From the NCBI GenBank assembly GCA_045628605.1, contig JAZQPR010000262.1:449-64448 (forward strand): a stretch of DNA of 64,000 bases. Direction: 5' to 3'. Under the pieces are notes generated by a model. That model worked only from the letters and a program-made list of their open reading frames with translations. It had not been told where the DNA came from and did no database searches. Below, in pieces: positions 1-64,000 of this stretch. A program made the position numbers and the translations under genes. Origin of the DNA: Oscillospiraceae bacterium (GTDB lineage Bacteria; Bacillota; Clostridia; Oscillospirales; Ruminococcaceae). Numbering within the stretch: position 1 is the first letter of the stretch; every line of letters starts with the position of its first letter.

Positions 1-44
1 CGGGAGTAATCAGATATACCGAACGACAAACTGGAGGAATACTT

Positions 45-710
45 TTGCTTGATATTATAATAGTTGAAGATAATAAAGAGATCAGTACACTTTTACGTGA
101 TCTGATTCAGAAAGAGAGCGGGTACACGGTAAGCATCGCTGAAAGTGGTGAGAAAGCAATTGAACTCTTTGAAAAATATGGTGCAAAACTTTTGATCATA
201 GACATAAATCTTCCCGGAACAGACGGGTTTTCTGTCTGCTCAAAAATTCGTGAAAATTCAAATGCACATATAATAATCGCAAGTGCAAGAACAGATAAAA
301 ATGACAAGCTCAAAGGGCTGGGGCTTGGTGCTGACGACTATATTGAAAAGCCTTTTGACGTTGATATTCTTCTTGCCAAGATAAACGGAGTATTTGCAAG
401 AAAATATGCAACAAATGAGATAATATCAGATGATATAAAACTCAACACTGTAACGAATTCACTGTATGTGAAAGACAAAAAGGTTGATGTTACGGTGAAG
501 GAATTTGAACTTCTTAAATTTTTAATGGAAAACAAAGGAATTACTTTGAAAAAAGAATATCTGTTTACAACCATATGGGGAAGTGACAGTGAATCCGAAC
601 TGCAGACGCTTACAGTACATATAAAATGGCTGAGACAGAAAACAGAGGAGGATCCGAAACATCCAAAGCATATACTGACAGAATGGGGTGTAGGATACAG
701 ATTTGAGTAA
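45..710 (+). CDS. OmpR/PhoB-family response regulator
   Basis: Receiver domain (IIIVEDNKE, LLIIDINLPGTDG, IEKPF) plus winged-helix output (VKEFELLKFLMEN, WGVGYRF). TTG start 6 nt after GGAGGA. The stop overlaps the next gene. Confidence 0.9.
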   Translation: MLDIIIVEDNKEISTLLRDLIQKESGYTVSIAESGEKAIELFEKYGAKLLIIDINLPGTDGFSVCSKIRENSNAHIIIASARTDKNDKLKGLGLGADDYIEKPFDVDILLAKINGVFARKYATNEIISDDIKLNTVTNSLYVKDKKVDVTVKEFELLKFLMENKGITLKKEYLFTTIWGSDSESELQTLTVHIKWLRQKTEEDPKHPKHILTEWGVGYRFE

Positions 711-1923
711 GTTCAGAAAATTTGCAATAGGGTTTATTTTAGTGGAGCTTCTGATACTTTCGGGATTTGATATTTTTATAGGAAAAAATCTTTCTTCAGA
801 CGGGGACAGGGAATATATGGTCGATATCAGCCGTATTTCCCGCAGAATTGAAAACGGTGAGAAAATATCCGATATAGACTTAAAAAACTATCAGCATATT
901 CTGGCAGTGCATGTATATGACGAATCAGAAATATACAAAAACAAATATGAAATAAAAAAAATAGACAATGAGATCTATCTGTTCGAGTACAGCGAGAAAA
1001 CGAACAATATCTTTTATCTCATAAATTATCCGCTCATTGCTTCAATAGTATTAAATATTTTTTTGCTTATCTATCTGGACAAAAAAATAGTGACACCGTT
1101 TTCAAGAATGGAATCTTTAACTACAGATCTTGCAAAAGGCGCACTTGCAGTACCGCTGAAGCAGGAAAAAAGCAAATATTTCGGAAAGTATCTCTGGGGA
1201 ATGGATATGCTCAGGGAAAAGCTCGAAACCGATAAAATGCGTGAACTCAAACTTTTGAAAGAGAAAAAGACGCTGATACTGTCTCTTTCACATGATATCA
1301 AAACACCTCTTTCCGCAATAGATCTCTACATCAGGGCCTTGAAGAAAGGCGTATATAAAACAGAAGAGGAAAGAAACACTGTTTTTTCCGGCATGGAGCG
1401 CAACGTTGCAGAGATAACAGGCTATATACAGGAAATAGCAAATGCATCAAGGGAAGAAATACTTGTGCTTGATACTAAAAATGATGAGGTTTATCTTTCA
1501 GGGATAATTTCTAAAATCAAGGAGTATTACTGTGAAAAAATGAGATCTCTTCATGTTGAGTTTGAGGTTGAGGATGAAGAGAATCTGCTGATTTTCGGCG
1601 ATGAAAACAGAATAATTGAGGTAATGCAAAATGTTATAGAAAACGCATTAAAATACGGAGACGGCAGAAAAATAACAGTTTCATTTGACGATGAAGAGGA
1701 ATGCAGGCTTGTGACTATTTCAAATTCGGGATGTTCACTTCCAAAAGACGAGCTTCCTCATATTTTTGATTCGTTTTATCGCGGAAGTAATGTTAATAAT
1801 CAGAACGGAAGCGGTTTGGGACTGTATATATGCAGGGAACTTATGAGAAAAATGGAGGGGGAAGTTTTTGCAGTAATTAATAATGATATCTTTTCTGTTA
1901 CTCTTGTTTTAAGAAAAGTATAA
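703..1923 (+). CDS. Sensor histidine kinase (partner of 45..710)
   Basis: Two N-terminal hydrophobic segments. H-box SLSHDIKTPLSAI, N-box ENALKYG, G-box GSGLGLYI. 8-nt overlap with the regulator gene. Confidence 0.9.
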   Translation: MSKFRKFAIGFILVELLILSGFDIFIGKNLSSDGDREYMVDISRISRRIENGEKISDIDLKNYQHILAVHVYDESEIYKNKYEIKKIDNEIYLFEYSEKTNNIFYLINYPLIASIVLNIFLLIYLDKKIVTPFSRMESLTTDLAKGALAVPLKQEKSKYFGKYLWGMDMLREKLETDKMRELKLLKEKKTLILSLSHDIKTPLSAIDLYIRALKKGVYKTEEERNTVFSGMERNVAEITGYIQEIANASREEILVLDTKNDEVYLSGIISKIKEYYCEKMRSLHVEFEVEDEENLLIFGDENRIIEVMQNVIENALKYGDGRKITVSFDDEEECRLVTISNSGCSLPKDELPHIFDSFYRGSNVNNQNGSGLGLYICRELMRKMEGEVFAVINNDIFSVTLVLRKV

Positions 1924-1925
1924 TC

Positions 1926-1953
1926 TCTTCTGCTTGTTAAAAGCAGAGCTTTG
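1926..1953 (+). repeat. Partial copy (hairpin half) of the ~54-nt intergenic repeat
   Basis: tcttctgcttgttaaaagcagagctttg matches the 3' half of the copies at 9065, 10915 and 47840. It begins 3 nt after the kinase stop codon. Confidence 0.7.
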
Positions 1954-1972
1954 GATAAAAAACTATGAAAGA

Positions 1973-2009
1973 CTGTCGGAGATAAGATTCTCTGACAGTT
2001 ATTTTTATT
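1973..2009 (+). terminator. Rho-independent terminator candidate
   Basis: ctgtcggaga/tctctgacag stem (one G-U pair) followed by ttattttta. Confidence 0.55.
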
Positions 2010-2310
2010 TAAGGATTATTTAATAATTAAAATGCTATACTATAGTCATACAAGAGAAAGGGGCAGGAAATCAAAATACATAAAAAAGGACAATCCGGAA
2101 AATGATAACGGAGAATTGCTCAGGATGCTGTTTTTATAGGGAAAAAGATAAATACAGGTAACTAATCGATATACGGGTAGTTATTATTTTTAAGAACAAA
2201 AGTATATTATAGATTTATGAAAAAAATTTCTGTGTAAAACAGAATAAAGGATAATAACGGTCACTTTATAAAGTGGCTGTTATTATTTTTTAAACGACAT
2301 ACAGCTTTAC

Positions 2311-2340
2311 TTGCAAAAAATAACTTTTTTATGATATAAT
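2311..2340 (+). promoter_or_regulatory. Sigma-A type promoter for the ABC transporter genes
   Basis: TTGCAA, 18-nt spacer, TGaTATAAT (extended -10). Confidence 0.5.
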
Positions 2341-2352
2341 TAAAAATATGCT

Positions 2353-2395
2353 GATTTTACATGATATCCGGCTGTAATGGATATCATGTAAAATC
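2353..2395. promoter_or_regulatory. Perfect 17-bp inverted repeat (operator or 5'-UTR hairpin)
   Basis: GATTTTACATGATATCC, 9 nt, GGATATCATGTAAAATC. It starts about 6 nt downstream of the predicted transcription start. Confidence 0.5.
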
Positions 2396-2603
2396 AAAAG
2401 AATTCGTCCTTTTGCTTCTGTACTGTTTTGTGAATAATTCAGTGTTTCATTTATTTGAAAAAACAAAATTTTTATACCGGACAGGCTGAAAACCATGACT
2501 TGTCGTGAAACAATTAACATGGTGGCACTGTCTGTGTATTATTTACAGAGGTAATGAATCATTATTTCCGTGAACATATATTTTACAGAGAGGAAAATGA
2601 GAC

Positions 2604-4967
2604 ATGTACCGGAATATGTTAAAACGTGATTTGAAAAGAAAAAAGATTATGAATCTGATTTTGCTGTTATTTACAATCATGGCGTCAATGTTTGTTTCGT
2701 CAGGCCTTGGAAATGCTGTAAATATCATGAGCGGGACAGAGAAATATTTTGATCTGGCCGGTATCGGAAACTATAATGTAGTGACAAAAAACGGTGACAG
2801 CGGAGTTAAAGAAATTCTCAGCAATTCTTCATACGTAAAAGACTATAAAGCGGACGATGGTTACTGGTTTCCGGTCAGTTCGATAAAGATCGGAAACAAA
2901 AAAATCTTAGCTAATGCTTTTGAATCGGCAGTTTTTTTTCAGAAGCTTTATGATGACGGAGGGACTTTCTTCAAAATGGATAACTCCGAACTGTATTCTG
3001 TAAACTGTGGTGAAGTATACATTACAGAGTCGGCGTTGAAAAAAACCGGTGCAAAACCGGGTGATGAGCTGAGCTTTGAGTATGGCGGCCTGAAAAAAAT
3101 ATATCGTATCGCAGGCGGTATGAAAGATGCATTTCTTGGTTCTGAAATGATGGGAAGCATACGTCTGGTATTTAATGAAACAGATTTTGCTGAGTTTGGA
3201 AAAGATAAGTATAATAGCTGCAAAGGTACTGTTTTCTATATAGATACTGCCAATGAAGAGAAACTGTCTGTCGAATTGTCAGAGTGTACAGGCATAATAC
3301 TTACAAAGAACAGAAGCAGTATCAAAAAGGCATATGTTATGGATATGTTTGTTGCGGTGGTTGTTCTTGTTTTGAGTGCCTGTCTTTGTGTTGTATCTTT
3401 TGTTCTGCTAAAATTTGTAATACTGTTTACTATTAACGATGATTTCAGAGAGATAGGTGTAATGAAGGCTATTGGAATAAGAAACATCAAAATAAGAAGC
3501 CTTTATATGTCAAAATATTTTGTAATAGCACTCGCAGGCGGCATAATTGGGTTTGCAGCAGGTATTCCTTTTGAAAAAATACTTATAAAAGTAGTTTCAT
3601 CAAAAATGGTTCTTAAAAATAATTATGGAATACTTTTTAATATTACAGGTTCGCTGACTGTAATAATTGTTATGAGCTTGTCTGCTTTTCTGTGTACAGG
3701 AAAAGTCAGAAAAATGTCACCGGTGGATGCGATAAGAAATGGCTCGACCGGAGAAAGATATGTAAAAAAGACAAAATATCTGATCAGAAAATCAAGATTT
3801 AATAATTCATTTTCGATGGCGGTAAATGATATCTTAAGTACTCCGAAAAGATACATTACTATCATAGTATCATTCTTTTTATGTTCTTTAATGGTTTGCG
3901 GGCTTACAGAAATTACTGATACCATGAAAAGTGACAGGCTTATCAATAAATTTGTCAGCCGGTCAGATGCGTATATAACATCCGGTACTTTCAGAGATGC
4001 AGAACTATTTTCAAATGATGGAAATAAAGTTCTTGAAGAAAGACTTGAAAAGATTGAAGATGACCTGAATTCACTTGGCATGAGTGGAAATGCAATGGTC
4101 GAGGTAATGTACAAGTTCAAAACGGAGTTCAATTCTCAGAGTTATTCTCTGATATATCAGCAAAATAAGGAAACAAATGCTGATGAATATGTATATACAA
4201 AAGGTTCTGCTCCTCAGAATGAAAATGAGATTGCAATAACGCCACAGGTATCAAAGCAGACAGGTGCAAAAATTGGCGATGTTTTTACAGTGAATTTTGG
4301 AAATGAAAAAAGAGAATGTATGATAGTCGGATATTTTCAGACTTTAATTCAGCTTGGAAGCATTGTGAGACTTCATGAAGATGCTCCGGTGGACATGAAG
4401 TATGCTTCAACCATAATGGGATTTCAGATAAATTTTGATGATAACCCTTCACCGGCAGAGACAAACAGAAGGATTGGGATACTGAAGGAATATTATAACA
4501 CTGATGATATACTGAATTCAGCAGGATACTGTGCAAATTGCATAGGTGTTCTGGATATGCTTGAAACTGTCAGAAAGCTTCTGTTTATTATTGCCTGTGT
4601 AGTGGCTGCTCTGGTTACTGTTCTTATGGAGTATTCATTTATTTCAGCTGAAAGCAGTCAGATCGCCATTTTAAAGGCAACAGGTTTTAAGAACAGCAGT
4701 ATAGTAAAATGGCAGGTAAACCGTTTTATGATTATAGTTTTAATATCAGAATTTCTTACAGTAGTTTTTACACATCCTGTAACAAAACTATGGGCAGATG
4801 TCATCTGGAGTATAATGGGAACGTCTGATGTTGATTATTACTTTGATCCTGTATCACTTATGTTGATCTATCCGGGTATCATTTTGCTTATCACGTTTGT
4901 ATCAGCTTTTCTGACAGCAGGAGTATCAGGAAAAATCAAATGTAACGAAGTCAGAAATGTTGAATAA
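2604..4967 (+). CDS. ABC transporter permease, tandem FtsX/MacB type
   Basis: TM1, then a ~220-aa extracytoplasmic domain, then a 3-TM FtsX module (GVMKAIGIRN). A second extracytoplasmic domain and second FtsX module follow (AILKATGFKN). Confidence 0.85.
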   Translation: MYRNMLKRDLKRKKIMNLILLLFTIMASMFVSSGLGNAVNIMSGTEKYFDLAGIGNYNVVTKNGDSGVKEILSNSSYVKDYKADDGYWFPVSSIKIGNKKILANAFESAVFFQKLYDDGGTFFKMDNSELYSVNCGEVYITESALKKTGAKPGDELSFEYGGLKKIYRIAGGMKDAFLGSEMMGSIRLVFNETDFAEFGKDKYNSCKGTVFYIDTANEEKLSVELSECTGIILTKNRSSIKKAYVMDMFVAVVVLVLSACLCVVSFVLLKFVILFTINDDFREIGVMKAIGIRNIKIRSLYMSKYFVIALAGGIIGFAAGIPFEKILIKVVSSKMVLKNNYGILFNITGSLTVIIVMSLSAFLCTGKVRKMSPVDAIRNGSTGERYVKKTKYLIRKSRFNNSFSMAVNDILSTPKRYITIIVSFFLCSLMVCGLTEITDTMKSDRLINKFVSRSDAYITSGTFRDAELFSNDGNKVLEERLEKIEDDLNSLGMSGNAMVEVMYKFKTEFNSQSYSLIYQQNKETNADEYVYTKGSAPQNENEIAITPQVSKQTGAKIGDVFTVNFGNEKRECMIVGYFQTLIQLGSIVRLHEDAPVDMKYASTIMGFQINFDDNPSPAETNRRIGILKEYYNTDDILNSAGYCANCIGVLDMLETVRKLLFIIACVVAALVTVLMEYSFISAESSQIAILKATGFKNSSIVKWQVNRFMIIVLISEFLTVVFTHPVTKLWADVIWSIMGTSDVDYYFDPVSLMLIYPGIILLITFVSAFLTAGVSGKIKCNEVRNVE

Positions 4968-4990
4968 GGTCTAAAAGGGGGGAGAATACA

Positions 4991-5755
4991 ATGGCAGTTA
5001 TACTGGAAGTAAAGGATCTGTGTAAAACATTTATAGTTGAGAAAAGACAGAACAATGTGCTGAAAAATGTATGTCTGAAAGTTGAGAAAGGCGAAATGAT
5101 TGCAATAATGGGACCGTCAGGTTCCGGGAAAACAACTCTTCTATACAGTATTTCGGGAATGGATCTGCCTACAAGCGGAAAGGTCATATTTGAAGGAAAT
5201 GATATTACAAAGCTTTCACAAAATGAACTTGCTGAGATAAGACTCAACAAGATGGGATTTATTTTTCAGCAGATGTATATGATGAAAAATCTGACTCTTC
5301 TTGATAATATTGTCCTTCCTTCACTTGAAAGCAGGCAGAACATGAAAAGCAAGGCAGAAAAGATAAAAAGAGCAGAGGAACTGATGAGAAAGCTGTCAGT
5401 AATTGATGTTGCAGACAATGGGATAAATGAAGTATCCGGAGGACAGCTGCAGAGAGCATGCATTTGCCGCGGGATGGTGAATAATCCGAAGATCTTGTTT
5501 GCCGATGAACCTACGGGTGCTCTTAACAGAACAGCATCCATGGAAGTTATGGATGAATTTGTAAAGTTAAACCATGAAGGAACAACGATCATACTTGTAA
5601 CACATGATGCAAAGGTTGCAGTAAGATGTAAAAAAGTGTTATATATAGTTGACGGAATAATAAAAGGAGAGATCATGATACCGTCTGATGAAAACATAAG
5701 TCAGAAAGAAAAAGAAAGAAAACTCAACATGTGGCTTATTGAGTTAGGCTGGTAA
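4991..5755 (+). CDS. ABC transporter ATP-binding protein
   Basis: Walker A GPSGSGKTT, signature SGGQLQR, Walker B ILFADEPTGALN, H-loop VTHD. Confidence 0.92.
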   Translation: MAVILEVKDLCKTFIVEKRQNNVLKNVCLKVEKGEMIAIMGPSGSGKTTLLYSISGMDLPTSGKVIFEGNDITKLSQNELAEIRLNKMGFIFQQMYMMKNLTLLDNIVLPSLESRQNMKSKAEKIKRAEELMRKLSVIDVADNGINEVSGGQLQRACICRGMVNNPKILFADEPTGALNRTASMEVMDEFVKLNHEGTTIILVTHDAKVAVRCKKVLYIVDGIIKGEIMIPSDENISQKEKERKLNMWLIELGW

Positions 5756-5773
5756 ATCATAAAGAATGCCGCT

Positions 5774-8170
5774 TTGCAAAATATTTTTTTTAAAAGGAAG
5801 TGTGTATCAGTGAGCAGATCACAGGTTTTTGAATTAAGTCCTGAAGAAAAATCAGAGATCGTAAACGGAGTGTCTTTTTTTAAGATGAAAGATCCTTTGA
5901 AGGAAAACGATGAAACTCTGCAGCTCCTTGACGGCGGTACAGGTATAAATTACGAACAGCTGTTCGGGGACCTATATGAGTCTGACGGCGAACTGATGCA
6001 AAGGTATAAAAGAAGTACACTAAACAATGTAATAAAATATTATTATAATGAAGAGAAACTAAATGACACCGAAAAAGAGCTTCATAAAAAAATAAAGGAA
6101 AAACTTTTTGAAAAATGCGGTATGAAAGAGTATGCACCCGGATGCTTTCCACCGGGAATACTGCTCGGCTCTGCATGGAACCCTGAAGCTGTTTACGAAG
6201 TCGGACTTGCCCTGGGTACGGAGGCACTCATATTTGGAGTCGATATCCTTCTTGGTACACCAAATATAAATATACATCGTGATCCGCTCGCAGGACGTCT
6301 TTTTGAGGGCTATTCGGAGGACCCGTATCTGATATCCGTTCTTGCCCCAAACCTTGTCAGAGGCGTTCAGGATAAAGGTGTTGCAGCAAATGTTAAGCAT
6401 TTTGCATGCAACAATCAGGAAACAAACAGGGTAGGGATAAATGAAATAATTTCGGTCCGGGCTCTTGAGGAAATATATCTGCCGGGTTTCAGAGCCTGTA
6501 TGACAAAAGGTAACGCAAGAACCATAATGAGTGCATATAACAGCATCAACGGAGTTCCCTGTACACAGAACAGCTATCTGCTGACTCAGAAGTTAAGAAA
6601 TGAATGGAATTCGGATGCCGCAGTGATATCAGACTGGAATGCAGTATCAGATCAGATCGCGTCACTGAAAGCCGGAAATGATCTCAAAATGCCGGGACTG
6701 TCAGATACTTCAGCAGTAATAAATGCAGTAAAAGAAGGCGTTCTTGAAGAATCTGAGCTTGACAGGTCAGCGGAAAGACTTCTGGAGTTAAGCAGATGGA
6801 TAAAAAACAAAAGCAAAAAAAATGAAGTGCGTGCCGGTGATTATGAAAAGACGGTGCTTGAAACCGATGAGGCTGCATATTTTGCTGCTGCAGAGGGGAT
6901 AGTTCTTCTTGAAAACGACGGCACACTTCCTTTAGAGAAAAAATCATGGAAATTTTCTTTAAAGGGGAGCGGTGCACAGCATTTTCTTTTATGCGGCGGT
7001 GGAAGTGCTGGTGTGATAACAAACAGAAACACTGACTTTTCAGAGTGCCTTTTAAAAAATTTTTCAGGTTCGGTTCTGACAAATGATATGTCTGAAGCCG
7101 ATGTGATCTTTATAATTTGTTCAGTCGAAGGAAATGAGGGAAATGACAGAAGAGACTTTTTTCTGAAAAAAGAAGACAGAACGCTCTTGAAAAAGCTCGG
7201 TCTGATCAGAGGTTCAGCAGGAGAGCTTCAGGTCAGTCATGATGCAAAGTTTGTTCTGATACTTAACGTAAGCGGTCCTGTTATGCTTTCTGATATTGAC
7301 ATGGATGCTGTAAATGCGGTTGTCTGTCCGTTTATCCCCGGAATGCAGGGACCTGCTGCGCTTGCGGACATTATTTCAGGAAAGGTCTGTCCTTCAGGGA
7401 AACTGCCTCTGAGCTTCCCGAAAAGATACGAGGACGCACCGTCGTATATAAATTTCCCGGGAGACGGTCATACTGTTGTATACGGGGAGGGTATATTTAC
7501 AGGCTACAGATATTATGAAGCAAAAAAAATAAAGCCCATGTATCACTTCGGATACGGACTTTCATATACAGATTTTGATATCGGAAAAATCGAAGAGCTT
7601 AGTGCTGATGAAAATATTTCCTTTGATGTGAAAATAAAAAATACCGGAAAATATGCGGGTTCACAGGTCATTCAGATCTATTTTTCAGATCCGTACTCAA
7701 CTTTAAGAAAACCATGCAAGGAACTTAAATCATTCAGAAAAGTTTATCTTAAACCCGGAGAAGAGAAAAGTGTTCATTTTTTGATATCTGTCGATGCACT
7801 TCGTTCTTTTGATCCTGATCTTTGTGAATGGACTCTCGAGGAGGGATATTATGATATTATAGTGTCTGATTCCTCAGATCCTGAAAAATATGCTGACAGG
7901 GTGCGTTTTTACCTTGATGTGACTTCTCCGTATTCGTTCGGGATAAATTCGACTGTCAAAACAGTATATGAAAACAGCAGTCTGAAAAATATCTTCCTTG
8001 ATTTTCTGGAAGATATGGGATGTGATACTTCGGCTTTTGAATCCTGTTATCAGTATACTCCGTCGAGACGGCTTTCTGAGCTGATAAACGAGATAAATAA
8101 ACAGGATGCAGATATTTCGCATGCTGTCGGTGTTCTCGAAGAAAATATGAGGTCTGTAAAGAAAAGCTGA
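5774..8170 (+). CDS. Glycoside hydrolase family 3 (beta-glucosidase-like), cytoplasmic
   Basis: GH3 motifs KHFACNNQETNR and the nucleophile region AVISDWNA. C-terminal Fn3-like region. No signal peptide. The start is uncertain (TTG 5774 or GTG 5810). Confidence 0.85.
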   Translation: MQNIFFKRKCVSVSRSQVFELSPEEKSEIVNGVSFFKMKDPLKENDETLQLLDGGTGINYEQLFGDLYESDGELMQRYKRSTLNNVIKYYYNEEKLNDTEKELHKKIKEKLFEKCGMKEYAPGCFPPGILLGSAWNPEAVYEVGLALGTEALIFGVDILLGTPNINIHRDPLAGRLFEGYSEDPYLISVLAPNLVRGVQDKGVAANVKHFACNNQETNRVGINEIISVRALEEIYLPGFRACMTKGNARTIMSAYNSINGVPCTQNSYLLTQKLRNEWNSDAAVISDWNAVSDQIASLKAGNDLKMPGLSDTSAVINAVKEGVLEESELDRSAERLLELSRWIKNKSKKNEVRAGDYEKTVLETDEAAYFAAAEGIVLLENDGTLPLEKKSWKFSLKGSGAQHFLLCGGGSAGVITNRNTDFSECLLKNFSGSVLTNDMSEADVIFIICSVEGNEGNDRRDFFLKKEDRTLLKKLGLIRGSAGELQVSHDAKFVLILNVSGPVMLSDIDMDAVNAVVCPFIPGMQGPAALADIISGKVCPSGKLPLSFPKRYEDAPSYINFPGDGHTVVYGEGIFTGYRYYEAKKIKPMYHFGYGLSYTDFDIGKIEELSADENISFDVKIKNTGKYAGSQVIQIYFSDPYSTLRKPCKELKSFRKVYLKPGEEKSVHFLISVDALRSFDPDLCEWTLEEGYYDIIVSDSSDPEKYADRVRFYLDVTSPYSFGINSTVKTVYENSSLKNIFLDFLEDMGCDTSAFESCYQYTPSRRLSELINEINKQDADISHAVGVLEENMRSVKKS

Positions 8171-8207
8171 TTTTTTTCAGCAGTACCCGAATCTAAATAA
8201 AAAAATA

Positions 8208-8236
8208 AAGAGCGGCATTTCATTCGCCGCTCTTTA
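8208..8236. terminator. Bidirectional terminator between convergent genes
   Basis: aaagagcggc/gccgctcttt stem flanked by an A-run and a T-run. Confidence 0.75.
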
Positions 8237-8238
8237 TT

Positions 8239-8937
8239 TTATTCTAAATATATATTTGATCCTTTTGTTCTTATTTTTCCGTCATCCATTTCATATATAG
8301 TATCTGCCTGTGAGGCTATGCTCAGATCATGGGTGATGAGAACAAGAGCCTGATTGTATTTGACGGCGGAGTTTTTCAGTATTGCGATAATATCTCTGCT
8401 TGTTTTGTAATCAAGGTTTCCGGTCGGTTCGTCTGCGTAGATTATTTCAGGTTTGTGGATAAGTGCTCTGACAAATGCGACTCGCTGCTGCTGACCTCCT
8501 GACAGCTCATAGGGAAATCTTTTCTGTTTGTCAGATAATCCTGTAGTTTCAAGAAGCTCTTCAAGATAGTTTTTATCAGCTTTTGCGTTGTCAAGATCCA
8601 TCGGAAGAAGAATATTTTCCAAAACGTTCAGAACAGGTATAAGATTATATTTCTGAAAAATAAAACCTGTTTTTCTTCTTCTGTATGCAGAGAGCTCTCT
8701 GTCTGTCATTTTGATGAGGTCTCTGTTTTTTACAGTTATCGTCCCGGAATCAGGCTTGTCAAGTGCACCGAGAATATTTAAAAGTGTGGATTTTCCGCTT
8801 CCGCTCTCTCCGGTGACAGATATAAACTCTCCTTTGTGTATAGTGAAAGATACATCATCCAGCGCTGTAACTGCATTTTCACCTTTTCCGTATATTTTTG
8901 AAAGATGTTCTGCTTTCAGGATTATATGATCGTCCAT
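8239..8937 (-). CDS. ABC transporter ATP-binding protein (MacB/LolD-like) with no adjacent permease
   Basis: Walker A GESGSGKST, LSGGQQQR, IIYADEPTGNLD, ITHD. Confidence 0.9.
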   Translation of the reverse strand: MDDHIILKAEHLSKIYGKGENAVTALDDVSFTIHKGEFISVTGESGSGKSTLLNILGALDKPDSGTITVKNRDLIKMTDRELSAYRRRKTGFIFQKYNLIPVLNVLENILLPMDLDNAKADKNYLEELLETTGLSDKQKRFPYELSGGQQQRVAFVRALIHKPEIIYADEPTGNLDYKTSRDIIAILKNSAVKYNQALVLITHDLSIASQADTIYEMDDGKIRTKGSNIYLE

Positions 8938-9064
8938 GGGGTTGTCCTCCTTTTTTGTTTATAAAAAACAATATCTGTTTTTCTTTAATTTTATTATATA
9001 TTTCTTATCTTACACGAAAGTTACATAATAAAAGTGTTTGCTTAAAAATTTTGCAAACACTTTT

Positions 9065-9118
9065 CAAAGCTCTGCTTTTAACAAGCAGAGGCGGGGGATA
9101 TCCTCTGTGTTGTTATAT
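9065..9118 (-). repeat. Full copy of the ~54-nt intergenic repeat
   Basis: caaagctctgcttttaacaagcagaggcgggggatatcctctgtgttgttatat. It abuts the kinase stop codon at 9119. Confidence 0.85.
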
Positions 9119-10312
9119 TTACTGTTTTAATAATACGACTTCAAATACTGTGCCTTTTCCTTCATCTGAATAAACAAGTATTTCTCCATTGTGGTTCCTG
9201 ATTATTTTTTCTGATATTGACATTCCTATTCCTACTGAATTCATTCCGGATTCTCTGCTTATTTTGCCAAAACGTTTAAACAGTCCCGGTATGGAAGACT
9301 GAGGTATTCCGACACCGTTGTCCTGAATTGAAATAACTGCACTGACTGCGGTTTCAGACAGCGAGATCTTTATTTCAGTACATTCGGAGTGATCTGCTGA
9401 ATTTTTTATAAGATTTGAAATTGCCTCACTCAGCCATATATTATCAAATTCCCACGAAACGTTTTTTTCATAATCGCTGATTATTTTTATATCTTTTTTT
9501 TCTAAAATGGGCTTTACTTTTGATACTGATTTTTTGCAAAGATCTGAAAGATCGCCTTTGCTCATTTCGAACGCTATGGCTCCGGCATTTAGTTTGGCAA
9601 GCTTCAGTGCTGAAAATATCAGTGCTTCCATATCATCGCAGCTTTCATTTATCTCGTTTGAAAGGCTTATTGCCTTTTCTTCAGTAAGATTGTCCATGCT
9701 GTCAAGCATATCGTTGTTAAGCCTTATTACGGACAAAGAGGTTTTTAACTGATGCGAAAAATCGGTAAGAAATTCTTTTAAAAAGTCACGTTCAGCTGTA
9801 AGCTTTTCCGTAAGATACGACATTCTTTCTCCGATGCAGGAAACAGCGTCTGATGTTCTTCGTATGCAGTCAAGGTCAGTGCCGAAATCTTTTTTTAAAG
9901 GTCCGCCGGTTTCCTTTATTTCTTCAATACTGTCAGTCATTTTTTCAAGCTCGGTATATATTGCGAATATCTCTCTTGTCGATATAATGTACCATATAGT
10001 ACAGACTGCAAAAGAAAAAGAAATCATTACTATAAACAGAACTTTGGCTGACTGATGATATATATCAAGTGATTCCGGTGGGGTGTTTATATTTATGCCG
10101 TTAAAAGAAACGCTGACATCTTCTGATGACGAAGATGAACTTGATGCTTCCACAGTTTCTGTAATTGTTCTGATGTGCTGTATGGTAAAATATTCGGCAC
10201 ATTTCTGTGATGCGATATAGCTTGCGATGCACAGCAGGAGAAAGGAAACAATGCAGATAACAAAAAGTTTTTTCGGCGTTCTGTTGTTTAAGAATTTGTC
10301 TGCTGCGTCCAT
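9119..10312 (-). CDS. Sensor histidine kinase
   Basis: Two TM segments around a Ser-rich loop. H-box FSHQLKTSLSVI, N-box NLIKNSADH, G-box VGIGMSI. Confidence 0.9.
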   Translation of the reverse strand: MDAADKFLNNRTPKKLFVICIVSFLLLCIASYIASQKCAEYFTIQHIRTITETVEASSSSSSSEDVSVSFNGININTPPESLDIYHQSAKVLFIVMISFSFAVCTIWYIISTREIFAIYTELEKMTDSIEEIKETGGPLKKDFGTDLDCIRRTSDAVSCIGERMSYLTEKLTAERDFLKEFLTDFSHQLKTSLSVIRLNNDMLDSMDNLTEEKAISLSNEINESCDDMEALIFSALKLAKLNAGAIAFEMSKGDLSDLCKKSVSKVKPILEKKDIKIISDYEKNVSWEFDNIWLSEAISNLIKNSADHSECTEIKISLSETAVSAVISIQDNGVGIPQSSIPGLFKRFGKISRESGMNSVGIGMSISEKIIRNHNGEILVYSDEGKGTVFEVVLLKQ

Positions 10313-10890
10313 TTGTATCCCATCCCTCTTCTTGTTACTATTTTTCCGTCTGTCAGTTTTTCTCTGAGTCTGCTTATGGTAACCGACAGTGTATTGTCAT
10401 TTACAAAATTTCCTTTTGAGTCCCAGAGATGTGCGAGTATCTGATCTCTTGTAACATACTGCTCTTTATTAAGCATAAGATAATCCAGAAGATTCTTCTC
10501 AAGTGCAGAGAGATTGTTGTTTTCTGTTTCAGGATAGCAGCGTCTGAATACTGCTTTTACCCTCATAAGCAGCTCCTGCAGTCTGAAGGGCTTTGTTATA
10601 TAGTCATCAGCTCCGCTTTCAAAACCGGCATCTATTTCTCTTTCTTCATCACATGATGTGAGGAAAATCACCGGTATTTTTGATGAGCTGTTTCTTATTT
10701 TTTTGCAGAGATCCATTCCGTTTCCGTCGGGGAGCATGACATCAAGGATCAGAAGTTCCGCTCCCGAATATTTTTCTTCTGCTTCTTCTATGGTAAATGC
10801 ACTGTCAACTTCATATCCTTCAGTTTCAAGAGCGGTAACAAGACTGCTGTTAAGCTTTACGTCATCTTCAACAAGCATTATTTTCTTCAT
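10288..10890 (-). CDS. OmpR/PhoB-family response regulator
   Basis: MKKIMLVEDD, LLILDVMLPDGNG, ITKPF, C-terminal GMGYKW. I prefer the ATG at 10890 (GGAGAA 5 nt upstream) over the track start at 10917. Confidence 0.88.
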   Translation of the reverse strand: MKKIMLVEDDVKLNSSLVTALETEGYEVDSAFTIEEAEEKYSGAELLILDVMLPDGNGMDLCKKIRNSSSKIPVIFLTSCDEEREIDAGFESGADDYITKPFRLQELLMRVKAVFRRCYPETENNNLSALEKNLLDYLMLNKEQYVTRDQILAHLWDSKGNFVNDNTLSVTISRLREKLTDGKIVTRRGMGYKWTQQTNS

Positions 10891-10914
10891 ACTTATTCTC
10901 CTTTTAGTTCGTTT

Positions 10915-10968
10915 CAAAGCTCTGCTTTTAACAAGCAGAGGCGGGGGATATTCTCTGTGTTGTTATAT
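10915..10968 (-). repeat. Full copy of the ~54-nt intergenic repeat
   Basis: One mismatch to the 9065 copy over 54 nt. It abuts the stop codon of the upstream L,D-transpeptidase gene. Confidence 0.85.
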
Positions 10969-11886
10969 CTAAATGATCATGATACAGGGATTTTTTGAAG
11001 AGTCAAGATTTTTCAGAATATACAGCATGGTATCTTCCGGTATGCCGACACATCCCGCGGTATAGTCACCCTGCATACAGTGAAGAAATATTGCGGAGCC
11101 TTTGTATTTTTCGACCGGATCCATGTTGTAGTTTATAACAGCACCGTATTTGTAGCAGTCAGGATAGTCTGACATATGCTCTGCACTGTTCCACGAAATA
11201 TCATCAGTTTCGACCCACTGGTTATATAACGGAGATTCCGGATCATCGACCCAGTAACAGTTATTGTTGATAATTCTGTATTCCACGGACAGCCCGTCAA
11301 GATTTTCAGTTCCGAAAGCAAATCCGAGAGAAAATTTTCCTGAAGGTGTACGGTAATCTCCCTCCATGCTTTTGTCAGATACTCCGTTTTTTCCTACGAT
11401 CCCGGCTGCCTCGCATTTCATATCCCATACTTCGTCAGTGCGGTCAAAAAAACAAACATGACACGCACTGCCTGATGATTCTACAGTTATTATCTGTTTT
11501 GAATCATCTGCCTGAAAGCCTGAAAGAATTAAAAAATCGCTCAGTTTTTTATGGTATTGATCGCTATGAACATCAACGGCTTCCGGAATAGTCTGATCAA
11601 CAATGTTTTTGCTGCTCTCAGTGAATGCTTCTGTGATTGAGGGTGAAGAAACAGAATGGATATCTGTACCTGAACCGGATACGGAGGATGTCTGAGAGTC
11701 AGATGTGCCGGTTTTAAAAGTGTATGATCTTTCACTTGTTGTTTCTGTTTGTATTTCAGGTTTTGCAATCTGTTTACCGGTATCAGTCGTGTCTGTATGA
11801 TCAGTTCTTATTACACAAAACAGGACGATTATTATACAAAATGCCGCTGTCAGAGTACAGACCGGGAAAATATTACGCTTTTTTAT
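10969..11886 (-). CDS. Membrane-anchored L,D-transpeptidase (YkuD domain)
   Basis: Catalytic motif IFLHCMQGDYTAGCVGIP. The frame stays open upstream of the track ATG (11421) up to a stop at 11934, with no in-frame ATG/GTG/TTG. The upstream part encodes KKRNIFPVCTLTAAFCIIIIVLFCVI (signal anchor). GGAGGG lies 6 nt before ATA at 11886. The minimal ATG-started version is 10969..11421. Confidence 0.6.
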   Translation of the reverse strand: MKKRNIFPVCTLTAAFCIIIVLFCVIRTDHTDTTDTGKQIAKPEIQTETTSERSYTFKTGTSDSQTSSVSGSGTDIHSVSSPSITEAFTESSKNIVDQTIPEAVDVHSDQYHKKLSDFLILSGFQADDSKQIITVESSGSACHVCFFDRTDEVWDMKCEAAGIVGKNGVSDKSMEGDYRTPSGKFSLGFAFGTENLDGLSVEYRIINNNCYWVDDPESPLYNQWVETDDISWNSAEHMSDYPDCYKYGAVINYNMDPVEKYKGSAIFLHCMQGDYTAGCVGIPEDTMLYILKNLDSSKNPCIMII

Positions 11887-11933
11887 AATTATCCCTCCGA
11901 TGCGTAGTTGTTTACAAAATGGTAGATATTTTT

Positions 11934-11962
11934 ATTATATCATTGATTTATCATTTAGGCAA
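11934..11962 (-). promoter_or_regulatory. Sigma-A type promoter for the L,D-transpeptidase unit
   Basis: On the minus strand: TTGCCT, 17 nt, TATAAT. Confidence 0.5.
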
Positions 11963-12091
11963 CAAATGTGTTGATATTTTGGCGTGAAAAGTGAGCACCG
12001 GTTTAGAATTGTTACGTCCGTCCTGTTCATCATGCAGTTTCTGCAGTTCATGCGGCGGCGACGGTGCTGACTAATTGAAAAAATAATTTAT

Positions 12092-12131
12092 GCCGAAAGA
12101 ATTTTGTTTATTATTGCAAATTTCTTTCGGC
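12092..12131. terminator. Terminator-like hairpin in a divergent intergenic region
   Basis: gccgaaagaa/ttctttcggc 10-bp stem with a 20-nt loop. T-rich tracts on both sides are not immediately adjacent. Confidence 0.3.
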
Positions 12132-12154
12132 ATTTATGTTTTTTATTATTTCAT

Positions 12155-12183
12155 TTGACAAATTTGATAATTTGTAGTATTAT
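12155..12183 (+). promoter_or_regulatory. Sigma-A type promoter for the hybrid kinase gene
   Basis: TTGACA, 17 nt, TATTAT. Confidence 0.5.
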
Positions 12184-12315
12184 AGAAGTATACATTTGAT
12201 TTCGTGATTTTTATGATTACAGGGTAAACAGAAGAGTAGATTGATACTTTTTTTTTCAGAACATTTTGGCTGTTCTGTATGTTGGGGATTATTATGATTA
12301 TAGGGGGAATGGATT

Positions 12316-15300
12316 ATGAGTCAGAATTTCGGAGAAGTTCCGTTTTCCGATGAGATATTCTTAAAATCTAAAATAGGAATCTGGGCATTTGAACTTGATG
12401 AAGGCTGTGAGCCCAGGATGTATGCTGATGAAGCAATGCTGTATCTTCTGGGAGTTCATGAAGATCTGACTCCGGAACAGCTTTATCATGAATGGTATGA
12501 CAATATTGATTTTGAAAGTTATCCGCTTGTTGCAGAAGCGGTCAATAAAATGGTTTCAGGTGTTCATGCTGAGGTACAGTATCCATGGAGGCATCCTGTT
12601 TTAGGTCCTATTTTTGTCAGATGCGGCGGAGTAAGAAATTATGTTTATACAAAGGGCATCAGAATAGAAGGATGTCATCAGGATGTTTCGGAAGTAATTC
12701 ATTTTCAGAAAAAGGAACTTTCTGAATACAGTAATATTTTGAATATTATGTCTTCGGACGCACTTCTTATATTAAGTATTGATTTTGAAACAGGAAGACA
12801 GAAGATCTTTAACGGGATCGATACTTACACCAGATTTATATCAGAACATAAAGAAGGCGCAACTTTTGAGAGAAATATAGAGTTCTTAAAAAATATCTGC
12901 ATAGAAGAGGACAAAGATTATCTTTTGAATGCCCTTAGTCATGAAAACGTTGCTAAAGCGCTTAAGAACAATGATAATTATTCTGTAACTTTCAGACAGC
13001 GTTTCAACGGAACGATCAGATGGGATCAGATCAGATATATCAGGTATATAACAGCAGAAGGCCATAACGGAGCTATCGTGGTTCTCAAGGACAAAACCAA
13101 TGAATATCTTGATGAATTAAAGAAAATCGAAGAGTTAAGTGTTATTTCCGCTCTTTCAGAGGATTTTATTTTCATTTCATATATAAACATGATGAACAAT
13201 TCATATACTGTCTACAAATGTGATGAAAACACGACATTTGACAGTAACCTGATCCGGTCGTTTTCATTTTCGGATTTTATTTCTTTCCTTGCTCAGAATA
13301 TTGTTATTCCGGAGGACAGAGAAAAATTTACTGAAGAAACATCATTTGATTATATTAAAGCTCATGTAATAGACAACAGAAATTTTTCAGTCCTTTTCAG
13401 ATCGCTTTATTCAGGAAAGATCCACTATGACCAGTTAAAATTTGTTCCGGTACTCAGTAATGACGGTCTTATCGGCATAGTCTGCGGTTATCATAATATT
13501 GATGAAGAGTATGCGAGAAAAATAGAGATCGAAGAGGAACACAATACCTTCAGTCAGCTTGCCGGAAATTACATCACTGTAAATTATGTTGATCTTGAAA
13601 GGGACTATATCCATACTTTTTCCACTCAGTATTCAAAAGAAACCGGAATAAGCAAACACACTTCATTTTCTCAGGTGATTTCATATTACATTAAAAGATT
13701 CGGTCCTTCAAAAGATATTGAATCTTACAGCAGAATGATATCTCCGGATTCTATTGTTGAACATCTGAAACATCAGAAATCAATTTCTTTTAACTGTCCG
13801 TGTACCCTGAACAATCAGGAAAAAACATTCAGATTTGAGATAATACGTATAAACGATGATCCTACAAAAGTCATTCTCTGTATGTCCGATATTACTGATG
13901 TAATAGAAAATGAGCTTTCTGTTCAGCGAACTCTTCAGGACAATCTGAAGGCTATCGAGGGACTTGCAAGAGAATATGACATTCTGCATTTTCTTAATCT
14001 TCAGAACAATGATTACAGACTTTTCTTTATTTCTGAAAAGCTCGCAAAATGGTATCCGCATCTGACAAACAGTGATAATCAATTTGAAAATGTTCAGAGA
14101 GATATCATAAACTATATGTGTCATTCTGATTATAAGGAAATGATGCTCAAATATGTATCAAAGGAAAATATCAGAGATGAACTGAGAAACAAGAAGAAAT
14201 CATATATCCGGTTCCTTGGTCTTATAGACGGTGAGTACAAATGGTGCGATCTTGTTCTGGTTTGTCTTGAAGAAGAAAACGGTTTCCCTTTGAAGGTTGC
14301 CATCGGATATGTAAATGTAGATGAAGAAGTCAAGGAAAAGATGAAAAAGGAAAATGCCCTTCATGATGCATTGAATGCAGCAGAACAGGCAAACCGTGCA
14401 AAGACAACGTTTCTTAATAACATGTCTCATGATATCCGTACACCTATGAATGCAATTATAGGATTTACCGGCCTCGCTTCATCTCATCTTGACGACAGGG
14501 AACAGGTAGAGGATTATCTTGAAAAAATAAGGCAGTCTTCGGACCATCTGCTTTCTCTTATCAACGATATTCTTGATATGTCAAGAATCGAATCAGGAAA
14601 AGTTACTATTTTTGAAAAGAAAGAAAATCTGTCAGATATTATTCATACTATAAAAGATATTGTTATGAACGATATAAACAGAAAACATATGCATTTTACA
14701 ATTGATTCTTCAGAGATAATCCATGAAGATATTTACTGTGACAAGCTCAGGATAAATCAGATACTTATAAATATTTTATCAAACGCGGTAAAATATACAA
14801 ATGAATACGGAACCATATCAATGAAGCTGAGTGAAACGATTTCTCCGAATTGTCAGTCAGCAAAATATGTTATAAGCATCAAGGATAACGGTACAGGAAT
14901 GAGCGAAGAATTCCTGCGGACCATCTATGAACCTTTTACACGTGTAAAATCATCTACAGTATCCGGAATTCAGGGCACAGGACTCGGAATGACGATTACG
15001 AAAAACATTGTTGATATGATGAACGGTACTATAGATATAGAAAGTCATGAAAACTTCGGTACAAATGTTACACTGTCGTTTGACTTCAGAATAGATGATT
15101 CTGTTCCGGTCAAAAAAGTTATTCCTGAAATTAAAAATCTGAGATGTCTGATCATTGATACTGACGGCGAGACATGCTGGAATGAATCAAAGCTTGCTTC
15201 AGGCTTCGGGATGCGTCCTGACTGGTGTACAAGTGCCGACGAGGCTCTTCAGATCGCGATGAAGGCAAATGAACTTGGTGATCCGTACAGCTTTTATCTT

Positions 15301-15945
15301 ATGGAAAGATCAGTTCCGTGCATGGATCTTCTTGGTACCATCAACAGCTTTGTAAATATTTCGGAAGACTGTAAACCTTTGTTTTTTATTACAGGATACT
15401 ATCTGTCAGACGTAAAGGATGCAGCATTAAAGGCAGGCGTGACAGGACTTATCAGCAAACCTATTTTTGTTTCTGATTTTTACAAAGCTTACCAGAAGTA
15501 CTGCGGAACTGCTTTGCAGGAAACTGTAAAGAATAATAAATACAACTTTAAAGGAAAGAGTGTTTTGCTGGTTGAAGACAATCAGCTTAACAGTGAAATA
15601 GCTTATGAGCTTCTGCGTGAAGCAGGTTTTGTTGTAGATACCGCTTTTGACGGAACAGTTGCTGTAGAAAAGGTAAAAAATGCTTCTGAAAGTACTTATG
15701 ATATTATTCTTATGGATATTCAGATGCCTGTAATGGACGGATATGAGGCTTCAAGACGTATAAGAGCGCTGGACAAACCGTTTGCAAGGACCATTCCGAT
15801 AATTGCGGTTACTGCAAATGCGTTTGTTGAAGATATCAAAGAATGTACCGAAGCCGGTATGAACGGTCATATTTCCAAACCGATATACGTACAGAACCTG
15901 TATGATGAGCTCAAAAGGATTCTTGATCTTGATAATTCAGTTTAA
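12316..15945 (+). CDS. Hybrid sensor histidine kinase/response regulator, cytoplasmic, multi-PAS-like
   Basis: ~680-aa N-terminal sensor region without TM segments. H-box [17 protein letters not shown], HATPase ([14 protein letters not shown]). A degenerate receiver is followed by a canonical receiver ([27 protein letters not shown]). Confidence 0.9.
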
Positions 15946-16070
15946 TTACTGCGTTTGACGGCCGGCATCAGGTATTGCAAATTTACTGTTGTTATACGTA
16001 ATAAATTGTGTTATAATAATAAAGCGTTACTTTTGCAAATCAAATTTAAATAAAGAAGGAAAATAACACA

Positions 16071-17201
16071 ATGAATAAAAAGGAATTAAATGAGATCAAA
16101 AAGAATTTTACAGATCAGAGCGGCTTTTTCACGATAAATCAGATTTTAAAAGTATATATTGATCCTGAAAAAAACGTGAAATACAAAGATATAAAATCAC
16201 TTATAATGCTTCCTGAAGAGGAATGCGAGGTTATTCGTGATACAATGCGAAAAGTGCTTACAGGTACGATAGGAAAGAATTTCATCGAGTATGAATTCCC
16301 AAGAGATTCATATGAAAATGACGGTGCTCAGAAAATGCTTCACGATATCGTTGAAACAAAGATGAAGGATGAGGAAGCTGTTGACAGACTGATCACCAAA
16401 ATTACTGACAATATAGAATATGCTCAGTCATTTACTTTCCTTGCAGCACACTGCACATACAGCATTATGAAGAAAAATAAAAATGATGATGACGACGAGG
16501 ATAATATTACTGAAGAGTACAATTTTATGATCACTGCATTTTGTCCTGCAAACACAAGTGATGTCGGACTGTACTTTGATGAAGAAACAGGCACTGTTAT
16601 GAAAAAGGAAAACAAGGACATGATCATCAGCAAGATCCCGTCTGACGGATTTATTTATCCTGTATTTTCTGACAGAGCACCTGATGTAAATCATGTTATG
16701 TACTTCGTAAAAAAACATGATAAGCCTAATATTTCAATAGTTGAGAATATTCTTGACTGCGAGTTTACGATGTCTGCAAAGAAGCAGAAGACCAGTTTCC
16801 ATGATGTTCTCAACGCTGTCGTTTCAGATGAGCTCAACTATAATGTAATTACTCAGGTAAACGAAAAGATCAGAGAAGTTGTTGATCTCAGCAAAAACGA
16901 AACAGAAGCTGCTACCATAAATGACAAGCAGCTCAAGCATATACTTACAGAAGCAGGCGTCAGCGATGAAAAGCTGAAAGCTCTTGAGCCTGCATACAAG
17001 ACGCTGGTCGGAGATGTTGATCTTACGGCAGCTAACATTACAGATAACAGAACAGTCGTAGTAACTCCGGATGTTACTATAAATATAAAGAAAGATGCTG
17101 CTTCCAGACTAAGAACAAGTTCAATAAATGGCAGAAACTGTCTTATAATTGATCTTGATGATCCTAATATTGTAGTAAACGGACTTTCGACTCTTCTGTA
17201 A
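16071..17201 (+). CDS. Conserved hypothetical protein (possibly DUF4317 family)
   Basis: 376 aa, no TM segment or signal peptide. The family name is recalled from size and N-terminal pattern only. Confidence 0.6.
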   Translation: MNKKELNEIKKNFTDQSGFFTINQILKVYIDPEKNVKYKDIKSLIMLPEEECEVIRDTMRKVLTGTIGKNFIEYEFPRDSYENDGAQKMLHDIVETKMKDEEAVDRLITKITDNIEYAQSFTFLAAHCTYSIMKKNKNDDDDEDNITEEYNFMITAFCPANTSDVGLYFDEETGTVMKKENKDMIISKIPSDGFIYPVFSDRAPDVNHVMYFVKKHDKPNISIVENILDCEFTMSAKKQKTSFHDVLNAVVSDELNYNVITQVNEKIREVVDLSKNETEAATINDKQLKHILTEAGVSDEKLKALEPAYKTLVGDVDLTAANITDNRTVVVTPDVTINIKKDAASRLRTSSINGRNCLIIDLDDPNIVVNGLSTLL

Positions 17202-17230
17202 AAACTATAATATATTTGGCGGTGATTTAA

Positions 17231-18457
17231 TTGGATCTGGCAACATATTCAGAAGAACAGAAAAAAGTATTTGCAGAAATAGTAAAAAACGAACGAAGAA
17301 GAGAATCACGCTCTTTAAGTAAATACGCTTGTAAAAGCTCAGACAGTATCAGACTTGAAGCAGAAAAAATTCCCGACAGGATAAGTATCAGACCTGCGTT
17401 TTTTCATGATGCTGACAGAATAATCCATTCAAAAGCATATACGAGATATATAGATAAAACCCAGGTTTTTTCAATGTTTGAAAACGATCATATCACTCAT
17501 CGTGTTCTTCATGTTCAGCTTGTATCGAAGATAGCACGTATGATCGGAAGATGCTTGAGTTTAAATGAAGATCTTATAGAAGCAATCTCTCTTGCGCATG
17601 ATCTTGGACATGTTCCTTACGGTCATGAAGGGGAGAAGTATCTTAACAAAATATGCATAGATAATAATATCGGATATTTTTGTCATAATGCTCAGAGTGT
17701 AAAGTTTCTGATGGAACTTGAGCGGAGAGGAAAGGGACTGAATCTTTCCCTTCAGGTTCTTGACGGAGTTCTTTCTCACAACGGTGAGATAATTCAGGAC
17801 AGATATGAACCTGACACAAATAAAACTTTCGATCAGTTTATAAAAGAATATGAAGGCTGTTTCAACGAATTTGATTACAGTAAAAAACTCGTGCCGATGA
17901 CACTTGAGGGATGTGTGGTAAGAATAAGTGACGTTATTGCATATATCGGAAGAGATATCGAAGATGCTATAGCACTTAAGCTTATTTCCCGTGATGATAT
18001 TCCGGAAAGTATTACTTCTGTTTTCGGAAATACAAACAGTTCAATTATAAATATTCTTATTACTGATATAGTTGAAAACAGCTTTGATAAACCTTATCTG
18101 AAGATATCATCTGAAAAATATGCTGCACTTAAGGCTTTGATGGATTTTAACTATAAGAATATTTATAAAAATCCTTCTATAAGTGATTCGGACAAAAAAA
18201 TACAGAACATGTTCACGACTATTTTTGAAAAGTACTATGAACATGCTCTGAATGATCTTGAATATTCTGAGATATACAGAGAGTATCTCTATGAGTTTGA
18301 GCCTGAATATATAGAATCCCACAAAACAGGAAATGCTCTGAAGAGAACGATCGTTGACTACATTTCCGGTATGACGGATAATTATTTTATTGACTGTTTT
18401 AAGGAACTTTTGCTTCCGAAGAGATTCGGAAGAAATATCTATGAAATAACGAACTGA
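17231..18457 (+). CDS. HD-domain dGTP triphosphohydrolase-like protein
   Basis: FFHDADRIIHSKAYTRYIDKTQVF, HITHRVLHVQLV, AHDLGHVPYGHEGE (HD metal site). TTG start. Confidence 0.85.
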   Translation: MDLATYSEEQKKVFAEIVKNERRRESRSLSKYACKSSDSIRLEAEKIPDRISIRPAFFHDADRIIHSKAYTRYIDKTQVFSMFENDHITHRVLHVQLVSKIARMIGRCLSLNEDLIEAISLAHDLGHVPYGHEGEKYLNKICIDNNIGYFCHNAQSVKFLMELERRGKGLNLSLQVLDGVLSHNGEIIQDRYEPDTNKTFDQFIKEYEGCFNEFDYSKKLVPMTLEGCVVRISDVIAYIGRDIEDAIALKLISRDDIPESITSVFGNTNSSIINILITDIVENSFDKPYLKISSEKYAALKALMDFNYKNIYKNPSISDSDKKIQNMFTTIFEKYYEHALNDLEYSEIYREYLYEFEPEYIESHKTGNALKRTIVDYISGMTDNYFIDCFKELLLPKRFGRNIYEITN

Positions 18458-18460
18458 TAA

Positions 18461-18748
18461 TTAATAATTTTCAAAAGAAAGCTTTTGCTGTTCCCTTAAC
18501 CAGACATTCAGTTCACTTAAGCCTTCTTTTGTAAATTCAAATTCGTGTTCGGTTTCAATAATATCGGTTTCGGGAGTTTTTACAAGACAGAACGGACCTT
18601 TCCAGATAGTGACCTTGAATTTTTCTCCCGGATATATTTTGTAGTTAAAATATTTTTCCCTGTTTTCTGTTATGCTTCCGGTATAAATGTTTTTTTCTGC
18701 AAAAAAAGTGAACCCGGGAATATCAAATGCTTTGTTTTCTTTTATCAT
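18461..18748 (-). CDS. Hypothetical protein (95 aa)
   Basis: ORF only. Compact placement between a gene stop and a terminator. Confidence 0.45.
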   Translation of the reverse strand: MIKENKAFDIPGFTFFAEKNIYTGSITENREKYFNYKIYPGEKFKVTIWKGPFCLVKTPETDIIETEHEFEFTKEGLSELNVWLREQQKLSFENY

Positions 18749-18780
18749 TTTATCACCATAATACTTAAAAAACTTAAAAA

Positions 18781-18806
18781 ACCTGCTTTATAAGCAGGTT
18801 TTTTTA
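18781..18806. terminator. Terminator after the AbrB-family gene
   Basis: acctgctt/aagcaggt stem with flanking A6 and T7 runs. Confidence 0.75.
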
Positions 18807-18831
18807 TTATATTAACTTAAATATTTATTGC

Positions 18832-19071
18832 TTATTTCTTTAAATCATTCATGCATTCCTGACAAACGCTCTTGCCTTTGTAATCAACAAGATTTTCATT
18901 GCTGTTGCAGAATATACAGGATGATTTATATTTCTTAAGAATAACAGCATCCTGATCAACATATATTTCAAGACTGTCCTTTTCACTGATATTAAGTGTT
19001 CTTCTTAATTCAATCGGGAGAACGATTCTTCCTAATTCATCGATTTTTCTTACGATACCGGTTGACTTCAT
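18832..19071 (-). CDS. abrB: AbrB/SpoVT-family transition-state regulator with Cys-rich tail
   Basis: MKSTGIVRKIDELGRIVLPIELRRTL closely resembles the AbrB N-terminus as I recall it. The C-terminus carries CIFC...CQEC. Confidence 0.85.
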   Translation of the reverse strand: MKSTGIVRKIDELGRIVLPIELRRTLNISEKDSLEIYVDQDAVILKKYKSSCIFCNSNENLVDYKGKSVCQECMNDLKK

Positions 19072-19222
19072 TATAATTCCTCCTATTAGAAAATAAAAAA
19101 ATTAGGTTTTTTTCATAACCATGAATACATTATACATTAATTGTATGAAGTTGTCAATCCTTGTTTTGAAAAAAATTAGATTTTTTTTACATTTTTTCAT
19201 TATAGAGATTATTATATATTTA

Positions 19223-19251
19223 TTGACAATGTTATTAGTATTATATATAAT
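19223..19251 (+). promoter_or_regulatory. Consensus sigma-A promoter for the GH16 gene
   Basis: TTGACA, 17 nt, TATAAT. Confidence 0.6.
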
Positions 19252-19308
19252 ATGGATAAAGATTAAAAAAATCAGGTTATTCTTTTTCTGACAGGAGAAG
19301 TGGAAAAT

Positions 19309-21309
19309 ATGAATAAAAAAATTAAAACTTTTTTGACTTTGGCTGCATGTGTTTCAGCATTTTCTGTTAATTATACCGGCACTGCAGAGGGATATTCTGC
19401 AGATCTGAACGGTGACAAGTACATTAACATTACAGACCTTATTCTACTTAAAAGTAAGCTTAACGGAGAATCAGCCGCTGATATTTCACAGGATATCAAC
19501 GGTGACGGAATTGTCAGTTACAAAGATGCTGTTATGCTGTCTGACTATCTGACAGGTAAAATATCAGCATTGCCTGAGAACACCGGCAATTCTTACGGTG
19601 CGAAAACAACGTCTTCAGTTACAGCCTCTGATGATGTTTGCGTGAGGGGCGACGGTACACTTGATACGGAGGAGGGCATAATTAATGTTGCAGGATATAA
19701 TGCGGCAAAGAGAAGGAACGTATATATCAAGTTTAAAGCTGATCAACTTGACACGTCTGATGTGAGGAAAGCCGAGGTTCAGCTCAGACTGGACAGAACA
19801 TCAAACGGAAACTGTGAAGTCAAGATCGCAGCCTGCAGCAGCGGGTGGAGTGAATCAGCTCCGCCGGCATATGAGTCAACTCCTGCTAATTACGGCTTAT
19901 GTGATGTAGTTGTAACCAAACATGAAAAAGACGTCGGAAGTATTATTTCTTTTGATGTTACGGATGTTGTCAGAGAAAACCCCGGCGCAGAGGAATTTAA
20001 CTTTGTGCTTTTCTGCGATCATGAAAACAATTCAGATGCAGTAAGCAACCTTGCACTGTTCAATTCCAGGGAATCTCAGAACCCGCCTGTTCTTGTTGTG
20101 GAGAGCGGAGGAGAGAGGGAAAAGGACACTTCATCGCCTGTACAGGCTGATGAAACATATGTAAGATTCGAATCACCGACAAACCATGGCAGCTTTATGA
20201 GAGTTTCTGACGGAAGACTGATGAAGTCAAGAAATGTTTCGCCTCTGTCGGATGCACGTTTTATGGAACATACCGGTTTTATGGGCAGCAATACCGTAAG
20301 TCTTGAATCTCAGAGCGAGCCGGGTTATTATCTCTGCCGAAAATCCGGCGGAAGTGAAGTTGTTCTGATGAAAAATGACGGATCTGATGAATTTAAGAAA
20401 AATGCTTCATTTATCAAAACAAAAGGTCTGGCTGATGGTACAAGCTATCAGGCATACGGACTTCCCGGAAGATATCTTTCAAATGTATATAATGAATTTT
20501 TTGTATCAAACGTCTCTTCGGATATAAAGAAAACTTATGCCTCATTCCTTGTAAGAAGTGAAAAAAATGTTATTATGGATGATGAATTTGAAGGCGGTTC
20601 ACTGAATACCGATGTCTGGGCCTACAGTTATCCATGGGCAGATCATCATAACTACAGTGCAGTTGTGAGAAAATCTCAGGTTGCAGTAAAAGACGGCAAG
20701 CTTGTTCTGACTGCGAAAAGAGTCGCTGATGATGACTGGATAAAGGATGACAAGGGAGAGACAGGGTATACTGACAATATAGGTGAAAAGAAATGGAGAA
20801 AGTATTCTCATATCACAGGTGTTGTTCATTTGCCGTTTTCAAAATATCCTCTTAACGGAAACCTGTATATGGAAGGCAGATTTAAAATGCCGGATAAAAG
20901 CGGTTTCTGGCCTGCTTTCTGGCTTAACGGAAACAACAGCTGGCCGCCTGAGATCGATATATTTGAATATCTGAGCAATACACCTGAAAAAATCTATGTC
21001 GGAATACACCGTCAGGATTCTTCAAGAGAAAACGGAGACGGGGGAGCCGGATGGTGGATAGACAGGTCTGCTTCGTTTTTCCAGCAGGAATTTCATACCT
21101 ATGCTCTTGACTGGGGCGAAACGTATATCAATTACTATATTGATGATATTCTTGTTAAGTCAATTGAGGACAAAGCTTATATTGAAAATCAGAAAAACAT
21201 GTATCTTATACTGAACCTCGGTGTCGGAGGATGGGCAGAAGAGCCGTCTGACAATGTTGGTGATGAAACGACATATGAATGTGATTATATAAGAATTTTT
21301 GGTTATTGA
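19309..21309 (+). CDS. Secreted dockerin-containing multimodular GH16 glycoside hydrolase
   Basis: Signal peptide. Type-I dockerin duplicated motif (DLNGDKYINITDL / DINGDGIVSYKDA). Two beta-sandwich-like modules. GH16 catalytic motif EIDIFE. ATG 19309 is preferred over GTG 19300 because of AGGAGA spacing. Confidence 0.88.
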   Translation: MNKKIKTFLTLAACVSAFSVNYTGTAEGYSADLNGDKYINITDLILLKSKLNGESAADISQDINGDGIVSYKDAVMLSDYLTGKISALPENTGNSYGAKTTSSVTASDDVCVRGDGTLDTEEGIINVAGYNAAKRRNVYIKFKADQLDTSDVRKAEVQLRLDRTSNGNCEVKIAACSSGWSESAPPAYESTPANYGLCDVVVTKHEKDVGSIISFDVTDVVRENPGAEEFNFVLFCDHENNSDAVSNLALFNSRESQNPPVLVVESGGEREKDTSSPVQADETYVRFESPTNHGSFMRVSDGRLMKSRNVSPLSDARFMEHTGFMGSNTVSLESQSEPGYYLCRKSGGSEVVLMKNDGSDEFKKNASFIKTKGLADGTSYQAYGLPGRYLSNVYNEFFVSNVSSDIKKTYASFLVRSEKNVIMDDEFEGGSLNTDVWAYSYPWADHHNYSAVVRKSQVAVKDGKLVLTAKRVADDDWIKDDKGETGYTDNIGEKKWRKYSHITGVVHLPFSKYPLNGNLYMEGRFKMPDKSGFWPAFWLNGNNSWPPEIDIFEYLSNTPEKIYVGIHRQDSSRENGDGGAGWWIDRSASFFQQEFHTYALDWGETYINYYIDDILVKSIEDKAYIENQKNMYLILNLGVGGWAEEPSDNVGDETTYECDYIRIFGY

Positions 21310-21343
21310 TCAAATACAGCACAGAAGATAAAAACACCATAAA

Positions 21344-21425
21344 ATAACAGCAGCCGCCTCACACTTCAGGCGGCTGCTGTTATCTGAAAAAAATAAGCTG
21401 CACTTGCGTGCAGCCATTTTTTATT
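21344..21425. terminator. Two hairpins between convergent genes
   Basis: A 15-bp perfect stem ataacagcagccgcc/ggcggctgctgttat. Then gctgcac/gtgcagc flanked by an A-run and a T-run (bidirectional terminator). Confidence 0.7.
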
Positions 21426-21451
21426 TGTTTTAAAAATCAAGTATAGCTTTA

Positions 21452-22033
21452 TCAGCCTGCATTTAAACCGTAGTTTGCACAGAGAGCAGCAAGACCGCCC
21501 TGGAAACCGCTTCCTACAGCACAGAATTTCCATTCGCCGCCGTTTCTGTAGAGTTCACCTACAACCAGAGCTGTTTCAATTGAAAAGTCTTCGCAAAGAT
21601 CATAACGGATAAGTTCTGTACCGCTTGTTTCATCTAGTATTCTGATAAATGCGTTTGAAACCTGTCCGAAGTTCTGCTTTCTTGCATCTGCGTCATAGAT
21701 TGTAACTGTAAAATCTATCTTGTCGATCTCTGCGGGAACTTTAGAAAGATCAATGATGATCTGTTCATCATCACCGTCACCGGCACCTGTAAGATTATCA
21801 CCAAGATGCTGAACTGAACCGCATGAAGACTGAAGATTTCCGTAGAAAATAAAGTTCTTTTCATTTGGTGCTTTTCCGCCTGCATCAAGCATAAATGCTG
21901 CAGCATCAAGATCGAAATCTGAACCGCCGTCATATTTGTTTGTATCCCATCCAAGACCTACGAGAACTTTTGTTAATCCCGGGTTTGATTTTGTAAGGTC
22001 AATTTTCTGACCTTTCTGTAAGCTTATTGCCAT
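21452..22033 (-). CDS. terD: TerD-family stress protein
   Basis: [46 protein letters not shown] (Ca-binding type motifs). Confidence 0.88.
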
Positions 22034-22157
22034 AATAATATCCTCCTGTTTTTGCTCTTAATTTATGAATACTACATAAAATGTAATTATATAGCATATA
22101 AACATTATACTATGTGTTTAACAAATTGTCAATGATATTTTTTAAATAAAGTTATTC

Positions 22158-22186
22158 TTGCATGTTCAATAAAGATGTGGTATAAT
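22158..22186 (+). promoter_or_regulatory. Sigma-A promoter with extended -10
   Basis: TTGCAT, 17 nt, TATAAT, with TGg immediately upstream of the -10. Confidence 0.55.
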
Positions 22187-22221
22187 TTTTTATGCAGATG
22201 TAATTTACAGGGAGATTTAAA

Positions 22222-23373
22222 ATGACAGAAAAACTTTATGACGCAGATGCTTATCTTAAGTCTTTTGAAGCAGTGGTTCTTTCATGTTCAGCTGCTGAAA
22301 AAAACAGTTATGCTGTTGTTCTTGACAGGACTGCTTTTTTTCCTGAAGGCGGAGGACAGAAGTCTGATACCGGAACACTTGATGATGCTGATGTTCTGGA
22401 TGTCAGAGAAAATTACGGGCAGATAATTCATTATACAAATATTCCTTTAAAAACCGGTTCTGTAGTTAAGGGAACTATATTATTTGAAGAACGTTTCCGA
22501 AAAATGCAGAATCATTCCGGAGAGCACATCGTTTCCGGACTTGTTCACAGCTTATTCGGTTTTGATAATGTCGGATTCAGACTTTCCGATGATGTGACCG
22601 TTGATATAAACGGTGTACTTTCTTCGGATGATATTGAACGTATAGAATCTCAGGCAAATAAAGCTGTATACGAAAATGTCGCTGTCAATGCCTGTTATCC
22701 TGATAAGGAAACATTGAAAAATCTTTCTTACAGAAGTAAGCTTGATCTGACAGAAAATGTCCGGATAGTAACTATAGAAGGATATGACATGTGTGCGTGC
22801 TGTGCACCTCATGTTTCACATACCGGTGAGATCGGGATCATAAAAATAATTTCTAATGAAAGATACAAGGGCGGTACCAGACTGCATATGGTATGTGGTT
22901 CTGATGCATTAAAAGATTACAGTATACGTTATGATAATACCCGAAAAACCGCTGTTATGCTGTCAGTTTCGCATGAGGATGTTTTCACAGCTGTTCAGGG
23001 ACTGAAAAATGAAATAGATTCTTTAAAATCAGAAAAGTCAGAGCTTAAGCAGCTTCTGCTCAAAGCAAAGTCTGATCTGATAATGCCGTCTGAAAAAAAT
23101 ATCTGTATTTTTGAAGAGATCGATGATGCAGGTTTTATCAGAATGCTTATAAATGAAAATCTTTCCAAATGTAAAGGGCTGTTTGCGGTTTTCACGCACA
23201 AAGAAGACGGTTATAATTATATAATTGCCAGCAGCTCTGTTGATCTTCGCACTCGTTCAAAGGAAATCAACAGCAGTCTCGGAGGACGGGGCGGAGGCAC
23301 ATCCGGAATGATCCAGGGCTGTGTTTCAGCTTCTGAAAAGATTATTTCTGATTACATCAGTAATTTTACTTAA
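22222..23373 (+). CDS. alaX: Alanyl-tRNA editing protein (AlaX-L type)
   Basis: Zn motifs HSGEHIVSG and CACCAPHV. C-terminal DHHA1-like GGRGGG. Confidence 0.85.
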   Translation: MTEKLYDADAYLKSFEAVVLSCSAAEKNSYAVVLDRTAFFPEGGGQKSDTGTLDDADVLDVRENYGQIIHYTNIPLKTGSVVKGTILFEERFRKMQNHSGEHIVSGLVHSLFGFDNVGFRLSDDVTVDINGVLSSDDIERIESQANKAVYENVAVNACYPDKETLKNLSYRSKLDLTENVRIVTIEGYDMCACCAPHVSHTGEIGIIKIISNERYKGGTRLHMVCGSDALKDYSIRYDNTRKTAVMLSVSHEDVFTAVQGLKNEIDSLKSEKSELKQLLLKAKSDLIMPSEKNICIFEEIDDAGFIRMLINENLSKCKGLFAVFTHKEDGYNYIIASSSVDLRTRSKEINSSLGGRGGGTSGMIQGCVSASEKIISDYISNFT

Positions 23374-23385
23374 TTGAGGTGTGTC

Positions 23386-24021
23386 ATGAGAAAAAGAGCT
23401 TTTCTGTTTTTTTTCATTTGTATGATCGGGCTGACCGGATGTGATATAAGTCCTATGAAAGTCAATTTCAGCTTTAATGATAATTCTGAATCAAATACTG
23501 TTGAAACTTCTTCTGCTGAAGAAGCTTATGAGATCATAAATGAATTTACAGATGAACAGATTCTTGATTCAGCAAGAAACCTTTATGTTCAGTGTCTTGA
23601 TATTTCAGAAAAATATTTATCAGGATGTGTTTATGAAGTTGACAGTACTGTATCACTGGAATCCGAAGGGGATACTTTATATGCAGTGTCGGACAGCAGA
23701 GTTTGCTCATTTGATGATATTTATTCTGAATGGCTGACAGTTTTCAATAAAAAATATTTTGATGAACAGTCGGAATTATTTTCAGATTATTCAGAAAAGG
23801 ATAATAAGGTCTGGGTCAATACCGATCCTTATGAAGGCAATACATCATATATTGATACTGTTCTGGTAAAAGTGCTGTCCAGAAAGGATAATGAAGCACA
23901 GATTCAGGCTGTATCGACTTATCAGAATGAGGATGGCAGTCTTTCGAAATCTGAGGATGTATTTTCTGTTGTTTACAGTTCAAATATATTTCGTGCGGGA
24001 CAGTTTAAAATGCCGTACTGA
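23386..24021 (+). CDS. Hypothetical lipoprotein
   Basis: Signal peptide with lipobox LTGC. ATG 23386 is preferred over the track TTG at 23374. Confidence 0.65.
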   Translation: MRKRAFLFFFICMIGLTGCDISPMKVNFSFNDNSESNTVETSSAEEAYEIINEFTDEQILDSARNLYVQCLDISEKYLSGCVYEVDSTVSLESEGDTLYAVSDSRVCSFDDIYSEWLTVFNKKYFDEQSELFSDYSEKDNKVWVNTDPYEGNTSYIDTVLVKVLSRKDNEAQIQAVSTYQNEDGSLSKSEDVFSVVYSSNIFRAGQFKMPY

Positions 24022-24057
24022 TTTATAGTATACAATTTTACGGAGAGGAAAAAATAA

Positions 24058-25011
24058 ATGAGAAAAAGAAATTTTTTAAAACATTCAATAGCATATTTGT
24101 GCTCAGCAGCAATGCTGATGCTTTCTGTTTTTATATGCAATGACCGGATATCTGCTGCTCCGGAGGGAGTTCAGCTTTCTCTTGGAAGTGTAGAAGTTGA
24201 TATCAATAATATTCCGGCTGACAAAAAGGTTCAGGTTCCTGTTTCGATTTCAGGAAATCCGGGATTTAAACAGCTTTTATTCAACATTGAAAAAGATCCG
24301 CGATTACAGTTTGCACAAGCTCCTTCACAAAATCCCTTCGAACTCAGAACAGGTATTTCTTCAATAGATTTCTTCTTTCTGACCAATGATAATTCCGTAC
24401 TGAGAGGACAGTTTAACGCTGATAATATTTACAGTGAAAACAACGTCTTTACTTCTGTCGGATTTGTTCTGCCTGATGATCTCAGTGTCGGCGATGAGTT
24501 TTCAGTATCATTCAACAGCTGCTACAGTTCAGGAAACTATTATACTTTTGGTATTGACATTAACGATGGAAACAGTATTTACCCGGATTCTTCATTTGCT
24601 GCCGGTGCTGATGCATCCATCAAAGTTGTAGATCCGACTGCCGTATCCGAGACTGTTACTGAGCAGACTGATGACAGTTATAACAGATATGTCTTTTCAG
24701 GGGATGTAAACTATGATTTTGCTCAGGATGATGAAGTGAAAGAAGCTGATGAAATTACAGTTGATGCTGCTGCTGATAGTATTGAAACATTAAATTTCAG
24801 AGAAAACCACATAGATTCTTTTGACGGCGATGAGATACTGGATAATGTGGAATCATTTGACGGTGATGCTGAATTAGTATCATGCTTTATTATAATCTGC
24901 TTCTGCGTAGTTGTTATTCTGGTAACTCTGATTATTTTCAGAATTTTTCAGTTAAAGAAAAGAAACGGAGCCGGCAGCGTTTCTGATAAAAAAACTAAAA
25001 ATAAGAAATAA
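24058..25011 (+). CDS. Cohesin-like domain protein with C-terminal membrane anchor
   Basis: Signal peptide. Beta-sandwich pattern VQVPVSISGNPGFKQLLFNIEKDP resembling cohesins. Acidic linker, TM helix, KK-rich tail. The domain call is tentative. Confidence 0.45.
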   Translation: MRKRNFLKHSIAYLCSAAMLMLSVFICNDRISAAPEGVQLSLGSVEVDINNIPADKKVQVPVSISGNPGFKQLLFNIEKDPRLQFAQAPSQNPFELRTGISSIDFFFLTNDNSVLRGQFNADNIYSENNVFTSVGFVLPDDLSVGDEFSVSFNSCYSSGNYYTFGIDINDGNSIYPDSSFAAGADASIKVVDPTAVSETVTEQTDDSYNRYVFSGDVNYDFAQDDEVKEADEITVDAAADSIETLNFRENHIDSFDGDEILDNVESFDGDAELVSCFIIICFCVVVILVTLIIFRIFQLKKRNGAGSVSDKKTKNKK

Positions 25012-25201
25012 ATATATAAGTTAAACAATATAGCTTTTTTCTATTTGTTAAGAGAAATTTTATAGTTTTATATTTTGTTTTATATTATACTTAATATAGT
25101 TTTTAGCATATACAGATGCTAAAACAAATGATTGAAGAAAATAGAAGAAGATTGATTCGAAATATTTCTGAAATATGCTTTTTAGTAAATATTTCAAAAA
25201 A

Positions 25202-25227
25202 ATGATGAAGCATAATGACTTCATCAT
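25202..25227. terminator. Terminator downstream of the AraC-family gene
   Basis: atgatgaag/cttcatcat stem flanked by A7 and T7 runs. Confidence 0.7.
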
Positions 25228-25237
25228 TTTTTTATTA

Positions 25238-26113
25238 TTATATGGTTTTGCTGTTGATCCTGAACTGTTTGGGTGTACATCCTCTGTATTTTTTAAAGCT
25301 TTTTATCATATGACTGCAGTCAGAAAAACCGGTTTCCTGACTGATATAATTCAAATCAAAATCAGTAAACAGCAAATATTCTTCAACTTTGAATATTCGC
25401 ATTATCTCTATATAGCTTTTGCAGCTCATATTGTAAAGCTGATTGAATTTTTTTGCAAAGCAGGAGTAGCTGAGCCTGCATTTTTCTGCAATGTCAGTTA
25501 CCTGTATGTTTTCACAAAGGTGAATGTCTATGTATTCAGTAATTGTGTCGATGTTGTATTCATTGTCGTCATTTAGAACATCCGAATCGATAGAGAAGTT
25601 GAGTGACAGCCAGTTTCTGACGATAAGTGTCAGCAGTTCTCTGATTTTGGAGGTTACGATCAGAGTATAACCGTATTTTCGCATTTGGCATTCGTTTATG
25701 CATGTTTTGAATATTTCTTCGCACTCCATGATCAAAGTCTGTTCCTTTGAAAACAGAACCGGCATTTTCTTTTTAAATGCACTTTTAAAAATATTTCTGA
25801 ATTTCGGAGTATAGGTTCCTGAATTGTAAGCTATTTTGTTTATATCAAATTTAAATACACTGTAAACAAGTTCTTTGTCATTTTGACCGTAGATCGAATG
25901 AACTGACTGAGGATGAATTATAAGCATTTCTTTTTCACTGACCTGATATTTTGTACCGTCTGAATATATTTCAGCGGAACCCTTTTTTACATAAATAATT
26001 TCGATAAAATAATGCCAGTGCGGTTTAACAGGAAAAGTCTCATTCTTAGTATTAAATTCGAAGCATTCAAAAGGTCTGTTCAATGAATCGCTTTGTTCAA
26101 ACAAATTATGCAT
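25238..26113 (-). CDS. AraC-family transcriptional regulator (cupin + HTH)
   Basis: N-terminal cupin (PHWHYFIEIIYV) and C-terminal AraC-type dual HTH (ISQETGFSDCSHMIKSFKKYRGCTPKQFR). Confidence 0.88.
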   Translation of the reverse strand: MHNLFEQSDSLNRPFECFEFNTKNETFPVKPHWHYFIEIIYVKKGSAEIYSDGTKYQVSEKEMLIIHPQSVHSIYGQNDKELVYSVFKFDINKIAYNSGTYTPKFRNIFKSAFKKKMPVLFSKEQTLIMECEEIFKTCINECQMRKYGYTLIVTSKIRELLTLIVRNWLSLNFSIDSDVLNDDNEYNIDTITEYIDIHLCENIQVTDIAEKCRLSYSCFAKKFNQLYNMSCKSYIEIMRIFKVEEYLLFTDFDLNYISQETGFSDCSHMIKSFKKYRGCTPKQFRINSKTI

Positions 26114-26180
26114 TTTTAATCCTCCATGAGAGATTTATACAATTAATTCACAGATATATTATATCATATTTTTTTATAAA

Positions 26181-26190
26181 ATGATATAAT
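26181..26190 (+). promoter_or_regulatory. Extended -10 element without a good -35
   Basis: aTGaTATAAT sits 33 nt before the ADH start. The -35 position reads tatcat. Confidence 0.35.
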
Positions 26191-26222
26191 AAATAAAATT
26201 TTTTGAAAGTGAGAAAACTACT

Positions 26223-27401
26223 ATGGATAATTTTAATTTCTACAGTCCGACAGAATTTGTTTTCGGTAAGAAAAGAGAATGCGATACCGGAAAGTACGTG
26301 AAAAAATTTGGCGGTTCAAAAGTTCTTGTCCATTATGGGTCAAAGTCTGCAGAAAAATCAGGTCTTCTTGATAAAGTCTGCGGTTCATTGGATGAAAACG
26401 GAATAAGATATATAAAGCTTGGCGGAGTAAAACCAAATCCAAGAGATGTACTCGTTTATGAGGGAATAGATATCTGCAGAAATGAAAAGATCGATTTTAT
26501 TCTTGCTGTGGGTGGAGGTTCAGTTATTGACAGTGCCAAGGCCATAGCTGCCGGAGTAAATTATCCGGGTGATTTCTGGGATTTTTACTGTGGAAAATCT
26601 GAAATCACATCCGCTCTTCCTGTCGGCACAGTGCTGACTATTTCAGCGGCCGGAAGCGAAGGATCAGGTGATTCGGTTATTACAAAAGAAGACGGCATGA
26701 TCAAAAGGGGAACCGGTTCAGATCATTTAAGACCTAAGTTTTCAGTTCTTGATCCTGAACTGACATTTACGCTTCCTGCTTTTCAGACTGCATGCGGTAT
26801 TACTGATATAATGGCTCATGTATATGAGAGATATCTTACCAAAACAGAAAATGTGGAAATTACAGACAGACTTTGTGAAGCTGTTCTTAAAACAATGATC
26901 ACAGAAGCTCCCAAGGTTATTTCAGATCCTGAAGATTATGAAGCAAGAGCCAATATTATGTGGGCCGGTACAGTTGCTCATACAAATGTTGTCGGAGTCG
27001 GCAGAAGTCAGGACTGGACAAGTCATATGCTTGAACATGAGCTTTCAGGACTTTATGACTGCGCTCACGGTGCAGGTCTTGCAGTTGTGATGCCTTCTTT
27101 TATGGAGTATGTATATAAAAATGATATTGACAGATTTGTCAAATCAGCAGTCAGGATCTGGAACTGTGAAATGAACTATGATCATCCTGAGATAACAGCT
27201 CTTGAAGGAATAAAAGCATTCAGAAGATTTTTGCACAGCATAGGAATGCCTGTAAACTTCAGCGAGCTTGGTGCCAAAAAGGAAGATATTCCGGCACTTA
27301 TCGAAAAGCTTGGCATTAAAGACGGAAAAATTGGTTATGCAGATCTTGATGCAGCAGGATGCAAAGCAGTATACGAAATAGCTGCCGGTGCATCATTATG
27401 A
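26223..27401 (+). CDS. Iron-containing alcohol dehydrogenase (YqhD/butanol dehydrogenase-like)
   Basis: GGGSVIDSAKAI plus a His cluster (HVYERY, HMLEHELS, AHGAGLAVV). Confidence 0.88.
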   Translation: MDNFNFYSPTEFVFGKKRECDTGKYVKKFGGSKVLVHYGSKSAEKSGLLDKVCGSLDENGIRYIKLGGVKPNPRDVLVYEGIDICRNEKIDFILAVGGGSVIDSAKAIAAGVNYPGDFWDFYCGKSEITSALPVGTVLTISAAGSEGSGDSVITKEDGMIKRGTGSDHLRPKFSVLDPELTFTLPAFQTACGITDIMAHVYERYLTKTENVEITDRLCEAVLKTMITEAPKVISDPEDYEARANIMWAGTVAHTNVVGVGRSQDWTSHMLEHELSGLYDCAHGAGLAVVMPSFMEYVYKNDIDRFVKSAVRIWNCEMNYDHPEITALEGIKAFRRFLHSIGMPVNFSELGAKKEDIPALIEKLGIKDGKIGYADLDAAGCKAVYEIAAGASL

Positions 27402-27468
27402 TCTGAATAATAGTTATTTCAGATTTTATTTTCAATTGACATTATCAAATAAGAAATTATGCAATATA

Positions 27469-27514
27469 CCAAAAGAGCAGATTCCTGAGTTATTTCAGAA
27501 ATCTGCTCTTTTGG
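27469..27514. terminator. Bidirectional terminator
   Basis: 14-bp perfect stem ccaaaagagcagat/atctgctcttttgg. Confidence 0.6.
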
Positions 27515-27543
27515 TATATACCGGCAGTCAGGGAATGATGCTC

Positions 27544-28884
27544 TTAATCTGCCTTTATTAAATTTTTGAATACATCTCCGCGTTCTTCAAAATTTTTGAA
27601 GTCATTATAGCTTGCTGCGGCAGGGGACATAACGCATGTTTTTCCCTTTGATGTTACTTTTTTTGCGATTTTTACAGCTTCGTCAAGTTTTCCTGTCAGT
27701 GAAAGTTTATTTAAAAATTTGGCGTCACTGTATTTTTCATTTATTTCTTCAAATATTCTTTTTCCGGAGTCAGACATCAAAATTATATTTGATACTGAAC
27801 AGTCTGAGAGAAATGTGATCAGTGATGAGTAATCAATGCCTCTGTCCATGCCTCCGATAATAATTGTGTCGACGTCTTTCAGACTTGTTACAGCCTGTAT
27901 GGCAGCTTCACAGATGGTTGAGATAGAGTCGTCATAATATTTGACTCCATTATATTCACCGGCATATTCAAGTCTGTGGGGAAGTGGTGAATATGAGCAT
28001 GCTGCGTTCAGTATCTGATCAAACGGAAGACCGCATGAAATATTGCATGCTGCAGCTGCAGCTGCGATATTGTAAAAATTGTGTTTCCCGACAAGTTTTA
28101 CTTCGTTTTCGGAAATGGCGTATGAATTTCCGTTATATATAAAATTTGAATTGTCTGAGAAGATATCAGCAGATCTGTCATTCTGAGAAATCGTAATTAC
28201 TTTTCCTGAGTGTTCATCGTGTGCCGGCTTTAAGTCTGAATTGCATATCAGTATGCCGTTTTCTGACTGATGTCTGTAGATATTTCTTTTTGCGTCTGCA
28301 TATTTTTCAAATGTTCCGTAATGATCAAGATGTTCTTCGAACAGATTTAAAAATAATGAAAATTCAGGAGATACGGATATGTTTTCAAGCTGATGGCAGG
28401 AAAGTTCAAAAACGATTTTTGTATCTTTTTTTATTTCATCTATGACATCAAATGAAGGAATTCCGATATTTCCTGTAAGAACGCAGTCGACTCCGCAAGT
28501 TTTTAGTATGTGGTGGATAAGTGTGGTTGTTGTACTTTTGCCTTTTGTTCCTGTGATGCCTATTATCTGAGAAGCATATTTTTCAATAAAAACGGAAGTC
28601 TGAGAAGTGATTTCGGCTTTGTATGATTCAAAAGGCTTTTCTAGAACTACTCCCGGACTTTTGAAAACTATATCATAGTTATCTATTACGCTTTGATAAT
28701 TGTCGCCTGTGATCGTTTTTACAGAATCAGGCAGATCTCCGTTTACGGGGTTTTTGTCAGCAATTGCAACAGATTTGAATCCGCCGGCTTCATTAAGTCG
28801 TCTGTATGTTGATTTTCCTTCACGTCCAAAGCCGAGGATAAGTACATTTTTGTTTTCAATATATTTCTTTAATAAATTCAGCAT
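27544..28884 (-). CDS. murD: UDP-MurNAc-L-Ala--glutamate ligase (MurD family; possible MurD2)
   Basis: GFGREGKS Rossmann and Mur ligase ATP site GITGTKGKSTTT. It is not flanked by dcw genes. Its start overlaps the upstream gene by 7 nt. Confidence 0.8.
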   Translation of the reverse strand: MLNLLKKYIENKNVLILGFGREGKSTYRRLNEAGGFKSVAIADKNPVNGDLPDSVKTITGDNYQSVIDNYDIVFKSPGVVLEKPFESYKAEITSQTSVFIEKYASQIIGITGTKGKSTTTTLIHHILKTCGVDCVLTGNIGIPSFDVIDEIKKDTKIVFELSCHQLENISVSPEFSLFLNLFEEHLDHYGTFEKYADAKRNIYRHQSENGILICNSDLKPAHDEHSGKVITISQNDRSADIFSDNSNFIYNGNSYAISENEVKLVGKHNFYNIAAAAAACNISCGLPFDQILNAACSYSPLPHRLEYAGEYNGVKYYDDSISTICEAAIQAVTSLKDVDTIIIGGMDRGIDYSSLITFLSDCSVSNIILMSDSGKRIFEEINEKYSDAKFLNKLSLTGKLDEAVKIAKKVTSKGKTCVMSPAAASYNDFKNFEERGDVFKNLIKAD

Positions 28885-30248
28885 AATTTTATATCCCTCA
28901 TTATTCTGTCAAATTCTTCAGGAAGATTGTTTTTTTCGTTATAGTATTCATAAAGCGGATTCTTTTTGCTGCTGTATTCTTTGAAGAGCTCTGTGTTTTT
29001 ATAGAATTCAAAAAGATACGGCAGCTTTTCGCCTGATGATATTGCTCTGTTTACTGCAGAAGAAACCGCAAAATTCACTTCATCTCTGCTTCCGACACAT
29101 TCAAAAGGTTTTTCATTTGCAATACCGATAAGTTTTTTGAATGTTTCGAGCATTTCGGTATCATCAAACATATTTTTGCCGATTATATCCGATATTTCAT
29201 CCACTGACAGAAAAGGTGAAAGTATAAGGCTTACAAAAAGACATTTTGAACAGTTTCCGCACCATATATCTTTCTTGCTTCCTCTGTTGCAGCTTCTGAA
29301 AATGCTGTGATATTTTTTCAGTCCTGAAAAATATTTTGCGATCTGAAATTCGCTCCAGGGACGAAGAAGACTGAAATAGTGAACACCGGAATCAATATAT
29401 TTTTTTTCATATTCTGCAAAGTCATTTTCAAATTCGAAGCTCTTTGAGTACTGATGATTGACTGTGGAATCCTTTACGGTGCTTTCATTAGCACTTGCTT
29501 CATTTGAAAGAACAACATATTTTTTTGAGTTTATATAGGCTGCAATAACAGCTGAAAATGCAACTATAGCAGAAAAAGGTGTATGACCGTTCAGATAGCC
29601 TTCTGAATTCAGTCTTATCATATTTGCATCAAGGGTACGGGTTGACAGAACAATTGAATCATCTGTAAAACCTGCAGCGTATGCAGACTGATAGATCGAA
29701 TTTCTTCTGTTGATAAGATAGCATGCGTTTTCATCTCTCATCTCGCTGAGAATATTTAATGTTACGATCGAGTCTTTGCCGCCGCCGACCGGAATAAGAC
29801 ATCCTTTAAGCTCTTTTTTTGACGGACCTGTGGCTGAAAGCCCATTCTGATCAGCAGCTGATTCAATTTTCATAAATGATTCAAAGTCAGCATCTATTCC
29901 GTTTATATAGAAAAATTCTCCGAGACCGTTAAAATACTGTGTCTTCCACCATTTTTCCTGATCATCGTCTATGCTTCCGCAAAGTATTCTGACCTTGGGA
30001 GAACATGTTATTTTCCAGTAGCTTATCAGTTCAACCATTCCAAGTGAAAAAACTAGTTTTTTCAGTACCGGATCATCTGTTACCGATTCAGGTGATCCTT
30101 TTTTTATTGTCCATTCCGGTGAAAAACAGGACAGTCCCTGTATTTCAAAATGATATCTGATCATTATCTTTTCTGAATCTTCATTCAGTTCATAGTTTTT
30201 ATACAGAAAAACAGGAAACTGAGATCTGAAAGTATTATAGTTTGACAT
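28878..30248 (-). CDS. PP-loop-like protein coupled to murD (candidate MurL-type epimerase)
   Basis: IPVGGGKDSIVTLNIL resembles the SGGxDS PP-loop. CGNCSKCLF motif. 456 aa. The function is inferred from context only. Confidence 0.4.
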   Translation of the reverse strand: MSNYNTFRSQFPVFLYKNYELNEDSEKIMIRYHFEIQGLSCFSPEWTIKKGSPESVTDDPVLKKLVFSLGMVELISYWKITCSPKVRILCGSIDDDQEKWWKTQYFNGLGEFFYINGIDADFESFMKIESAADQNGLSATGPSKKELKGCLIPVGGGKDSIVTLNILSEMRDENACYLINRRNSIYQSAYAAGFTDDSIVLSTRTLDANMIRLNSEGYLNGHTPFSAIVAFSAVIAAYINSKKYVVLSNEASANESTVKDSTVNHQYSKSFEFENDFAEYEKKYIDSGVHYFSLLRPWSEFQIAKYFSGLKKYHSIFRSCNRGSKKDIWCGNCSKCLFVSLILSPFLSVDEISDIIGKNMFDDTEMLETFKKLIGIANEKPFECVGSRDEVNFAVSSAVNRAISSGEKLPYLFEFYKNTELFKEYSSKKNPLYEYYNEKNNLPEEFDRIMRDIKLC

Positions 30249-30579
30249 TATATAACCTCTTGTGATATATTATAATTGGTAATGCTTAATAAATTTGTCT
30301 GAAAAAATCGCATTAACTCTTCTATTATATAATATTATCTTAATGATTGTCAATAAAAATTAACAAATAACCTTAATGTTTACCTGATTAAATATACGGA
30401 ATTCCTTTATTTTAAGGCTTTTTTTGTTTTGCCATATATTGTGTTTGCTAATTTGACATTTTATACATCAGACTGTTTTATCATATTTTTATATATTGTC
30501 TATAATTACAAAAATATAACAAGCTTGTCGATATTAATGTGCATACCGATAGAAAAAATGAACAATTTTTTTAGAAATA

Positions 30580-30609
30580 TTGACTAGGCAGAAAAATATA
30601 TGATATAAT
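30580..30609 (+). promoter_or_regulatory. Promoter of the biosynthetic operon
   Basis: TTGACT, 18 nt, TGaTATAAT. Confidence 0.55.
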
Positions 30610-30640
30610 ACATAACAGCATATGGAAAATATGTGGTGAA

Positions 30641-31624
30641 TTGATAGTCAGAAAAATATATTATCAAGAAGAAATGGGGGCTTATGAACAAATGCCGGGA
30701 GATATTAAAAAAAGGGCATTTTTGTTTCAGGGTGTAGGAAGCGACATTGGAAGATCACTTAAAATGTTTAACAGTGATCAGCTGAATTATTTTAAGACTC
30801 TTTGTGAACAGGCGTCGGAACATTTGAATATTAATCTTCTCAGATATCAGGAAAACAAAGAAAGTACCGGTTATCTTCAGCAAAAATTTATTGAATGGGC
30901 GCTTACCGGATTATGTGACTGTACAGTATTTCATTCCTGTGTTGAATCAGGGATAGTACCTGATTATATCTGCGGTTACAGCCTTGGACTCAACAATGCC
31001 ATTTTTTGTGCCGGTTCAATCAGTCTTGAAGATTCTCTGGATATACTGTATGGTGTGGTCAGATGCATTTATGAAGCAGAGAAAATTCAGGACATCAGTT
31101 ATGATATGGGCATCATAATAGGTCTGGAAGCTGAAACAGTCAGCAGTATAATGACTACATTAAATATTGAAGACCGTGTTATGATCGCAAGTGAAAACTC
31201 AGAATATTTTATTGTAATTTCTGGTTATCAGGATGATGTTCAGCTTGTTCTGGACGCTGCTGCTGAGGAAGGTGCTCTAAAGTCATTTAAGCTTGGTGTA
31301 GCTTTTCCTTTTCACAGTTCGATTCTTGAAAGCTGTTCTTCTCCGTATTTTAAAAATATTAATGATATTACATTTTACGACTGCAAAACTCCGGTTGTTT
31401 CGATTTATGATCAGAGAATTCTGACAAAAGCAGAAGATATTCATAAAGAACAGCTGAGAAATTTTCTTGAGATGATGCACTGGAGAACGTCCATGGAATA
31501 TCTGGAATGTATAGGAGTTACGGATTTTTGGGATATGAGTGCTACAGGGGCTATGAAGAAATCCACTGTTCTGACGAGTGGCGATTCTTCTTTTAAAACA
31601 ATTAAAACATTAAACAAATTATAA
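30641..31624 (+). CDS. Discrete acyltransferase (FabD/malonyl-CoA:ACP transacylase fold)
   Basis: AFLFQGVGSD, nucleophile elbow GYSLG, FPFHSS. The start is uncertain (TTG 30641 or ATG 30674). Confidence 0.8.
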   Translation: MIVRKIYYQEEMGAYEQMPGDIKKRAFLFQGVGSDIGRSLKMFNSDQLNYFKTLCEQASEHLNINLLRYQENKESTGYLQQKFIEWALTGLCDCTVFHSCVESGIVPDYICGYSLGLNNAIFCAGSISLEDSLDILYGVVRCIYEAEKIQDISYDMGIIIGLEAETVSSIMTTLNIEDRVMIASENSEYFIVISGYQDDVQLVLDAAAEEGALKSFKLGVAFPFHSSILESCSSPYFKNINDITFYDCKTPVVSIYDQRILTKAEDIHKEQLRNFLEMMHWRTSMEYLECIGVTDFWDMSATGAMKKSTVLTSGDSSFKTIKTLNKL

Positions 31625-31644
31625 TATTTTGGAGGATTTATAAT

Positions 31645-31950
31645 ATGAAAACATTAACAGAAGAAATAAAAGCAGAGCTTAGAACAATGATCTTTGAATA
31701 CTTTGCAGATGAATGCGAAACAGATATTGATGAATTAAGCGATGAAACAAATGTTATGGATGAACTCGACGCTGATTCATTAATGGTTGTTGAACTTATC
31801 GAAGCTGCAAAGAAAAAATATGATCTTAACATTAAGCTTCAGACAGTAGGAAAATTCCTTTTAAAGAATCCTGCTGAAACACTCGGCGAAATTGTTGATC
31901 TGTTCAATAAGCTCTATATCTACGAAGACGATATAATCAACGAGGCTTAA
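31645..31950 (+). CDS. Acyl carrier protein 1
   Basis: 101 aa, acidic, phosphopantetheine site DADSLMVVEL. Confidence 0.85.
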   Translation: MKTLTEEIKAELRTMIFEYFADECETDIDELSDETNVMDELDADSLMVVELIEAAKKKYDLNIKLQTVGKFLLKNPAETLGEIVDLFNKLYIYEDDIINEA

Positions 31951-31952
31951 TA

Positions 31953-32666
31953 ATGGCAGAAAATGAAATTCAATCAGGAATTTCAATTTTATCAGTTAAA
32001 GACAGTACGGGAATTGTTGAGATTTTCAGTGATAAGAAAAATCACATCACAATTCCCGAATTTGTAGATATAAATATATTGGAAAAATGGATAACAGATA
32101 ATAAATTAAAATCCGTTATCATTACCGGAAGAGGCAGACATTTTTCAAACGGTGCTGATTTTTCACTGATAGAAAATTCCGAAGATTCAATAGACGAGCT
32201 TTTTGAAAGAATTCAAAAAGGAAGAGAACTTCTGAATGTTATAGAAAAACTGCCTGTAGTTACTGCTGCAGCTATAAACGGCTCATGTTTCGGTGCCGGT
32301 CTTGAAATTGCATTATCATGTAACTTCAGAATCTGTTCTCAAAAATCTTTTTTTGCTTTGCCTGAAGCATCACGCGGAATAATTCCGGGGCTTAACGGAG
32401 TGGAAAGACTTTCACATCTTTGCGGAAGAAGAAAAGCAATACAGATAGCATTGTCAGGCGAAATGTTAAATCCTGAAGATGCTTTGAATGCAGGAATTGT
32501 TGATATGATCTCTGAAGAACCTCTGGAAGCAGCTTTAAAGTTTGTTCAGGAACTGACTGATAACAAAACGGTTCATCAGGTTTCAGCGATTGCAAATGCA
32601 TCTGATATGAGGTCAGATCCAAAGGATTTTGTAAATGCAGTAAAAGAGATGATTTCAAATGGTTAG
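31953..32666 (+). CDS. Enoyl-CoA hydratase/isomerase (crotonase) family protein 1
   Basis: GRGRHFSNGADF, NGSCFGAGLEIAL, LPEASRGIIPG. Confidence 0.85.
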   Translation: MAENEIQSGISILSVKDSTGIVEIFSDKKNHITIPEFVDINILEKWITDNKLKSVIITGRGRHFSNGADFSLIENSEDSIDELFERIQKGRELLNVIEKLPVVTAAAINGSCFGAGLEIALSCNFRICSQKSFFALPEASRGIIPGLNGVERLSHLCGRRKAIQIALSGEMLNPEDALNAGIVDMISEEPLEAALKFVQELTDNKTVHQVSAIANASDMRSDPKDFVNAVKEMISNG

Positions 32667-33051
32667 TATTTATAATGTTACTGCAGAAGGAACGGATCTT
32701 GACTCTTATGGCCATGTTAATAATTCAGTATATTTAAAATATATTGAAAATGCAAGATGGCATTTTTTTAAGAGCAAAGGATTTCTGGAAAGAATTCTTG
32801 ATGCAGGCATGTTTATTGTTGTACTTGAAACTACAATAAGATATGTAAATGAGATAAAAATTTTTGACGAGATAGAGATTAAAACGGAATGGTCATGTGA
32901 AGGAGAAATTGTTATCAACACTCACAGACTGACTGACAGAAAAACCGGAAAATTGTTTGCAAAAGCAAAATCAAGACTTGCTTTTGTTACAAATGAACGT
33001 TTGATATGCGATATTCCGGAGGATGTAAAAAAAGAAATAGAAGGGGCATGA
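32659..33051 (+). CDS. Hotdog-fold acyl thioesterase (4HBT/YbgC-like)
   Basis: YGHVNNSVYLKYIENARWHFF. 130 aa. Confidence 0.8.
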   Translation: MVSIYNVTAEGTDLDSYGHVNNSVYLKYIENARWHFFKSKGFLERILDAGMFIVVLETTIRYVNEIKIFDEIEIKTEWSCEGEIVINTHRLTDRKTGKLFAKAKSRLAFVTNERLICDIPEDVKKEIEGA

Positions 33052-33665
33052 TTTTTTTGGATTTCAATTACCTGTTCAAATGTAAAACAGATTTTTGTGA
33101 CTGTGACTTTGATCAGCTTGAAAAACAGCTTATAAAAGCCGTTGATGACGGCTGTGATTTTATATTATTCAGATTTAATTCCTCAGTACAGATCTTTCCT
33201 TCAAAGGATTACCTGAAGAAGCTAAATACTCTTTTTTCCGAATTACCTGCAGTAAAAGTTATTGCCGGTGAAGATTACAGTAATATAAGTCCTGAACTTA
33301 TGCTGATGTTTGATATCAGACTTGGAATGAATGAGTATAAGTGGAATGAAGGTGCCGTTTGTACTGAGGATTTTGTGTATAATTTTGATGAGCGAACAAA
33401 ACTTTTATTCGGCGAATCAGCATCAGAGATCTCAGTTCGTTCAGACATTGTTGTGCGAACACCTTTCAGTGAAAATGAAACTGATTTTGATGAATTTCTT
33501 GATAAATACTTTAAAAAAATAATAGGAGAAAAAAGCAGGGAACAGCTGGATGCGATAAAACAGTGTATGTCTCATGTAAAATCTGCTGATTTTGATGAAA
33601 ATGCGTTGTTTAAAGAAGAATCACTCTGTTTCTCAAAGCTGATAATTAAAAAAAATGAAAATTGA
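33048..33665 (+). CDS. Hypothetical protein, possibly a degenerate crotonase-fold protein
   Basis: ATGA overlap with the upstream stop. FILFRFNSS...VKVIAGEDYSNISPELMLMFDIRLG follows crotonase spacing but lacks the glycine-rich oxyanion segment. Confidence 0.5.
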   Translation: MIFLDFNYLFKCKTDFCDCDFDQLEKQLIKAVDDGCDFILFRFNSSVQIFPSKDYLKKLNTLFSELPAVKVIAGEDYSNISPELMLMFDIRLGMNEYKWNEGAVCTEDFVYNFDERTKLLFGESASEISVRSDIVVRTPFSENETDFDEFLDKYFKKIIGEKSREQLDAIKQCMSHVKSADFDENALFKEESLCFSKLIIKKNEN

Positions 33666-34353
33666 ATTTGAATCATTGGATCTTGAGATCACAGACGGTA
33701 CTGCAGTTATTTCCATGCACGCTCCTATGTCAAACAAAATGACAACATTGTTCATCAATGATTATATAAAAGCTTGCAGCGAATGTATAAATGCAGCACC
33801 AAACGGACTGATTATTACAGGCGGAAAGCGCTTCAGTACAGGTGCTGATGTTGATCAGCTTACTGAATCATTTATAAGTCAGACTGTTACTGACAGCGAA
33901 GGAAATGTCATTAAAGTTCCTGAGGAACATGTTTTAAACAAAAAGATTTTTACATCCTTATGGAATGTAAAATTTCCGGTCATCAGTGCGATCGGAGGTT
34001 TCTGCATAGGCTCCGGATGTGAAATTGCCTTAAGCTCACATTTCAGAGTGTGCGAGGCAAATGCAACCATCGGACTTCCTGAATCAACGTTCGGATTGCT
34101 TCCGGGTATGGGCGGAATTGCTCGTTCAAGTCAGATCTCAGGACTTTCAAGAGCACTTGAAATAGTGTATTCCGGTGAAATGTATTCTGCAGAGGAAGCA
34201 TACAGATTAGGACTCGCAGATATCGTTACTCCTAAAAAAGAAAGCTTTGATACTTCTGTTAAGCTCATGAATTTTATTCTGAGCCAGGGTGAGTATAAAA
34301 AAGCTGATAAAACAGAATACCTTAGAAAATTTCAAGAGGTGACCATTAATTAA
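33655..34353 (+). CDS. Enoyl-CoA hydratase/isomerase (crotonase) family protein 2
   Basis: GGKRFSTGADV, GGFCIGSGCEIAL, LPESTFGLLPG. Confidence 0.85.
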   Translation: MKIEFESLDLEITDGTAVISMHAPMSNKMTTLFINDYIKACSECINAAPNGLIITGGKRFSTGADVDQLTESFISQTVTDSEGNVIKVPEEHVLNKKIFTSLWNVKFPVISAIGGFCIGSGCEIALSSHFRVCEANATIGLPESTFGLLPGMGGIARSSQISGLSRALEIVYSGEMYSAEEAYRLGLADIVTPKKESFDTSVKLMNFILSQGEYKKADKTEYLRKFQEVTIN

Positions 34354-35501
34354 TGAAAATCGGATTGATCGGAAACGGAAAAATGGGAAAAGAGATTTTT
34401 TGGTTCTTTTTCAATGATTCAAATTATCTCAAAGTAGCATGCGTCGAGGGCGCAGAAGAATTCAAGGCTCTGATTGAAAAAAATCTCAGAAAAATGAATA
34501 AAAGAGGAACACTTTCAGATGCAGAGCTTGAAGAAAAACTCAACAGCTTTGAAGTTTCATATGATTTTAATATCCTTTCTGACTGTGATCTTGTCATTGA
34601 AGCGATTTTTGAAAATGAAGACCTTAAAGCAGATGTTTTTTCAAAAGTTGAGAAAATTGTATCTGACAAATGTATTCTGGTTACAAACACTTCTTCGATC
34701 CCGCTCGGTAAAGTATTTTCAAAATGTGAAAATAAATCCAGATGCGTAGGAATGCATTTTTTCTATCCGGTTAAGCTTTCAGGTTTTATTGAACTTAATA
34801 CTGAAGAATTCACTTCAGAAGATACAGAAAAAATCATTTCTTCTCTTATTGAAAAGGGCGATAAAAAAACAGTCAGATTTTCCGGAAATTACAATATGTA
34901 TCTTAATAAGGTTATTTCTATTGCAGTTTCTCACTCATTGTTATGGAAAGATAAAAATAATTATTCTTATTCCGAAATCAATGATATTCTAGAAAACAGA
35001 TTCATGACATATTCAGCGTTTACAATGGTTGATTCTGTCGGAATCGGCATTATAAGTACAAGCAACGTATATTTTTCTGATGAAAGATGTAAATACCTGC
35101 TTGATATTTCCGGAAGTGCTTTTAAAGAACTGGCTGATGCCGGATGCGGTAAAGGTCCCGGATGCTTTATGGACTTTGTGACAGGCAGAGAAAAGGATAA
35201 GGAGATATCCGGTGACAGCGAAAAGGAAAATGATCTTCTTCTTTCATTGTCTGCACTGCTCTTAAATGATATTGTAGGTGCCTGTCTTAATTCGGGAACC
35301 GACAGTTCCTCACTGAAAAAAGCTGTTGAAGATGTTCTTAATCTTTCAAATCAGTTTGACGATCTTTATGCCGGATTTGGCTATGACAATATTTCTGCTT
35401 GTTTGTCAGAATATTATAACGACACAAAGTGTTTGATATACAAACCATATTCAAGAGAAGAATTTGAATTAATATATGCAAAAAAAGGAGAGGTAAAATG
35501 A
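34353..35501 (+). CDS. 3-hydroxyacyl-CoA dehydrogenase family protein
   Basis: Rossmann IGLIGNGKMGKEI, TNTSSIPL, HFFYPV. TAATG overlap with the upstream gene. Confidence 0.82.
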   Translation: MKIGLIGNGKMGKEIFWFFFNDSNYLKVACVEGAEEFKALIEKNLRKMNKRGTLSDAELEEKLNSFEVSYDFNILSDCDLVIEAIFENEDLKADVFSKVEKIVSDKCILVTNTSSIPLGKVFSKCENKSRCVGMHFFYPVKLSGFIELNTEEFTSEDTEKIISSLIEKGDKKTVRFSGNYNMYLNKVISIAVSHSLLWKDKNNYSYSEINDILENRFMTYSAFTMVDSVGIGIISTSNVYFSDERCKYLLDISGSAFKELADAGCGKGPGCFMDFVTGREKDKEISGDSEKENDLLLSLSALLLNDIVGACLNSGTDSSSLKKAVEDVLNLSNQFDDLYAGFGYDNISACLSEYYNDTKCLIYKPYSREEFELIYAKKGEVK

Positions 35502-36721
35502 AAAAGAAAGTAGTTGTAACAGGTATGGGAATGGTTTCCGCACTTGGTGCAAATGTTGCTGAAAACTGGGACAATCTTGTAAAAGGAAAATCAGGTATTA
35601 CGCCGATCTCAATAATCGACGCTTCAGTGCTTGACACTCAGATAGCTGCTCAGGCAGATGACAAATTTGAGGATTTTGTAAATGAAAGGATCCAGAAGCG
35701 TCAGCGTAAACAAATGACACGTACAGTCAGAATGTGGATGGCTTCCGCAATTGAAGCTGTAGAAGATTCAAAGATCGATTTTGAAAATTATGACTGTACA
35801 AAGGCCGGCGTTATTGTTGGTCTGATCGATACTTCAATGAAAGAAGAGGAAAGGGCTATTTCCGAATCTCATATTATTGTTCGTAACATGCCTAACTCAG
35901 CTCCGGCGTGGGTTTCAATGAAATATGGTCTTAAAGGACCGAGCTTTAATCTTTCAACTGCCTGTGCCTCTGCTGCTTATGCTGTCAGTGTGGCTTCACA
36001 GATGATCGAAAGCGGGATCTGTGACATGTTTGTTGTAGGCGGTGTGGGTTCTTCCATAAACTATGATCAGCTTCACGGATTTAATCAGATCATGGCAATG
36101 TCTGCAAATAATGACAATCCATCCACAGCATGCTGTCCTTTTTCAAAAAGACGTGACGGTTTTGTTCTGGGTGAAGGTGCAGGTGCACTTGTTCTTGAGT
36201 CTGAAGAATCAGCAAAAAGAAGAAATGCAAAAATATACTGTGAGCTGTCAGGCTATGCAATGACAGAGGAAGCATGTGATATTACTGCTCCTCAGGCTGA
36301 CGGTGTCGGAATGGCTGAGTGTATGAAGAAAGCTCTTGATTCTGCCGGAATTACCACAGATGATGTTGATTATATAAACGCTCACGGAACATCAACCTAT
36401 CTTAACGATAAGTATGAGACAATGGCTATAAAGTCTGTTTTCGGAGATAAGGCATATAAGATACCGGTTTCATCCACAAAGTCAATGCTTGGACACGGAC
36501 TGGCTGCGAGCGGTGCCTTTGAAGCAATTACAACGATCTTATCCATCAATAACGGTATTATAACACCAACCATAAATTATGATGATCCTGATCCGGAACT
36601 GGATCTTGACTATGTTCCGAACACAGCGAGAAAAGCAGAGATAAATACTGCTATTTCAAATTCATTCGGATTTGGCGGACATAATGCTACACTCGTATTT
36701 TCAAAATATAAGGAGGGTTGA
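35498..36721 (+). CDS. Beta-ketoacyl synthase (FabF/KAS II-like, Cys-His-His)
   Basis: STACASAAYA (Cys), AHGTST (His), KSMLGHGLAASG (His), FGFGGHNATLVF. ATGA overlap upstream. Confidence 0.9.
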   Translation: MKKKVVVTGMGMVSALGANVAENWDNLVKGKSGITPISIIDASVLDTQIAAQADDKFEDFVNERIQKRQRKQMTRTVRMWMASAIEAVEDSKIDFENYDCTKAGVIVGLIDTSMKEEERAISESHIIVRNMPNSAPAWVSMKYGLKGPSFNLSTACASAAYAVSVASQMIESGICDMFVVGGVGSSINYDQLHGFNQIMAMSANNDNPSTACCPFSKRRDGFVLGEGAGALVLESEESAKRRNAKIYCELSGYAMTEEACDITAPQADGVGMAECMKKALDSAGITTDDVDYINAHGTSTYLNDKYETMAIKSVFGDKAYKIPVSSTKSMLGHGLAASGAFEAITTILSINNGIITPTINYDDPDPELDLDYVPNTARKAEINTAISNSFGFGGHNATLVFSKYKEG

Positions 36722-36722
36722 T

Positions 36723-37064
36723 ATGCCGGTTATTCAGTACAGTTCAAATTATCATTTCAAGAATGATGAGATCAATGAAGTAGCAGGAAAATTTACGGAA
36801 CTTGCTTCAAAAGTTCTTGAAAAACCACTTCCTGCAGTTATGTTTATGCACAGTGAAATGGAAATGTATAAAGCAGGAAATGACGATATCTGCGGATATG
36901 TTGAATTCAAATATGTTGGCAGCGCATCTTCTGAACAGAAAACCCAGCTTTGTGACGGAGCACTTGAAATTCTCACAGAATATACAAAAGTTGATCCTCA
37001 CAGAGTATATATTAATATAATAGAAAATCCCAGGGAAAATGCCTGGAAGTATACGAAAAAATAA
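36723..37064 (+). CDS. MIF/tautomerase-superfamily-like protein
   Basis: Starts MPVIQ (Pro at position 2 after Met) following AGGAGGG. DPHRVYINIIE parallels the MIF C-terminal motif. ~113 aa. Confidence 0.55.
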   Translation: MPVIQYSSNYHFKNDEINEVAGKFTELASKVLEKPLPAVMFMHSEMEMYKAGNDDICGYVEFKYVGSASSEQKTQLCDGALEILTEYTKVDPHRVYINIIENPRENAWKYTKK

Positions 37065-37091
37065 CTATTGAACATCTAAAGGAGTTTTATT

Positions 37092-38225
37092 ATGCAGTGG
37101 TCTATCAGAACCTTACTTAATCCAGTAATGGTAAGAAGTTTAATTTACGGAGTAAATCCTATCGATCTTGAATATGTTCTCAGCAAGGTTGAGAGTGTTC
37201 CTCTTATGAGCGGAAAGGCTCTTGAAAAAGCATGGCTTGAACAGTGGAATGCAAAATCTGACAAGTTTATGAAGTCAGCAGCCGAAGCAGAAAAAAAAGG
37301 AAACAAAATAACAGCACGTGAAATGTACAGACTTGCTTCACAGTGTGACTATGCAAGCTATCTTATAAATTCAGATGATATCGAAGGCAAGAAAGTAGTT
37401 TATAAAAGACTTGAAAACAGCTACAGAAAGCTTACAGAAAATTTTGAAACAGAGACAAAATATACAGAGATACCTTTCCGTGACGGAAAAGTACTTCCTT
37501 CATATATTCATTATCCTGATCAGTCAAAATTTACAGCACCTTATCCTGTTGCTGTAATTTTCGCAGGTCTTGGCAGCAGTAAGGAAGAGTTAAACACACT
37601 TTCAAGACCGCTTGTAGACAGAGGCGTTGCTGTAGTTGCATGTGACCAGCCCGGAACAGGTGCTGCTCTGTTTGATTATGACATTAAACTTACAGCAGAT
37701 GAATTACTCCTGTCATTTGAGAAAATTATGGAGTATATCTCAGGTGACAGTAAGCTTGACAATTCACGTATCTGTTCATATGGTTTATGTATGGGCGGTG
37801 GATATGCATACAAATTTGCTTCAAGCTATGAAAATGTTAAATGCTGCGTAAATCTTTTCCCGCTGTTTATCGGAAAAATTACACCTGATAAGCTTCCGAG
37901 ATGGATGAAATCAGGAAAATGGGCTGATTTCCAGTCAGGAAAATATGAAAAGGAAGAAGATTACTACAACCAGATGGCAGTTCTTGAAGAAGGTGCTGTA
38001 AACTGTGATTATCTTCTTGCTCATGGACAGTATGACAACTGGATGGGACCTGAAGCATGCGAACATATGTTTGACAAGGCAACAGGATTTAAAGAAAAAA
38101 TGGTTATGGAAGAACCTCCTGTATTTTCAACAAAAGAAGCTATTACACATACAATGCCTGTAGGCGAACAGATGCACTGGCTTAAACATGATGTTTCAGA
38201 CTGGATCGTTGAACATCTTAAATAA
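37092..38225 (+). CDS. Alpha/beta hydrolase with N-terminal helical domain; Cys at the nucleophile elbow
   Basis: VAVIFAGLGSSKEEL and G-L-C-M-G (SYGLCMGGGYA) in place of GxSxG. Confidence 0.7.
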   Translation: MQWSIRTLLNPVMVRSLIYGVNPIDLEYVLSKVESVPLMSGKALEKAWLEQWNAKSDKFMKSAAEAEKKGNKITAREMYRLASQCDYASYLINSDDIEGKKVVYKRLENSYRKLTENFETETKYTEIPFRDGKVLPSYIHYPDQSKFTAPYPVAVIFAGLGSSKEELNTLSRPLVDRGVAVVACDQPGTGAALFDYDIKLTADELLLSFEKIMEYISGDSKLDNSRICSYGLCMGGGYAYKFASSYENVKCCVNLFPLFIGKITPDKLPRWMKSGKWADFQSGKYEKEEDYYNQMAVLEEGAVNCDYLLAHGQYDNWMGPEACEHMFDKATGFKEKMVMEEPPVFSTKEAITHTMPVGEQMHWLKHDVSDWIVEHLK

Positions 38226-38272
38226 GAACAAAAATTGGAATGAATGTTTTTTTTATTTTATGAAAGGTAGAG

Positions 38273-39841
38273 TTGACAAGAATGAACAAATTTATCGATG
38301 ATTTAAACAGATACGCACTTGAAAAACCGGATTCACCGCTTATTACCATTGACGGTGTTACAGTATCCTACGGCCAGTTTGCAAAAGACATTATTAATAT
38401 TTCATCAGCTCTTTCAGAATTTGGTATTCATGCTGATGAAAAGGTTGGTTTAATCATCCCTAACAGTATTCAGTGGTACAGATTGTTCTGGTCTGCAATA
38501 AAAATAGGTGCTCAGCCTGTTCCGATCGATCCTCAGAGCGGTGAAGTTGAATTAAAGAGACTTATTGATACAGCAGATACAGAAATTTTATTTATTGCTG
38601 ATCATTACAGAAACAATAATATTATTTCAGCAGTGGATAAAGTAGTTGATATGTTTGACTTTGTAAAAAAAGTCGTAGTTATCAGTGATTTTGACAAATC
38701 AAGTGTTTCATCAGAAAAGTTTATGTCCTATGATGAATTTATGGCTTTGGGAAAAGGTGAAGATCTTCCTGTATTCAGTGTTGATTCAACACATGTAATG
38801 TCTCTTGCCTGTACATCAGGAAGTACAGGAAATCCTAAAGTTCTCACTGTTCCTTATGAGGGATTTTATGATGCTATAGTAGATATTTCCGATTACCTTG
38901 GATTTACTTCAGAGGACACAATGATGATAGGCATGCCTCTTTATCATCAGGGCGGTTTCGGAATGGGATCACAGATCGTTGTAAAAGGCGGACATGTTAT
39001 TTATCAGCCTCAGTTTGAACCGATAAATTTCCTGCAGACAGTTGAAAAATATAAAGTAACTGCTATTCAGCTTACTTCAACACTCGCAAAGATCCTTCTC
39101 TCAGTTCCAGATTTTGATTCCTATGATATTTCAGCTGTAAGAGTATGTTATTTTGCAGGTGAAGTTCTTCCTAAGGAAATAGCAGATATTCTCGTAGATA
39201 AATTCGGTATCCGTGTTATTAACGTTATCGGTTCATCAGAAACTGCAACAATGGTAGTCTGGGATTCAGCCAAAGACAGGGAAACAGATCCGAGTGATTT
39301 CAGAGAACTGCCGTTTACAAAAGCCAGAGTTATTGATGAAAATGGTGAAGATGTTGAGGACGGAGTTGCCGGTGAACTTTGCATATATACTTCTGCAGTT
39401 ATATTTAACTACAGAAAAAATCCTTCTGAATCTGAAAAAGTCGTATATTATAATGACAAGCGCTGGTTCAGAACAGGGGATATGACAGTCAGACTTCCTG
39501 ACGGAAGACTTCGTTTTGTAGGAAGAAACAAGCGTATTATTAAACGAGGCGCAAACCTTGTTCATGCTGAGGAAGTTGAAGCTTTTATACTTTCACATCC
39601 AAAAGTTCAGGCATGTGCTGTTACAGCTGAGGATCATCCTGTTATCGGTCAGCAGATAGTTGCATATATTCAGCCTGTAAACCATGAAAATATAACAAGA
39701 GGAGATCTTGCAAGATTCTTCAACGGAAAGCTTTCTGCTTACAAGGTGCCTGATAAAGTAGTTCTTACTGAAGATCTTCCTAAGGATATTGGAAAAATTC
39801 AGTTTAAATATATAAGAAAGGCTGCCGTTGTTAATAAGTAA
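38273..39841 (+). CDS. AMP-dependent synthetase/ligase 1 (adenylate-forming)
   Basis: CTSGSTGNPK, YHQGGFG, GSSET, FRTGDM, C-terminal GKIQFKYIRK. The start is TTG 38273 or ATG 38282. Confidence 0.88.
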   Translation: MTRMNKFIDDLNRYALEKPDSPLITIDGVTVSYGQFAKDIINISSALSEFGIHADEKVGLIIPNSIQWYRLFWSAIKIGAQPVPIDPQSGEVELKRLIDTADTEILFIADHYRNNNIISAVDKVVDMFDFVKKVVVISDFDKSSVSSEKFMSYDEFMALGKGEDLPVFSVDSTHVMSLACTSGSTGNPKVLTVPYEGFYDAIVDISDYLGFTSEDTMMIGMPLYHQGGFGMGSQIVVKGGHVIYQPQFEPINFLQTVEKYKVTAIQLTSTLAKILLSVPDFDSYDISAVRVCYFAGEVLPKEIADILVDKFGIRVINVIGSSETATMVVWDSAKDRETDPSDFRELPFTKARVIDENGEDVEDGVAGELCIYTSAVIFNYRKNPSESEKVVYYNDKRWFRTGDMTVRLPDGRLRFVGRNKRIIKRGANLVHAEEVEAFILSHPKVQACAVTAEDHPVIGQQIVAYIQPVNHENITRGDLARFFNGKLSAYKVPDKVVLTEDLPKDIGKIQFKYIRKAAVVNK

Positions 39842-39936
39842 CAATTTTTTTCGATAGTATTGAATTATCGAAATATTGATGTATAATATAATTATTATTT
39901 ATTTTTTAATTGTAAAAATATTGAAGGAGTTTTATT

Positions 39937-40188
39937 ATGAACAATTTAAATTGGGACGAATTTGCAAAAAATATTTCAGATTATGTAGGAATAGACGCAG
40001 ACAAGATTACAAAGGATACTGATCTTTATGAAGATCTTTGCATGGATTCACTTGGAATCTTCAGCATGGGAATGTTTCTTAACGGTATTTATAAACTTGA
40101 AGTTCCGCTTTCATCTGTAGCTGTTATCAGCAAGGTCGGCGATATGTTCAATCTCTTAAACGAGGAAGGCGTTCCTTCAAATGGCTGA
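39937..40188 (+). CDS. Carrier protein 2 (ACP/PCP-like)
   Basis: 83 aa, LCMDSLGIFSM phosphopantetheine site. Confidence 0.8.
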   Translation: MNNLNWDEFAKNISDYVGIDADKITKDTDLYEDLCMDSLGIFSMGMFLNGIYKLEVPLSSVAVISKVGDMFNLLNEEGVPSNG

Positions 40189-40897
40189 TATTAAATTATG
40201 TTTTTTCCCTCATGCAGGAGGATCTGCGATGGGGTATAAAAACTTTAAAATGTTTCTTGACAGTTCTGTAACTCCGGTTCCGATAGAACCGGCAGGAAGA
40301 GGAACAAGAATTTCTGAAAAGCCGTTTACGGATATCAGAGAATGCGTTGAGGATCTTTTTGAGCATTACAAGGATATCTTCACAGAAGGAAATACAGTTT
40401 TCTTTGGTCACAGCATGGGAAGCTTACTGGCTTATGAACTTATAAAGCTTATGAAAAAGAAAAACTGTCCTTTGCCGATTCATTATTTTTCTTCCGGAAG
40501 AGTATCTTATCCTTCACTTATTCCTGAAAAATTTACAGGACTTTCAAAGCTTGATGATGAAGAATTTCTTTCAAGATTCAGCGAATCAGGCGGATTTCCT
40601 GACATGATACTTAAAAATAAAGATCTTATGGCTATGCTTTTGCCGGTTTTAAGAGCTGACGTAAAAATGGTCGATGATTATGTTCTGGATATGAATGATC
40701 TTGCTGTTGACTGTGATATTACAGTTTTGTACGGAAAAAATGATACAATGTACGATGGCTCAGATTTTGAATCATGGAAGACACTTACCAGAGGCTCATG
40801 CGATATTTATGGATTTAACGGAAACCATTTCTATTTCAGCGAACCAGGTGTAAAAAAAGAATTATGTTCTTTGATCAATAAAATTATCATAAAATAA
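40181..40897 (+). CDS. Type II thioesterase
   Basis: FPHAGGSA, GHSMGSLLAYE, C-terminal GNHFY. 8-nt overlap with the carrier protein gene. Confidence 0.88.
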   Translation: MADIKLCFFPHAGGSAMGYKNFKMFLDSSVTPVPIEPAGRGTRISEKPFTDIRECVEDLFEHYKDIFTEGNTVFFGHSMGSLLAYELIKLMKKKNCPLPIHYFSSGRVSYPSLIPEKFTGLSKLDDEEFLSRFSESGGFPDMILKNKDLMAMLLPVLRADVKMVDDYVLDMNDLAVDCDITVLYGKNDTMYDGSDFESWKTLTRGSCDIYGFNGNHFYFSEPGVKKELCSLINKIIIK

Positions 40898-40917
40898 AAT
40901 TAGGGGGATTAATTATT

Positions 40918-42489
40918 ATGTCAAAAACTTTTAATGAAACATATGCTGATTTTCTGCAGAGATTTGCTGAAGATCATATGGTTGTTGCATGTGACGGAGC
41001 TACTTTAAATGTAAAACAGTTTAAAAACAGAATTGATGAACTTACTGCTCATCTTGCAAAGCTCGGAATCAAGAAGGGAATGGGTGTTGGTTACTGTATA
41101 GATAACTGCTCTGACAATCTTCCTTTATTTATTGCTATAGCAAGACTTGGTGCTTATGCAGTTCCTCAGTTTTTCGGATATCCTGATTTTGTAAAAACCA
41201 ATATGTTCAAAAATACAGGAGTAAAAGTTATTGTTGCTGAAACAGCACAGGCTGAAAGCCTCAAAAAGCTTGCTGAGGAAAACGGTGCTGACTATCAGGT
41301 TACTGTTCTTGGTGAACTCGATGGTTTTTATTCATTAAAGGGTGCATGCAGCGACAATATCAATTTGGATGATGTTGTTGTTAAGAATCCTGAAAAAGAT
41401 CTTCCTTTACTTATTGCTACAAGTTCAGGTACTACAGGTATTCCTAAACTCGTCAGAATCTCACAGGAAAACTTTGGTTCAGAGATCCTTATTGTAGGCG
41501 AAATGGTTACACTCGGCAGAACAGCTGAAAATCCTTATGCTACAGTTGCAGCTGCATTCCCGCTTTCAACTTCAGTTATCAGTATTATTCTCGGAAGCGT
41601 ATTTATTGGTGACTATATGATCTATTCTGCAGATACATCACCTATGACATATCTTAAAAATATACAGGATTACAAGTGTACTTATATGTGTGCACCTCCT
41701 GCATATTATGAAGCACTTCTTATATTCAAGGATAAATGTCCATATGATCTTTCATCTCTCGGTACTGTTGGTGCCGGAATGGACTTCTGTCCTCCTGCTC
41801 TTCTCAGCAGACTCAGAACAATGTTCAAGAACCTTAATCTTTATGTTAACGGATACGGACTTGTTGAGACAAGCAACGTATTTATGCATACAGCAGTTGA
41901 TCTTACAGGCGAGATAACAGGAACCAGCACACTTGATGTTGCCGGATGTGTTGATAATATCATCAAGGTTGTTGATGAAAACGGCAATGAAGTTAATGTC
42001 GGCGAAACAGGTCAGCTGTTAGTCAAAGGTCCAAGCGTTATCAACGGATATCTGAAGGCTGAGAACAATGACTGCTTCGAAGACGGATGGTTCAAATCAG
42101 GCGATATCGTTCGACTCGAAGGTGATAAGAAGATCACACTTCTCGGAAGACAGAAGTACTTTATTAAGAGAGGCGGAAAATCTGTATCTCCAATAGTTGT
42201 TCAGGATGCGATCAACAAGACTCCCGGTATCAAGGCTTCAGGTGTTGTCGGTGCTCCTCATCCGCTTTTCGGTGAAATGATCTGGGCTTTTGTAGTTAAG
42301 GAACAGGGTTCTGAAGTTACTCTTAAAGATATCAAGGCTAAATGTAAAGAAGTACTTCCTGTTTATATGCTTCCTGATCAGGTTGAGTTTATTGATGCAA
42401 TTCCGATGAAAAAAGGTGTCGGAAAAGTTGATTTTGAAACTCTTAAGGAAATGGCAAAACAGGGTGTTGAGAAAATCAATTTTAAATAA
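40918..42489 (+). CDS. AMP-dependent synthetase/ligase 2 (adenylate-forming)
   Basis: TSSGTTGIPK, GYGLVETS, FKSGDIV, GVGKVDF. Confidence 0.88.
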   Translation: MSKTFNETYADFLQRFAEDHMVVACDGATLNVKQFKNRIDELTAHLAKLGIKKGMGVGYCIDNCSDNLPLFIAIARLGAYAVPQFFGYPDFVKTNMFKNTGVKVIVAETAQAESLKKLAEENGADYQVTVLGELDGFYSLKGACSDNINLDDVVVKNPEKDLPLLIATSSGTTGIPKLVRISQENFGSEILIVGEMVTLGRTAENPYATVAAAFPLSTSVISIILGSVFIGDYMIYSADTSPMTYLKNIQDYKCTYMCAPPAYYEALLIFKDKCPYDLSSLGTVGAGMDFCPPALLSRLRTMFKNLNLYVNGYGLVETSNVFMHTAVDLTGEITGTSTLDVAGCVDNIIKVVDENGNEVNVGETGQLLVKGPSVINGYLKAENNDCFEDGWFKSGDIVRLEGDKKITLLGRQKYFIKRGGKSVSPIVVQDAINKTPGIKASGVVGAPHPLFGEMIWAFVVKEQGSEVTLKDIKAKCKEVLPVYMLPDQVEFIDAIPMKKGVGKVDFETLKEMAKQGVEKINFK

Positions 42490-42518
42490 TAGCATGATTT
42501 ATTAAATATTTCAAAAAA

Positions 42519-42551
42519 GTCTCGTATTCATTTGAATATGAGACTTTTTTT
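42519..42551 (+). terminator. Rho-independent terminator ending the biosynthetic operon
   Basis: gtctcgtattca/tgaatatgagac stem followed by T7. Confidence 0.8.
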
Positions 42552-42561
42552 GAAAAAAATG

Positions 42562-42590
42562 ATGACAAAATGATTTTTTTATGATATAAT
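42562..42590 (+). promoter_or_regulatory. Promoter of the mgtE leader
   Basis: ATGACA, 17 nt, TGaTATAAT. Confidence 0.5.
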
Positions 42591-42634
42591 AAACATATTA
42601 GTGGATTATTGATACTTTTTACTATTGAAAGCAG

Positions 42635-42733
42635 AGGTGAGTTAAGTGGATACAGGAGGGCAAAGCAGCACGTACCGAAGTAAGCGGTATTCGTACTGTG
42701 AAATATTGAGATCTTATGTGCATTTAGCTCATG
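42635..42733 (+). promoter_or_regulatory. Structured 5' leader, possible M-box (Mg2+) riboswitch
   Basis: ~245-nt leader before mgtE. AGGTGAG at the 5' side and GTGCATTTAGCTCATG at the 3' side resemble M-box conserved ends, but the core is shorter than the B. subtilis example I recall. Confidence 0.35.
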
Positions 42734-42842
42734 TTAATAATATTATATAATACAGTATGAATACTGTGATCATGACGTTTCGTGTTCTATAAACCCCAAA
42801 TCCTGATTTTGTAAATTAACAAAATGTCTGGAGGATTAGTTT

Positions 42843-44225
42843 ATGAATACCGGAATTATTTCAACTGAAAAAATCGGAAAATTGATCAGTCAAAAGAAGT
42901 ATGCAATACTTCATTCAATTATTTCAGAAGCAGAACCGCAGGATATTGCAGAAATATTTGAATCTTTGACTAAAGAGCAGTATCCGGTTCTTTTCCGTAT
43001 ACTTCCAAAAGAAATCGCAGCAGAAGTATTTGTTGAACTTCCTGCTGAAAAGCAGCAATATCTGATCGAACTTTTCAGTGATTCAGAATTGCGAGCTGTA
43101 CTTGATGAACTGTTTCTTGATGATACAGTAGATATTATTGAAGAAATGCCTGCAACTGTTGTAAAGAGGATACTTGAGAACTCTACAAACAAAAACAGAA
43201 AGTCTATTAATGAACTTTTAAAATATCCTGATGACAGTGCCGGTAGTATTATGACTACAGAATATGTTTGTCTTAAAAGACAATGGACAGTCGATCAGGC
43301 ATTTGCTTTGATCAGAAAAGTTGCAATTGATAAAGAGACTATCTATACCTGTTATGTTACAGATGAAAACAGAAAACTGATCGGAATGATCACAGCTGTA
43401 ACACTTCTGATTTCAGACAGAGATGCTAAAATTCAGGATATTATGGATGATCATGTTATCAGTGTCAGTACTCTTGAGGACCAGGAAGAAGTAACTCAGC
43501 TTATTAAAAAATATGATGTTCTTGCTCTTCCGGTGGTTGATGCAGAAAATCGACTTGTAGGAATCATTACGGTAGATGATGCTATCGATGTAATGCAGGA
43601 TGAGGCAGAGGAAGACTTTGCCAAGATGGCTGCTATTACGCCAAATGAAAAACCATATCTTAAGATGTCAGTACTTGAAATTTGGAAAACAAGAATTCCA
43701 TGGCTTTTATTTCTTATGATTTCTGCCACATTTACAAGTCTTATTTTAAACAGTTTTGAAGATGCACTTGAAAAAATTGTTATTCTTACTTCATATATTC
43801 CAATGCTTATGGATACCGGCGGTAATTCAGGAAGTCAGGCTTCAGTTACTGTAATTCGAGGAATTTCGCTTGGAGAAGTCGGCTTTTCTGATTTGCCTAA
43901 AGTTATCTGGAAAGAATTCAGAACTGCGATACTATGCGGCTTGACTCTTGGAGGAGTATCATTTGTCAAAATTCTTCTTGTTGACAGATGGATTATGGGC
44001 AGTACTGGAATAACATTACTTATAGCCTTTGTAATCTGTCTGACACTGTGCTGTACAATATTATGTGCTAAAATAATTGGCTGTTCGCTGCCTCTTTTAG
44101 CTGAAAAACTTGGTTTTGACCCTGCAGTTATGGCAAGCCCGTTCATTACTACAATAGTCGATGCAGTATCATTGCTTGTTTATATGGGACTTGCAACTGC
44201 ACTTCTTGATCTTGGAGCAGCTTAG
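42843..44225 (+). CDS. mgtE: Magnesium transporter MgtE
   Basis: MgtE N-domain, two CBS modules (LALPVVDAENRLVGIITVDD), TM domain with PMLMDTGGNSGSQ. Confidence 0.92.
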   Translation: MNTGIISTEKIGKLISQKKYAILHSIISEAEPQDIAEIFESLTKEQYPVLFRILPKEIAAEVFVELPAEKQQYLIELFSDSELRAVLDELFLDDTVDIIEEMPATVVKRILENSTNKNRKSINELLKYPDDSAGSIMTTEYVCLKRQWTVDQAFALIRKVAIDKETIYTCYVTDENRKLIGMITAVTLLISDRDAKIQDIMDDHVISVSTLEDQEEVTQLIKKYDVLALPVVDAENRLVGIITVDDAIDVMQDEAEEDFAKMAAITPNEKPYLKMSVLEIWKTRIPWLLFLMISATFTSLILNSFEDALEKIVILTSYIPMLMDTGGNSGSQASVTVIRGISLGEVGFSDLPKVIWKEFRTAILCGLTLGGVSFVKILLVDRWIMGSTGITLLIAFVICLTLCCTILCAKIIGCSLPLLAEKLGFDPAVMASPFITTIVDAVSLLVYMGLATALLDLGAA

Positions 44226-44275
44226 TGCTTTTTAAAAAAATGAATCTATAATTTTATATTATTCGGAGGATACTA

Positions 44276-45172
44276 ATGAGTCTTTTTAATAAACTTTTGA
44301 AAAAAAAACAGGAACTTGAAAAAGAACTTAAAAACAGTAAAGTTGACGATAACAATGAATCAGAAACATCATCAGAAAAAGAGATTTCCGAAACTGATTC
44401 GGATGAAACAGTTTCAGAGTCTTTAACTGATATAACTGATACAAAAGAAAGTGTCAGTGCTTCTTCATCAGAAGATGATTATGATGAAGAAGATGATGAG
44501 GAAGATGATGATGAAGTTTCTGAAGAAGAAGCGCAGGAAACAATCAGAAAAGTAACACAGATCCTGATGGACAACGGTTTTTATTCTTCAGGTGAAGAAA
44601 GTGAGCAGGATGATGCTCTCAAACTTTCAGATGATCCTAATGTCCGTTATCTTCAGGAGAAACTGAGAAATCTTCATATTGACAGAACTCTGTTTATCGT
44701 TCCTGTTACTAAGAAAGGTGATGATCTTTCAAATCCTCTGAACGATCATGTGATTCATATATCATTTAATGCTGCAAAAATGATAGAAAGTGATGATAAA
44801 CCGGAAAATATGGATATTTTGGTAGATATTCCTGCCGGATATTCTCTTCCTGATGAGACGGAACCGGTAACTGAGATGCACCTTCGTACTATAGTAAATC
44901 AAAATGACAATGATTCAACATGGCTTCCTATCTTCTTAAGCTATCAGAATTTTATAAATATGTTTGGCGGCATGTTCAGAATGCAGCTTGTTACATTTAA
45001 GGAAGTTTACAATTTTATTGATTCAGTAAACGGTATAGTTATTGAACCGGGTGCGTTAAATCTTCTTCTTTCCAAGAAAAAGAGAGAACAGTCTGAAAAT
45101 GATAATTCTGAAGATTTGGAAAATGACGATAGTCAGTCAGATGAAAAATCAACAACACTTTATATTGATTAA
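44276..45172 (+). CDS. Acidic hypothetical protein (C-terminal SseB-like region possible)
   Basis: Asp/Glu/Ser low-complexity N-terminal half (DDYDEEDDEEDDDEVSEEE). The C-terminal part (WLPIFLSYQNF...GIVIEPG) is reminiscent of SseB-family proteins. Confidence 0.5.
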   Translation: MSLFNKLLKKKQELEKELKNSKVDDNNESETSSEKEISETDSDETVSESLTDITDTKESVSASSSEDDYDEEDDEEDDDEVSEEEAQETIRKVTQILMDNGFYSSGEESEQDDALKLSDDPNVRYLQEKLRNLHIDRTLFIVPVTKKGDDLSNPLNDHVIHISFNAAKMIESDDKPENMDILVDIPAGYSLPDETEPVTEMHLRTIVNQNDNDSTWLPIFLSYQNFINMFGGMFRMQLVTFKEVYNFIDSVNGIVIEPGALNLLLSKKKREQSENDNSEDLENDDSQSDEKSTTLYID

Positions 45173-45293
45173 TGACACAAAAGCAGAACATTTTGTTCTG
45201 CTTTTTTTCTTGACTATAGTACATTAAAATGTTAAAATATAATTAAAAAGAATTGAATTCGTGCTATTAAATTGGTTATACAGGAGTAAAAAA

Positions 45294-46706
45294 ATGCGTA
45301 AAACAAAAATCATATGTACTATTGGTCCATCATCAGAAAACGAAGAAATACTTACCAAAATGATCGTATCAGGAATGAATGTTGCAAGACTTAATTTTTC
45401 TCACGGAACTCATGAAGATCATCAAAGCAAAATAGATCTGATAAAAAAGGTCAGAGAAGAGCTTGATAAACCGATTGCCATCATGCTTGATACAAAAGGA
45501 CCCGAATACCGAATAAAAACATTTGAAAATCACAGTATTACTTTAAAAGAAGGCGATATTTTCACTTTTACTGTTAATGATGAGATAGGTACAAATGAGC
45601 GAGTATCAGTAAGCTATAAAGATCTTGTAAAAGAAGTAAATGTTGGCGATAAAATCCTTGTAAATAACGGACTTCTGATTTTTGAAGTTAAAGAGGTCAA
45701 AGAGACAGATATTGTTTGTGAGGTAATTGTCGGCGGAGAAATGTCTGATCGAAAGAGCATGAATTTTCCAAATCATGTTATGAAAGGACCTTATTTAAGC
45801 GAGGATGATAAAAAAGATCTTCTCTTTGGAATAAAAAATGATGTGGATTTTGTTGCTGCATCTTTTGTTTCATCCAAAAAAGACATTCGTATGCTCAGAG
45901 ATTTTCTCAATGACAACGGCGGAAAAGATATTGATATTATTGCAAAAATTGAAAACAGGGCAGGCGTTGACAATATTGACGATATCTGTGAGATAGCAGA
46001 CGGAATAATGGTAGCCAGAGGCGACCTTGGAGTTGAAATTCCATTTGTCGAAGTTCCTGCTATCCAGAAATATCTTATTAAAAAATGCCGATTACTTGGA
46101 AAACGTGTAATAACAGCTACTGAAATGCTTGAGTCAATGATCCACAATCCAAGACCAACACGTGCTGAAATATCAGACGTAGCTAATGCTGTTTATGACG
46201 GATCATCGGCCATTATGCTTTCAGGCGAATCAGCATCAGGAAAATATCCTGTTGACGCAGTACGCAATATGGCTGAAATTGCAGAATATACAGAAAAAAT
46301 GATTGATTATTCGAAGCGTTTCAAGACTACAGATTATATTATTAAAAGTAATATAGATGCCGTTTCACATTCAACATGTGCCATGGCTATAGATACAAAT
46401 GCACGCGGTATTGTAATTAGTTCACTGTCGGGAAATACAGTCAGAATGGTAAGCAGATTCAGATGTCCTGTTGATATTATAGGTATGACTACCTCTGAAA
46501 AAGCCTGGAGAAAGTTAAACCTCAGCTGGGGAGTAACTCCTATACTCAGTGAAGAATTTAATTCCGTTGATGTAATGTTCTATCATGCCTTAAGACATGC
46601 AAAATCGGTTTTCCGTCTTGAAAAGGGCGATAATGTAATTCTTACAGGCGGTCAGACAAGCGGAAAGTCAGGAAATACAAATACTATCAGACTGGAAACA
46701 GTATGA
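45294..46706 (+). CDS. pyk: Pyruvate kinase
   Basis: MRKTKIICTIGPSS, NFSHG, MLDTKGPE, MVARGDLGVEIP. ATG 45294 follows AGGAG. Confidence 0.95.
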   Translation: MRKTKIICTIGPSSENEEILTKMIVSGMNVARLNFSHGTHEDHQSKIDLIKKVREELDKPIAIMLDTKGPEYRIKTFENHSITLKEGDIFTFTVNDEIGTNERVSVSYKDLVKEVNVGDKILVNNGLLIFEVKEVKETDIVCEVIVGGEMSDRKSMNFPNHVMKGPYLSEDDKKDLLFGIKNDVDFVAASFVSSKKDIRMLRDFLNDNGGKDIDIIAKIENRAGVDNIDDICEIADGIMVARGDLGVEIPFVEVPAIQKYLIKKCRLLGKRVITATEMLESMIHNPRPTRAEISDVANAVYDGSSAIMLSGESASGKYPVDAVRNMAEIAEYTEKMIDYSKRFKTTDYIIKSNIDAVSHSTCAMAIDTNARGIVISSLSGNTVRMVSRFRCPVDIIGMTTSEKAWRKLNLSWGVTPILSEEFNSVDVMFYHALRHAKSVFRLEKGDNVILTGGQTSGKSGNTNTIRLETV

Positions 46707-46725
46707 AAATGAAAAGGTGATATTT

Positions 46726-47202
46726 ATGACTGACAATACATTTGGAGTAATAGATTTTGATTTTGATTATTGGGAAGGTACTGCAAATATAACTTTTGGC
46801 GGAAAAGATCCGGATGCTTTACTGTATGTATTTGTTAAAGATGACAAGGTTATTGATCCTGTTCAGTATTCTTCATATGCTCGTTTTCTAAGCAGATGGA
46901 GTCTTATTGAAACAGATATCTGGAACAAATTGCTTTCCTATTATCAAATAGAAAGAGATACACTTGGTTTTTCTCAGCATGATAATCCAAATTATCCTGA
47001 GGTGAATACAGTCAATGAACTTATGGATATGGTTGAATTAACTGCTGTAATAGTTCCGACAAAGGAAGTATGCAGTGATATTTATAACGGACGATGCGTT
47101 TATCTGGCATTTGACTGCTCATGGGACGAAGAAAACGGTATCGGTATCAGAATCCTGAATGAAGAAATTGATGATATAGGTCATCAGGATTATGTTTTTT
47201 AA
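46726..47202 (+). CDS. Hypothetical protein, immunity-protein-like
   Basis: 158 aa. The C-terminal CSWDEENGIGIRILNEEIDDIG resembles the WD-EHG-G motif of small immunity-type families (DUF2004/DUF6985-like). From memory only. Confidence 0.45.
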   Translation: MTDNTFGVIDFDFDYWEGTANITFGGKDPDALLYVFVKDDKVIDPVQYSSYARFLSRWSLIETDIWNKLLSYYQIERDTLGFSQHDNPNYPEVNTVNELMDMVELTAVIVPTKEVCSDIYNGRCVYLAFDCSWDEENGIGIRILNEEIDDIGHQDYVF

Positions 47203-47268
47203 ATATTATGTTTAAGGGAGATAATTATGACAGAAAAACTAATCATAGGATATGGGGGACTTTTATAA

Positions 47269-47802
47269 ATGCTCTTTGTTCAGTTTATTAAAATCGATTT
47301 TGCAAGAGACGTAAAATATACCAAGTTTAATGAGACTAAGGATAATTTTAAGTTTTATCCTGTTGATATGCCTGAGGAAGGTATTAATAATGATGTTTTT
47401 TATCACTGTGTTGATTTCAATGAAGATATGAAGGGGTTATATCTTAATATTGATACAGTTACACAGTTTGATATATCCAAGCTGAATAATGGTGATCTTT
47501 CAGCTTCACCTTTTGGAAATAAGGTAAGCGTAAGAAAAACAGCAGATGACAGATTTGAAGTTCATTTTGGAAAAAGGCTCGATCTGAATACTTTTTCTGA
47601 TAAAGCGGTTTTTACTCTCAGTAATGAAAAATACGGCAGAATAATGTATAATGTCCGTATTAATAATCCTGAAACAGGGGAGTGGTGCAGTCAGCTTTTC
47701 GTTTATAATTTTATTCATGCACCGGCTTCGTATTATCGTTACAGAATGTTTATAAACAGAAATCCTGATTTTGAGTTTGTTGATTTTAAACTTGTTAAGT
47801 AA
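47269..47802 (+). CDS. Hypothetical protein (177 aa)
   Basis: ORF followed by a strong terminator. No motif recognised. Confidence 0.5.
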   Translation: MLFVQFIKIDFARDVKYTKFNETKDNFKFYPVDMPEEGINNDVFYHCVDFNEDMKGLYLNIDTVTQFDISKLNNGDLSASPFGNKVSVRKTADDRFEVHFGKRLDLNTFSDKAVFTLSNEKYGRIMYNVRINNPETGEWCSQLFVYNFIHAPASYYRYRMFINRNPDFEFVDFKLVK

Positions 47803-47810
47803 ATAAAAAA

Positions 47811-47839
47811 AGCTGCGATTTGATCCGCAGCTTTTTTTA
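47811..47839 (+). terminator. Rho-independent terminator
   Basis: agctgcg/cgcagct stem followed by T7. Confidence 0.8.
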
Positions 47840-47893
47840 TTATAACAACACAGAGGATATCCCTCGCCTCTGCTTGTTAAAAGCAGAGCTTTG
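47840..47893 (+). repeat. Full copy of the ~54-nt intergenic repeat (opposite genomic orientation)
   Basis: tataacaacacagaggatatccctcgcctctgcttgttaaaagcagagctttg is the reverse complement of the 9065 copy with 1 mismatch and one base fewer. Confidence 0.85.
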
Positions 47894-48182
47894 AATAACA
47901 AAATATCTTCCGCTGTATTTTAAACCATAAAATATTACAAAGTTATTACAAATTAGTTTCAATTTGAAATATTGTATTTAACTTTTATTTACTCATACTC
48001 AATGACAAAACTTAAAAATTTCCGTTATATGGTATGTATAAGTACAAAACGGCAACTTAAGACTGTAATTGCATAAAATAATTTGTTAATAATGCATATG
48101 GACATTTCTTAAGATAAATGATACAATAAAGTTACAAGGTGTAATAATTGTGTAATATTATTCACTGATTATTTTACCAATG

Positions 48183-48229
48183 TGTAATATATATTACAAA
48201 AACATTATAATTGTGTAATACTTATTACA
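48183..48229. promoter_or_regulatory. Two 16-bp palindromic operators upstream of the LRR gene
   Basis: TGTAATATATATTACA (48183-48198) and TGTAATAcTTATTACA (48214-48229), centres 31 bp apart. Extra TGTAATA/TATTACA half-sites at 48140, 48151, 47933 and 47944. Confidence 0.55.
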
Positions 48230-48265
48230 TTAGTTTTCTTTAGCATTTTTCAAAAGGGTGAAATT

Positions 48266-49180
48266 ATGAACGCAAGTAAATTTACAGTTTCGATATTATC
48301 AGTTTCCAAAGCAGGGAACACAGCTTCATCTGAAAAATATTTGATCAGATGTTTTGATAAAAAAGATAATAGCAGCAGTAAGATCAGCTGTAAACTTGAT
48401 CGTACCGGAACATTAGTTATCAATGGTTCGGAAGCTGTAGTTTCATATAATCGTTCAATAAATAATATCAGGAATTCTGTAAAGAAGATTATTTTTGAAA
48501 AAGGTATTATCGGAATCGGACCTGAAGCATTCAGGGATTTTAATAATCTTAATGAAATAATAATCTCTTCTTCCGTTGATTATATTGACAGAGGCGCTTT
48601 TATGAACTGTGATAAACTATCAAAAGTATTTATTTCACACGGGATCAAAAGTATCGGCGATAATGCTTTTATGTCATGTATTTCACTCAAAAGTATTATT
48701 ATTCCTTCAGGAACAACCAGAATAGGTTCCGGATGCTTTGAAAACTGCATTAACCTCAAAGAAATTACTATACCGGATTCTGTTAAAATAATTAATGCTC
48801 ATGCATTCAGAAACTGTATAGCTTTAAAAAGTATCGGTCTTCCTGATGGTCTTAAAGATATCAGCAAAGATACATTTGACGATTGTAAATTCCTTAATGA
48901 TTATTCTGTTCCCGGTGATTTTCAGAAAGATGAGAGTGAAAATCAAGTCTGCAATATTGATTTTTCAAATGATGAATCATCTTCTGATTTCACCGGGGAA
49001 GAAGAGAAGATCAGTATTTTTGAATTATCTTCTCTGGATCATTATATATTAAATAATCTTAATACAAAAAAACAACATTCAAAAAATACATCACAAAAAT
49101 CAGAAAATATCAGAAAGAAATATGAAGTATTATTTTCAAAGAATTTTCTGACACCTGTTGAACTCAATAACAGAATTTAA
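48266..49180 (+). CDS. Leucine-rich repeat protein (BspA-type LRR)
   Basis: Repeats of the form IPxSVxxIGxxAFxxCxxLKxI (about 6 units). No signal peptide. Confidence 0.8.
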   Translation: MNASKFTVSILSVSKAGNTASSEKYLIRCFDKKDNSSSKISCKLDRTGTLVINGSEAVVSYNRSINNIRNSVKKIIFEKGIIGIGPEAFRDFNNLNEIIISSSVDYIDRGAFMNCDKLSKVFISHGIKSIGDNAFMSCISLKSIIIPSGTTRIGSGCFENCINLKEITIPDSVKIINAHAFRNCIALKSIGLPDGLKDISKDTFDDCKFLNDYSVPGDFQKDESENQVCNIDFSNDESSSDFTGEEEKISIFELSSLDHYILNNLNTKKQHSKNTSQKSENIRKKYEVLFSKNFLTPVELNNRI

Positions 49181-49222
49181 CTACTCTAATATAAATTTCT
49201 AATTATAAACCCTAAAGAAAAA

Positions 49223-49247
49223 AGCAGACCGGCCGGTCTGCTTTTTT
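49223..49247 (+). terminator. Rho-independent terminator
   Basis: agcagaccgg/ccggtctgct perfect stem with flanking A and T runs. Confidence 0.8.
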
Positions 49248-49400
49248 CATATATTAGAGATAGCAAAATGAAACTTTTTGCGAAAATGTCATATTAACAA
49301 ATAAGTGGAGAGACCTGCCTGCTGACAGGCTCTCCGAATTCAAGAATAAAATATTAAATATAAAAGATATTATTATGAAAGACTAAAAATGTTTATGATA

Positions 49401-49445
49401 ACATTTCAATAATGTATTCGTATCAAATGAGTAAAAGTGGACATA
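49401..49445 (+). repeat. Direct repeat, left copy
   Basis: Blocks ACATTTCAATA, GTATTCGTAT and AAGTGGACA are shared, with identical spacing, with 50017-50060. Confidence 0.6.
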
Positions 49446-49497
49446 TATCCGAAAAAAATTTTTTTTTTTTATATTTTAAGAATTGGTCCCTGTTGTC

Positions 49498-49526
49498 TTG
49501 ACATATCTGCGGAAATAGTATATAAT
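49498..49526 (+). promoter_or_regulatory. Consensus sigma-A promoter
   Basis: TTGACA, 17 nt, TATAAT, 22 nt before the small ORF start. Confidence 0.6.
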
Positions 49527-49547
49527 TTCATTAGGGGTGATTTTCAA

Positions 49548-49865
49548 ATGGATAATGAAATTTTACAATTATTAAAGGATATGCGTTCTGAAATGAATTT
49601 AATTCATTCGGAGATGAACACTTTACAAGAAGAAGTTAAAGTAATGAGAAATGAGATCAATTCTATTCGTTTTGAAATGAATGAGAAGTTTTCGATTGCT
49701 AAATCAGAAACAGATGGTATCAGGGATGATTTACTCTCTATAAAAGAAGATACTTCTCTTATCAGGGAACATAGTGAGATTACACGATCTGCTGTTAATT
49801 CTCTTATTGAGTGGGCAGAAGTTGTTGGAAATTTTCCAATGATGAATTCAGATTCACAGTTATAA
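49548..49865 (+). CDS. Small coiled-coil protein (105 aa)
   Basis: ATG after AGGGGTGA. Repeated heptad-like xEMN units (MRSEMNLIHSEMNTLQEEVKVMRNEINSIRFEMNEKF). The track start at 49437 lies upstream of the promoter. Confidence 0.6.
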   Translation: MDNEILQLLKDMRSEMNLIHSEMNTLQEEVKVMRNEINSIRFEMNEKFSIAKSETDGIRDDLLSIKEDTSLIREHSEITRSAVNSLIEWAEVVGNFPMMNSDSQL

Positions 49866-49891
49866 TATTTTAATAATTATAGAAAATCAGA

Positions 49892-49929
49892 TCCGGATAC
49901 TGATGTAAATTCAGTATTCCGGATTTTTT
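49892..49929 (+). terminator. Rho-independent terminator
   Basis: tccggatactga/tcagtattccgga stem followed by T6. Confidence 0.75.
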
Positions 49930-49951
49930 GTTTTTCATCATAAAATTAAAA

Positions 49952-49981
49952 AGCCCGGATGCTTCGATTATCATCCGGGCT
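49952..49981. terminator. Hairpin/terminator
   Basis: agcccggatg/catccgggct stem with an upstream A-run and a downstream T-rich tract. Confidence 0.55.
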
Positions 49982-50016
49982 TTAATGTTCTTTTCTAAAA
50001 AGAACATATTACTTTC

Positions 50017-50060
50017 ACATTTCAATATAGTATTCGTATGAACTTTTATAAAGTGGACAC
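50017..50060 (+). repeat. Direct repeat, right copy
   Basis: See 49401-49445. Confidence 0.6.
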
Positions 50061-50089
50061 TTTTTTTAAAATATTTTTAAAAAATTTTT

Positions 50090-51121
50090 TTAATAAATAA
50101 CAATATTTTTTCCTGAATTTTTTCCGGTATAGAGTTTTTTGTCTGCTTCAGAGATCCATATATCAACATTGTCGTATTTTTTATAGTTCTGTGCTCCAAT
50201 GGTAGCTGTTATTTTAAGAAGTCGGTTTCCGTATGATATTTTGTTTTGTGCTATTCTGTTTTTTAATTCTGACAGTATCTTGATATCAGAAACTTCTTTT
50301 GATCCTAAAATGATAAATTCTTCTCCGCCCCATCTGCAAACTGTACAGTTGCAGCACAGTTTATTTATAATGTCTGCAATCTGTTTTAATACCTGATCTC
50401 CGCAGTCATGTCCATATTCATCATTTATTTTTTTAAAGTCATCAATATCCAGCATTGCCAGCCAGTAATCTGCCAGGTCTTTATTGTCTATTGATTCTAT
50501 GTATGAAAGAAGATAATGTCGGTTATATAATCCTGTAAGCTTATCCTTTAAAGCAAGTTCAGAAAGTATATTTTCATTGTTTCCTATTGCCAGCATAAAA
50601 AGTTTTATAAATATTATGAGTATCGTAAATACTGATATTGAGTTAAAGATCAGAAACCGCATCTGAACTTTTTCATTTAGTACATAAATAGGTCCGTCAA
50701 AATATGATTTAATAATACTGGTAAAGAACGTTAATATTGATATACAGCTAAGTAAATTTGGATTTATCGGACGATTTTTTGCTTTTACCGCTATATAATA
50801 GATGTAAAACGATACTGCAATTATCGGGATGCTGTACATTGCAAATCCGTAGCCAAATCCCATGCATATCGTACCTGCAGTCATCATGCAAAGACAAACA
50901 CCATATAAAGATCCTGTCCATTCATAGTACATTTTCTTTCTAACAAAGTAAAAGCAAAACAGACATACAAAAATATTTACGCCTATGAATATAGTCAGAA
51001 TATTTGTTTTATAATAATTGAAAATAAACAATAAGATGACACTTGCAGCGATCATGAAAAAAGTAAATATATTTGCTGCTATACTTACAACATTTTCATA
51101 AGTAATTTTTTTGAATTTCAT
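50090..51121 (-). CDS. Membrane-bound diguanylate cyclase (GGDEF)
   Basis: ~6 N-terminal TM helices. LTGLYNRHY, DIDDFKKINDEYGH, RWGGEEFIIL. ATG 51121 follows GGGGAG. Confidence 0.88.
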   Translation of the reverse strand: MKFKKITYENVVSIAANIFTFFMIAASVILLFIFNYYKTNILTIFIGVNIFVCLFCFYFVRKKMYYEWTGSLYGVCLCMMTAGTICMGFGYGFAMYSIPIIAVSFYIYYIAVKAKNRPINPNLLSCISILTFFTSIIKSYFDGPIYVLNEKVQMRFLIFNSISVFTILIIFIKLFMLAIGNNENILSELALKDKLTGLYNRHYLLSYIESIDNKDLADYWLAMLDIDDFKKINDEYGHDCGDQVLKQIADIINKLCCNCTVCRWGGEEFIILGSKEVSDIKILSELKNRIAQNKISYGNRLLKITATIGAQNYKKYDNVDIWISEADKKLYTGKNSGKNIVIY

Positions 51122-51415
51122 CAAATTCTCCCCAATCATAATTAGTGTACGAAGTCATATAATTATTATACACTTTTAAATATAATATTTCAATAAAAAT
51201 TTTAAATTATTTAAACTTTAATTTCATCAAATTTCTACAAATTTAATTGATTTTTAGATAAAAAAATGAAAAAATATTTTTCTTTAACAAAATAAAAAAA
51301 TATTTAACTTTTTTATAACGTGTCGATATATATATTAACAATTCATAACTTCACTAAAATGATTAGTAATTATGCAGAGAGGAGAAAGGTTCGGTTTATC
51401 CGAATTATAATTATT

Positions 51416-52171
51416 ATGAAAACAATACTTTACTATTTTACCGGAACAGGAAATTCTCTATATCTTACGCAGCAGCTGTCTGTTCTTATCCCAAATTCAG
51501 AAATACGCTGTGTAACTGAATACAAAGGCAATGTTCATTCCAAATGCATGATCGGTATTATATTTCCTGTATATATGTGGACTCTTCCGAATATAATTAC
51601 AGATTTTGCAAACAAACTCAAATATGACGATTCATGCTATGTATTTTCCATAGCAAATTACGGCGGTCTTCCGGGAAAAGCACTTCAGAATCTTGATGAG
51701 CTTTTAAAGAAAAATAATTCCAAATCACTGTCTGCAGGATTTTATATTCATATGCCGGGTAATTATTATCCGATGTACGGAGGATTATCTGAAGAAAAAC
51801 AAAAGAAGCTTTTTGCGGAAGCTAAAAAGAAGCTTGTATCCATCGCAGAAAAATTAAAGGATCAGCCTGTATTAAAGCCTGAGAAAAGTCATGCTGTGAT
51901 AGACAGTATTATGTATAAGGCATTAAGCAAAAATATATCAACTGTTAAGGAAAGCGACAGCAATTATATAGTAAACGATAAATGCAAAGGCTGCGGTGTA
52001 TGCGTTTCAAAATGTCCTGTAAATAATATAAAGCTTGAAAACAATAAACCTGTATGGATGCATAACTGCGAAGCATGTATGGCATGTCTGCAGTATTGTC
52101 CGAACGGAGCTATCGGCTATAAAGGCGTTAAGGATACCAGAAAAAGATATACCAATCCATTAGTTAAATAA
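51416..52171 (+). CDS. Flavodoxin-like/2x[4Fe-4S] ferredoxin (EFR1-family-like)
   Basis: MKTILYYFTGTGNS, CKGCGVCVSKCP and CEACMACLQYCP. No clear RBS at this ATG. Confidence 0.75.
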   Translation: MKTILYYFTGTGNSLYLTQQLSVLIPNSEIRCVTEYKGNVHSKCMIGIIFPVYMWTLPNIITDFANKLKYDDSCYVFSIANYGGLPGKALQNLDELLKKNNSKSLSAGFYIHMPGNYYPMYGGLSEEKQKKLFAEAKKKLVSIAEKLKDQPVLKPEKSHAVIDSIMYKALSKNISTVKESDSNYIVNDKCKGCGVCVSKCPVNNIKLENNKPVWMHNCEACMACLQYCPNGAIGYKGVKDTRKRYTNPLVK

Positions 52172-52255
52172 ATTTCATCCAAATTAAATAAAAAAGTGCT
52201 GTTATTAAGATATGCGTATATTTTGATATAAAGCACTTTTTTATTTATCCTATAT

Positions 52256-52291
52256 CCTTATTGCGCAAAAGTGTGATTTTGCGCAATAAGG
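52256..52291. promoter_or_regulatory. 15-bp perfect inverted repeat
   Basis: CCTTATTGCGCAAAA, gtgtga, TTTTGCGCAATAAGG. Each arm contains the self-complementary TTGCGCAA. Confidence 0.45.
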
Positions 52292-52369
52292 TATATCACT
52301 CTTCTGTATTGTTTTTAATGTTCTGATACGTTTATATTTATTAAACAATAATATTAAACAATAATAATG

Positions 52370-52409
52370 CGCAGATCAATTATGATTATTGGTTCATAAC
52401 TGATCTGCG
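52370..52409 (-). terminator. Hairpin downstream of the radical SAM gene
   Basis: cgcagatca/tgatctgcg 9-bp stem with a 22-nt loop. Weak T-tract. Confidence 0.4.
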
Positions 52410-52431
52410 GTGTTATGTGAAATATTTGCAG

Positions 52432-54150
52432 TTATTCTATGATCACATATTCAGCATTTCCGTCTGTATCTCTTTTTTTGTAATTGATCAGAACCGTTGT
52501 GTCTTTGAATTCGAGCGTGACCGGATTTAACGGTAATTTTTCAGCATGAGAAAAATTAAGTATTTCTTTCGGATCATATTCTTTAAGTTCAGGAAAATAT
52601 TTTGTAAGTGAATTGTTTCTGACTATGATATCATATATGCCGTTTTTATCAAGCAGATTCTGACATGAGTGAGTCCAGTCCGGATTTCCTTTGGGTCTTT
52701 CATGCAGAATATAGTCAAACTTTAACAGCCATTTGAAAATGTTTATGTCTGAGTCTTTAAATTTACTGAGTGATTTTATAAGAAATTCGTAAGTATCATT
52801 TTTGTTATGTGTTATGTTGTCAATAAATTCTGAACTCTTGGTTTCTGCCAGTTTTTCATATGTCTCAAAATATGAATCTGAATGTTTATAAAGATATTTC
52901 ATTGAATTGATAAAACGTCTGCTGTTATAATATGTCTCTGTCATTTCTTCGATATCCTTCAGAAAAAGAACATCATCATAGCTAAGATACTTTGTTGTGA
53001 GCACTTCATATGGAATATACGGAGAATATTTGATTTCATGTTCTTTAACGATTTTTTCCATTCCGCTTCCATGAAGTACTTTAAGAAATCCAAGCTGAAG
53101 CTGATTCGGAAATAAACTGTGAACATCGTTAAATGATCTTTTAAAGCTGTTCAGGTCCTCATACGGCAGTCCTGCTATAAGATCCAGATGAATATGTATG
53201 TTTTGGTATGACTGTATTCTGTTGACTGTTTCTGTTATTTTATTGAAGTCGCCGTTTCTTGATATCTCTGTGAGGGTGTCATTATTGGTGGACTGTACAC
53301 CGATTTCAAGCTGGAACAGACCCCTTCTTGCATTGCCGAGCAGCTGTATCAGCTCTTCTGTCATTAATTCTGCAGCGACTTCAAAATGAAAGTTTGTTAT
53401 TTTATTATCGTTTTCTATAATGAACGTTATTATTTCTTTTGCAAAATTTTTATTTGCATTGAAGGTTCTATCGACAAATTTCACCTGTTTAACTTTATGG
53501 TCTATAAATATTTTCAGATCCTTTTTAACTTTTTCTATTGGAGCAAATCTTACACCTTTTTCTATTGATGAAAGACAGTACTGACAGTTGAAAGGACAGC
53601 CTCTTGAAGCTTCGTAGTAACATATTTTGTTTGAAATTTCTGAAAAATCTGAGTAAGGAAACGGGATGTCCTCCATATTCATTGGTTCACGCGGAGGATT
53701 TGTTATGATCTCATTTTTGCTTCGAAATGTAATTCCTTTAATATCATTTGTGCTCTCCCCTGTTTCCAGAGCCTTGTACAGGTATTTGGAGGTAATTTCG
53801 CCTTCTCCGCTTATTATGTAATCACATTCGGTTATTGATCGCATTACATCATGAGGGTTGTATGATACTTCAGGACCGCCGAAAACAATTTTAAGTTCAG
53901 GCAGTAAAAGTTTTAGCAGAACAGAGGCTTTTGCTGTTATTTCCTTGTTCCATATATATACTGAAAAAGAAACGATGTCCGGATGAACTTTATAAATATC
54001 ATTTACAATATCCTGAACATAGTTGTTTATGGTGTATTCTTTAAAAATGATTTCTGAAGAGATTTTGTCTTTGCAGTATTCTTTTATACATCTTAATGCA
54101 ATGTTAGTGTGAATATATTTTGCATTGACTGCACAGAGTAATATTTTCAT
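52432..54150 (-). CDS. B12-binding domain radical SAM protein (DUF4080-type C-terminus likely)
   Basis: N-terminal B12-binding-like domain and radical SAM CPFNCQYC. Confidence 0.85.
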   Translation of the reverse strand: MKILLCAVNAKYIHTNIALRCIKEYCKDKISSEIIFKEYTINNYVQDIVNDIYKVHPDIVSFSVYIWNKEITAKASVLLKLLLPELKIVFGGPEVSYNPHDVMRSITECDYIISGEGEITSKYLYKALETGESTNDIKGITFRSKNEIITNPPREPMNMEDIPFPYSDFSEISNKICYYEASRGCPFNCQYCLSSIEKGVRFAPIEKVKKDLKIFIDHKVKQVKFVDRTFNANKNFAKEIITFIIENDNKITNFHFEVAAELMTEELIQLLGNARRGLFQLEIGVQSTNNDTLTEISRNGDFNKITETVNRIQSYQNIHIHLDLIAGLPYEDLNSFKRSFNDVHSLFPNQLQLGFLKVLHGSGMEKIVKEHEIKYSPYIPYEVLTTKYLSYDDVLFLKDIEEMTETYYNSRRFINSMKYLYKHSDSYFETYEKLAETKSSEFIDNITHNKNDTYEFLIKSLSKFKDSDINIFKWLLKFDYILHERPKGNPDWTHSCQNLLDKNGIYDIIVRNNSLTKYFPELKEYDPKEILNFSHAEKLPLNPVTLEFKDTTVLINYKKRDTDGNAEYVIIE

Positions 54151-54256
54151 AATATAAGCACTTCTTTTCGTTACTGTATTTTAGCAAAAAAAATCTTCCT
54201 GATAAAAAATATGCAGGAAGATCATAAAACTTGACTTATGTGGTTAATTAATGTTT

Positions 54257-55330
54257 TTATGATGACAGCTTCTCCAGTGCTCCGGGGGTCAGATAATAAA
54301 TATTTAATGTGTCTACTATCAATGAATCATTAGTATCATTGTTAAGTGATAATTCTATTGCACCTTTTTGTGTATCAATTTCTTTGGCTGCATCAGGATT
54401 AATAAAGAAATTGATCACTGCTGTATTGCTCGGTTCATTCATTGAAAATCTGTCAATGGAAATGTTTTCGCATCCTGAAAGATTAAATTTTCCTGAAAGA
54501 CTGTTTATCGGGTTGTCCCCCTGAACTATAAGAGATATACATTGTATCTGGCTGCCTGAAGGAATTGAAAAGTCTTTGAGGCTGAATGTTAATTTGAGCT
54601 TGTCGCTGTTTGTGATGAAGATGTCGTTTAATTCGCCGTTATGTGTTGATTTTTTATTGTATTCAAATTCTTTTACTAATGGTGTTTTGAAAAATGTGAT
54701 TTTTGTTATTTTAAGTTTATCAAGCTGACCATACCAGTATCCTGCCTGACATTCACCGCTAAAGTCGATTTTTTCACGGACGTTTTCCGGAATAACATAT
54801 TCAAAAGTATATTCATTTGCACCCGGGGCAACGTGAAATTCTTCTCCCTGGAACCACTCATTGCTGTCAGAACGGTTCTGGCTGTCTTCGATACCGTCCC
54901 TTGTGACATTGAATCCGAATCCGCCTTTGAGTTCATTAATTACAGCATCTTCTGCTGAATATGTAACTGCAGCTTTTTCAAGAATTTCTCCCGGTGCTAA
55001 AAATCTTGAAAAGGAAAACGGAAAAGTTTTTGTACCGTTATAACTGATCTCAGCGTCTGAAAAATAGAATTCTTCAGTAAGATTTGAAACAAGCTGTTCT
55101 TTTAATATCTCGATAGAATCAACGTCCTCAGTAGTTTCTGAAGACGCTGTTTCTGCTGATGACACTTCAGTTGTGACTGAAGTGGACGTGTCATCTTTAA
55201 CATTTTTTGTGTTGCTTTTATTGAGCAGGCTGTTTACAATAATACAGCATATAACTGACAGGATAGCAACAACTATAAATGCTATTATAAAACCGGTTCG
55301 GCTGTTATCCTCGGAACTTTTGTTATTCAT
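54257..55330 (-). CDS. Membrane-anchored extracytoplasmic hypothetical protein
   Basis: N-terminal TM (FIIAFIVVAILSVICCIIV), Ser/Thr/Glu linker, two beta-rich modules. ATG 55330 follows GAGAGG. Confidence 0.6.
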   Translation of the reverse strand: MNNKSSEDNSRTGFIIAFIVVAILSVICCIIVNSLLNKSNTKNVKDDTSTSVTTEVSSAETASSETTEDVDSIEILKEQLVSNLTEEFYFSDAEISYNGTKTFPFSFSRFLAPGEILEKAAVTYSAEDAVINELKGGFGFNVTRDGIEDSQNRSDSNEWFQGEEFHVAPGANEYTFEYVIPENVREKIDFSGECQAGYWYGQLDKLKITKITFFKTPLVKEFEYNKKSTHNGELNDIFITNSDKLKLTFSLKDFSIPSGSQIQCISLIVQGDNPINSLSGKFNLSGCENISIDRFSMNEPSNTAVINFFINPDAAKEIDTQKGAIELSLNNDTNDSLIVDTLNIYYLTPGALEKLSS

Positions 55331-55535
55331 TAATGCAACCTCTCTCATTATTATTAGAAAACTCTATTAATTATTATACCATTTTAGATGTTGTTCGTCA
55401 ATCATTTTTCATTTCTGTTCAGTTGTAAAAAAATTCGATTTCATATAACTGAACAGCTTGGAAAAACGTTGATATTGTCAGAAAAATATGGTATTATATA
55501 AGTATGAAAATGCTTAAGGAAAGGGGCAGTGTGAT

Positions 55536-56072
55536 GTGCAGAAAATAAGTTATAAAATAGCTCTCGGAGGAATAATCTCATCTCTGTGTCTGGTTTGTAT
55601 GTTTATGACAGGCGTATTTCCTGTCCTGTATATTGTATTGCCGATGATGGCCGGTCTTCTGATGATGGTCATGAATGAAGAAGTGGATACAAAATGGGCT
55701 TTTCTGACCTACATAGCAACGAGCATTATTTCAATATTTGTTACGTTCGATAAAGAAGCTGCACTCCTCTATATTCTTTTATTCGGGCATTATCCCATTG
55801 TAAAGGGATATATAGACAACTTCCGGAATGGTCCGTTAAAATTTTTTACAAAATTTTTAATTTTTAATATCAGTTTTGGAATTGAAACATTTCTTGCAAT
55901 ATTTCTTCTTGGTTCAATGGAAATGTATAAACAGATACTTGAGAAAGGCAAATGGTATCTGGTGTTTTTCGTAGCTATGATAAATCTGATTTGTTTTATG
56001 TATGATTATTCTCTTGGCGGCTTTTATATTACCTACGTCAGAAAGCTGAAGCCAAAATTAAGAAGCAATTAA
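55536..56072 (+). CDS. Integral membrane protein (about 5 TM)
   Basis: GTG start after AAGGGGCAG. Hydrophobic throughout. Confidence 0.6.
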   Translation: MQKISYKIALGGIISSLCLVCMFMTGVFPVLYIVLPMMAGLLMMVMNEEVDTKWAFLTYIATSIISIFVTFDKEAALLYILLFGHYPIVKGYIDNFRNGPLKFFTKFLIFNISFGIETFLAIFLLGSMEMYKQILEKGKWYLVFFVAMINLICFMYDYSLGGFYITYVRKLKPKLRSN

Positions 56073-56080
56073 AATAATAA

Positions 56081-56111
56081 AGCCCGTACATGAGGTACGG
56101 GCTGTTTTTTT
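56081..56111. terminator. Terminator between convergent genes
   Basis: agcccgtac/gtacgggct stem followed by T-rich gttttttt. Confidence 0.8.
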
Positions 56112-56120
56112 ACATACAGA

Positions 56121-56420
56121 TCAGGTCATGTTAGGAAGAGAAATAGTTTTCTTGTTGACCTCATTTAAAAGAATGTTGGTTTTCTTTTTCAGAAGAGCTG
56201 TGTAAACAAGAGCTTTTCTCATCTCTTTTTTTATGACATATAAATCGATTCGACCTATCAGAAAATCAATGAAAGCAATTTTCTTTTCAAGTTCAGCTTC
56301 ATTTCCGGACAATAAAAGAAATCCTGTTTTATACATTACATTTTTCTGATAAAGCTGTTTGGTAATTTTGAAAACGGCATTATTTATGAATTCAGCATCA
56401 ACATTTTCTGAAACTTTCAC
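56121..56420 (-). CDS. Hypothetical protein (99 aa), last gene of the dynamin-like operon
   Basis: GTG 56420 lies 7 nt after AAGGAGGAG, and the upstream gene's TAA stop is embedded in that RBS. The track start at 56465 would overlap by 32 nt. Confidence 0.55.
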   Translation of the reverse strand: MKVSENVDAEFINNAVFKITKQLYQKNVMYKTGFLLLSGNEAELEKKIAFIDFLIGRIDLYVIKKEMRKALVYTALLKKKTNILLNEVNKKTISLPNMT

Positions 56421-56433
56421 TGCTCTCTCCTCC

Positions 56434-57561
56434 TTACTTCTGATTTCCGGCATTTGCGCCGGCATTCGTTGCCTGAATTACGGTTTTAATTTTTCCCATT
56501 GCCAGACTAAAGAGCATCTGACGAAGCTGTGTGGAGAAAAAGTTTTCTATTTTGTTGGTGAATTCGGTAACTACGTTATTTTTGTTTAAAATTTCTTTAA
56601 ATTCAAATTCATTATTTCCGGCAGACAGAACAGGATGATTTTCAAAACATCTTTCAAACTGCTTGACAGATGCATCTCTTATGAAAACATCTTCTTCTTT
56701 TAACCTGAAGTGAAGGATCTCAGAAATATAATCAAGATAAAATTCTGAAATTTCATTCATGATGTCTGACGAAGGAAACAGATACATATTTTTAAAGTCA
56801 TTTGCAAATGCGTTCCATATATCATCTGTCTGGGCAGGAATATTTCCATATTCAAATAATTTTACATATCTTGAAAATTCTTCAGGATTATTAAAAGAAA
56901 AATAATGCTCATACGTTCTTTCAAGAAATGTTTTATAGTGAATTTCAAATCTGTTCTCTATTCGGTATTGAGAACCTTTTAATTCTTTCCGGTACTTATT
57001 TTTAAAATATCGAAGATTGTTTGTTTTTACAGTTAGAATATCAGTCTTGTCATCGCCTTCAGCATATTCCTGTACTGTTATTCCGAACATTCCAAATTCA
57101 CTGTATGCTTCTTTAATGATCTTATCTGACTTTTCGATATCAGTAAATCCTGCACGTCTGTTTTCGTTAAATAAAATCACGTTTACAGATGCATTTTTGG
57201 ATTTGTTGCAAACTTTTTCGACCAGATAGTGTAAATTTTCTTTTTTGTACGGAAAATCTGCAAATATAAGTACTTTTCCAATGTTTACGTTTTGCTGGTC
57301 TGCAAGTACAGTCTTTACATCAATTCCCGAAACAGGAAATTCCAATATTCTTCCATCATGAAGTTTAGATGTATAGACAAGTATTTTTTTGTCATCAGCG
57401 ATGACGTTCTCTTCATCAGAGTGAATAAAGATATAGCTTTTGTTGATTTTTAAAGAATTGGTGTTTATTATATGGCCTGTAGGCATCAGTTCCTGTGCGA
57501 AGCGGTATCTTATGTCATCACCAAGGCAAATAATAAAATTATTACTGCAGATGTTTTTCAT
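56434..57561 (-). CDS. Hypothetical protein (375 aa), third gene of the dynamin-like operon
   Basis: ATG preceded by GGAGGA. No P-loop, TM segment or known motif recognised. Confidence 0.65.
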   Translation of the reverse strand: MKNICSNNFIICLGDDIRYRFAQELMPTGHIINTNSLKINKSYIFIHSDEENVIADDKKILVYTSKLHDGRILEFPVSGIDVKTVLADQQNVNIGKVLIFADFPYKKENLHYLVEKVCNKSKNASVNVILFNENRRAGFTDIEKSDKIIKEAYSEFGMFGITVQEYAEGDDKTDILTVKTNNLRYFKNKYRKELKGSQYRIENRFEIHYKTFLERTYEHYFSFNNPEEFSRYVKLFEYGNIPAQTDDIWNAFANDFKNMYLFPSSDIMNEISEFYLDYISEILHFRLKEEDVFIRDASVKQFERCFENHPVLSAGNNEFEFKEILNKNNVVTEFTNKIENFFSTQLRQMLFSLAMGKIKTVIQATNAGANAGNQK

Positions 57562-57589
57562 GCCTTATTAATCCTCCGATTGCGGATAA

Positions 57590-57614
57590 AACCCGCCGTT
57601 TGAGGAGGCGGGTT
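57590..57614 (-). promoter_or_regulatory. Intra-operon GC-rich hairpin
   Basis: aacccgcc/ggcgggtt stem between the dynamin-like gene stop (57631) and the next start (57561). On the mRNA it is followed by UUUUAUCC. Confidence 0.45.
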
Positions 57615-57630
57615 CTCTCCTTTTTATTAT

Positions 57631-59937
57631 TTATATAGCGATTTTACCTTTTTCTGAATCTGTGTCCGCATCAAGCGAATTTCTAACTTCTTCTATTCTG
57701 TAATACAAGCCTTTAAGGTTGCTTATCTGTCTTCTGATATTTTTGATTTTTTCATTCTTTTCATCTGAAGACAATGAAAGCTGGTGTTCCAGAGCAGCGA
57801 TATTTTTATTGATAAGATCAAAACGTCTGTTAAGGTCGTTCCTGAGAAGATTGTCAAGCTTTCCTTCAAAGTCATCTGTAAATCTGTCGATTTCTTTTAC
57901 AGCTTCGTTTGCATATGAATTTGTTCCTTCTGTATAGAAAGTTTCTATGAACATCTTCTTTTTAAGGAAGAGAGCGATATTTTCCTTGACATATCTGTCC
58001 TTGAATCCGGCACGTTTTTCATCAAGCTTTTTATGAAGTTCTGAAAGAATGGATGACTTGATGTGTATCTCTTCGTTAAGATCCTCGCTTGGCTTGCCGT
58101 TGTATTCAATAGCATTGTATTCCATGGTTTTTGCTCTTATCTGTTCAGAATAGTCGTTAAGTTTAGCTTCAACCTCACGTTTCCATGCACGTGTCTCTGA
58201 ATCATCAATATATTCTGTTGTTTCAGTGATCTTTTTCTTTTTGAAAAGCCCAAATAAGCTGAACCTTGGTTTTTCTTCAGTTGTATATACTCTTTTTACC
58301 TTAGGCTTTTCAAGACCGGCTTCATATTGCTGTTTTTCTTCTTTGAGCCTGTTGATATCATTTTTGAGTTTTGAACGTTCTTTTTCGACTCTGAGAGCTT
58401 TCATATACATGCCTGAAAGATTGTCGATTTCTTCCTGGAGTGAAGCGATTTCAGCGTTTGTTTCATTAACACTGTTCTGATACTGTTCAATTCCAAGCTC
58501 AAAAGAGTTTTCTGTCTGGTTATATTTGCAGTCAGGACAGATATTAAATTCAAATTCAGTAACAAGAATTCGAACGGAGTCCATGATATCCGGAAGATAT
58601 TTTCCGACAGCATTTGCTACATCGCTTACAAGCTTTTCTTTCAGTTCAAATGTTGCAGCACTGACACCGTTATTGATTATTGAAGGAAGGCTTTTTTCAA
58701 GCTCTATCAGTTCCTCTGTTGTCTGGAAACTTTCAAGATTTGCAAGCTGACGTCCTTTGAATAATCTTACTTTTGTAAGGGCAAAATCAAGAGCATTTTT
58801 CTTGCACTTGTCTACGTCATTGTAAATTCGTGCCTTTAATTTTTCCATCTTTTCTTCGGTTTCATGTATTTTGCCGTAAAGATCATCAATGATCTGCTGT
58901 GCTTCATTATTGTCAACGGCTGCTTCATAGATGTTGCTTTCAAGTTCAAGGTTTTTAAGGGTTTCATCAACCATTTTTGCAGCTCTTAAAGTAGGAGTCA
59001 GAAGGCTGTTTCTAGCCTTGTCCCCTTCTGTGATAAAATTCCAGAGTCCGTCTTCAAAGCTTTCCATTTTGGACATTTTTAAGAGCTTAAGCTTTTCTTC
59101 AGGTGTAAATGATGAATGTCCTCTGTATGAAAGCGGAGTTTTTGATCTTGCTACGAGAGCCTGATATGAAGATACGCACCAGAATTCAGGCATTTCTTTG
59201 GCATCCGGGAATATTTTGCCGAAATGCTTGAGCATATTCTCTGCTACTTTTTCATATGATTCGTTTTCATTATTTTTTATCTGGTCAATTTTGTTTAATA
59301 CAAAAATGATTTTGTTTGCTTTTGTTTTGATCTGACTTAAAAACTCAAATTCAGATTTTCCGCCCGGTCTGTCGGCGCTGAACATAAACAGGCAGACGTT
59401 TGATTTCATGATCTGAGCTTCTGTTATTTCTCTGTGTCCGTCGGCAGTGCCGTTAAGACCAGGAGTATCAACAAGAGTAATATTTCCGTCAAGGAACTGT
59501 GAATCAAGATAAAGATCAAGATGATTTACAGTAGCTGCAACAGGAATGTCGCTTCGTGTACTTACATATCTTGAAATGACATCTGTTTCTATACTGTCGA
59601 TATCCTCACATGTTCCGTCAGCGTAATAAACACGTCCCTTTTGCTGATTCTCGGCCTTATTTTTGTGCCGAAGCAGTGTCACCGTTGCCGTTGTTTCGTC
59701 TGAATATGACGGAAGGATTTTTTCGCCCATGAGGGCATTTAAAAATGTAGATTTTCCGACACTGAATTCACCGACAATAACGATGGAAAATTCTTCTTTA
59801 TTAAGCATTTCAATAAAATCAGATATTATTGATGCTTCTGCAGTATAATTGTTATCAGTATAAAACTTGTGAATATCATTGAGGATCAGCTGGGTTTCAG
59901 CTTTTTTCTCCTCATACTGCTGTAGATGTTTGTTCAT
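57631..59937 (-). CDS. Bacterial dynamin-like GTPase (second of tandem pair)
   Basis: G1 VGEFSVGKSTF, G3 VDTPGLNG, G4 LNKID. Long E/K-rich helical stalk. Amphipathic FSLFGLFKKKK. Confidence 0.88.
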   Translation of the reverse strand: MNKHLQQYEEKKAETQLILNDIHKFYTDNNYTAEASIISDFIEMLNKEEFSIVIVGEFSVGKSTFLNALMGEKILPSYSDETTATVTLLRHKNKAENQQKGRVYYADGTCEDIDSIETDVISRYVSTRSDIPVAATVNHLDLYLDSQFLDGNITLVDTPGLNGTADGHREITEAQIMKSNVCLFMFSADRPGGKSEFEFLSQIKTKANKIIFVLNKIDQIKNNENESYEKVAENMLKHFGKIFPDAKEMPEFWCVSSYQALVARSKTPLSYRGHSSFTPEEKLKLLKMSKMESFEDGLWNFITEGDKARNSLLTPTLRAAKMVDETLKNLELESNIYEAAVDNNEAQQIIDDLYGKIHETEEKMEKLKARIYNDVDKCKKNALDFALTKVRLFKGRQLANLESFQTTEELIELEKSLPSIINNGVSAATFELKEKLVSDVANAVGKYLPDIMDSVRILVTEFEFNICPDCKYNQTENSFELGIEQYQNSVNETNAEIASLQEEIDNLSGMYMKALRVEKERSKLKNDINRLKEEKQQYEAGLEKPKVKRVYTTEEKPRFSLFGLFKKKKITETTEYIDDSETRAWKREVEAKLNDYSEQIRAKTMEYNAIEYNGKPSEDLNEEIHIKSSILSELHKKLDEKRAGFKDRYVKENIALFLKKKMFIETFYTEGTNSYANEAVKEIDRFTDDFEGKLDNLLRNDLNRRFDLINKNIAALEHQLSLSSDEKNEKIKNIRRQISNLKGLYYRIEEVRNSLDADTDSEKGKIAI

Positions 59938-62236
59938 ATTCCAATTCCACCTTAAGTTCGTTATACATTTCTTCGATTTTCATAATTTCGTTCTTTTTAT
60001 TATTGTATCTGTTTTGTATATCTATAAGGTTTCCGTTTATTATCTCATCAAATACCTGATTCTTTTCTGTAAGTCTCTTTTTAAATTCATTTTTGATATA
60101 TCCGCTTACAAGTTCGGCATTTGTTTCTACATCTGATTCGAGTGAACTTTTGAAAAGATTTGTAATAGAATTATCTCCGTTGAACAGATATGCTTCAATA
60201 TCCTGTCTGAGCTGTTTCTTTCTGAGATTGAGATATTCGATTTCAAGTCTGTCTTCAAACATTGCAAGTTCGTCTTTTTTCGCAGCGATCTCATGGTTGA
60301 GTATATCCATTTTTCTGTTGTAGGATGCATATTCTTTGTCATGAAGCTCAATTTTTTCTTCAAGTGTACATTTTTTTGCTTCAAGATTTGAAAGCTCTCT
60401 GTTGATCGCTTCTCTTTCCTCATCAGTGCTTTCTTTGATTGCACGTTTCTTTTTATCCCATTCAAGACCTTTTGTATCATCGTACTGAGGAACCTGACGG
60501 GTAGATTTTTTCTTTCCGATAATAAACTGGAAGAGTCTTGCGATGCCTTTACGGTTTTCTTCAAATTCTTCCACGATATATGTGACATCCTCAACAGGTC
60601 TGTCACCAAGTTCGTTTTCTTTTCTGCGCTGAACTGAAACCAGTTCATCCTTTTTGTTTTTGTTATCTTCAATTTCTGAGAATATTTTTTCGATCTCATT
60701 CTTGAAGCCTTCACGCTGCTTCTTGAAATCATCAAGGAATTTCTGATTGTTCACAGCGATCTGTTCAAGCTTTTTGATATCATTTTTAATATTATCAGCT
60801 GCAAGTTCCTTGTCGATTGCTTCGGATATTTTAAGTTCTGCGTTATTCTGATCGATAACACTTACAATATCATTATATTCGTCAAGTCTTGCAAGTACTG
60901 TTTTATAAACAAGCTGGAAACAGTTTTCCTTTTTGTAGTCATATTCAGTCTGATAATTATCGATAAGCTTCTGAAGCTGTTTCTTGTACTGGTTTTTTTC
61001 AAGCTTTTCTTCGAAATCCTTGTATTCCTTTTCTGCATTTATTGTATTTGAAATGTTTTCAAATATCGCTTTGATATTTTCATCAATATCGTTGATAAGG
61101 ATTTTTTTGTTTTCATCGAAAAGCTGATTGATAAGTGAATACAGCTGCTTGAGCACATCACCCTGATTTTCATTTATGGCTTTTTTCTGAAGCTTTATCT
61201 GACTGATATCTTTGAAAGCTCTGTCCTTTAAAATTGAATTTTCGATGTCTGCCTGCTTCTTTTTTGATACCATAAGGATGTATTCCATAAGGTTCATTAC
61301 AGTATAGCAGTTTGAAATAAAGCGGTTTTTCTTAAAGTTTTCATCATTTAAAATTGATTTAAGAATTTCTATAAAAGAATCAAATTTTGATTCTTTGTAT
61401 ATCATTTTTCTTGATTCCGGAGTGATATCGCTGAAGTCATCTTCGTAAACTCTTGAAATGCTTTCATCTTTTCCGCATAATGCCTTCAGAGCGGATATTC
61501 CGGTATAATGAGTGATGAGCTTCTTCGATGTGTTATTTACAATAAATTTATTTACATTTTGTTTTATTGATGCGATCTTGTCTTCAGGATATTCTCCTTC
61601 TGATTCATTCAGTTCATCTATAAAATTGTAAATAAAAATAAATGTATTCTGATAGGTTGAGATGTATTTTATAAATTCTACATCTGTCTGAGCCAGACCT
61701 CTTTTCGGAAAGAGATAGATACATGAATGAGCCTGTTTTATCTCTTCAATTGTGAGTTCTCTGTGCTTGTCAGCAAGTCCGTTAAGACCTGGAGTGTCGA
61801 CAATTACAAGTTCTTCATCGACATCTATGAAGTTGATGAAGATTTCAACACTTTTAACTTCTCTGACAACGTCTATGTCTGACTGTGTAGTTGTATATTT
61901 TTCTATATCCTCCAGCTTTTCAAGCTTTGTTGATGTATTGTTTGCAAAATTGATAATACATGTGTTTGCCCGAGGATCATCTTTTTTTACATTGTGTACA
62001 TATGTCAGTGCAGCTGTGGTTTCAAGAGTGGCATGTTTTAAAAGATCTTTGCCTATTATTGCATTGATAAATGTTGACTTTCCTGAACTGAATTCACCTA
62101 CTACGGCAATTTTAAATTCATTTACTTCGATTCTTGACTCTATTGAGTCAATAGTATCCTTTATGTTGGTTCCGTCATGAATAACAGAATAACTTTTCAG
62201 GCTGTTAAGTCTGTCTTTTAAATCACTATTGACCAT
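59912..62236 (-). CDS. Bacterial dynamin-like GTPase (first of tandem pair)
   Basis: G1 VGEFSSGKSTF, G3 VDTPGLNG, G4 variant YNFID. E/K-rich stalk. ARLFQFIIGKKK. 26-nt overlap with the next gene. Confidence 0.88.
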   Translation of the reverse strand: MVNSDLKDRLNSLKSYSVIHDGTNIKDTIDSIESRIEVNEFKIAVVGEFSSGKSTFINAIIGKDLLKHATLETTAALTYVHNVKKDDPRANTCIINFANNTSTKLEKLEDIEKYTTTQSDIDVVREVKSVEIFINFIDVDEELVIVDTPGLNGLADKHRELTIEEIKQAHSCIYLFPKRGLAQTDVEFIKYISTYQNTFIFIYNFIDELNESEGEYPEDKIASIKQNVNKFIVNNTSKKLITHYTGISALKALCGKDESISRVYEDDFSDITPESRKMIYKESKFDSFIEILKSILNDENFKKNRFISNCYTVMNLMEYILMVSKKKQADIENSILKDRAFKDISQIKLQKKAINENQGDVLKQLYSLINQLFDENKKILINDIDENIKAIFENISNTINAEKEYKDFEEKLEKNQYKKQLQKLIDNYQTEYDYKKENCFQLVYKTVLARLDEYNDIVSVIDQNNAELKISEAIDKELAADNIKNDIKKLEQIAVNNQKFLDDFKKQREGFKNEIEKIFSEIEDNKNKKDELVSVQRRKENELGDRPVEDVTYIVEEFEENRKGIARLFQFIIGKKKSTRQVPQYDDTKGLEWDKKKRAIKESTDEEREAINRELSNLEAKKCTLEEKIELHDKEYASYNRKMDILNHEIAAKKDELAMFEDRLEIEYLNLRKKQLRQDIEAYLFNGDNSITNLFKSSLESDVETNAELVSGYIKNEFKKRLTEKNQVFDEIINGNLIDIQNRYNNKKNEIMKIEEMYNELKVELEYEQTSTAV

Positions 62237-62287
62237 TATTTCTGAACCCCTCTCGCTATAGTAATTTTTTTATGTTACTTATTAATT

Positions 62288-62316
62288 AATATAACATTTT
62301 TTAGCTATTTTGTCAA
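62288..62316 (-). promoter_or_regulatory. Promoter of the dynamin-like operon
   Basis: On the minus strand: TTGACA, 17 nt, TGtTATATT. Confidence 0.55.
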
Positions 62317-62371
62317 TCTGAAATGTTATGATTATGTGATGAAAATTTCACTATTTTTCATTTTATAACTA

Positions 62372-62400
62372 TTGAAAACAAGTATGAAATAATATATAAT
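62372..62400 (+). promoter_or_regulatory. Promoter of the hydrolase gene
   Basis: TTGAAA, 17 nt, TATAAT. Confidence 0.55.
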
Positions 62401-62435
62401 AATTAAAGAAATTTATTTTATGGAGCAGATCAAAT

Positions 62436-63410
62436 ATGAAAAAGAAAAAGATTGTACCTGTAATTGCAGCTGTTGCTGCTTTTTTATTAGCCGCTTCCGG
62501 AATTTTATATTTCGGATCAGGTGATTCATCAGCAAAAAAAATAGTTTGTCCTGATTCGGAAGTTACAGTAAAAAATTCTGAAGATTTTCTTGCAGATCAC
62601 AATTTTGATACGGACGCTTTTTTGACCAAATGGAAAGCAAGTTCTGAAAGAATAACTTATCGCTCGGTAAATAACAACAACGTCTATATTAATTATATCT
62701 GCAGTGAAAAATATAATTACAATAATCCGACAATAATATTTATCGGATCATACGGATATGATTATCAGTATCTTTTCCCTCAGGCAGATTATTTCCTTGA
62801 TCTTGGCTATAATGTAATACTGTTTGATCAGAGAGCACACGGAAACAATACAGCAGAGTCGTTTACTTTCGGTCAGGAGGAAAGTGATGACCTTGATGCT
62901 GTTCTTGATTATATATATAATAATGATCCTACAACTATGCCTCCGCTTGGTATTTACGCACAGGGTACCGGCGCTTTGTCAGCCTGCAGCAATCTTGCAC
63001 TGAACAGCAACAATTATAAATTTTTAATACTGGAAGATCCTGAACTCAACGGTCAGGAATGTGCTGAAAATATGCTTAAAAATGAAAAAGGAATTCTTCC
63101 TGAAGCGCTTCTTTTAAAATCCGGAATTTCAAGTATTGAATCAAAATATGATATTGATTTTTCAAAAATTGATTTTACGGAAACCGATGAACTTGCAAAG
63201 ACTATATTTGTTCCTGTTATGATACTGAAGCATGACAATCTCACAGAGTATTCTGTTCAGTCAGTAGAAAATTTTGAAGCAAATCTTTCTATAAGCGAAA
63301 ATAACAAATCTGTGGTTGATTTTGAAAATTCAGGATTCTTAAATGCCTTTTTTGATGAGAAAGAAAAATTTGAAGAATCCGTAAATGTTTTTGTATGGAC
63401 AAATTTTTAG
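62436..63410 (+). CDS. Membrane-anchored alpha/beta-fold hydrolase-like protein
   Basis: N-terminal anchor. LFDQRAHGNN...EESDDLDAVLDY is typical of the fold. A canonical GxSxG is not evident (IYAQGTGAL). Confidence 0.65.
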   Translation: MKKKKIVPVIAAVAAFLLAASGILYFGSGDSSAKKIVCPDSEVTVKNSEDFLADHNFDTDAFLTKWKASSERITYRSVNNNNVYINYICSEKYNYNNPTIIFIGSYGYDYQYLFPQADYFLDLGYNVILFDQRAHGNNTAESFTFGQEESDDLDAVLDYIYNNDPTTMPPLGIYAQGTGALSACSNLALNSNNYKFLILEDPELNGQECAENMLKNEKGILPEALLLKSGISSIESKYDIDFSKIDFTETDELAKTIFVPVMILKHDNLTEYSVQSVENFEANLSISENNKSVVDFENSGFLNAFFDEKEKFEESVNVFVWTNF

Positions 63411-63439
63411 TGTCGGTTTAAAATAATTATGAAAACAAA

Positions 63440-63482
63440 AAGGCAGATGTTACAGTCAGATTCGTAACATTTGCCTTTTTTT
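63440..63482. terminator. Bidirectional terminator
   Basis: aaggcagatgttac/gtaacatttgcctt stem with flanking A and T runs. Confidence 0.8.
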
Positions 63483-63483
63483 A

Positions 63484-64000
63484 TTAATTCAAAATTGAAA
63501 CGTACGAACTGTATTTTTCTTCAAGTCTGCAAAGTATCTCATAATAATCATTTATTCCTGAAAACATAAGAGCGTTTACAAACATATTTATTCTGTCGAT
63601 GAGCAGCCCCGTTTTGCCGGCGGTTTTATCAATATCATCGTCAATTTCAGTACATATTGTTTCAAGCTTTCCTTTACCCGAATAACCTTTTTTGGAAATG
63701 CCGAAGAATTTTTTTGCCAGACCGGTGTCATATTTGTTAAGCGCAAACAGAAGACCTATACAGTCGGCAACAGCTTCATCCCATATAATGTTGGTTTTTC
63801 TTTTGTACATATGTCTGAACGTATATCTTGTGCATGCGTTGTAGATCCTGATCTTCAATGATATATCGTTCCATTCCTCTTCAGAAAAACCGGCTTCTTT
63901 AGCTGTTATTCCGCAGTAATCACAGTCCTTGATTATAATAACTGAATCCTGATAATTTTTTTTGTTGTCAGTGAATCTTTTAAGTTCCTCTTTCCAGGAG
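63484..64000 (-). CDS. Hypothetical protein, 5'-truncated by the window edge
   Basis: The frame stays open upstream of the track TTG (63858) to base 64000 (…KEAGFSEEEWNDISLKIRIYN…). Confidence 0.6.
   Translation of the reverse strand, partial: SWKEELKRFTDNKKNYQDSVIIIKDCDYCGITAKEAGFSEEEWNDISLKIRIYNACTRYTFRHMYKRKTNIIWDEAVADCIGLLFALNKYDTGLAKKFFGISKKGYSGKGKLETICTEIDDDIDKTAGKTGLLIDRINMFVNALMFSGINDYYEILCRLEEKYSSYVSILN

Follow-up and report, generated by a model that had tools for sequence, protein, structure and literature searches.

A two-module operon of Ruminococcus and its relatives that appears to join fatty-acid synthase parts to beta-oxidation-type enzymes

In the ligase-primed "type II PKS-like" systems for cispentacin (Amc) and coronafacic acid (Cfa), an ACP-loaded acid is extended by a discrete ketosynthase (KS). 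A two-domain alpha/beta hydrolase fold that cleaves C-C bonds is represented by AntI (Photorhabdus anthraquinone), Ayg1p and Wdyg1p (fungal DHN-melanin), and 2,6-dihydroxy-pseudo-oxynicotine (DHPON) hydrolase. Crotonase and 3-hydroxyacyl dehydrogenase (HADH) folds belong to beta-oxidation (FadB, with FadD as ligase) and also have precedents on ACP thioesters, namely FabM, a crotonase-family enzyme acting in FAS II, RpfF, the ECH1/ECH2 enzymes of PKSs, and HADHs of the FkbK/ZmaG/ClbD type. Celluxanthene/flavoaffinin (cex/faf) comes from Clostridium thermocellum and other cellulolytic clostridia, cellulosomal anaerobes of the same guild as the hosts of the operon described here. A literature search found no characterised pathway with the architecture of this operon, in which fatty-acid synthase parts appear to be joined to enzymes that normally degrade fatty acids, building a putative small molecule; the architectures of the celluxanthene and clostridial fatty-acid-amide pathways differ from it.

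The window (the whole 64-kb stretch of DNA analysed) carries 14 co-directional ORFs between positions 30641 and 42489 (Table 1); the original prediction spoke of 13 genes, although its own list also comes to 14. Thirteen of the ORFs are conserved, the exception being LIG2, which is restricted to one lineage and to short cassettes. Adjacent genes overlap just as predicted: i) by 8 nt at 32659 (ECHa and hotdog thioesterase) and at 40181 (ACP2 and TEII); ii) by ATGA at 33048 (hotdog thioesterase and orf5) and 35498 (HADH and KS); and iii) by 1 nt at 34353 (ECHb and HADH). No other intergenic gap exceeds 47 nt, apart from one of 95 nt upstream of ACP2. The terminator scanner missed the predicted strong terminator because its loop is very short, but RNA folding bears it out as a 21-pair hairpin with a z score of -7.54, a stability that none of 200 shuffles reached. 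The near-consensus promoter that had been proposed is a plausible consensus match, although promoter-like sites are no more numerous in the region than in shuffles (47 found, 46.4 expected). Since tightly coupled genes on one strand are preceded by a promoter match and followed by a strong terminator, we regard the locus as an operon.

Table 1. Features of the operon, in window coordinates
Feature	Coordinates	Strand	Basis
Sigma-70-type promoter-like site	30580..30609	+	TTGACT, 18-nt spacer with upstream TG, TATAAT; 11/12, extended -10
AT, discrete acyltransferase, divergent FabD-like	30641..31624	+	Pfam Acyl_transf_1 and TIGR00128 fabD
ACP1, carrier protein 1, 101 aa	31645..31950	+	PP-binding 30.1 bits
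ECHa, crotonase A, enoyl-CoA hydratase type	31953..32666	+	ECH_1 E 2e-32
Hotdog-fold thioesterase, 4HBT_2 / YbgC-FadM type	32659..33051	+	4HBT_2 E 2.5e-22; TIGR00051 54.6 bits
orf5, fast-evolving, probable degenerate crotonase-fold remnant	33048..33665	+	profile-profile match to ECHa
ECHb, crotonase B	33655..34353	+	ECH_1 E 2e-29
HADH, NAD-type 3-hydroxyacyl thioester dehydrogenase, divergent C-terminal half	34353..35501	+	3HCDH_N E 1.5e-36
KS, FabF-type elongating ketosynthase, Cys156-His296-His333	35498..36721	+	ketoacyl-synt N and C domains
MIF / tautomerase-superfamily protein, Pro1, 113 aa, begins MPVIQY	36723..37064	+	Pfam MIF 25.5 bits
ABH, alpha/beta hydrolase, DHPON-hydrolase/AntI/Ayg1/FrsA fold, Cys233-Asp315-His362	37092..38225	+	FrsA-like E 2.7e-10
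LIG1, adenylate-forming ligase 1	38273..39841	+	AMP-binding and AMP-binding_C
ACP2, carrier protein 2, 83 aa	39937..40188	+	PP-binding 19.7 bits; NF002148 36 bits
TEII, type II thioesterase	40181..40897	+	Pfam Thioesterase E 2.4e-31
LIG2, adenylate-forming ligase 2, lineage-restricted accessory	40918..42489	+	AMP-binding and AMP-binding_C
Intrinsic terminator, hairpin then U run	42519..42551	+	fold -22.9 kcal/mol

The first eight genes, AT to KS, form module A: AT, ACP1, two intact crotonases, a hotdog thioesterase, the crotonase-like remnant orf5, HADH, and a FabF-type KS. The AT, whose start is uncertain (the listed ORF opens at TTG 30641, with an in-frame ATG at 30674), matches its families weakly (32.3 bits against a cut-off of 32.7 for Pfam Acyl_transf_1, and 110 against 260.9 for FabD TIGR00128); its nearest PDB sequences are malonyl-CoA:ACP transacylases (E 2e-17), and among 59 orthologs the G-Y-S-x-G serine and His225 are invariant, with an Arg retained nearby. 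ACP1 lies far under every AcpP equivalog cut-off (at most 31 bits against 65-146) and has an invariant DSL serine (n=62). ECHa and ECHb are 29% identical, and both glutamates of the catalytic pair are invariant in each (E118 and E138, n=63; E123 and E143, n=67); the best PDB matches of ECHa are CoA-type hydratases and FadJ/FadB. The D15-x-x-G-H19-V-N-N motif of the hotdog thioesterase is invariant (n=63). HADH finds HBD and FadB dehydrogenase domains in the PDB, conserves the Rossmann GxGxxG, Ser114, His135, and Glu147 (n=61-63), and has no match to the C-terminal domain PF00725 of Pfam; at loci L085/L086 it is fused with ECHb into a single 602-aa protein, which argues that the two act together. 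The KS scores below the TIGR03150 cut-off (460 against 493.75 bits) and above that of PRK07314 (443.6 against 387), is nearest in the PDB to Bacillus subtilis FabF (E 4e-103), and keeps its triad and Lys328 invariant (n=68).

The reading of orf5 as a degenerate crotonase-like protein is plausible but not secure. Its family matches that of ECHa in a profile-profile comparison (89.6% probability, E 2e-6), whereas the AF2 model is too poor for use (pLDDT 51). No sequence match was found in Pfam, NCBIfam, or the PDB, and a word-indexed search returned only four close homologues. An ORF of 137-239 aa occupies this position in 58 of 60 loci examined, and hhalign shows its longer and shorter versions to be homologous (99.8%).

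Module B comprises a Pro1 tautomerase, an alpha/beta hydrolase (ABH), ligase(s), ACP2, and TEII, with LIG2 also present at the window locus. The tautomerase matches DmpI (E 1.9e-6) and MIF homologues in the PDB (E 2e-5), its Met-Pro start is invariant (n=71), and gene calls of the same 113 aa are present in loci L001/L002. ABH finds 2jbw (1e-12), Ayg1-type proteins (1e-10), and AntI (9e-9) by PDB sequence, and its AF2 model (pLDDT 89.5) places 2jbw, 6hxa (AntI), FrsA, and Ayg1p at the top of a Foldseek search (E 1e-18 to 1e-14, TM 0.7-0.8); as modelled, it shares the fold of the C-C-cleaving AntI/Ayg1/DHPON hydrolases, with Cys replacing Ser. Its close clade has the Cys nucleophile throughout, whereas remoter superfamily relatives mostly have Ser. 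LIG1, the best-conserved enzyme of the cluster (55-70% identity over 50 full loci), has NRPS A domains and salicylate/DHB-AMP, feruloyl, 4-coumarate, and fatty acyl-CoA ligases as PDB neighbours (E about 1e-39 to 1e-29) and conserves the A3 motif and A10 Lys (n=72-73), which both half-reactions require. ACP2 (DSL serine invariant, n=74) adjoins LIG1 or LIG2 in all module-B loci examined, and the GHSxG motif of TEII is invariant (n=71). LIG2 is 24% identical to LIG1 and confined to the closest relatives (L003-L006, L008) and to stand-alone module-B cassettes.

Profile assignment thus upholds the gene order and enzyme families originally read from the DNA (with AT weak and orf5 without a Pfam or NCBIfam match), including the Cys-His-His KS, Cys-elbow hydrolase, Pro1 MIF-type tautomerase, and NAD-type HADH, as well as the parts said to be missing: domain searches of all 14 ORFs found no FabH, SDR ketoreductase, FabZ/FabA, enoyl reductase, or Acc, and no CLF, cyclase, condensation domain, PPTase, regulator, or transporter. 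Within the operon, keto-reduction and dehydration can, judging from the residues retained, come only from HADH and the crotonases, as had been proposed. What the original prediction observed stands as a whole, ORFs, overlaps, and family calls alike, and its interpretation stands in part, the gene count and the term "orphan" being the parts that fail.

The cluster is no orphan, because the same collinear core occurs in 50 of 80 related loci, including those of cultured R. flavefaciens FD-1, Y1, YAD2003, SAb67, and ND2009, and R. albus AR67 and KH2T6. The operon is real, and dozens of Ruminococcus species that degrade fibre in the rumen and gut share it. The catalytic residues checked are invariant or nearly so (n=59-81 orthologs) at overall identities of only 24-79%, and this, together with the collinearity, indicates that the operon is under selection. 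In a scan of one genome per species (185,579 species), ABH, which anchors the cluster, was confirmed at only 125 stretches; the family of Cys hydrolases to which it belongs is small, with 1.84 billion proteins yielding 22 representatives at E<=1e-30.

Both modules also occur outside this operon. Module A recurs in other architectures whose further parts are KASIII, B12-radical SAM enzymes, a PPTase, stand-alone condensation domains, BtrH_N, one more ACP, and an exporter of the ABC/FtsX type; the genes co-linear with a variant in C. polysaccharolyticum include those for a CDP-alcohol phosphatidyltransferase, an aldehyde:ferredoxin oxidoreductase, and a PPTase. Module B (ABH-LIG-LIG-ACP, TEII and MIF being optional) is found by itself in C. 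polysaccharolyticum, in a Lachnoclostridium MAG, and in Chloroflexota, Fibrobacter, Spirochaetales, and Deltaproteobacteria MAGs, and is therefore an independent unit; such stand-alone cassettes, without any ECH or HADH, occur in six phyla or lineages. The related loci have no conserved PPTase, exporter, or regulator beside the operon. About 23 loci of the R. flavefaciens type have the gene for an ECF transporter S-component immediately upstream, which fits precursor uptake and salvage equally well, and in C. polysaccharolyticum an ECF module precedes the short module-B cassette.

The best reading, in our view, is a ligase-primed, FAS-like specialised-metabolite pathway without an enoyl reductase, and we hold it somewhat better than an even bet that this is a chromosomal operon of two modules for a specialised (non-housekeeping) metabolite, vertically inherited in fibre-degrading Oscillospiraceae/Ruminococcus. 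The genes present, their intact catalytic residues, the synteny, the modular make-up, and the fold are observed; the loading partners, the direction and order of the steps set out below, any iteration of the extension, and the product are a matter of inference. Module A would be a carrier-protein-dependent chain-extension unit, in which the AT would load malonyl onto ACP1, the KS would condense it with an acyl primer, HADH would reduce the beta-keto group, and a crotonase would dehydrate the 3-hydroxyacyl thioester to the enoyl thioester; as no enoyl reductase is encoded, the chain would keep its unsaturation or beta-oxygen function, barring the action in trans of a housekeeping reductase. Module B would supply and process a second building block: LIG1 would adenylate a carboxylic acid and load it on ACP2, TEII would edit mis-loaded carriers, Cys233 of the hydrolase would take on a thioester or beta-dicarbonyl intermediate and then either off-load and trim it (retro-Claisen) or couple it to the module-A chain, and the tautomerase would set the keto-enol or double-bond isomer.

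That the operon might be the organism's primary type II fatty-acid synthase is very improbable: AT, ACP, and a FabF-like KS do sit together in one operon, but AT and ACP1 fall far short of the FabD and AcpP cut-offs, FabH, FabG, FabZ, FabI/K, and Acc are all missing from the operon, and the anchoring hydrolase is found at just those 125 stretches, so that we do not regard this as housekeeping FAS. A specialised membrane-lipid or unusual fatty-acid pathway, in which module A makes a modified acyl chain (with double bonds or hydroxyl groups, for example, or started from an unusual acid) that ends in a lipid rather than a diffusible product, each cycle being finished in trans by a housekeeping enoyl reductase (FabK or FabI), is unlikely but has more to recommend it: the strongly FabF-like KS, the phosphatidyltransferase-associated variant of C. 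polysaccharolyticum, the FabM precedent, and the lack of an encoded exporter. Yet other module-A variants keep company typical of secondary metabolism (condensation domains, BtrH_N, the ABC/FtsX exporter), lipid synthesis has no call for the AntI/Ayg1-fold hydrolase, tautomerase, TEII, or stand-alone ligases, and the Cys hydrolases form a small family, confirmed at 125 stretches in the species scan.

The beta-oxidation lineage of the crotonases and HADH, the FadB-like fusion in one relative, the C-C bonds next to carbonyls cut by the hydrolase's structural relatives, and the neighbouring ECF components could also suit a pathway that breaks down or salvages an imported carboxylic acid from plants or the rumen, tethered to carrier protein or CoA: ligase activation, crotonase hydration, and HADH oxidation to a beta-keto thioester would come first, and the AntI-like hydrolase would then act where a thiolase normally does, by retro-Claisen cleavage, so that the chain is shortened beta-oxidatively. 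We consider this quite improbable, since degradation would leave no role for the elongating Cys-His-His KS, the malonyl-type AT, and the two carrier proteins, whose active sites are all invariant, the operon has no acyl-CoA dehydrogenase or thiolase, and module B stands alone without ECH or HADH; the recurrence of module A with KASIII, PPTase, condensation domains, and an exporter argues for biosynthesis. The specialised-metabolite reading gains from the modelled match of the hydrolase to C-C-cleaving enzymes of which AntI is reported to act on an ACP-bound polyketide (PMC11165489). Against it count i) the CoA-dependent beta-oxidation enzymes nearest to the crotonases and HADH, which may point to CoA thioesters as substrates; ii) the lack of a PPTase, exporter, or regulator in the operon or conserved beside it; iii) two intact crotonases and a remnant with roles not accounted for; iv) the presence of only one KS, of FabF type and with no chain-length factor, which gives no obvious chain-length control; v) the weak AT match; and vi) the upstream S-component.

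Among described systems, the operon resembles Amc/Cfa in placing a stand-alone adenylate-forming enzyme beside a small carrier protein, in having its KS and tailoring enzymes as discrete proteins along with a thioesterase, and in lacking an aromatase or cyclase, and its KS and ACP2 give sub-threshold matches to the AmcF and AmcB models (AmcF 238.5 bits against 325). It differs in its single FabF-type KS without a CLF-like partner, in beta-processing by NAD-type HADH and crotonases rather than SDR or hotdog enzymes, and in its AntI-fold Cys hydrolase and tautomerase. ABH has the two-domain fold of AntI, Ayg1p, and DHPON hydrolase, with the triad Asp and His in place (C233, D315, and H362 all invariant), but uses a Cys nucleophile in 81 of 81 orthologs, is only 18-20% identical to them, and is partnered by two ANL ligases and a carrier protein rather than a KS/CLF aromatic PKS.

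Crotonase Glu pairs, the HADH His-Glu pair, the fusion, and acyl-activating ligases all recall FadB/FadD logic; the crotonases, however, are short (232-237 aa), HADH lacks a recognisable PF00725 domain, and the enzymes sit among a KS, an AT, and two carrier proteins. Their best PDB matches are CoA-dependent hydratases and dehydrogenases, not the ACP-dependent FabM, RpfF, ECH1/ECH2, and FkbK/ZmaG/ClbD types, and with no HMG-CoA-synthase-type partner this is not a beta-branching cassette. R. flavefaciens DSM 25089 has been reported to have neither cex nor celluxanthenes (PMC12144888). Compared by architecture, cex comprises an iterative type I PKS (CexF), two KASIII, and a PPTase, all absent from the operon, whereas an AMP-ligase, a stand-alone ACP, and an alpha/beta hydrolase are common to both; since an enoyl reductase function is also missing from both, the chemistry would allow a polyene in the case of the operon too.

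The operon is not the orphan that the original prediction took it for. When an alignment of its alpha/beta hydrolase (ABH) was searched against one genome per species, 125 stretches were confirmed, the best 80 were kept as loci, and the operon content of each was established by tblastn with all 14 window proteins. The order AT-ACP1-ECHa-hotdog-ORF-ECHb-HADH-KS-MIF-ABH-LIG1-ACP2-TEII is collinear in 50 of these 80 loci, several of those lacking the full cluster being short or stopping at a contig edge. Carriers include cultured Ruminococcus flavefaciens (FD-1, Y1, YAD2003, SAb67, ND2009) and R. albus (AR67, KH2T6), together with many MAGs from rumen, hindgut, and human gut. Identity to the window proteins runs from 24% (AT) up to 79% (ACP2), with LIG1, ACP2, and KS best conserved across loci; closest to the window is locus L003, from an Oscillospiraceae MAG with the same flanks and a hydrolase of ~90% identity. 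Moreover, the catalytic residues checked are invariant or nearly so in 59-81 orthologs, specifically i) the AT serine and histidine; ii) both phosphopantetheine serines and the two catalytic Glu of each crotonase; iii) the HADH Ser, His, and Glu, the KS Cys-His-His, and Pro1 of the tautomerase; and iv) the hydrolase Cys-Asp-His, the TEII serine, and LIG1 motifs A3 and A10. Such near-invariance of active sites indicates a working pathway under purifying selection. In two further loci the hydrolase gene is shifted ahead of KS; in L024, L026, and L028, whose clusters are otherwise complete, it stands between HADH and KS, a local rearrangement.

Within the window, 14 co-directional ORFs span 30641-42489; the predicted operon thus keeps its same-strand gene order but not its count of 13, the list that accompanied that count itself naming 14. 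On re-measuring the junctions we found the overlaps as claimed (8, 4, 11, 1, 4, and 8 nt), and the other intergenic gaps are 1-47 nt, with the exception of 95 nt ahead of ACP2. The near-consensus promoter upstream stands as a sequence match but not as proof of a promoter, since promoter-like sites overall are no more numerous than in shuffled sequence. The predicted strong terminator is borne out by folding, the hairpin having a z of -7.5 with 0 of 200 shuffles equally stable. Operon G+C (0.32-0.39) is no different from that of the surrounding DNA. The 95-nt gap (39842-39936) holds a 10/12 promoter-like site at 39860-39887, and LIG1 directly abuts ACP2 in R. flavefaciens FD-1, unlike in the window; the site is a possible lineage-specific internal promoter for ACP2-TEII-LIG2.

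Components of the operon and its boundary signals in the window
Feature	Position	Strand	Assignment	Evidence
Promoter-like site	30580-30609	+	TTGACT-18-TATAAT with extended -10 TG	11/12 match
AT			divergent FabD-like acyltransferase	FabD model 110.1 bits vs 260.9 cut-off
ACP1, ACP2			carrier proteins	PP-binding
ECHa, ECHb			crotonases	ECH_1
hotdog			YbgC/4HBT_2 thioesterase	4HBT_2
HADH			3-hydroxyacyl dehydrogenase	recognisable part is the NAD-binding domain only
KS			FabF-type ketosynthase	closest PDB entry B. subtilis FabF, E 4e-103
MIF			tautomerase	Met-Pro at the real start
ABH			FrsA-like alpha/beta hydrolase	
LIG1, LIG2			ANL ligases	24% identity between the two
TEII			type II thioesterase	Thioesterase family
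Terminator	42519-42551	+	long hairpin, then U run	-22.9 kcal/mol

Each of the predicted enzyme families was recovered by Pfam and NCBIfam profile searches. MIF scores 25.5 against a Pfam cut-off of 22, begins with Met-Pro in all 71 of 71 orthologs, and so carries both the N-terminal catalytic proline and the beta-alpha-beta fold family signature of the tautomerase superfamily (MIF branch). The PDB neighbors of LIG1 are aryl, fatty, and amino-acid adenylating enzymes with similar scores. The fifth ORF (orf5), predicted to be a degenerate crotonase-like protein, is plausible as such but not secure: it has no Pfam, NCBIfam, or PDB sequence match; comparison of the ECHa profile with one made from ORFs that occupy the orf5 position elsewhere gives 89.6% probability (E 2e-6); its AF2 model, built from a 5-sequence alignment, is poor (pLDDT 51); and Foldseek gave no match at E<=0.001 and only a few crotonase-fold entries at non-significant scores.

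The PDB sequence matches of the hydrolase are 2,6-dihydroxy-pseudo-oxynicotine (DHPON) hydrolase, Ayg1-type proteins, AntI, and FrsA, and the AF2 model (pLDDT 89.5) has 2jbw, 6hxa, 8qd1, and FrsA as top Foldseek matches (E 1e-18 to 1e-14, TM 0.7-0.8); it shares the two-domain FrsA-like alpha/beta fold of the AntI/Ayg1/DHPON-hydrolase family. It departs from the Ser-Asp-His triad of that family, however, in having a Cys nucleophile in the elbow motif G-L-C-M-G-G-G, a Cys shared by all 81 orthologs. Of 1.84 billion representatives searched exhaustively, only 22 are homologous at E<=1e-30; the closest of the relatives form an all-Cys clade, and remoter ones mostly have Ser. ABH belongs to a distinct Cys clade within the retro-Claisen hydrolase fold. 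Hydrolases of the AntI/Ayg1/DHPON type break C-C bonds adjoining carbonyls, and the AntI substrate is an ACP-bound polyketide (PMC11165489). ABH may work in a related manner via a thioester acyl-enzyme, and the Cys variant might even run as a thioester-dependent Claisen-type coupling enzyme. Two rare homologues (P0098 and P0274), in which Gly replaces the nucleophile Cys and the former also has an internal deletion, are probably inactive copies.

The cluster is composed of two modules. Module B consists of MIF, ABH, LIG1, ACP2, and TEII, with or without LIG2, and also occurs by itself. Such loci hold the hydrolase, a carrier protein, and either a single ligase or a pair, whereas TEII and the tautomerase are optional. 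They come from [Clostridium] polysaccharolyticum, a Lachnoclostridium MAG, and two further MAGs, as well as from Chloroflexota, Fibrobacter, Spirochaetales, and Deltaproteobacteria MAGs. Its neighbor genes are unrelated in the loci whose flanks were examined. The minimal form is a portable cassette of four genes (hydrolase, two ligases, carrier protein) spread over at least 5 phyla, and looks like a functional unit of its own. Examples with the Cys-hydrolase, two ANL ligases, and one carrier, from Spirochaetales, Deltaproteobacteria, Chloroflexota, and Lachnospiraceae-type genomes, are L087 10001-14509, L088 8738-13294, L033 9565-14996, and L013 10001-15279. In Pseudobacteroides cellulosolvens (L068, 11140-12722) two overlapping ORFs together make up the ligase of the cassette, a split due to a frameshift, to pseudogene formation, or to an error in sequencing. 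LIG2 is limited to the close relatives of the window and to stand-alone module B, which suggests that module A may stand in for what LIG2 contributes in other settings.

Module A (KS, ACP, AT, two crotonases, hotdog thioesterase, and HADH) recurs in three other architectures (L083 240-15904, L089 1999-11607, and L090 361-16534), all of which have KASIII and B12-binding radical SAM enzymes. Individual variants add a PPTase and flavodoxins; two stand-alone condensation proteins; BtrH_N and an extra ACP; an ABC/FtsX exporter; an aldehyde:ferredoxin oxidoreductase; or a CDP-alcohol phosphatidyltransferase; and the distant variant L090 has two condensation domains (PF00668). In two otherwise window-type clusters with the same MurL/MurD flank as the operon here (L085 and L086, 10001-11809), ECHb and HADH are fused into a 602-aa FadB-like protein, and this fusion indicates that the two enzymes act in succession on one substrate. 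These two loci also have a B12-binding radical SAM protein (DUF4080) 3′ of TEII.

What has been observed is a set of linked parts with active sites intact, arranged in modules, and a plausible route would connect them as follows. LIG1 would put an acid on ACP2, and AT would charge ACP1 with malonyl; KS would condense the ACP2-borne acyl group with malonyl-ACP1; HADH would carry out keto-reduction, and a crotonase the dehydration; lack of an enoyl reductase would leave the chain unsaturated or beta-oxygenated, with or without iterative extension; the tautomerase would fix a keto-enol or double-bond isomer; the Cys hydrolase would trim, release, or couple the intermediate; and TEII would edit, with product release by the hotdog thioesterase. 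Because ECHa, ECHb, and HADH are all closest to CoA-type enzymes, their substrates may be carried by CoA rather than by ACP.

Could the product be the yellow cellulose-associated pigment or "affinity substance" of R. flavefaciens and relatives? We consider this unlikely, yet worth setting out. LIG1 would load an aromatic acid (phenylacetate or 3-phenylpropanoate) on ACP2, module A would iteratively build an aryl-polyenoyl chain with KS, HADH, and crotonase but no enoyl reductase, and the Cys-hydrolase and tautomerase would finish or release it; the operon is a candidate because just such a ligase-primed system without enoyl reductase is conserved in these species. Weighing against it are the presence of the cluster in R. 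albus, which is typically called unpigmented, and a lone FabF-type KS without obvious chain-length control. Yellow pigment is a defining trait of R. flavefaciens (PMC8865330); cellulolytic clostridia use the celluxanthene/flavoaffinin (cex/faf) cluster to turn phenylacetate and malonate into their aryl-polyene "yellow affinity substances" (PMC12144888, PMC11839114), and both the cex cluster and celluxanthene production are reported to be absent from R. flavefaciens DSM 25089 (PMC12144888). The operon might therefore explain the pigment in a species without the clostridial cluster, and, if so, would also account for the need of R. albus for 3-phenylpropanoate for optimal growth on cellulose (PMC4300822).

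Flanking the operon are the oppositely oriented MurD and MurL and, downstream, MgtE and pyruvate kinase. Clustering of flank ORFs across loci found no universal transporter, regulator, or PPTase neighbor. Apart from lineage-specific genes of opposite orientation, the only flank gene that recurs is an ECF S-component, upstream in ~23 loci of the R. flavefaciens type. The S-component lies on the same strand just 5′ of AT (L047 2372-3007, L071 2128-3318, and about 20 other R. flavefaciens-type loci), and the short cassette of C. polysaccharolyticum has an ECF A/T module with a DUF4430 protein ahead of it (L013, 5673-9798). A plasmid location was considered, and no tblastn match was found in PLSDB. 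At 27544-30248 on the minus strand, the MurD ligase (TIGR01087, 316 bits) overlaps a MurL-like UDP-MurNAc-L-Ala-L-Glu epimerase (NF041275, 240 bits, under the 700 cut-off); the pair adjoins the cluster in L003, L006, L023, L024, L026, and L085 as well. The MurL route, in which L-Glu is added and then epimerised, is named after Xanthomonadales, and its genes are here found in a clostridial genome.

Elsewhere in the window, the dockerin, AbfB, and GH16 domains of one protein (19300-21309) mark the organism as a fiber degrader that probably makes a cellulosome. A ~290-nt leader before mgtE (42552-42842) has an 11/12 promoter match at 42562-42590 and no M-box or other Rfam family even at E<=1; nor does any Rfam family reach its gathering score anywhere in the window. 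Of two response-regulator/histidine-kinase pairs in a Bce-like arrangement (45-5755 and 8239-10917), both adjoin an ABC ATPase gene and one has FtsX-type genes beside it as well. A 1209-aa hybrid kinase (12316-15945) is alone in its cluster when the protein collection is grouped at 90% identity.

Among cellulose degraders of the rumen and hindgut, R. flavefaciens and R. albus serve as reference species, and to our knowledge very few small molecules are known from either. Here they share a conserved 13-gene cluster, evidently functional as judged from its sequences. Standard cluster-finders are expected to miss it because multidomain PKS and NRPS proteins are lacking and keto-reduction and dehydration fall to beta-oxidation-type enzymes. 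Its parts form an unreported combination: a FabF-type KS with HADH/crotonase beta-processing, a clade-wide Cys swap in the AntI/Ayg1 polyketide-trimming fold, a Pro1 tautomerase, and the portable four-gene cassette. Solving the pathway would add a new carrier-protein-based route of chain building, and the cluster should be well worth the attention of microbiologists who study natural products or the rumen.

How does the operon compare with known systems? The original prediction held that the parts of FAS II, type II PKS, and NRPS systems were absent, along with a PPTase, regulator, and exporter, and Pfam and NCBIfam searches of the 14 ORFs agree: no FabH, FabG or other SDR reductase, FabZ/FabA, enoyl reductase, or Acc subunit, and no chain-length factor, cyclase, condensation domain, PPTase, regulator, or transporter was found. 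It is not a housekeeping FAS II operon, since these parts are missing and the equivalog scores fall short (FabD 110.1 vs 260.9; ACP1 <=30.9 vs 65-146; FabF TIGR03150 460 vs 493.75), though KS is above the PRK07314 subfamily cut-off of 387. Nor is it an aromatic type II polyketide synthase, having one KS, nearest to FabF, with no second KS-fold ORF and no cyclase family; a PKS beta-branching (HCS) cassette, for want of an HMGS family match and with a KS that retains its active-site Cys; or a beta-oxidation operon, for there is no acyl-CoA dehydrogenase or thiolase and the sole thiolase-fold protein is the FabF-type KS. The missing condensation domain (PF00668) argues equally against an NRPS and against the fatty-acid-amide (Oaa) pathway of gut clostridia, which needs a free-standing condensation enzyme, OaaC. 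The celluxanthene cluster, as described in PMC12144888, has the iterative type I PKS CexF, two KASIII, and a PPTase; the window operon has no multidomain PKS, KASIII-family protein, or ACPS among its ORFs. The P. cellulosolvens locus is likewise no cex cluster, holding merely ABH, the split ligase, an ACP, and TEII beside sulfate-assimilation genes. An aryl-polyene (APE) cluster is disfavored by the single KS and by the absence of an SDR ketoreductase, hotdog dehydratase, acyl/glycosyltransferase, or export gene, as judged with the general Pfam and NCBIfam families.

The literature searched (on Ruminococcus, its enzymes, aryl polyene, yellow pigment, and phenylpropanoate) held no description of this cluster. 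Conceptually closest are ligase-primed "type II PKS-like" systems, cispentacin being one, from which the operon differs in that its KS is under the AmcF cut-off (238.5 vs 325) and its beta-processing enzymes are non-homologous. We conclude that the cluster family is a new variant, a conserved, composite, and uncharacterised form of carrier-protein-dependent FAS/PKS-like biosynthesis.

Follow-up and report, generated by a model that had tools for sequence, protein, structure and literature searches.

Organization of the operon

The window, i.e., the whole stretch of 64,000 nucleotides that was analyzed, contains on its minus strand an operon of Ruminococcus (gut/rumen) with four genes in the order DLP1, DLP2, g3, and g4. 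DLP1 (59912..62236) and DLP2 (57631..59937) are ORFs for dynamin-like GTPases of 774 and 768 aa, respectively, both recognized by Pfam Dynamin_N, and the 3' end of DLP1 overlaps the start of DLP2 by 26 nt (59912-59937). The third ORF, g3 (56434..57561), codes for a 375-aa protein with the predicted fold of a P-loop-less dynamin-type pseudo-GTPase. The last gene, g4 (56121..56420), codes for 99 aa from a GTG start; the alignment of its orthologues begins at this GTG and not at an upstream ATG, which would give 114 aa. The g4 ribosome-binding site AGGAGG overlaps the TAA stop codon of g3.

A sigma-70-type promoter, TTGACA-17 nt-TGtTATATT (62288..62316, minus strand), is found inside a divergent intergenic region, 52 nt before the ATG of DLP1; it matches 11/12 consensus positions and has in addition the TG of an extended -10 element. 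Promoter-like matches are not enriched as a class across the region (28 seen versus 27.5 expected), so the promoter call is based on position and quality only. In the spacer between DLP2 and g3, a GC-rich hairpin followed by UUUUAU (57580..57620, minus strand; -22.4 kcal/mol, z = -3.2) possibly acts as a partial terminator or stabilizes the RNA. Please note that this hairpin is not conserved, being missing in a 95%-identical locus (L015) and in most other loci compared. The operon ends at a bidirectional intrinsic terminator (56081-56103, both strands; 9-bp stem with 6 GC and T-runs on each strand), shared with a convergent gene for a 178-aa membrane protein. An earlier sequence-only reading of this DNA had proposed two paralogous DLPs plus two further genes, the promoter, the 26-nt overlap, and the tight g3-g4 junction, and the coordinates and order given above confirm all of these.

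Conservation and genomic setting

The order of the four genes is identical in 14/14 genome loci of other Ruminococcus/Oscillospiraceae species, with identities of 71-98% for DLP1, 69-98% for DLP2, 58-95% for g3, and 40-87% for g4, indicating that the genes are real. The same order is kept in a clade whose g3 is just 37% identical. g3 lies directly downstream of the DLP array in all loci with readable upstream sequence (~40), and g4 comes next after g3 wherever the locus is readable; the co-occurrence of the two genes with the dynamin pair, which the sequence-only reading had proposed to check across genomes, is essentially absolute in these loci. g3 and g4 are genuine partners of the DLPs, not passengers, and their physical association with the DLPs we infer from gene linkage only.

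g4 is a small, soluble, helical protein and the last core gene in every variant of the system. It diverges fast, with 40-62% identity versus 71-79% for DLP1.

The operon is flanked in the window by genes for DUF7005, an alpha/beta hydrolase, a DUF2232-like membrane protein, a DUF5620 protein, and a radical SAM enzyme. The surrounding synteny is conserved and of a non-defense kind across the 14 Ruminococcus/Oscillospiraceae species, and our data suggest that the Ruminococcus operon is vertically inherited. No defense neighbors were found beside the window locus or its 14 syntenic loci. The window locus lies in conserved housekeeping synteny rather than in a defense island, and the defense reading depends on the six-gene relatives described below. 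Our search found no copies of the system on phages, plasmids, or viral contigs.

The dynamin-like GTPases DLP1 and DLP2

Pfam Dynamin_N scores 79.7 bits for DLP1 and 103.1 bits for DLP2 (cut-off 27). All GTPase motifs from G1 to G4 are canonical in DLP2, including G1 GEFSVGKST (59746-59772), G3 DTPGLNG (59449-59469), and G4 LNKID (59284-59298), all on the minus strand. DLP1, on the same strand, has canonical G1 to G3 motifs (G1 GEFSSGKST, 62072-62098; G2 ETTA; G3 DTPGLNG, 61778-61798) and the G4 variant YNFID (61616-61630), in which Lys is replaced by Phe while Asn and Asp are kept. This NFxD variant is kept in all DLP1 orthologues of the family alignment, six-gene systems included, and G1, G2, and G3 are invariant among the 18 DLPs aligned. 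Both DLPs are predicted to be active GTPases, possibly forming a heterotypic pair as other operon-paired bacterial DLPs do.

Both proteins have a paddle-like patch, IARLFQFIIGKKK in DLP1 (aa 565-577, 60506-60544, minus strand) and FSLFGLFKKKK in DLP2 (aa 559-569, 58231-58263, minus strand). The two patches occupy the same alignment columns, and a hydrophobic/basic patch is conserved at this position family-wide in the DLP1 and DLP2 orthologues. E and K make up 24-27% of the C-terminal parts. Sequence prediction gave no transmembrane segments in DLP1, DLP2, g3, or g4. The best NCBIfam match of both DLPs is DynA, weak at 40-55 bits (cut-off 1,600). What had been read from the letters of these two genes, i.e., G1 and G3 motifs in common, NKID only in DLP2 with YNFID in DLP1, E/K-rich stalks, and paired paddle-like patches, holds in full.

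g3 is predicted to be a pseudo-GTPase subunit

In the AF2 model of g3 (pLDDT 92.5, pTM 0.78), a G-like alpha/beta domain (aa ~8-176) is followed by a helical bundle (aa ~182-372), and a paddle is missing. A Foldseek search of the PDB with this model returned Cj-DLP2 (5oxf_C/5owv_C) as the top match (E = 4e-6, probability 1.0), and other matches were the MFN2/MFN1 mini-constructs, BDLP, EHD4, and GIMAP7, the whole set spanning E = 4e-6 to 7e-4 and probabilities of 0.95-1.0. Giant-virus dynamins were the top structural matches in a second, independent library. Differences in domain size and orientation keep the TM-scores of the structural matches low (~0.3). Comparison of sequence profiles gave no similarity between g3 and the DLPs (hhalign probability 0.2%). 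The 375-aa protein, for which the sequence-only reading had found no recognizable motifs, does have a recognizable identity by structure, probably that of a truncated dynamin-superfamily protein, the homology resting on one AF2 model.

The G1 motif GxxxxGK[ST] is absent from all 70 full-length members of the g3 family that were examined. In g3 itself, a degenerate CLGDDIRYRF (57499-57528, minus strand) stands for G1, ADFPY (57247-57261, minus strand) occupies the DTPG position, so that DFPY replaces DxxG, and NENR replaces NKxD. Only 2-3 residues separate strand 1 (aa 8-14) from helix 1 (aa 17-24) in the model, and the P-loop is gone. The loss of all three motifs, P-loop, DxxG, and NKxD, marks g3 as a probable pseudo-GTPase, and we predict it to be a dedicated non-catalytic subunit that keeps the "G domain plus helical bundle" fold of dynamins and mitofusins.

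Among 1.84 billion representatives, a profile search found only 83 g3 relatives (clusters at 50% identity), all of ~340-400 aa, and every one of the 27 close homologues is from Ruminococcus/Oscillospiraceae. Profile searches found no entry for g3 or g4 in PADLOC-DB 2.0, Pfam, or NCBIfam, and neither PADLOC-DB 2.0 nor the papers searched describe g3, g4, or the six-gene form.

Comparison with known dynamin systems

B. subtilis DynA resembles the operon in having two DLP modules that act together (a fused double DLP) and differs from it in being a single polypeptide of 1,187 positions with no partner genes. DynA delays phage lysis (PMC8844932); it is encoded on the chromosome, is inherited vertically, and reportedly protects against phage and also pore-forming agents (PMC8844932, PMC12998192). 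The DLP1/DLP2 heterotetramer of C. jejuni (PDB 5owv/5oxf; PMC6104087) is likewise made of operon-paired heterotypic DLPs; both of these are full-length and nucleotide-binding, and accessory genes are not reported. In contrast, g3 is half the size and lacks the P-loop, the tip of the trunk, and the paddle. Among structures, Cj-DLP2 matches g3 best, and 5owv_A, which we take to be Cj DLP1, is a sequence match of the window DLP2.

The mycobacterial iniBAC operon, which is stress-related, likewise contains two DLP genes and a gene for a non-GTPase partner, the small IniB, and IniA is a sequence match of DLP2. It differs in phylum, in gene order, and in regulation, and IniB is not known to be related in sequence to g3 or g4. 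The two-domain layout of g3 is that of the crystallized minimal mitofusin constructs (MFN1/2 G domain plus HD1); these bind GTP, whereas g3 is without the entire P-loop. In the IRG GTPases, regulators such as IRGM, with a GTPase fold and an altered nucleotide site, control catalytic paralogues (the GMS/GKS regulator-effector logic). We regard the likeness of g3 to MFN and IRG proteins as a mechanistic analogy; homology would reach no further than the superfamily.

Six-gene relatives with three DLPs

A six-gene system with the order DLP1-DLP2-DLP3-g3-m2-small, defined here from loci L018, L020, L022, L023, and L024-L047, is present in gut Firmicutes, among them Clostridium butyricum; in C. butyricum the carriers are a handful of contigs only. 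One of the two extra genes codes for the third DLP, which carries a hydrophobic insert, and the other for m2, a helical protein. Orthologues of DLP1, DLP2, g3, and the terminal small protein follow the same order in the window and in the six-gene loci, with identities of 27-41%, 30-37%, 20-29%, and 30% (g4), respectively; orthology was assigned here from the best BLAST match at each position, and for g4/small alone also in the reverse direction. g4 matches the last gene of the six-gene locus L023 at 30% identity (E = 5e-8), and the motif [KR][KR]A[LV]xY is common to g4 and the six-gene terminal small protein. Neither DLP3 nor m2 occurs in the window or in any of the 17 four-gene loci (L001-L017, 16 distinct), which suggests that the window operon is a reduced variant. 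Judged by gene content, the four-gene operon is a streamlined form of the rarer six-gene system and not an expansion of a two-gene system.

The insertion sites of the six-gene system vary between genomes, and the flanks are mixed, with many housekeeping genes and some defense-like ones. A WYL regulator lies upstream in 5/11 loci, and the neighbors include NERD/DEAD helicase, Schlafen, AAA-ATPase_like/PDDEXK_9, NB-ARC STAND proteins, PARG, SocA/Panacea, and BnzB; in one of ~30 loci a patatin phospholipase gene overlaps the operon end. The proposal of a candidate defense locus in the sequence-only reading gains from such neighbors at some six-gene relatives and loses from the non-defense synteny of the window locus.

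Proposed function

In our judgment, the balance tips toward the operon being a four-subunit dynamin-type membrane machine, in which heterotypic remodeling under the control of a pseudo-GTPase would protect against phage or envelope stress. g3 would most likely dock on a DLP through a G-interface or a neck-like contact and, as a regulator or adaptor, would control the timing of GTPase assembly, possibly together with g4. The active complex, with putative membrane binding by the paddle-like patches of DLP1 and DLP2, would then act on the cytoplasmic membrane when the envelope is attacked, by tethering, sealing, or remodeling it, phage infection being the leading candidate for such an attack. With its strong housekeeping-type promoter, the Ruminococcus operon would be a resident membrane-protection module like B. 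subtilis DynA and not a gene of a mobile island.

The tandem DLP genes in one operon, with intact phosphate-binding motifs in both GTPases, resemble Eleos or "Dynamins" (LeoA plus LeoBC; leoABC of E. coli ETEC), and Millman et al. described a two-gene system of the same gross layout. Operons with two DLP genes protect against jumbo phages and require the GTPase phosphate-binding motif for this, Eleos requiring both P-loops (preprint 10.1101/2022.05.11.491447). PADLOC LeoBC matches both DLPs (E = 3e-19 and 2e-20) and LeoA matches DLP2 (E = 1e-19), and an automated pipeline might assign the Eleos label, which would make the operon an anti-phage system of that type with two unrelated passengers downstream. 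We consider this quite improbable. The LeoA/LeoBC matches are weak and partial (32-71 bits, ~12-69% of the models covered), and 67-71 bits for models of 559-601 positions is the size expected from shared G-domain similarity. With NCBIfam NF041922 (LeoA/HP0731), DLP1 scores 21.2 bits against a cut-off of 325, i.e., 15-fold short, and DLP2 gives no match; a sequence search of the PDB with the DLPs gives BDLP, Cj-DLP, and IniA, with LeoA not among the matches. Eleos has two genes, or three with a split LeoBC, versus four conserved here and six in the relatives. The pseudo-GTPase and the small subunit are absent from Eleos, and here they are translationally coupled and co-inherited in every locus down to 20-30% identity; DLP1 further differs in its family-wide NFxD variant. 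The window locus is outside any defense island, and the enrichment beside defense systems typical of Eleos was not seen there or at the 14 syntenic loci. What the sequence-only reading had called Eleos-like is therefore a resemblance only. Its idea of an undescribed four-component variant stands as regards the conservation of g3 and g4 and their absence from the databases and papers searched, and has to be revised as regards origin, which is reduction of the six-gene system and not expansion of a two-gene one.

The conserved non-defense synteny over 14 species fits equally a role in housekeeping membrane dynamics with no dedicated anti-phage function, e.g., repair, remodeling of the division/sporulation septum, or release of extracellular vesicles; vertical inheritance, the non-defense neighbors in the window, the constitutive-type promoter, and the lack of copies on the phages, plasmids, and viral contigs searched point the same way. 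Such jobs are known for DLP pairs, since Streptomyces DynA/B act in sporulation septation and IniA/IniC reportedly in vesicle release. However, a family this rare and patchily distributed, with 83 clusters (50% identity) out of 1.84 billion representatives and few C. butyricum contigs, is not what one expects of a core cell-biology function, and its six-gene members, at differing sites, have WYL regulators, STAND/Schlafen/NERD neighbors, and one in-operon patatin, so we find a pure housekeeping role rather unlikely. The patatin gene would suit an abortive-infection or toxin-like system, in which activated DLPs damage the membrane of their own cell and g3 and g4 are inhibitor or antitoxin; a pseudo-enzyme mimicking a G domain could plausibly serve as a stoichiometric inhibitor, and g4 evolves fast, as immunity or sensor components often do. 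We hold this to be very improbable, since the patatin occurs in just 1/~30 six-gene loci, we know of no DLP that acts as a toxin, and the Ruminococcus version is stably inherited with a strong promoter and no obvious regulator.

Beyond the membrane machine of the window itself, we tentatively put forward, with somewhat more doubt than belief, that the DLP1-DLP2-(DLP3)-g3-(m2)-g4 clusters form a so far unrecognized family in Clostridia, made up of multi-dynamin systems for immunity or membrane protection, in which g3 would control the assembly of two to three catalytic dynamins and of which the Ruminococcus operon would be a domesticated minimal version. If true, it would be the first dynamin machine of bacteria in which one subunit is a dedicated pseudo-GTPase, and a prokaryotic parallel to the regulator/effector GTPase pairs of eukaryotic cell-autonomous immunity.

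The operon and its conservation

The operon lies on the minus strand and encodes two tandem dynamin-like proteins (DLPs), i.e., DLP1 (62236..59912, 774 aa) and DLP2 (59937..57631, 768 aa), whose frames overlap by 26 nt in the ORF listing, followed by g3 (57561..56434, a 375-aa ORF) and g4 (99 aa, minus strand), which starts with GTG at 56420, exactly where the alignment of its orthologues begins. The AGGAGG of g4 overlaps the stop codon of g3. Upstream of DLP1 is the promoter TTGACA-17-TGtTATATT (62316..62288, minus strand), which has an extended -10, matches at 11/12 positions and outranks all other promoter matches in the region; promoter-like sites in general show no enrichment there (28 vs 27.5 expected). 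A bidirectional terminator with a 9-bp stem (56081-56103) ends the operon. The unit, its coordinates, the overlap, the promoter and the tight last junction are thus present as a sequence-only reading of this DNA had claimed. The same reading had called the two large proteins dynamin-like, and both pass the Pfam Dynamin_N cut-off of 27 bits (DLP1 79.7, DLP2 103.1). Each has G1 and G3 motifs and a paddle-like patch, and the G4 motif is NKID in DLP2 only and YNFID in DLP1, all at the expected places. The NFxD variant is kept throughout the whole family in our alignment, and it is therefore a family trait of DLP1, not decay.

The 69-nt spacer between DLP2 and g3 carries a GC-rich hairpin followed by UUUUAU (57580-57620, minus strand; -22.4 kcal/mol, z = -3.2), which could lower the expression of g3 and g4 relative to the DLPs. 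It is not a conserved attenuator, since it is absent in the closest relative (L015, 95%-identical) and in most others, where the spacer holds unrelated hairpins or is nearly missing. No Rfam RNA family was found in the window.

Close homologues of g3 are rare, only 27 among 5.8 billion clustered proteins, and all genome matches (14/14) are rumen or gut Ruminococcus/Oscillospiraceae metagenome-assembled genomes. The order DLP1-DLP2-g3-g4 is kept in all 14 genome loci, which answers the question raised by the earlier reading of whether g3 and g4 co-occur with the dynamin pair; identities to the window are 71-98% for DLP1, 69-98% for DLP2, 58-95% for g3 and 40-87% for g4. The gene order is unchanged in a more distant clade (L002, L016) with a g3 identity of just 37%.

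Within the Ruminococcus clade the flanks are syntenic. A DUF7005 gene (63484-64000, minus strand) is upstream of the operon in every syntenic locus; it is intact and not a pseudogene, as it merely leaves the window at its end. Between it and the operon, only some species have a variable alpha/beta-hydrolase gene (62436-63410, plus strand). Downstream is a convergent gene for a 178-aa multi-pass membrane protein (55536-56072, plus strand; weak DUF2232 match, 17 bits), which has the terminator in common with the operon and adjoins it in 13/13 Ruminococcus-clade loci reaching that far, not in L002; this adjacency could reflect a functional link or no more than synteny. The remaining window genes are housekeeping and metabolic, and the Ruminococcus operon is vertically inherited in a non-defence neighbourhood. 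Positions 1-52000 hold three response regulators and histidine kinases, pyruvate kinase, a TerD-domain protein, and AMP-binding and ketosynthase/thioesterase genes. One ORF there strongly matches the PADLOC dGTPase model (E = 9e-63), and two ORF matches are to the candidate PADLOC models PDC-M51A and PDC-M43B.

A six-gene triple-dynamin system

An exhaustive search of 1.84 billion representatives with a profile of the g3 alignment returned 83 relatives, each about 340-400 aa and matched over the full length; a third protein search with the broad g3 alignment, which is too diverse for scanning loci, gave no further relatives. In every readable context (L018, L020, L022, L023, L046, L047 and 22 metagenome loci) g3 is directly behind tandem DLPs, in a near-constant layout of DLP1-DLP2-DLP3-g3-m2 (264-412 aa)-small protein (89-118 aa). 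BLAST gives orthology between the window and the six-gene components position for position, with identities of 27-41% for DLP1 and the first DLP, 30-37% for DLP2 and the second DLP, 20-29% for g3, and 30% (E = 5e-8) for g4 and the terminal small protein; the aligned small proteins of all variants have the motif [KR][KR]A[LV]xY in common. DLP3 and m2 are missing from the window version. We conclude that the four-gene operon derives from the six-gene triple-dynamin system by reduction, and that g3 and g4 are obligate DLP partners.

DLP3 has the P-loop GQFSSGKS and a G4 of T[KHF]xD and, at the paddle position, a Gly/Ala-rich hydrophobic insert of 60-100 residues (L018, L020, L022 and L023; columns ~600-700 of alignment A4), e.g., PSQVLKRLGTMVDVATLFIPGKAYTTAAAKAGK. 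It is probably a membrane-anchored subunit, which the window system lacks. The m2 protein is helical, and its sole matches are weak ones to tape-measure and apolipoprotein-like models. Profile comparison shows no relation of m2 to g3, leaving m2 as a second g3 paralogue unsupported, and none of m2 to the DLPs or of g4 to g3. On two metagenome contigs (L043:3196-7585 and L044:3620-5184) DLP1 is split into several short ORFs, as is DLP2 of L043, and DLP3, g3 and m2 appear intact; the broken frames reflect either decay of the system or assembly frameshift errors.

Structural model of g3

No significant match for g3 or g4 was found in Pfam, NCBIfam, PADLOC or PHROGs. An AlphaFold2 model of g3 built from close homologues only (pLDDT 67.6) had a poor N-terminal half and merely suggestive Foldseek matches; it is superseded by a model from a 68-sequence alignment, with pLDDT 92.5 and pTM 0.78. 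The new model comprises an N-terminal alpha/beta domain (strands 8-14, 43-48, 52-55, 59-64, 71-75, 93-101, 125-131 and 162-166) and a helical bundle (residues 182-372). The top Foldseek matches in the PDB are Campylobacter jejuni DLP2 (5oxf_C and 5owv_C; E = 4e-6, probability 1.0), followed in order by minimal constructs of mitofusin-2 and mitofusin-1, Nostoc BDLP, EHD4 and GIMAP7, and lastly by Rab, Ras and Rag GTPases; giant-virus dynamins rank first in an independent library of viral models. The TM-scores are low (~0.3), as would be expected from superposing a two-domain protein of 375 residues on DLPs of 600 residues whose hinge angles differ.

The P-loop is absent from all full-length family members examined (0/70): strand 1 passes into helix 1 via G-D-D, within the family motif hhhhGD(K)S(R/K)YxF, and DFPY and NENR occupy the DTPG and NKxD positions, respectively. 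The trunk tip, the paddle and a transmembrane segment are all absent. Comparison of the g3 and DLP families by hhalign gave nothing (probability 0.2%), so that the structure alone reveals the relationship. The protein that the sequence-only reading had described as having no recognisable motifs is, as modelled, a pseudo-GTPase of the dynamin superfamily, truncated to a G-like domain and a neck-like bundle.

Genomic setting of the six-gene loci

The six-gene loci are inserted at varying chromosomal sites, e.g., directly beside a tRNA synthetase and release factor, beside an M18 peptidase, or behind regulators. A WYL regulator is upstream on the same strand in five of the 11 loci with flanks, and the neighbours include NERD/DEAD helicase, Schlafen/AlbA_2, AAA-ATPase_like/PDDEXK_9, NB-ARC and Pkinase-NB-ARC STAND proteins, PARG, SocA/Panacea and BnzB; these flanks are mixed and also contain many housekeeping genes. 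In one variant a gene for a 674-aa patatin-like phospholipase (L046:12446-14470) overlaps the stop of the last (small) core gene. Upstream in L046 are a Pkinase/NB-ARC protein (1,437 aa, truncated where the locus ends), an HTH_3 regulator, a radical SAM enzyme and a GreA/GreB-like gene. Clostridium butyricum carries one six-gene system (WP_394884681.1), with an HSP70-family gene upstream (L018:1-367) and, downstream (L018:13445-17116), a PP2C phosphatase, a 445-aa protein and an NB-ARC/TPR protein of >1,400 aa. No relatives of g3 were found in IMG/VR viral contigs, phage records or plasmids, on which ground a phage- or plasmid-borne origin was rejected.

Possible function

From the observed composition and linkage we infer a function, and we lean towards the following mechanism. 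DLP1 and DLP2 would form a heterotypic, GTP-driven machine that tethers or seals membrane, working like the paired bacterial DLPs Cj-DLP1/2, DynA, IniA/IniC and Eleos; g3, as a mimic of a G domain or neck, would regulate or adapt the assembly of this machine together with g4; and the job of the machine would be to protect the membrane under attack, which in Ruminococcus may now be a resident function comparable to that of DynA. For the family, a conflict or defence role is suggested by the rare, patchy distribution, the differing insertion sites, the WYL regulators, the defence-type neighbours and the patatin gene. There is also precedent: operons of two DLP genes are proven to protect against phages, for which both P-loops are required (preprint 10.1101/2022.05.11.491447), and DynA delays phage lysis (PMC8844932). 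Against such a role count the mixed flanks, the lack of copies on phages, plasmids and viral contigs, and the syntenic, non-mobile Ruminococcus version with its housekeeping-type promoter. A purely housekeeping role is, on balance, unlikely, and abortive-infection or toxin logic highly improbable.

The earlier reading had also likened the operon to Eleos, the two-gene system of LeoA and LeoBC, and this label was not borne out: the NCBIfam LeoA score is 21 bits vs a cut-off of 325, PADLOC matches to LeoA and LeoBC are at 32-71 bits with partial model coverage, LeoA is not among the PDB sequence matches of the DLPs, and Eleos differs in gene content and neighbourhood. Membership is not established, and a plain Eleos system with the extra genes as passengers seems improbable. 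PADLOC-DB 2.0, Pfam and NCBIfam have no model for g3, g4, DLP3-type or m2-type proteins. In the literature searched we found no multi-DLP operon with accessory genes or WYL control, and dynamins go unmentioned in a survey paper on WYL; a newer DefenseFinder release or other paper may describe one.

To our knowledge, little is understood of how bacterial dynamins are regulated or of the way in which Eleos or DynA stops phages. The operon adds a predicted, regulator-like pseudo-GTPase to bacterial dynamin biology. Automated annotation may label such loci Eleos and overlook two (or four) further components. The result is specific and lends itself to testing. The six-gene, four-gene and patatin-bearing forms are a ready-made natural deletion set, and the idea can be tested directly since Clostridium butyricum, which has the six-gene relative, is cultivable. 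The built-in putative pseudo-GTPase and its small partner would give two defined handles on the control of DLP assembly.
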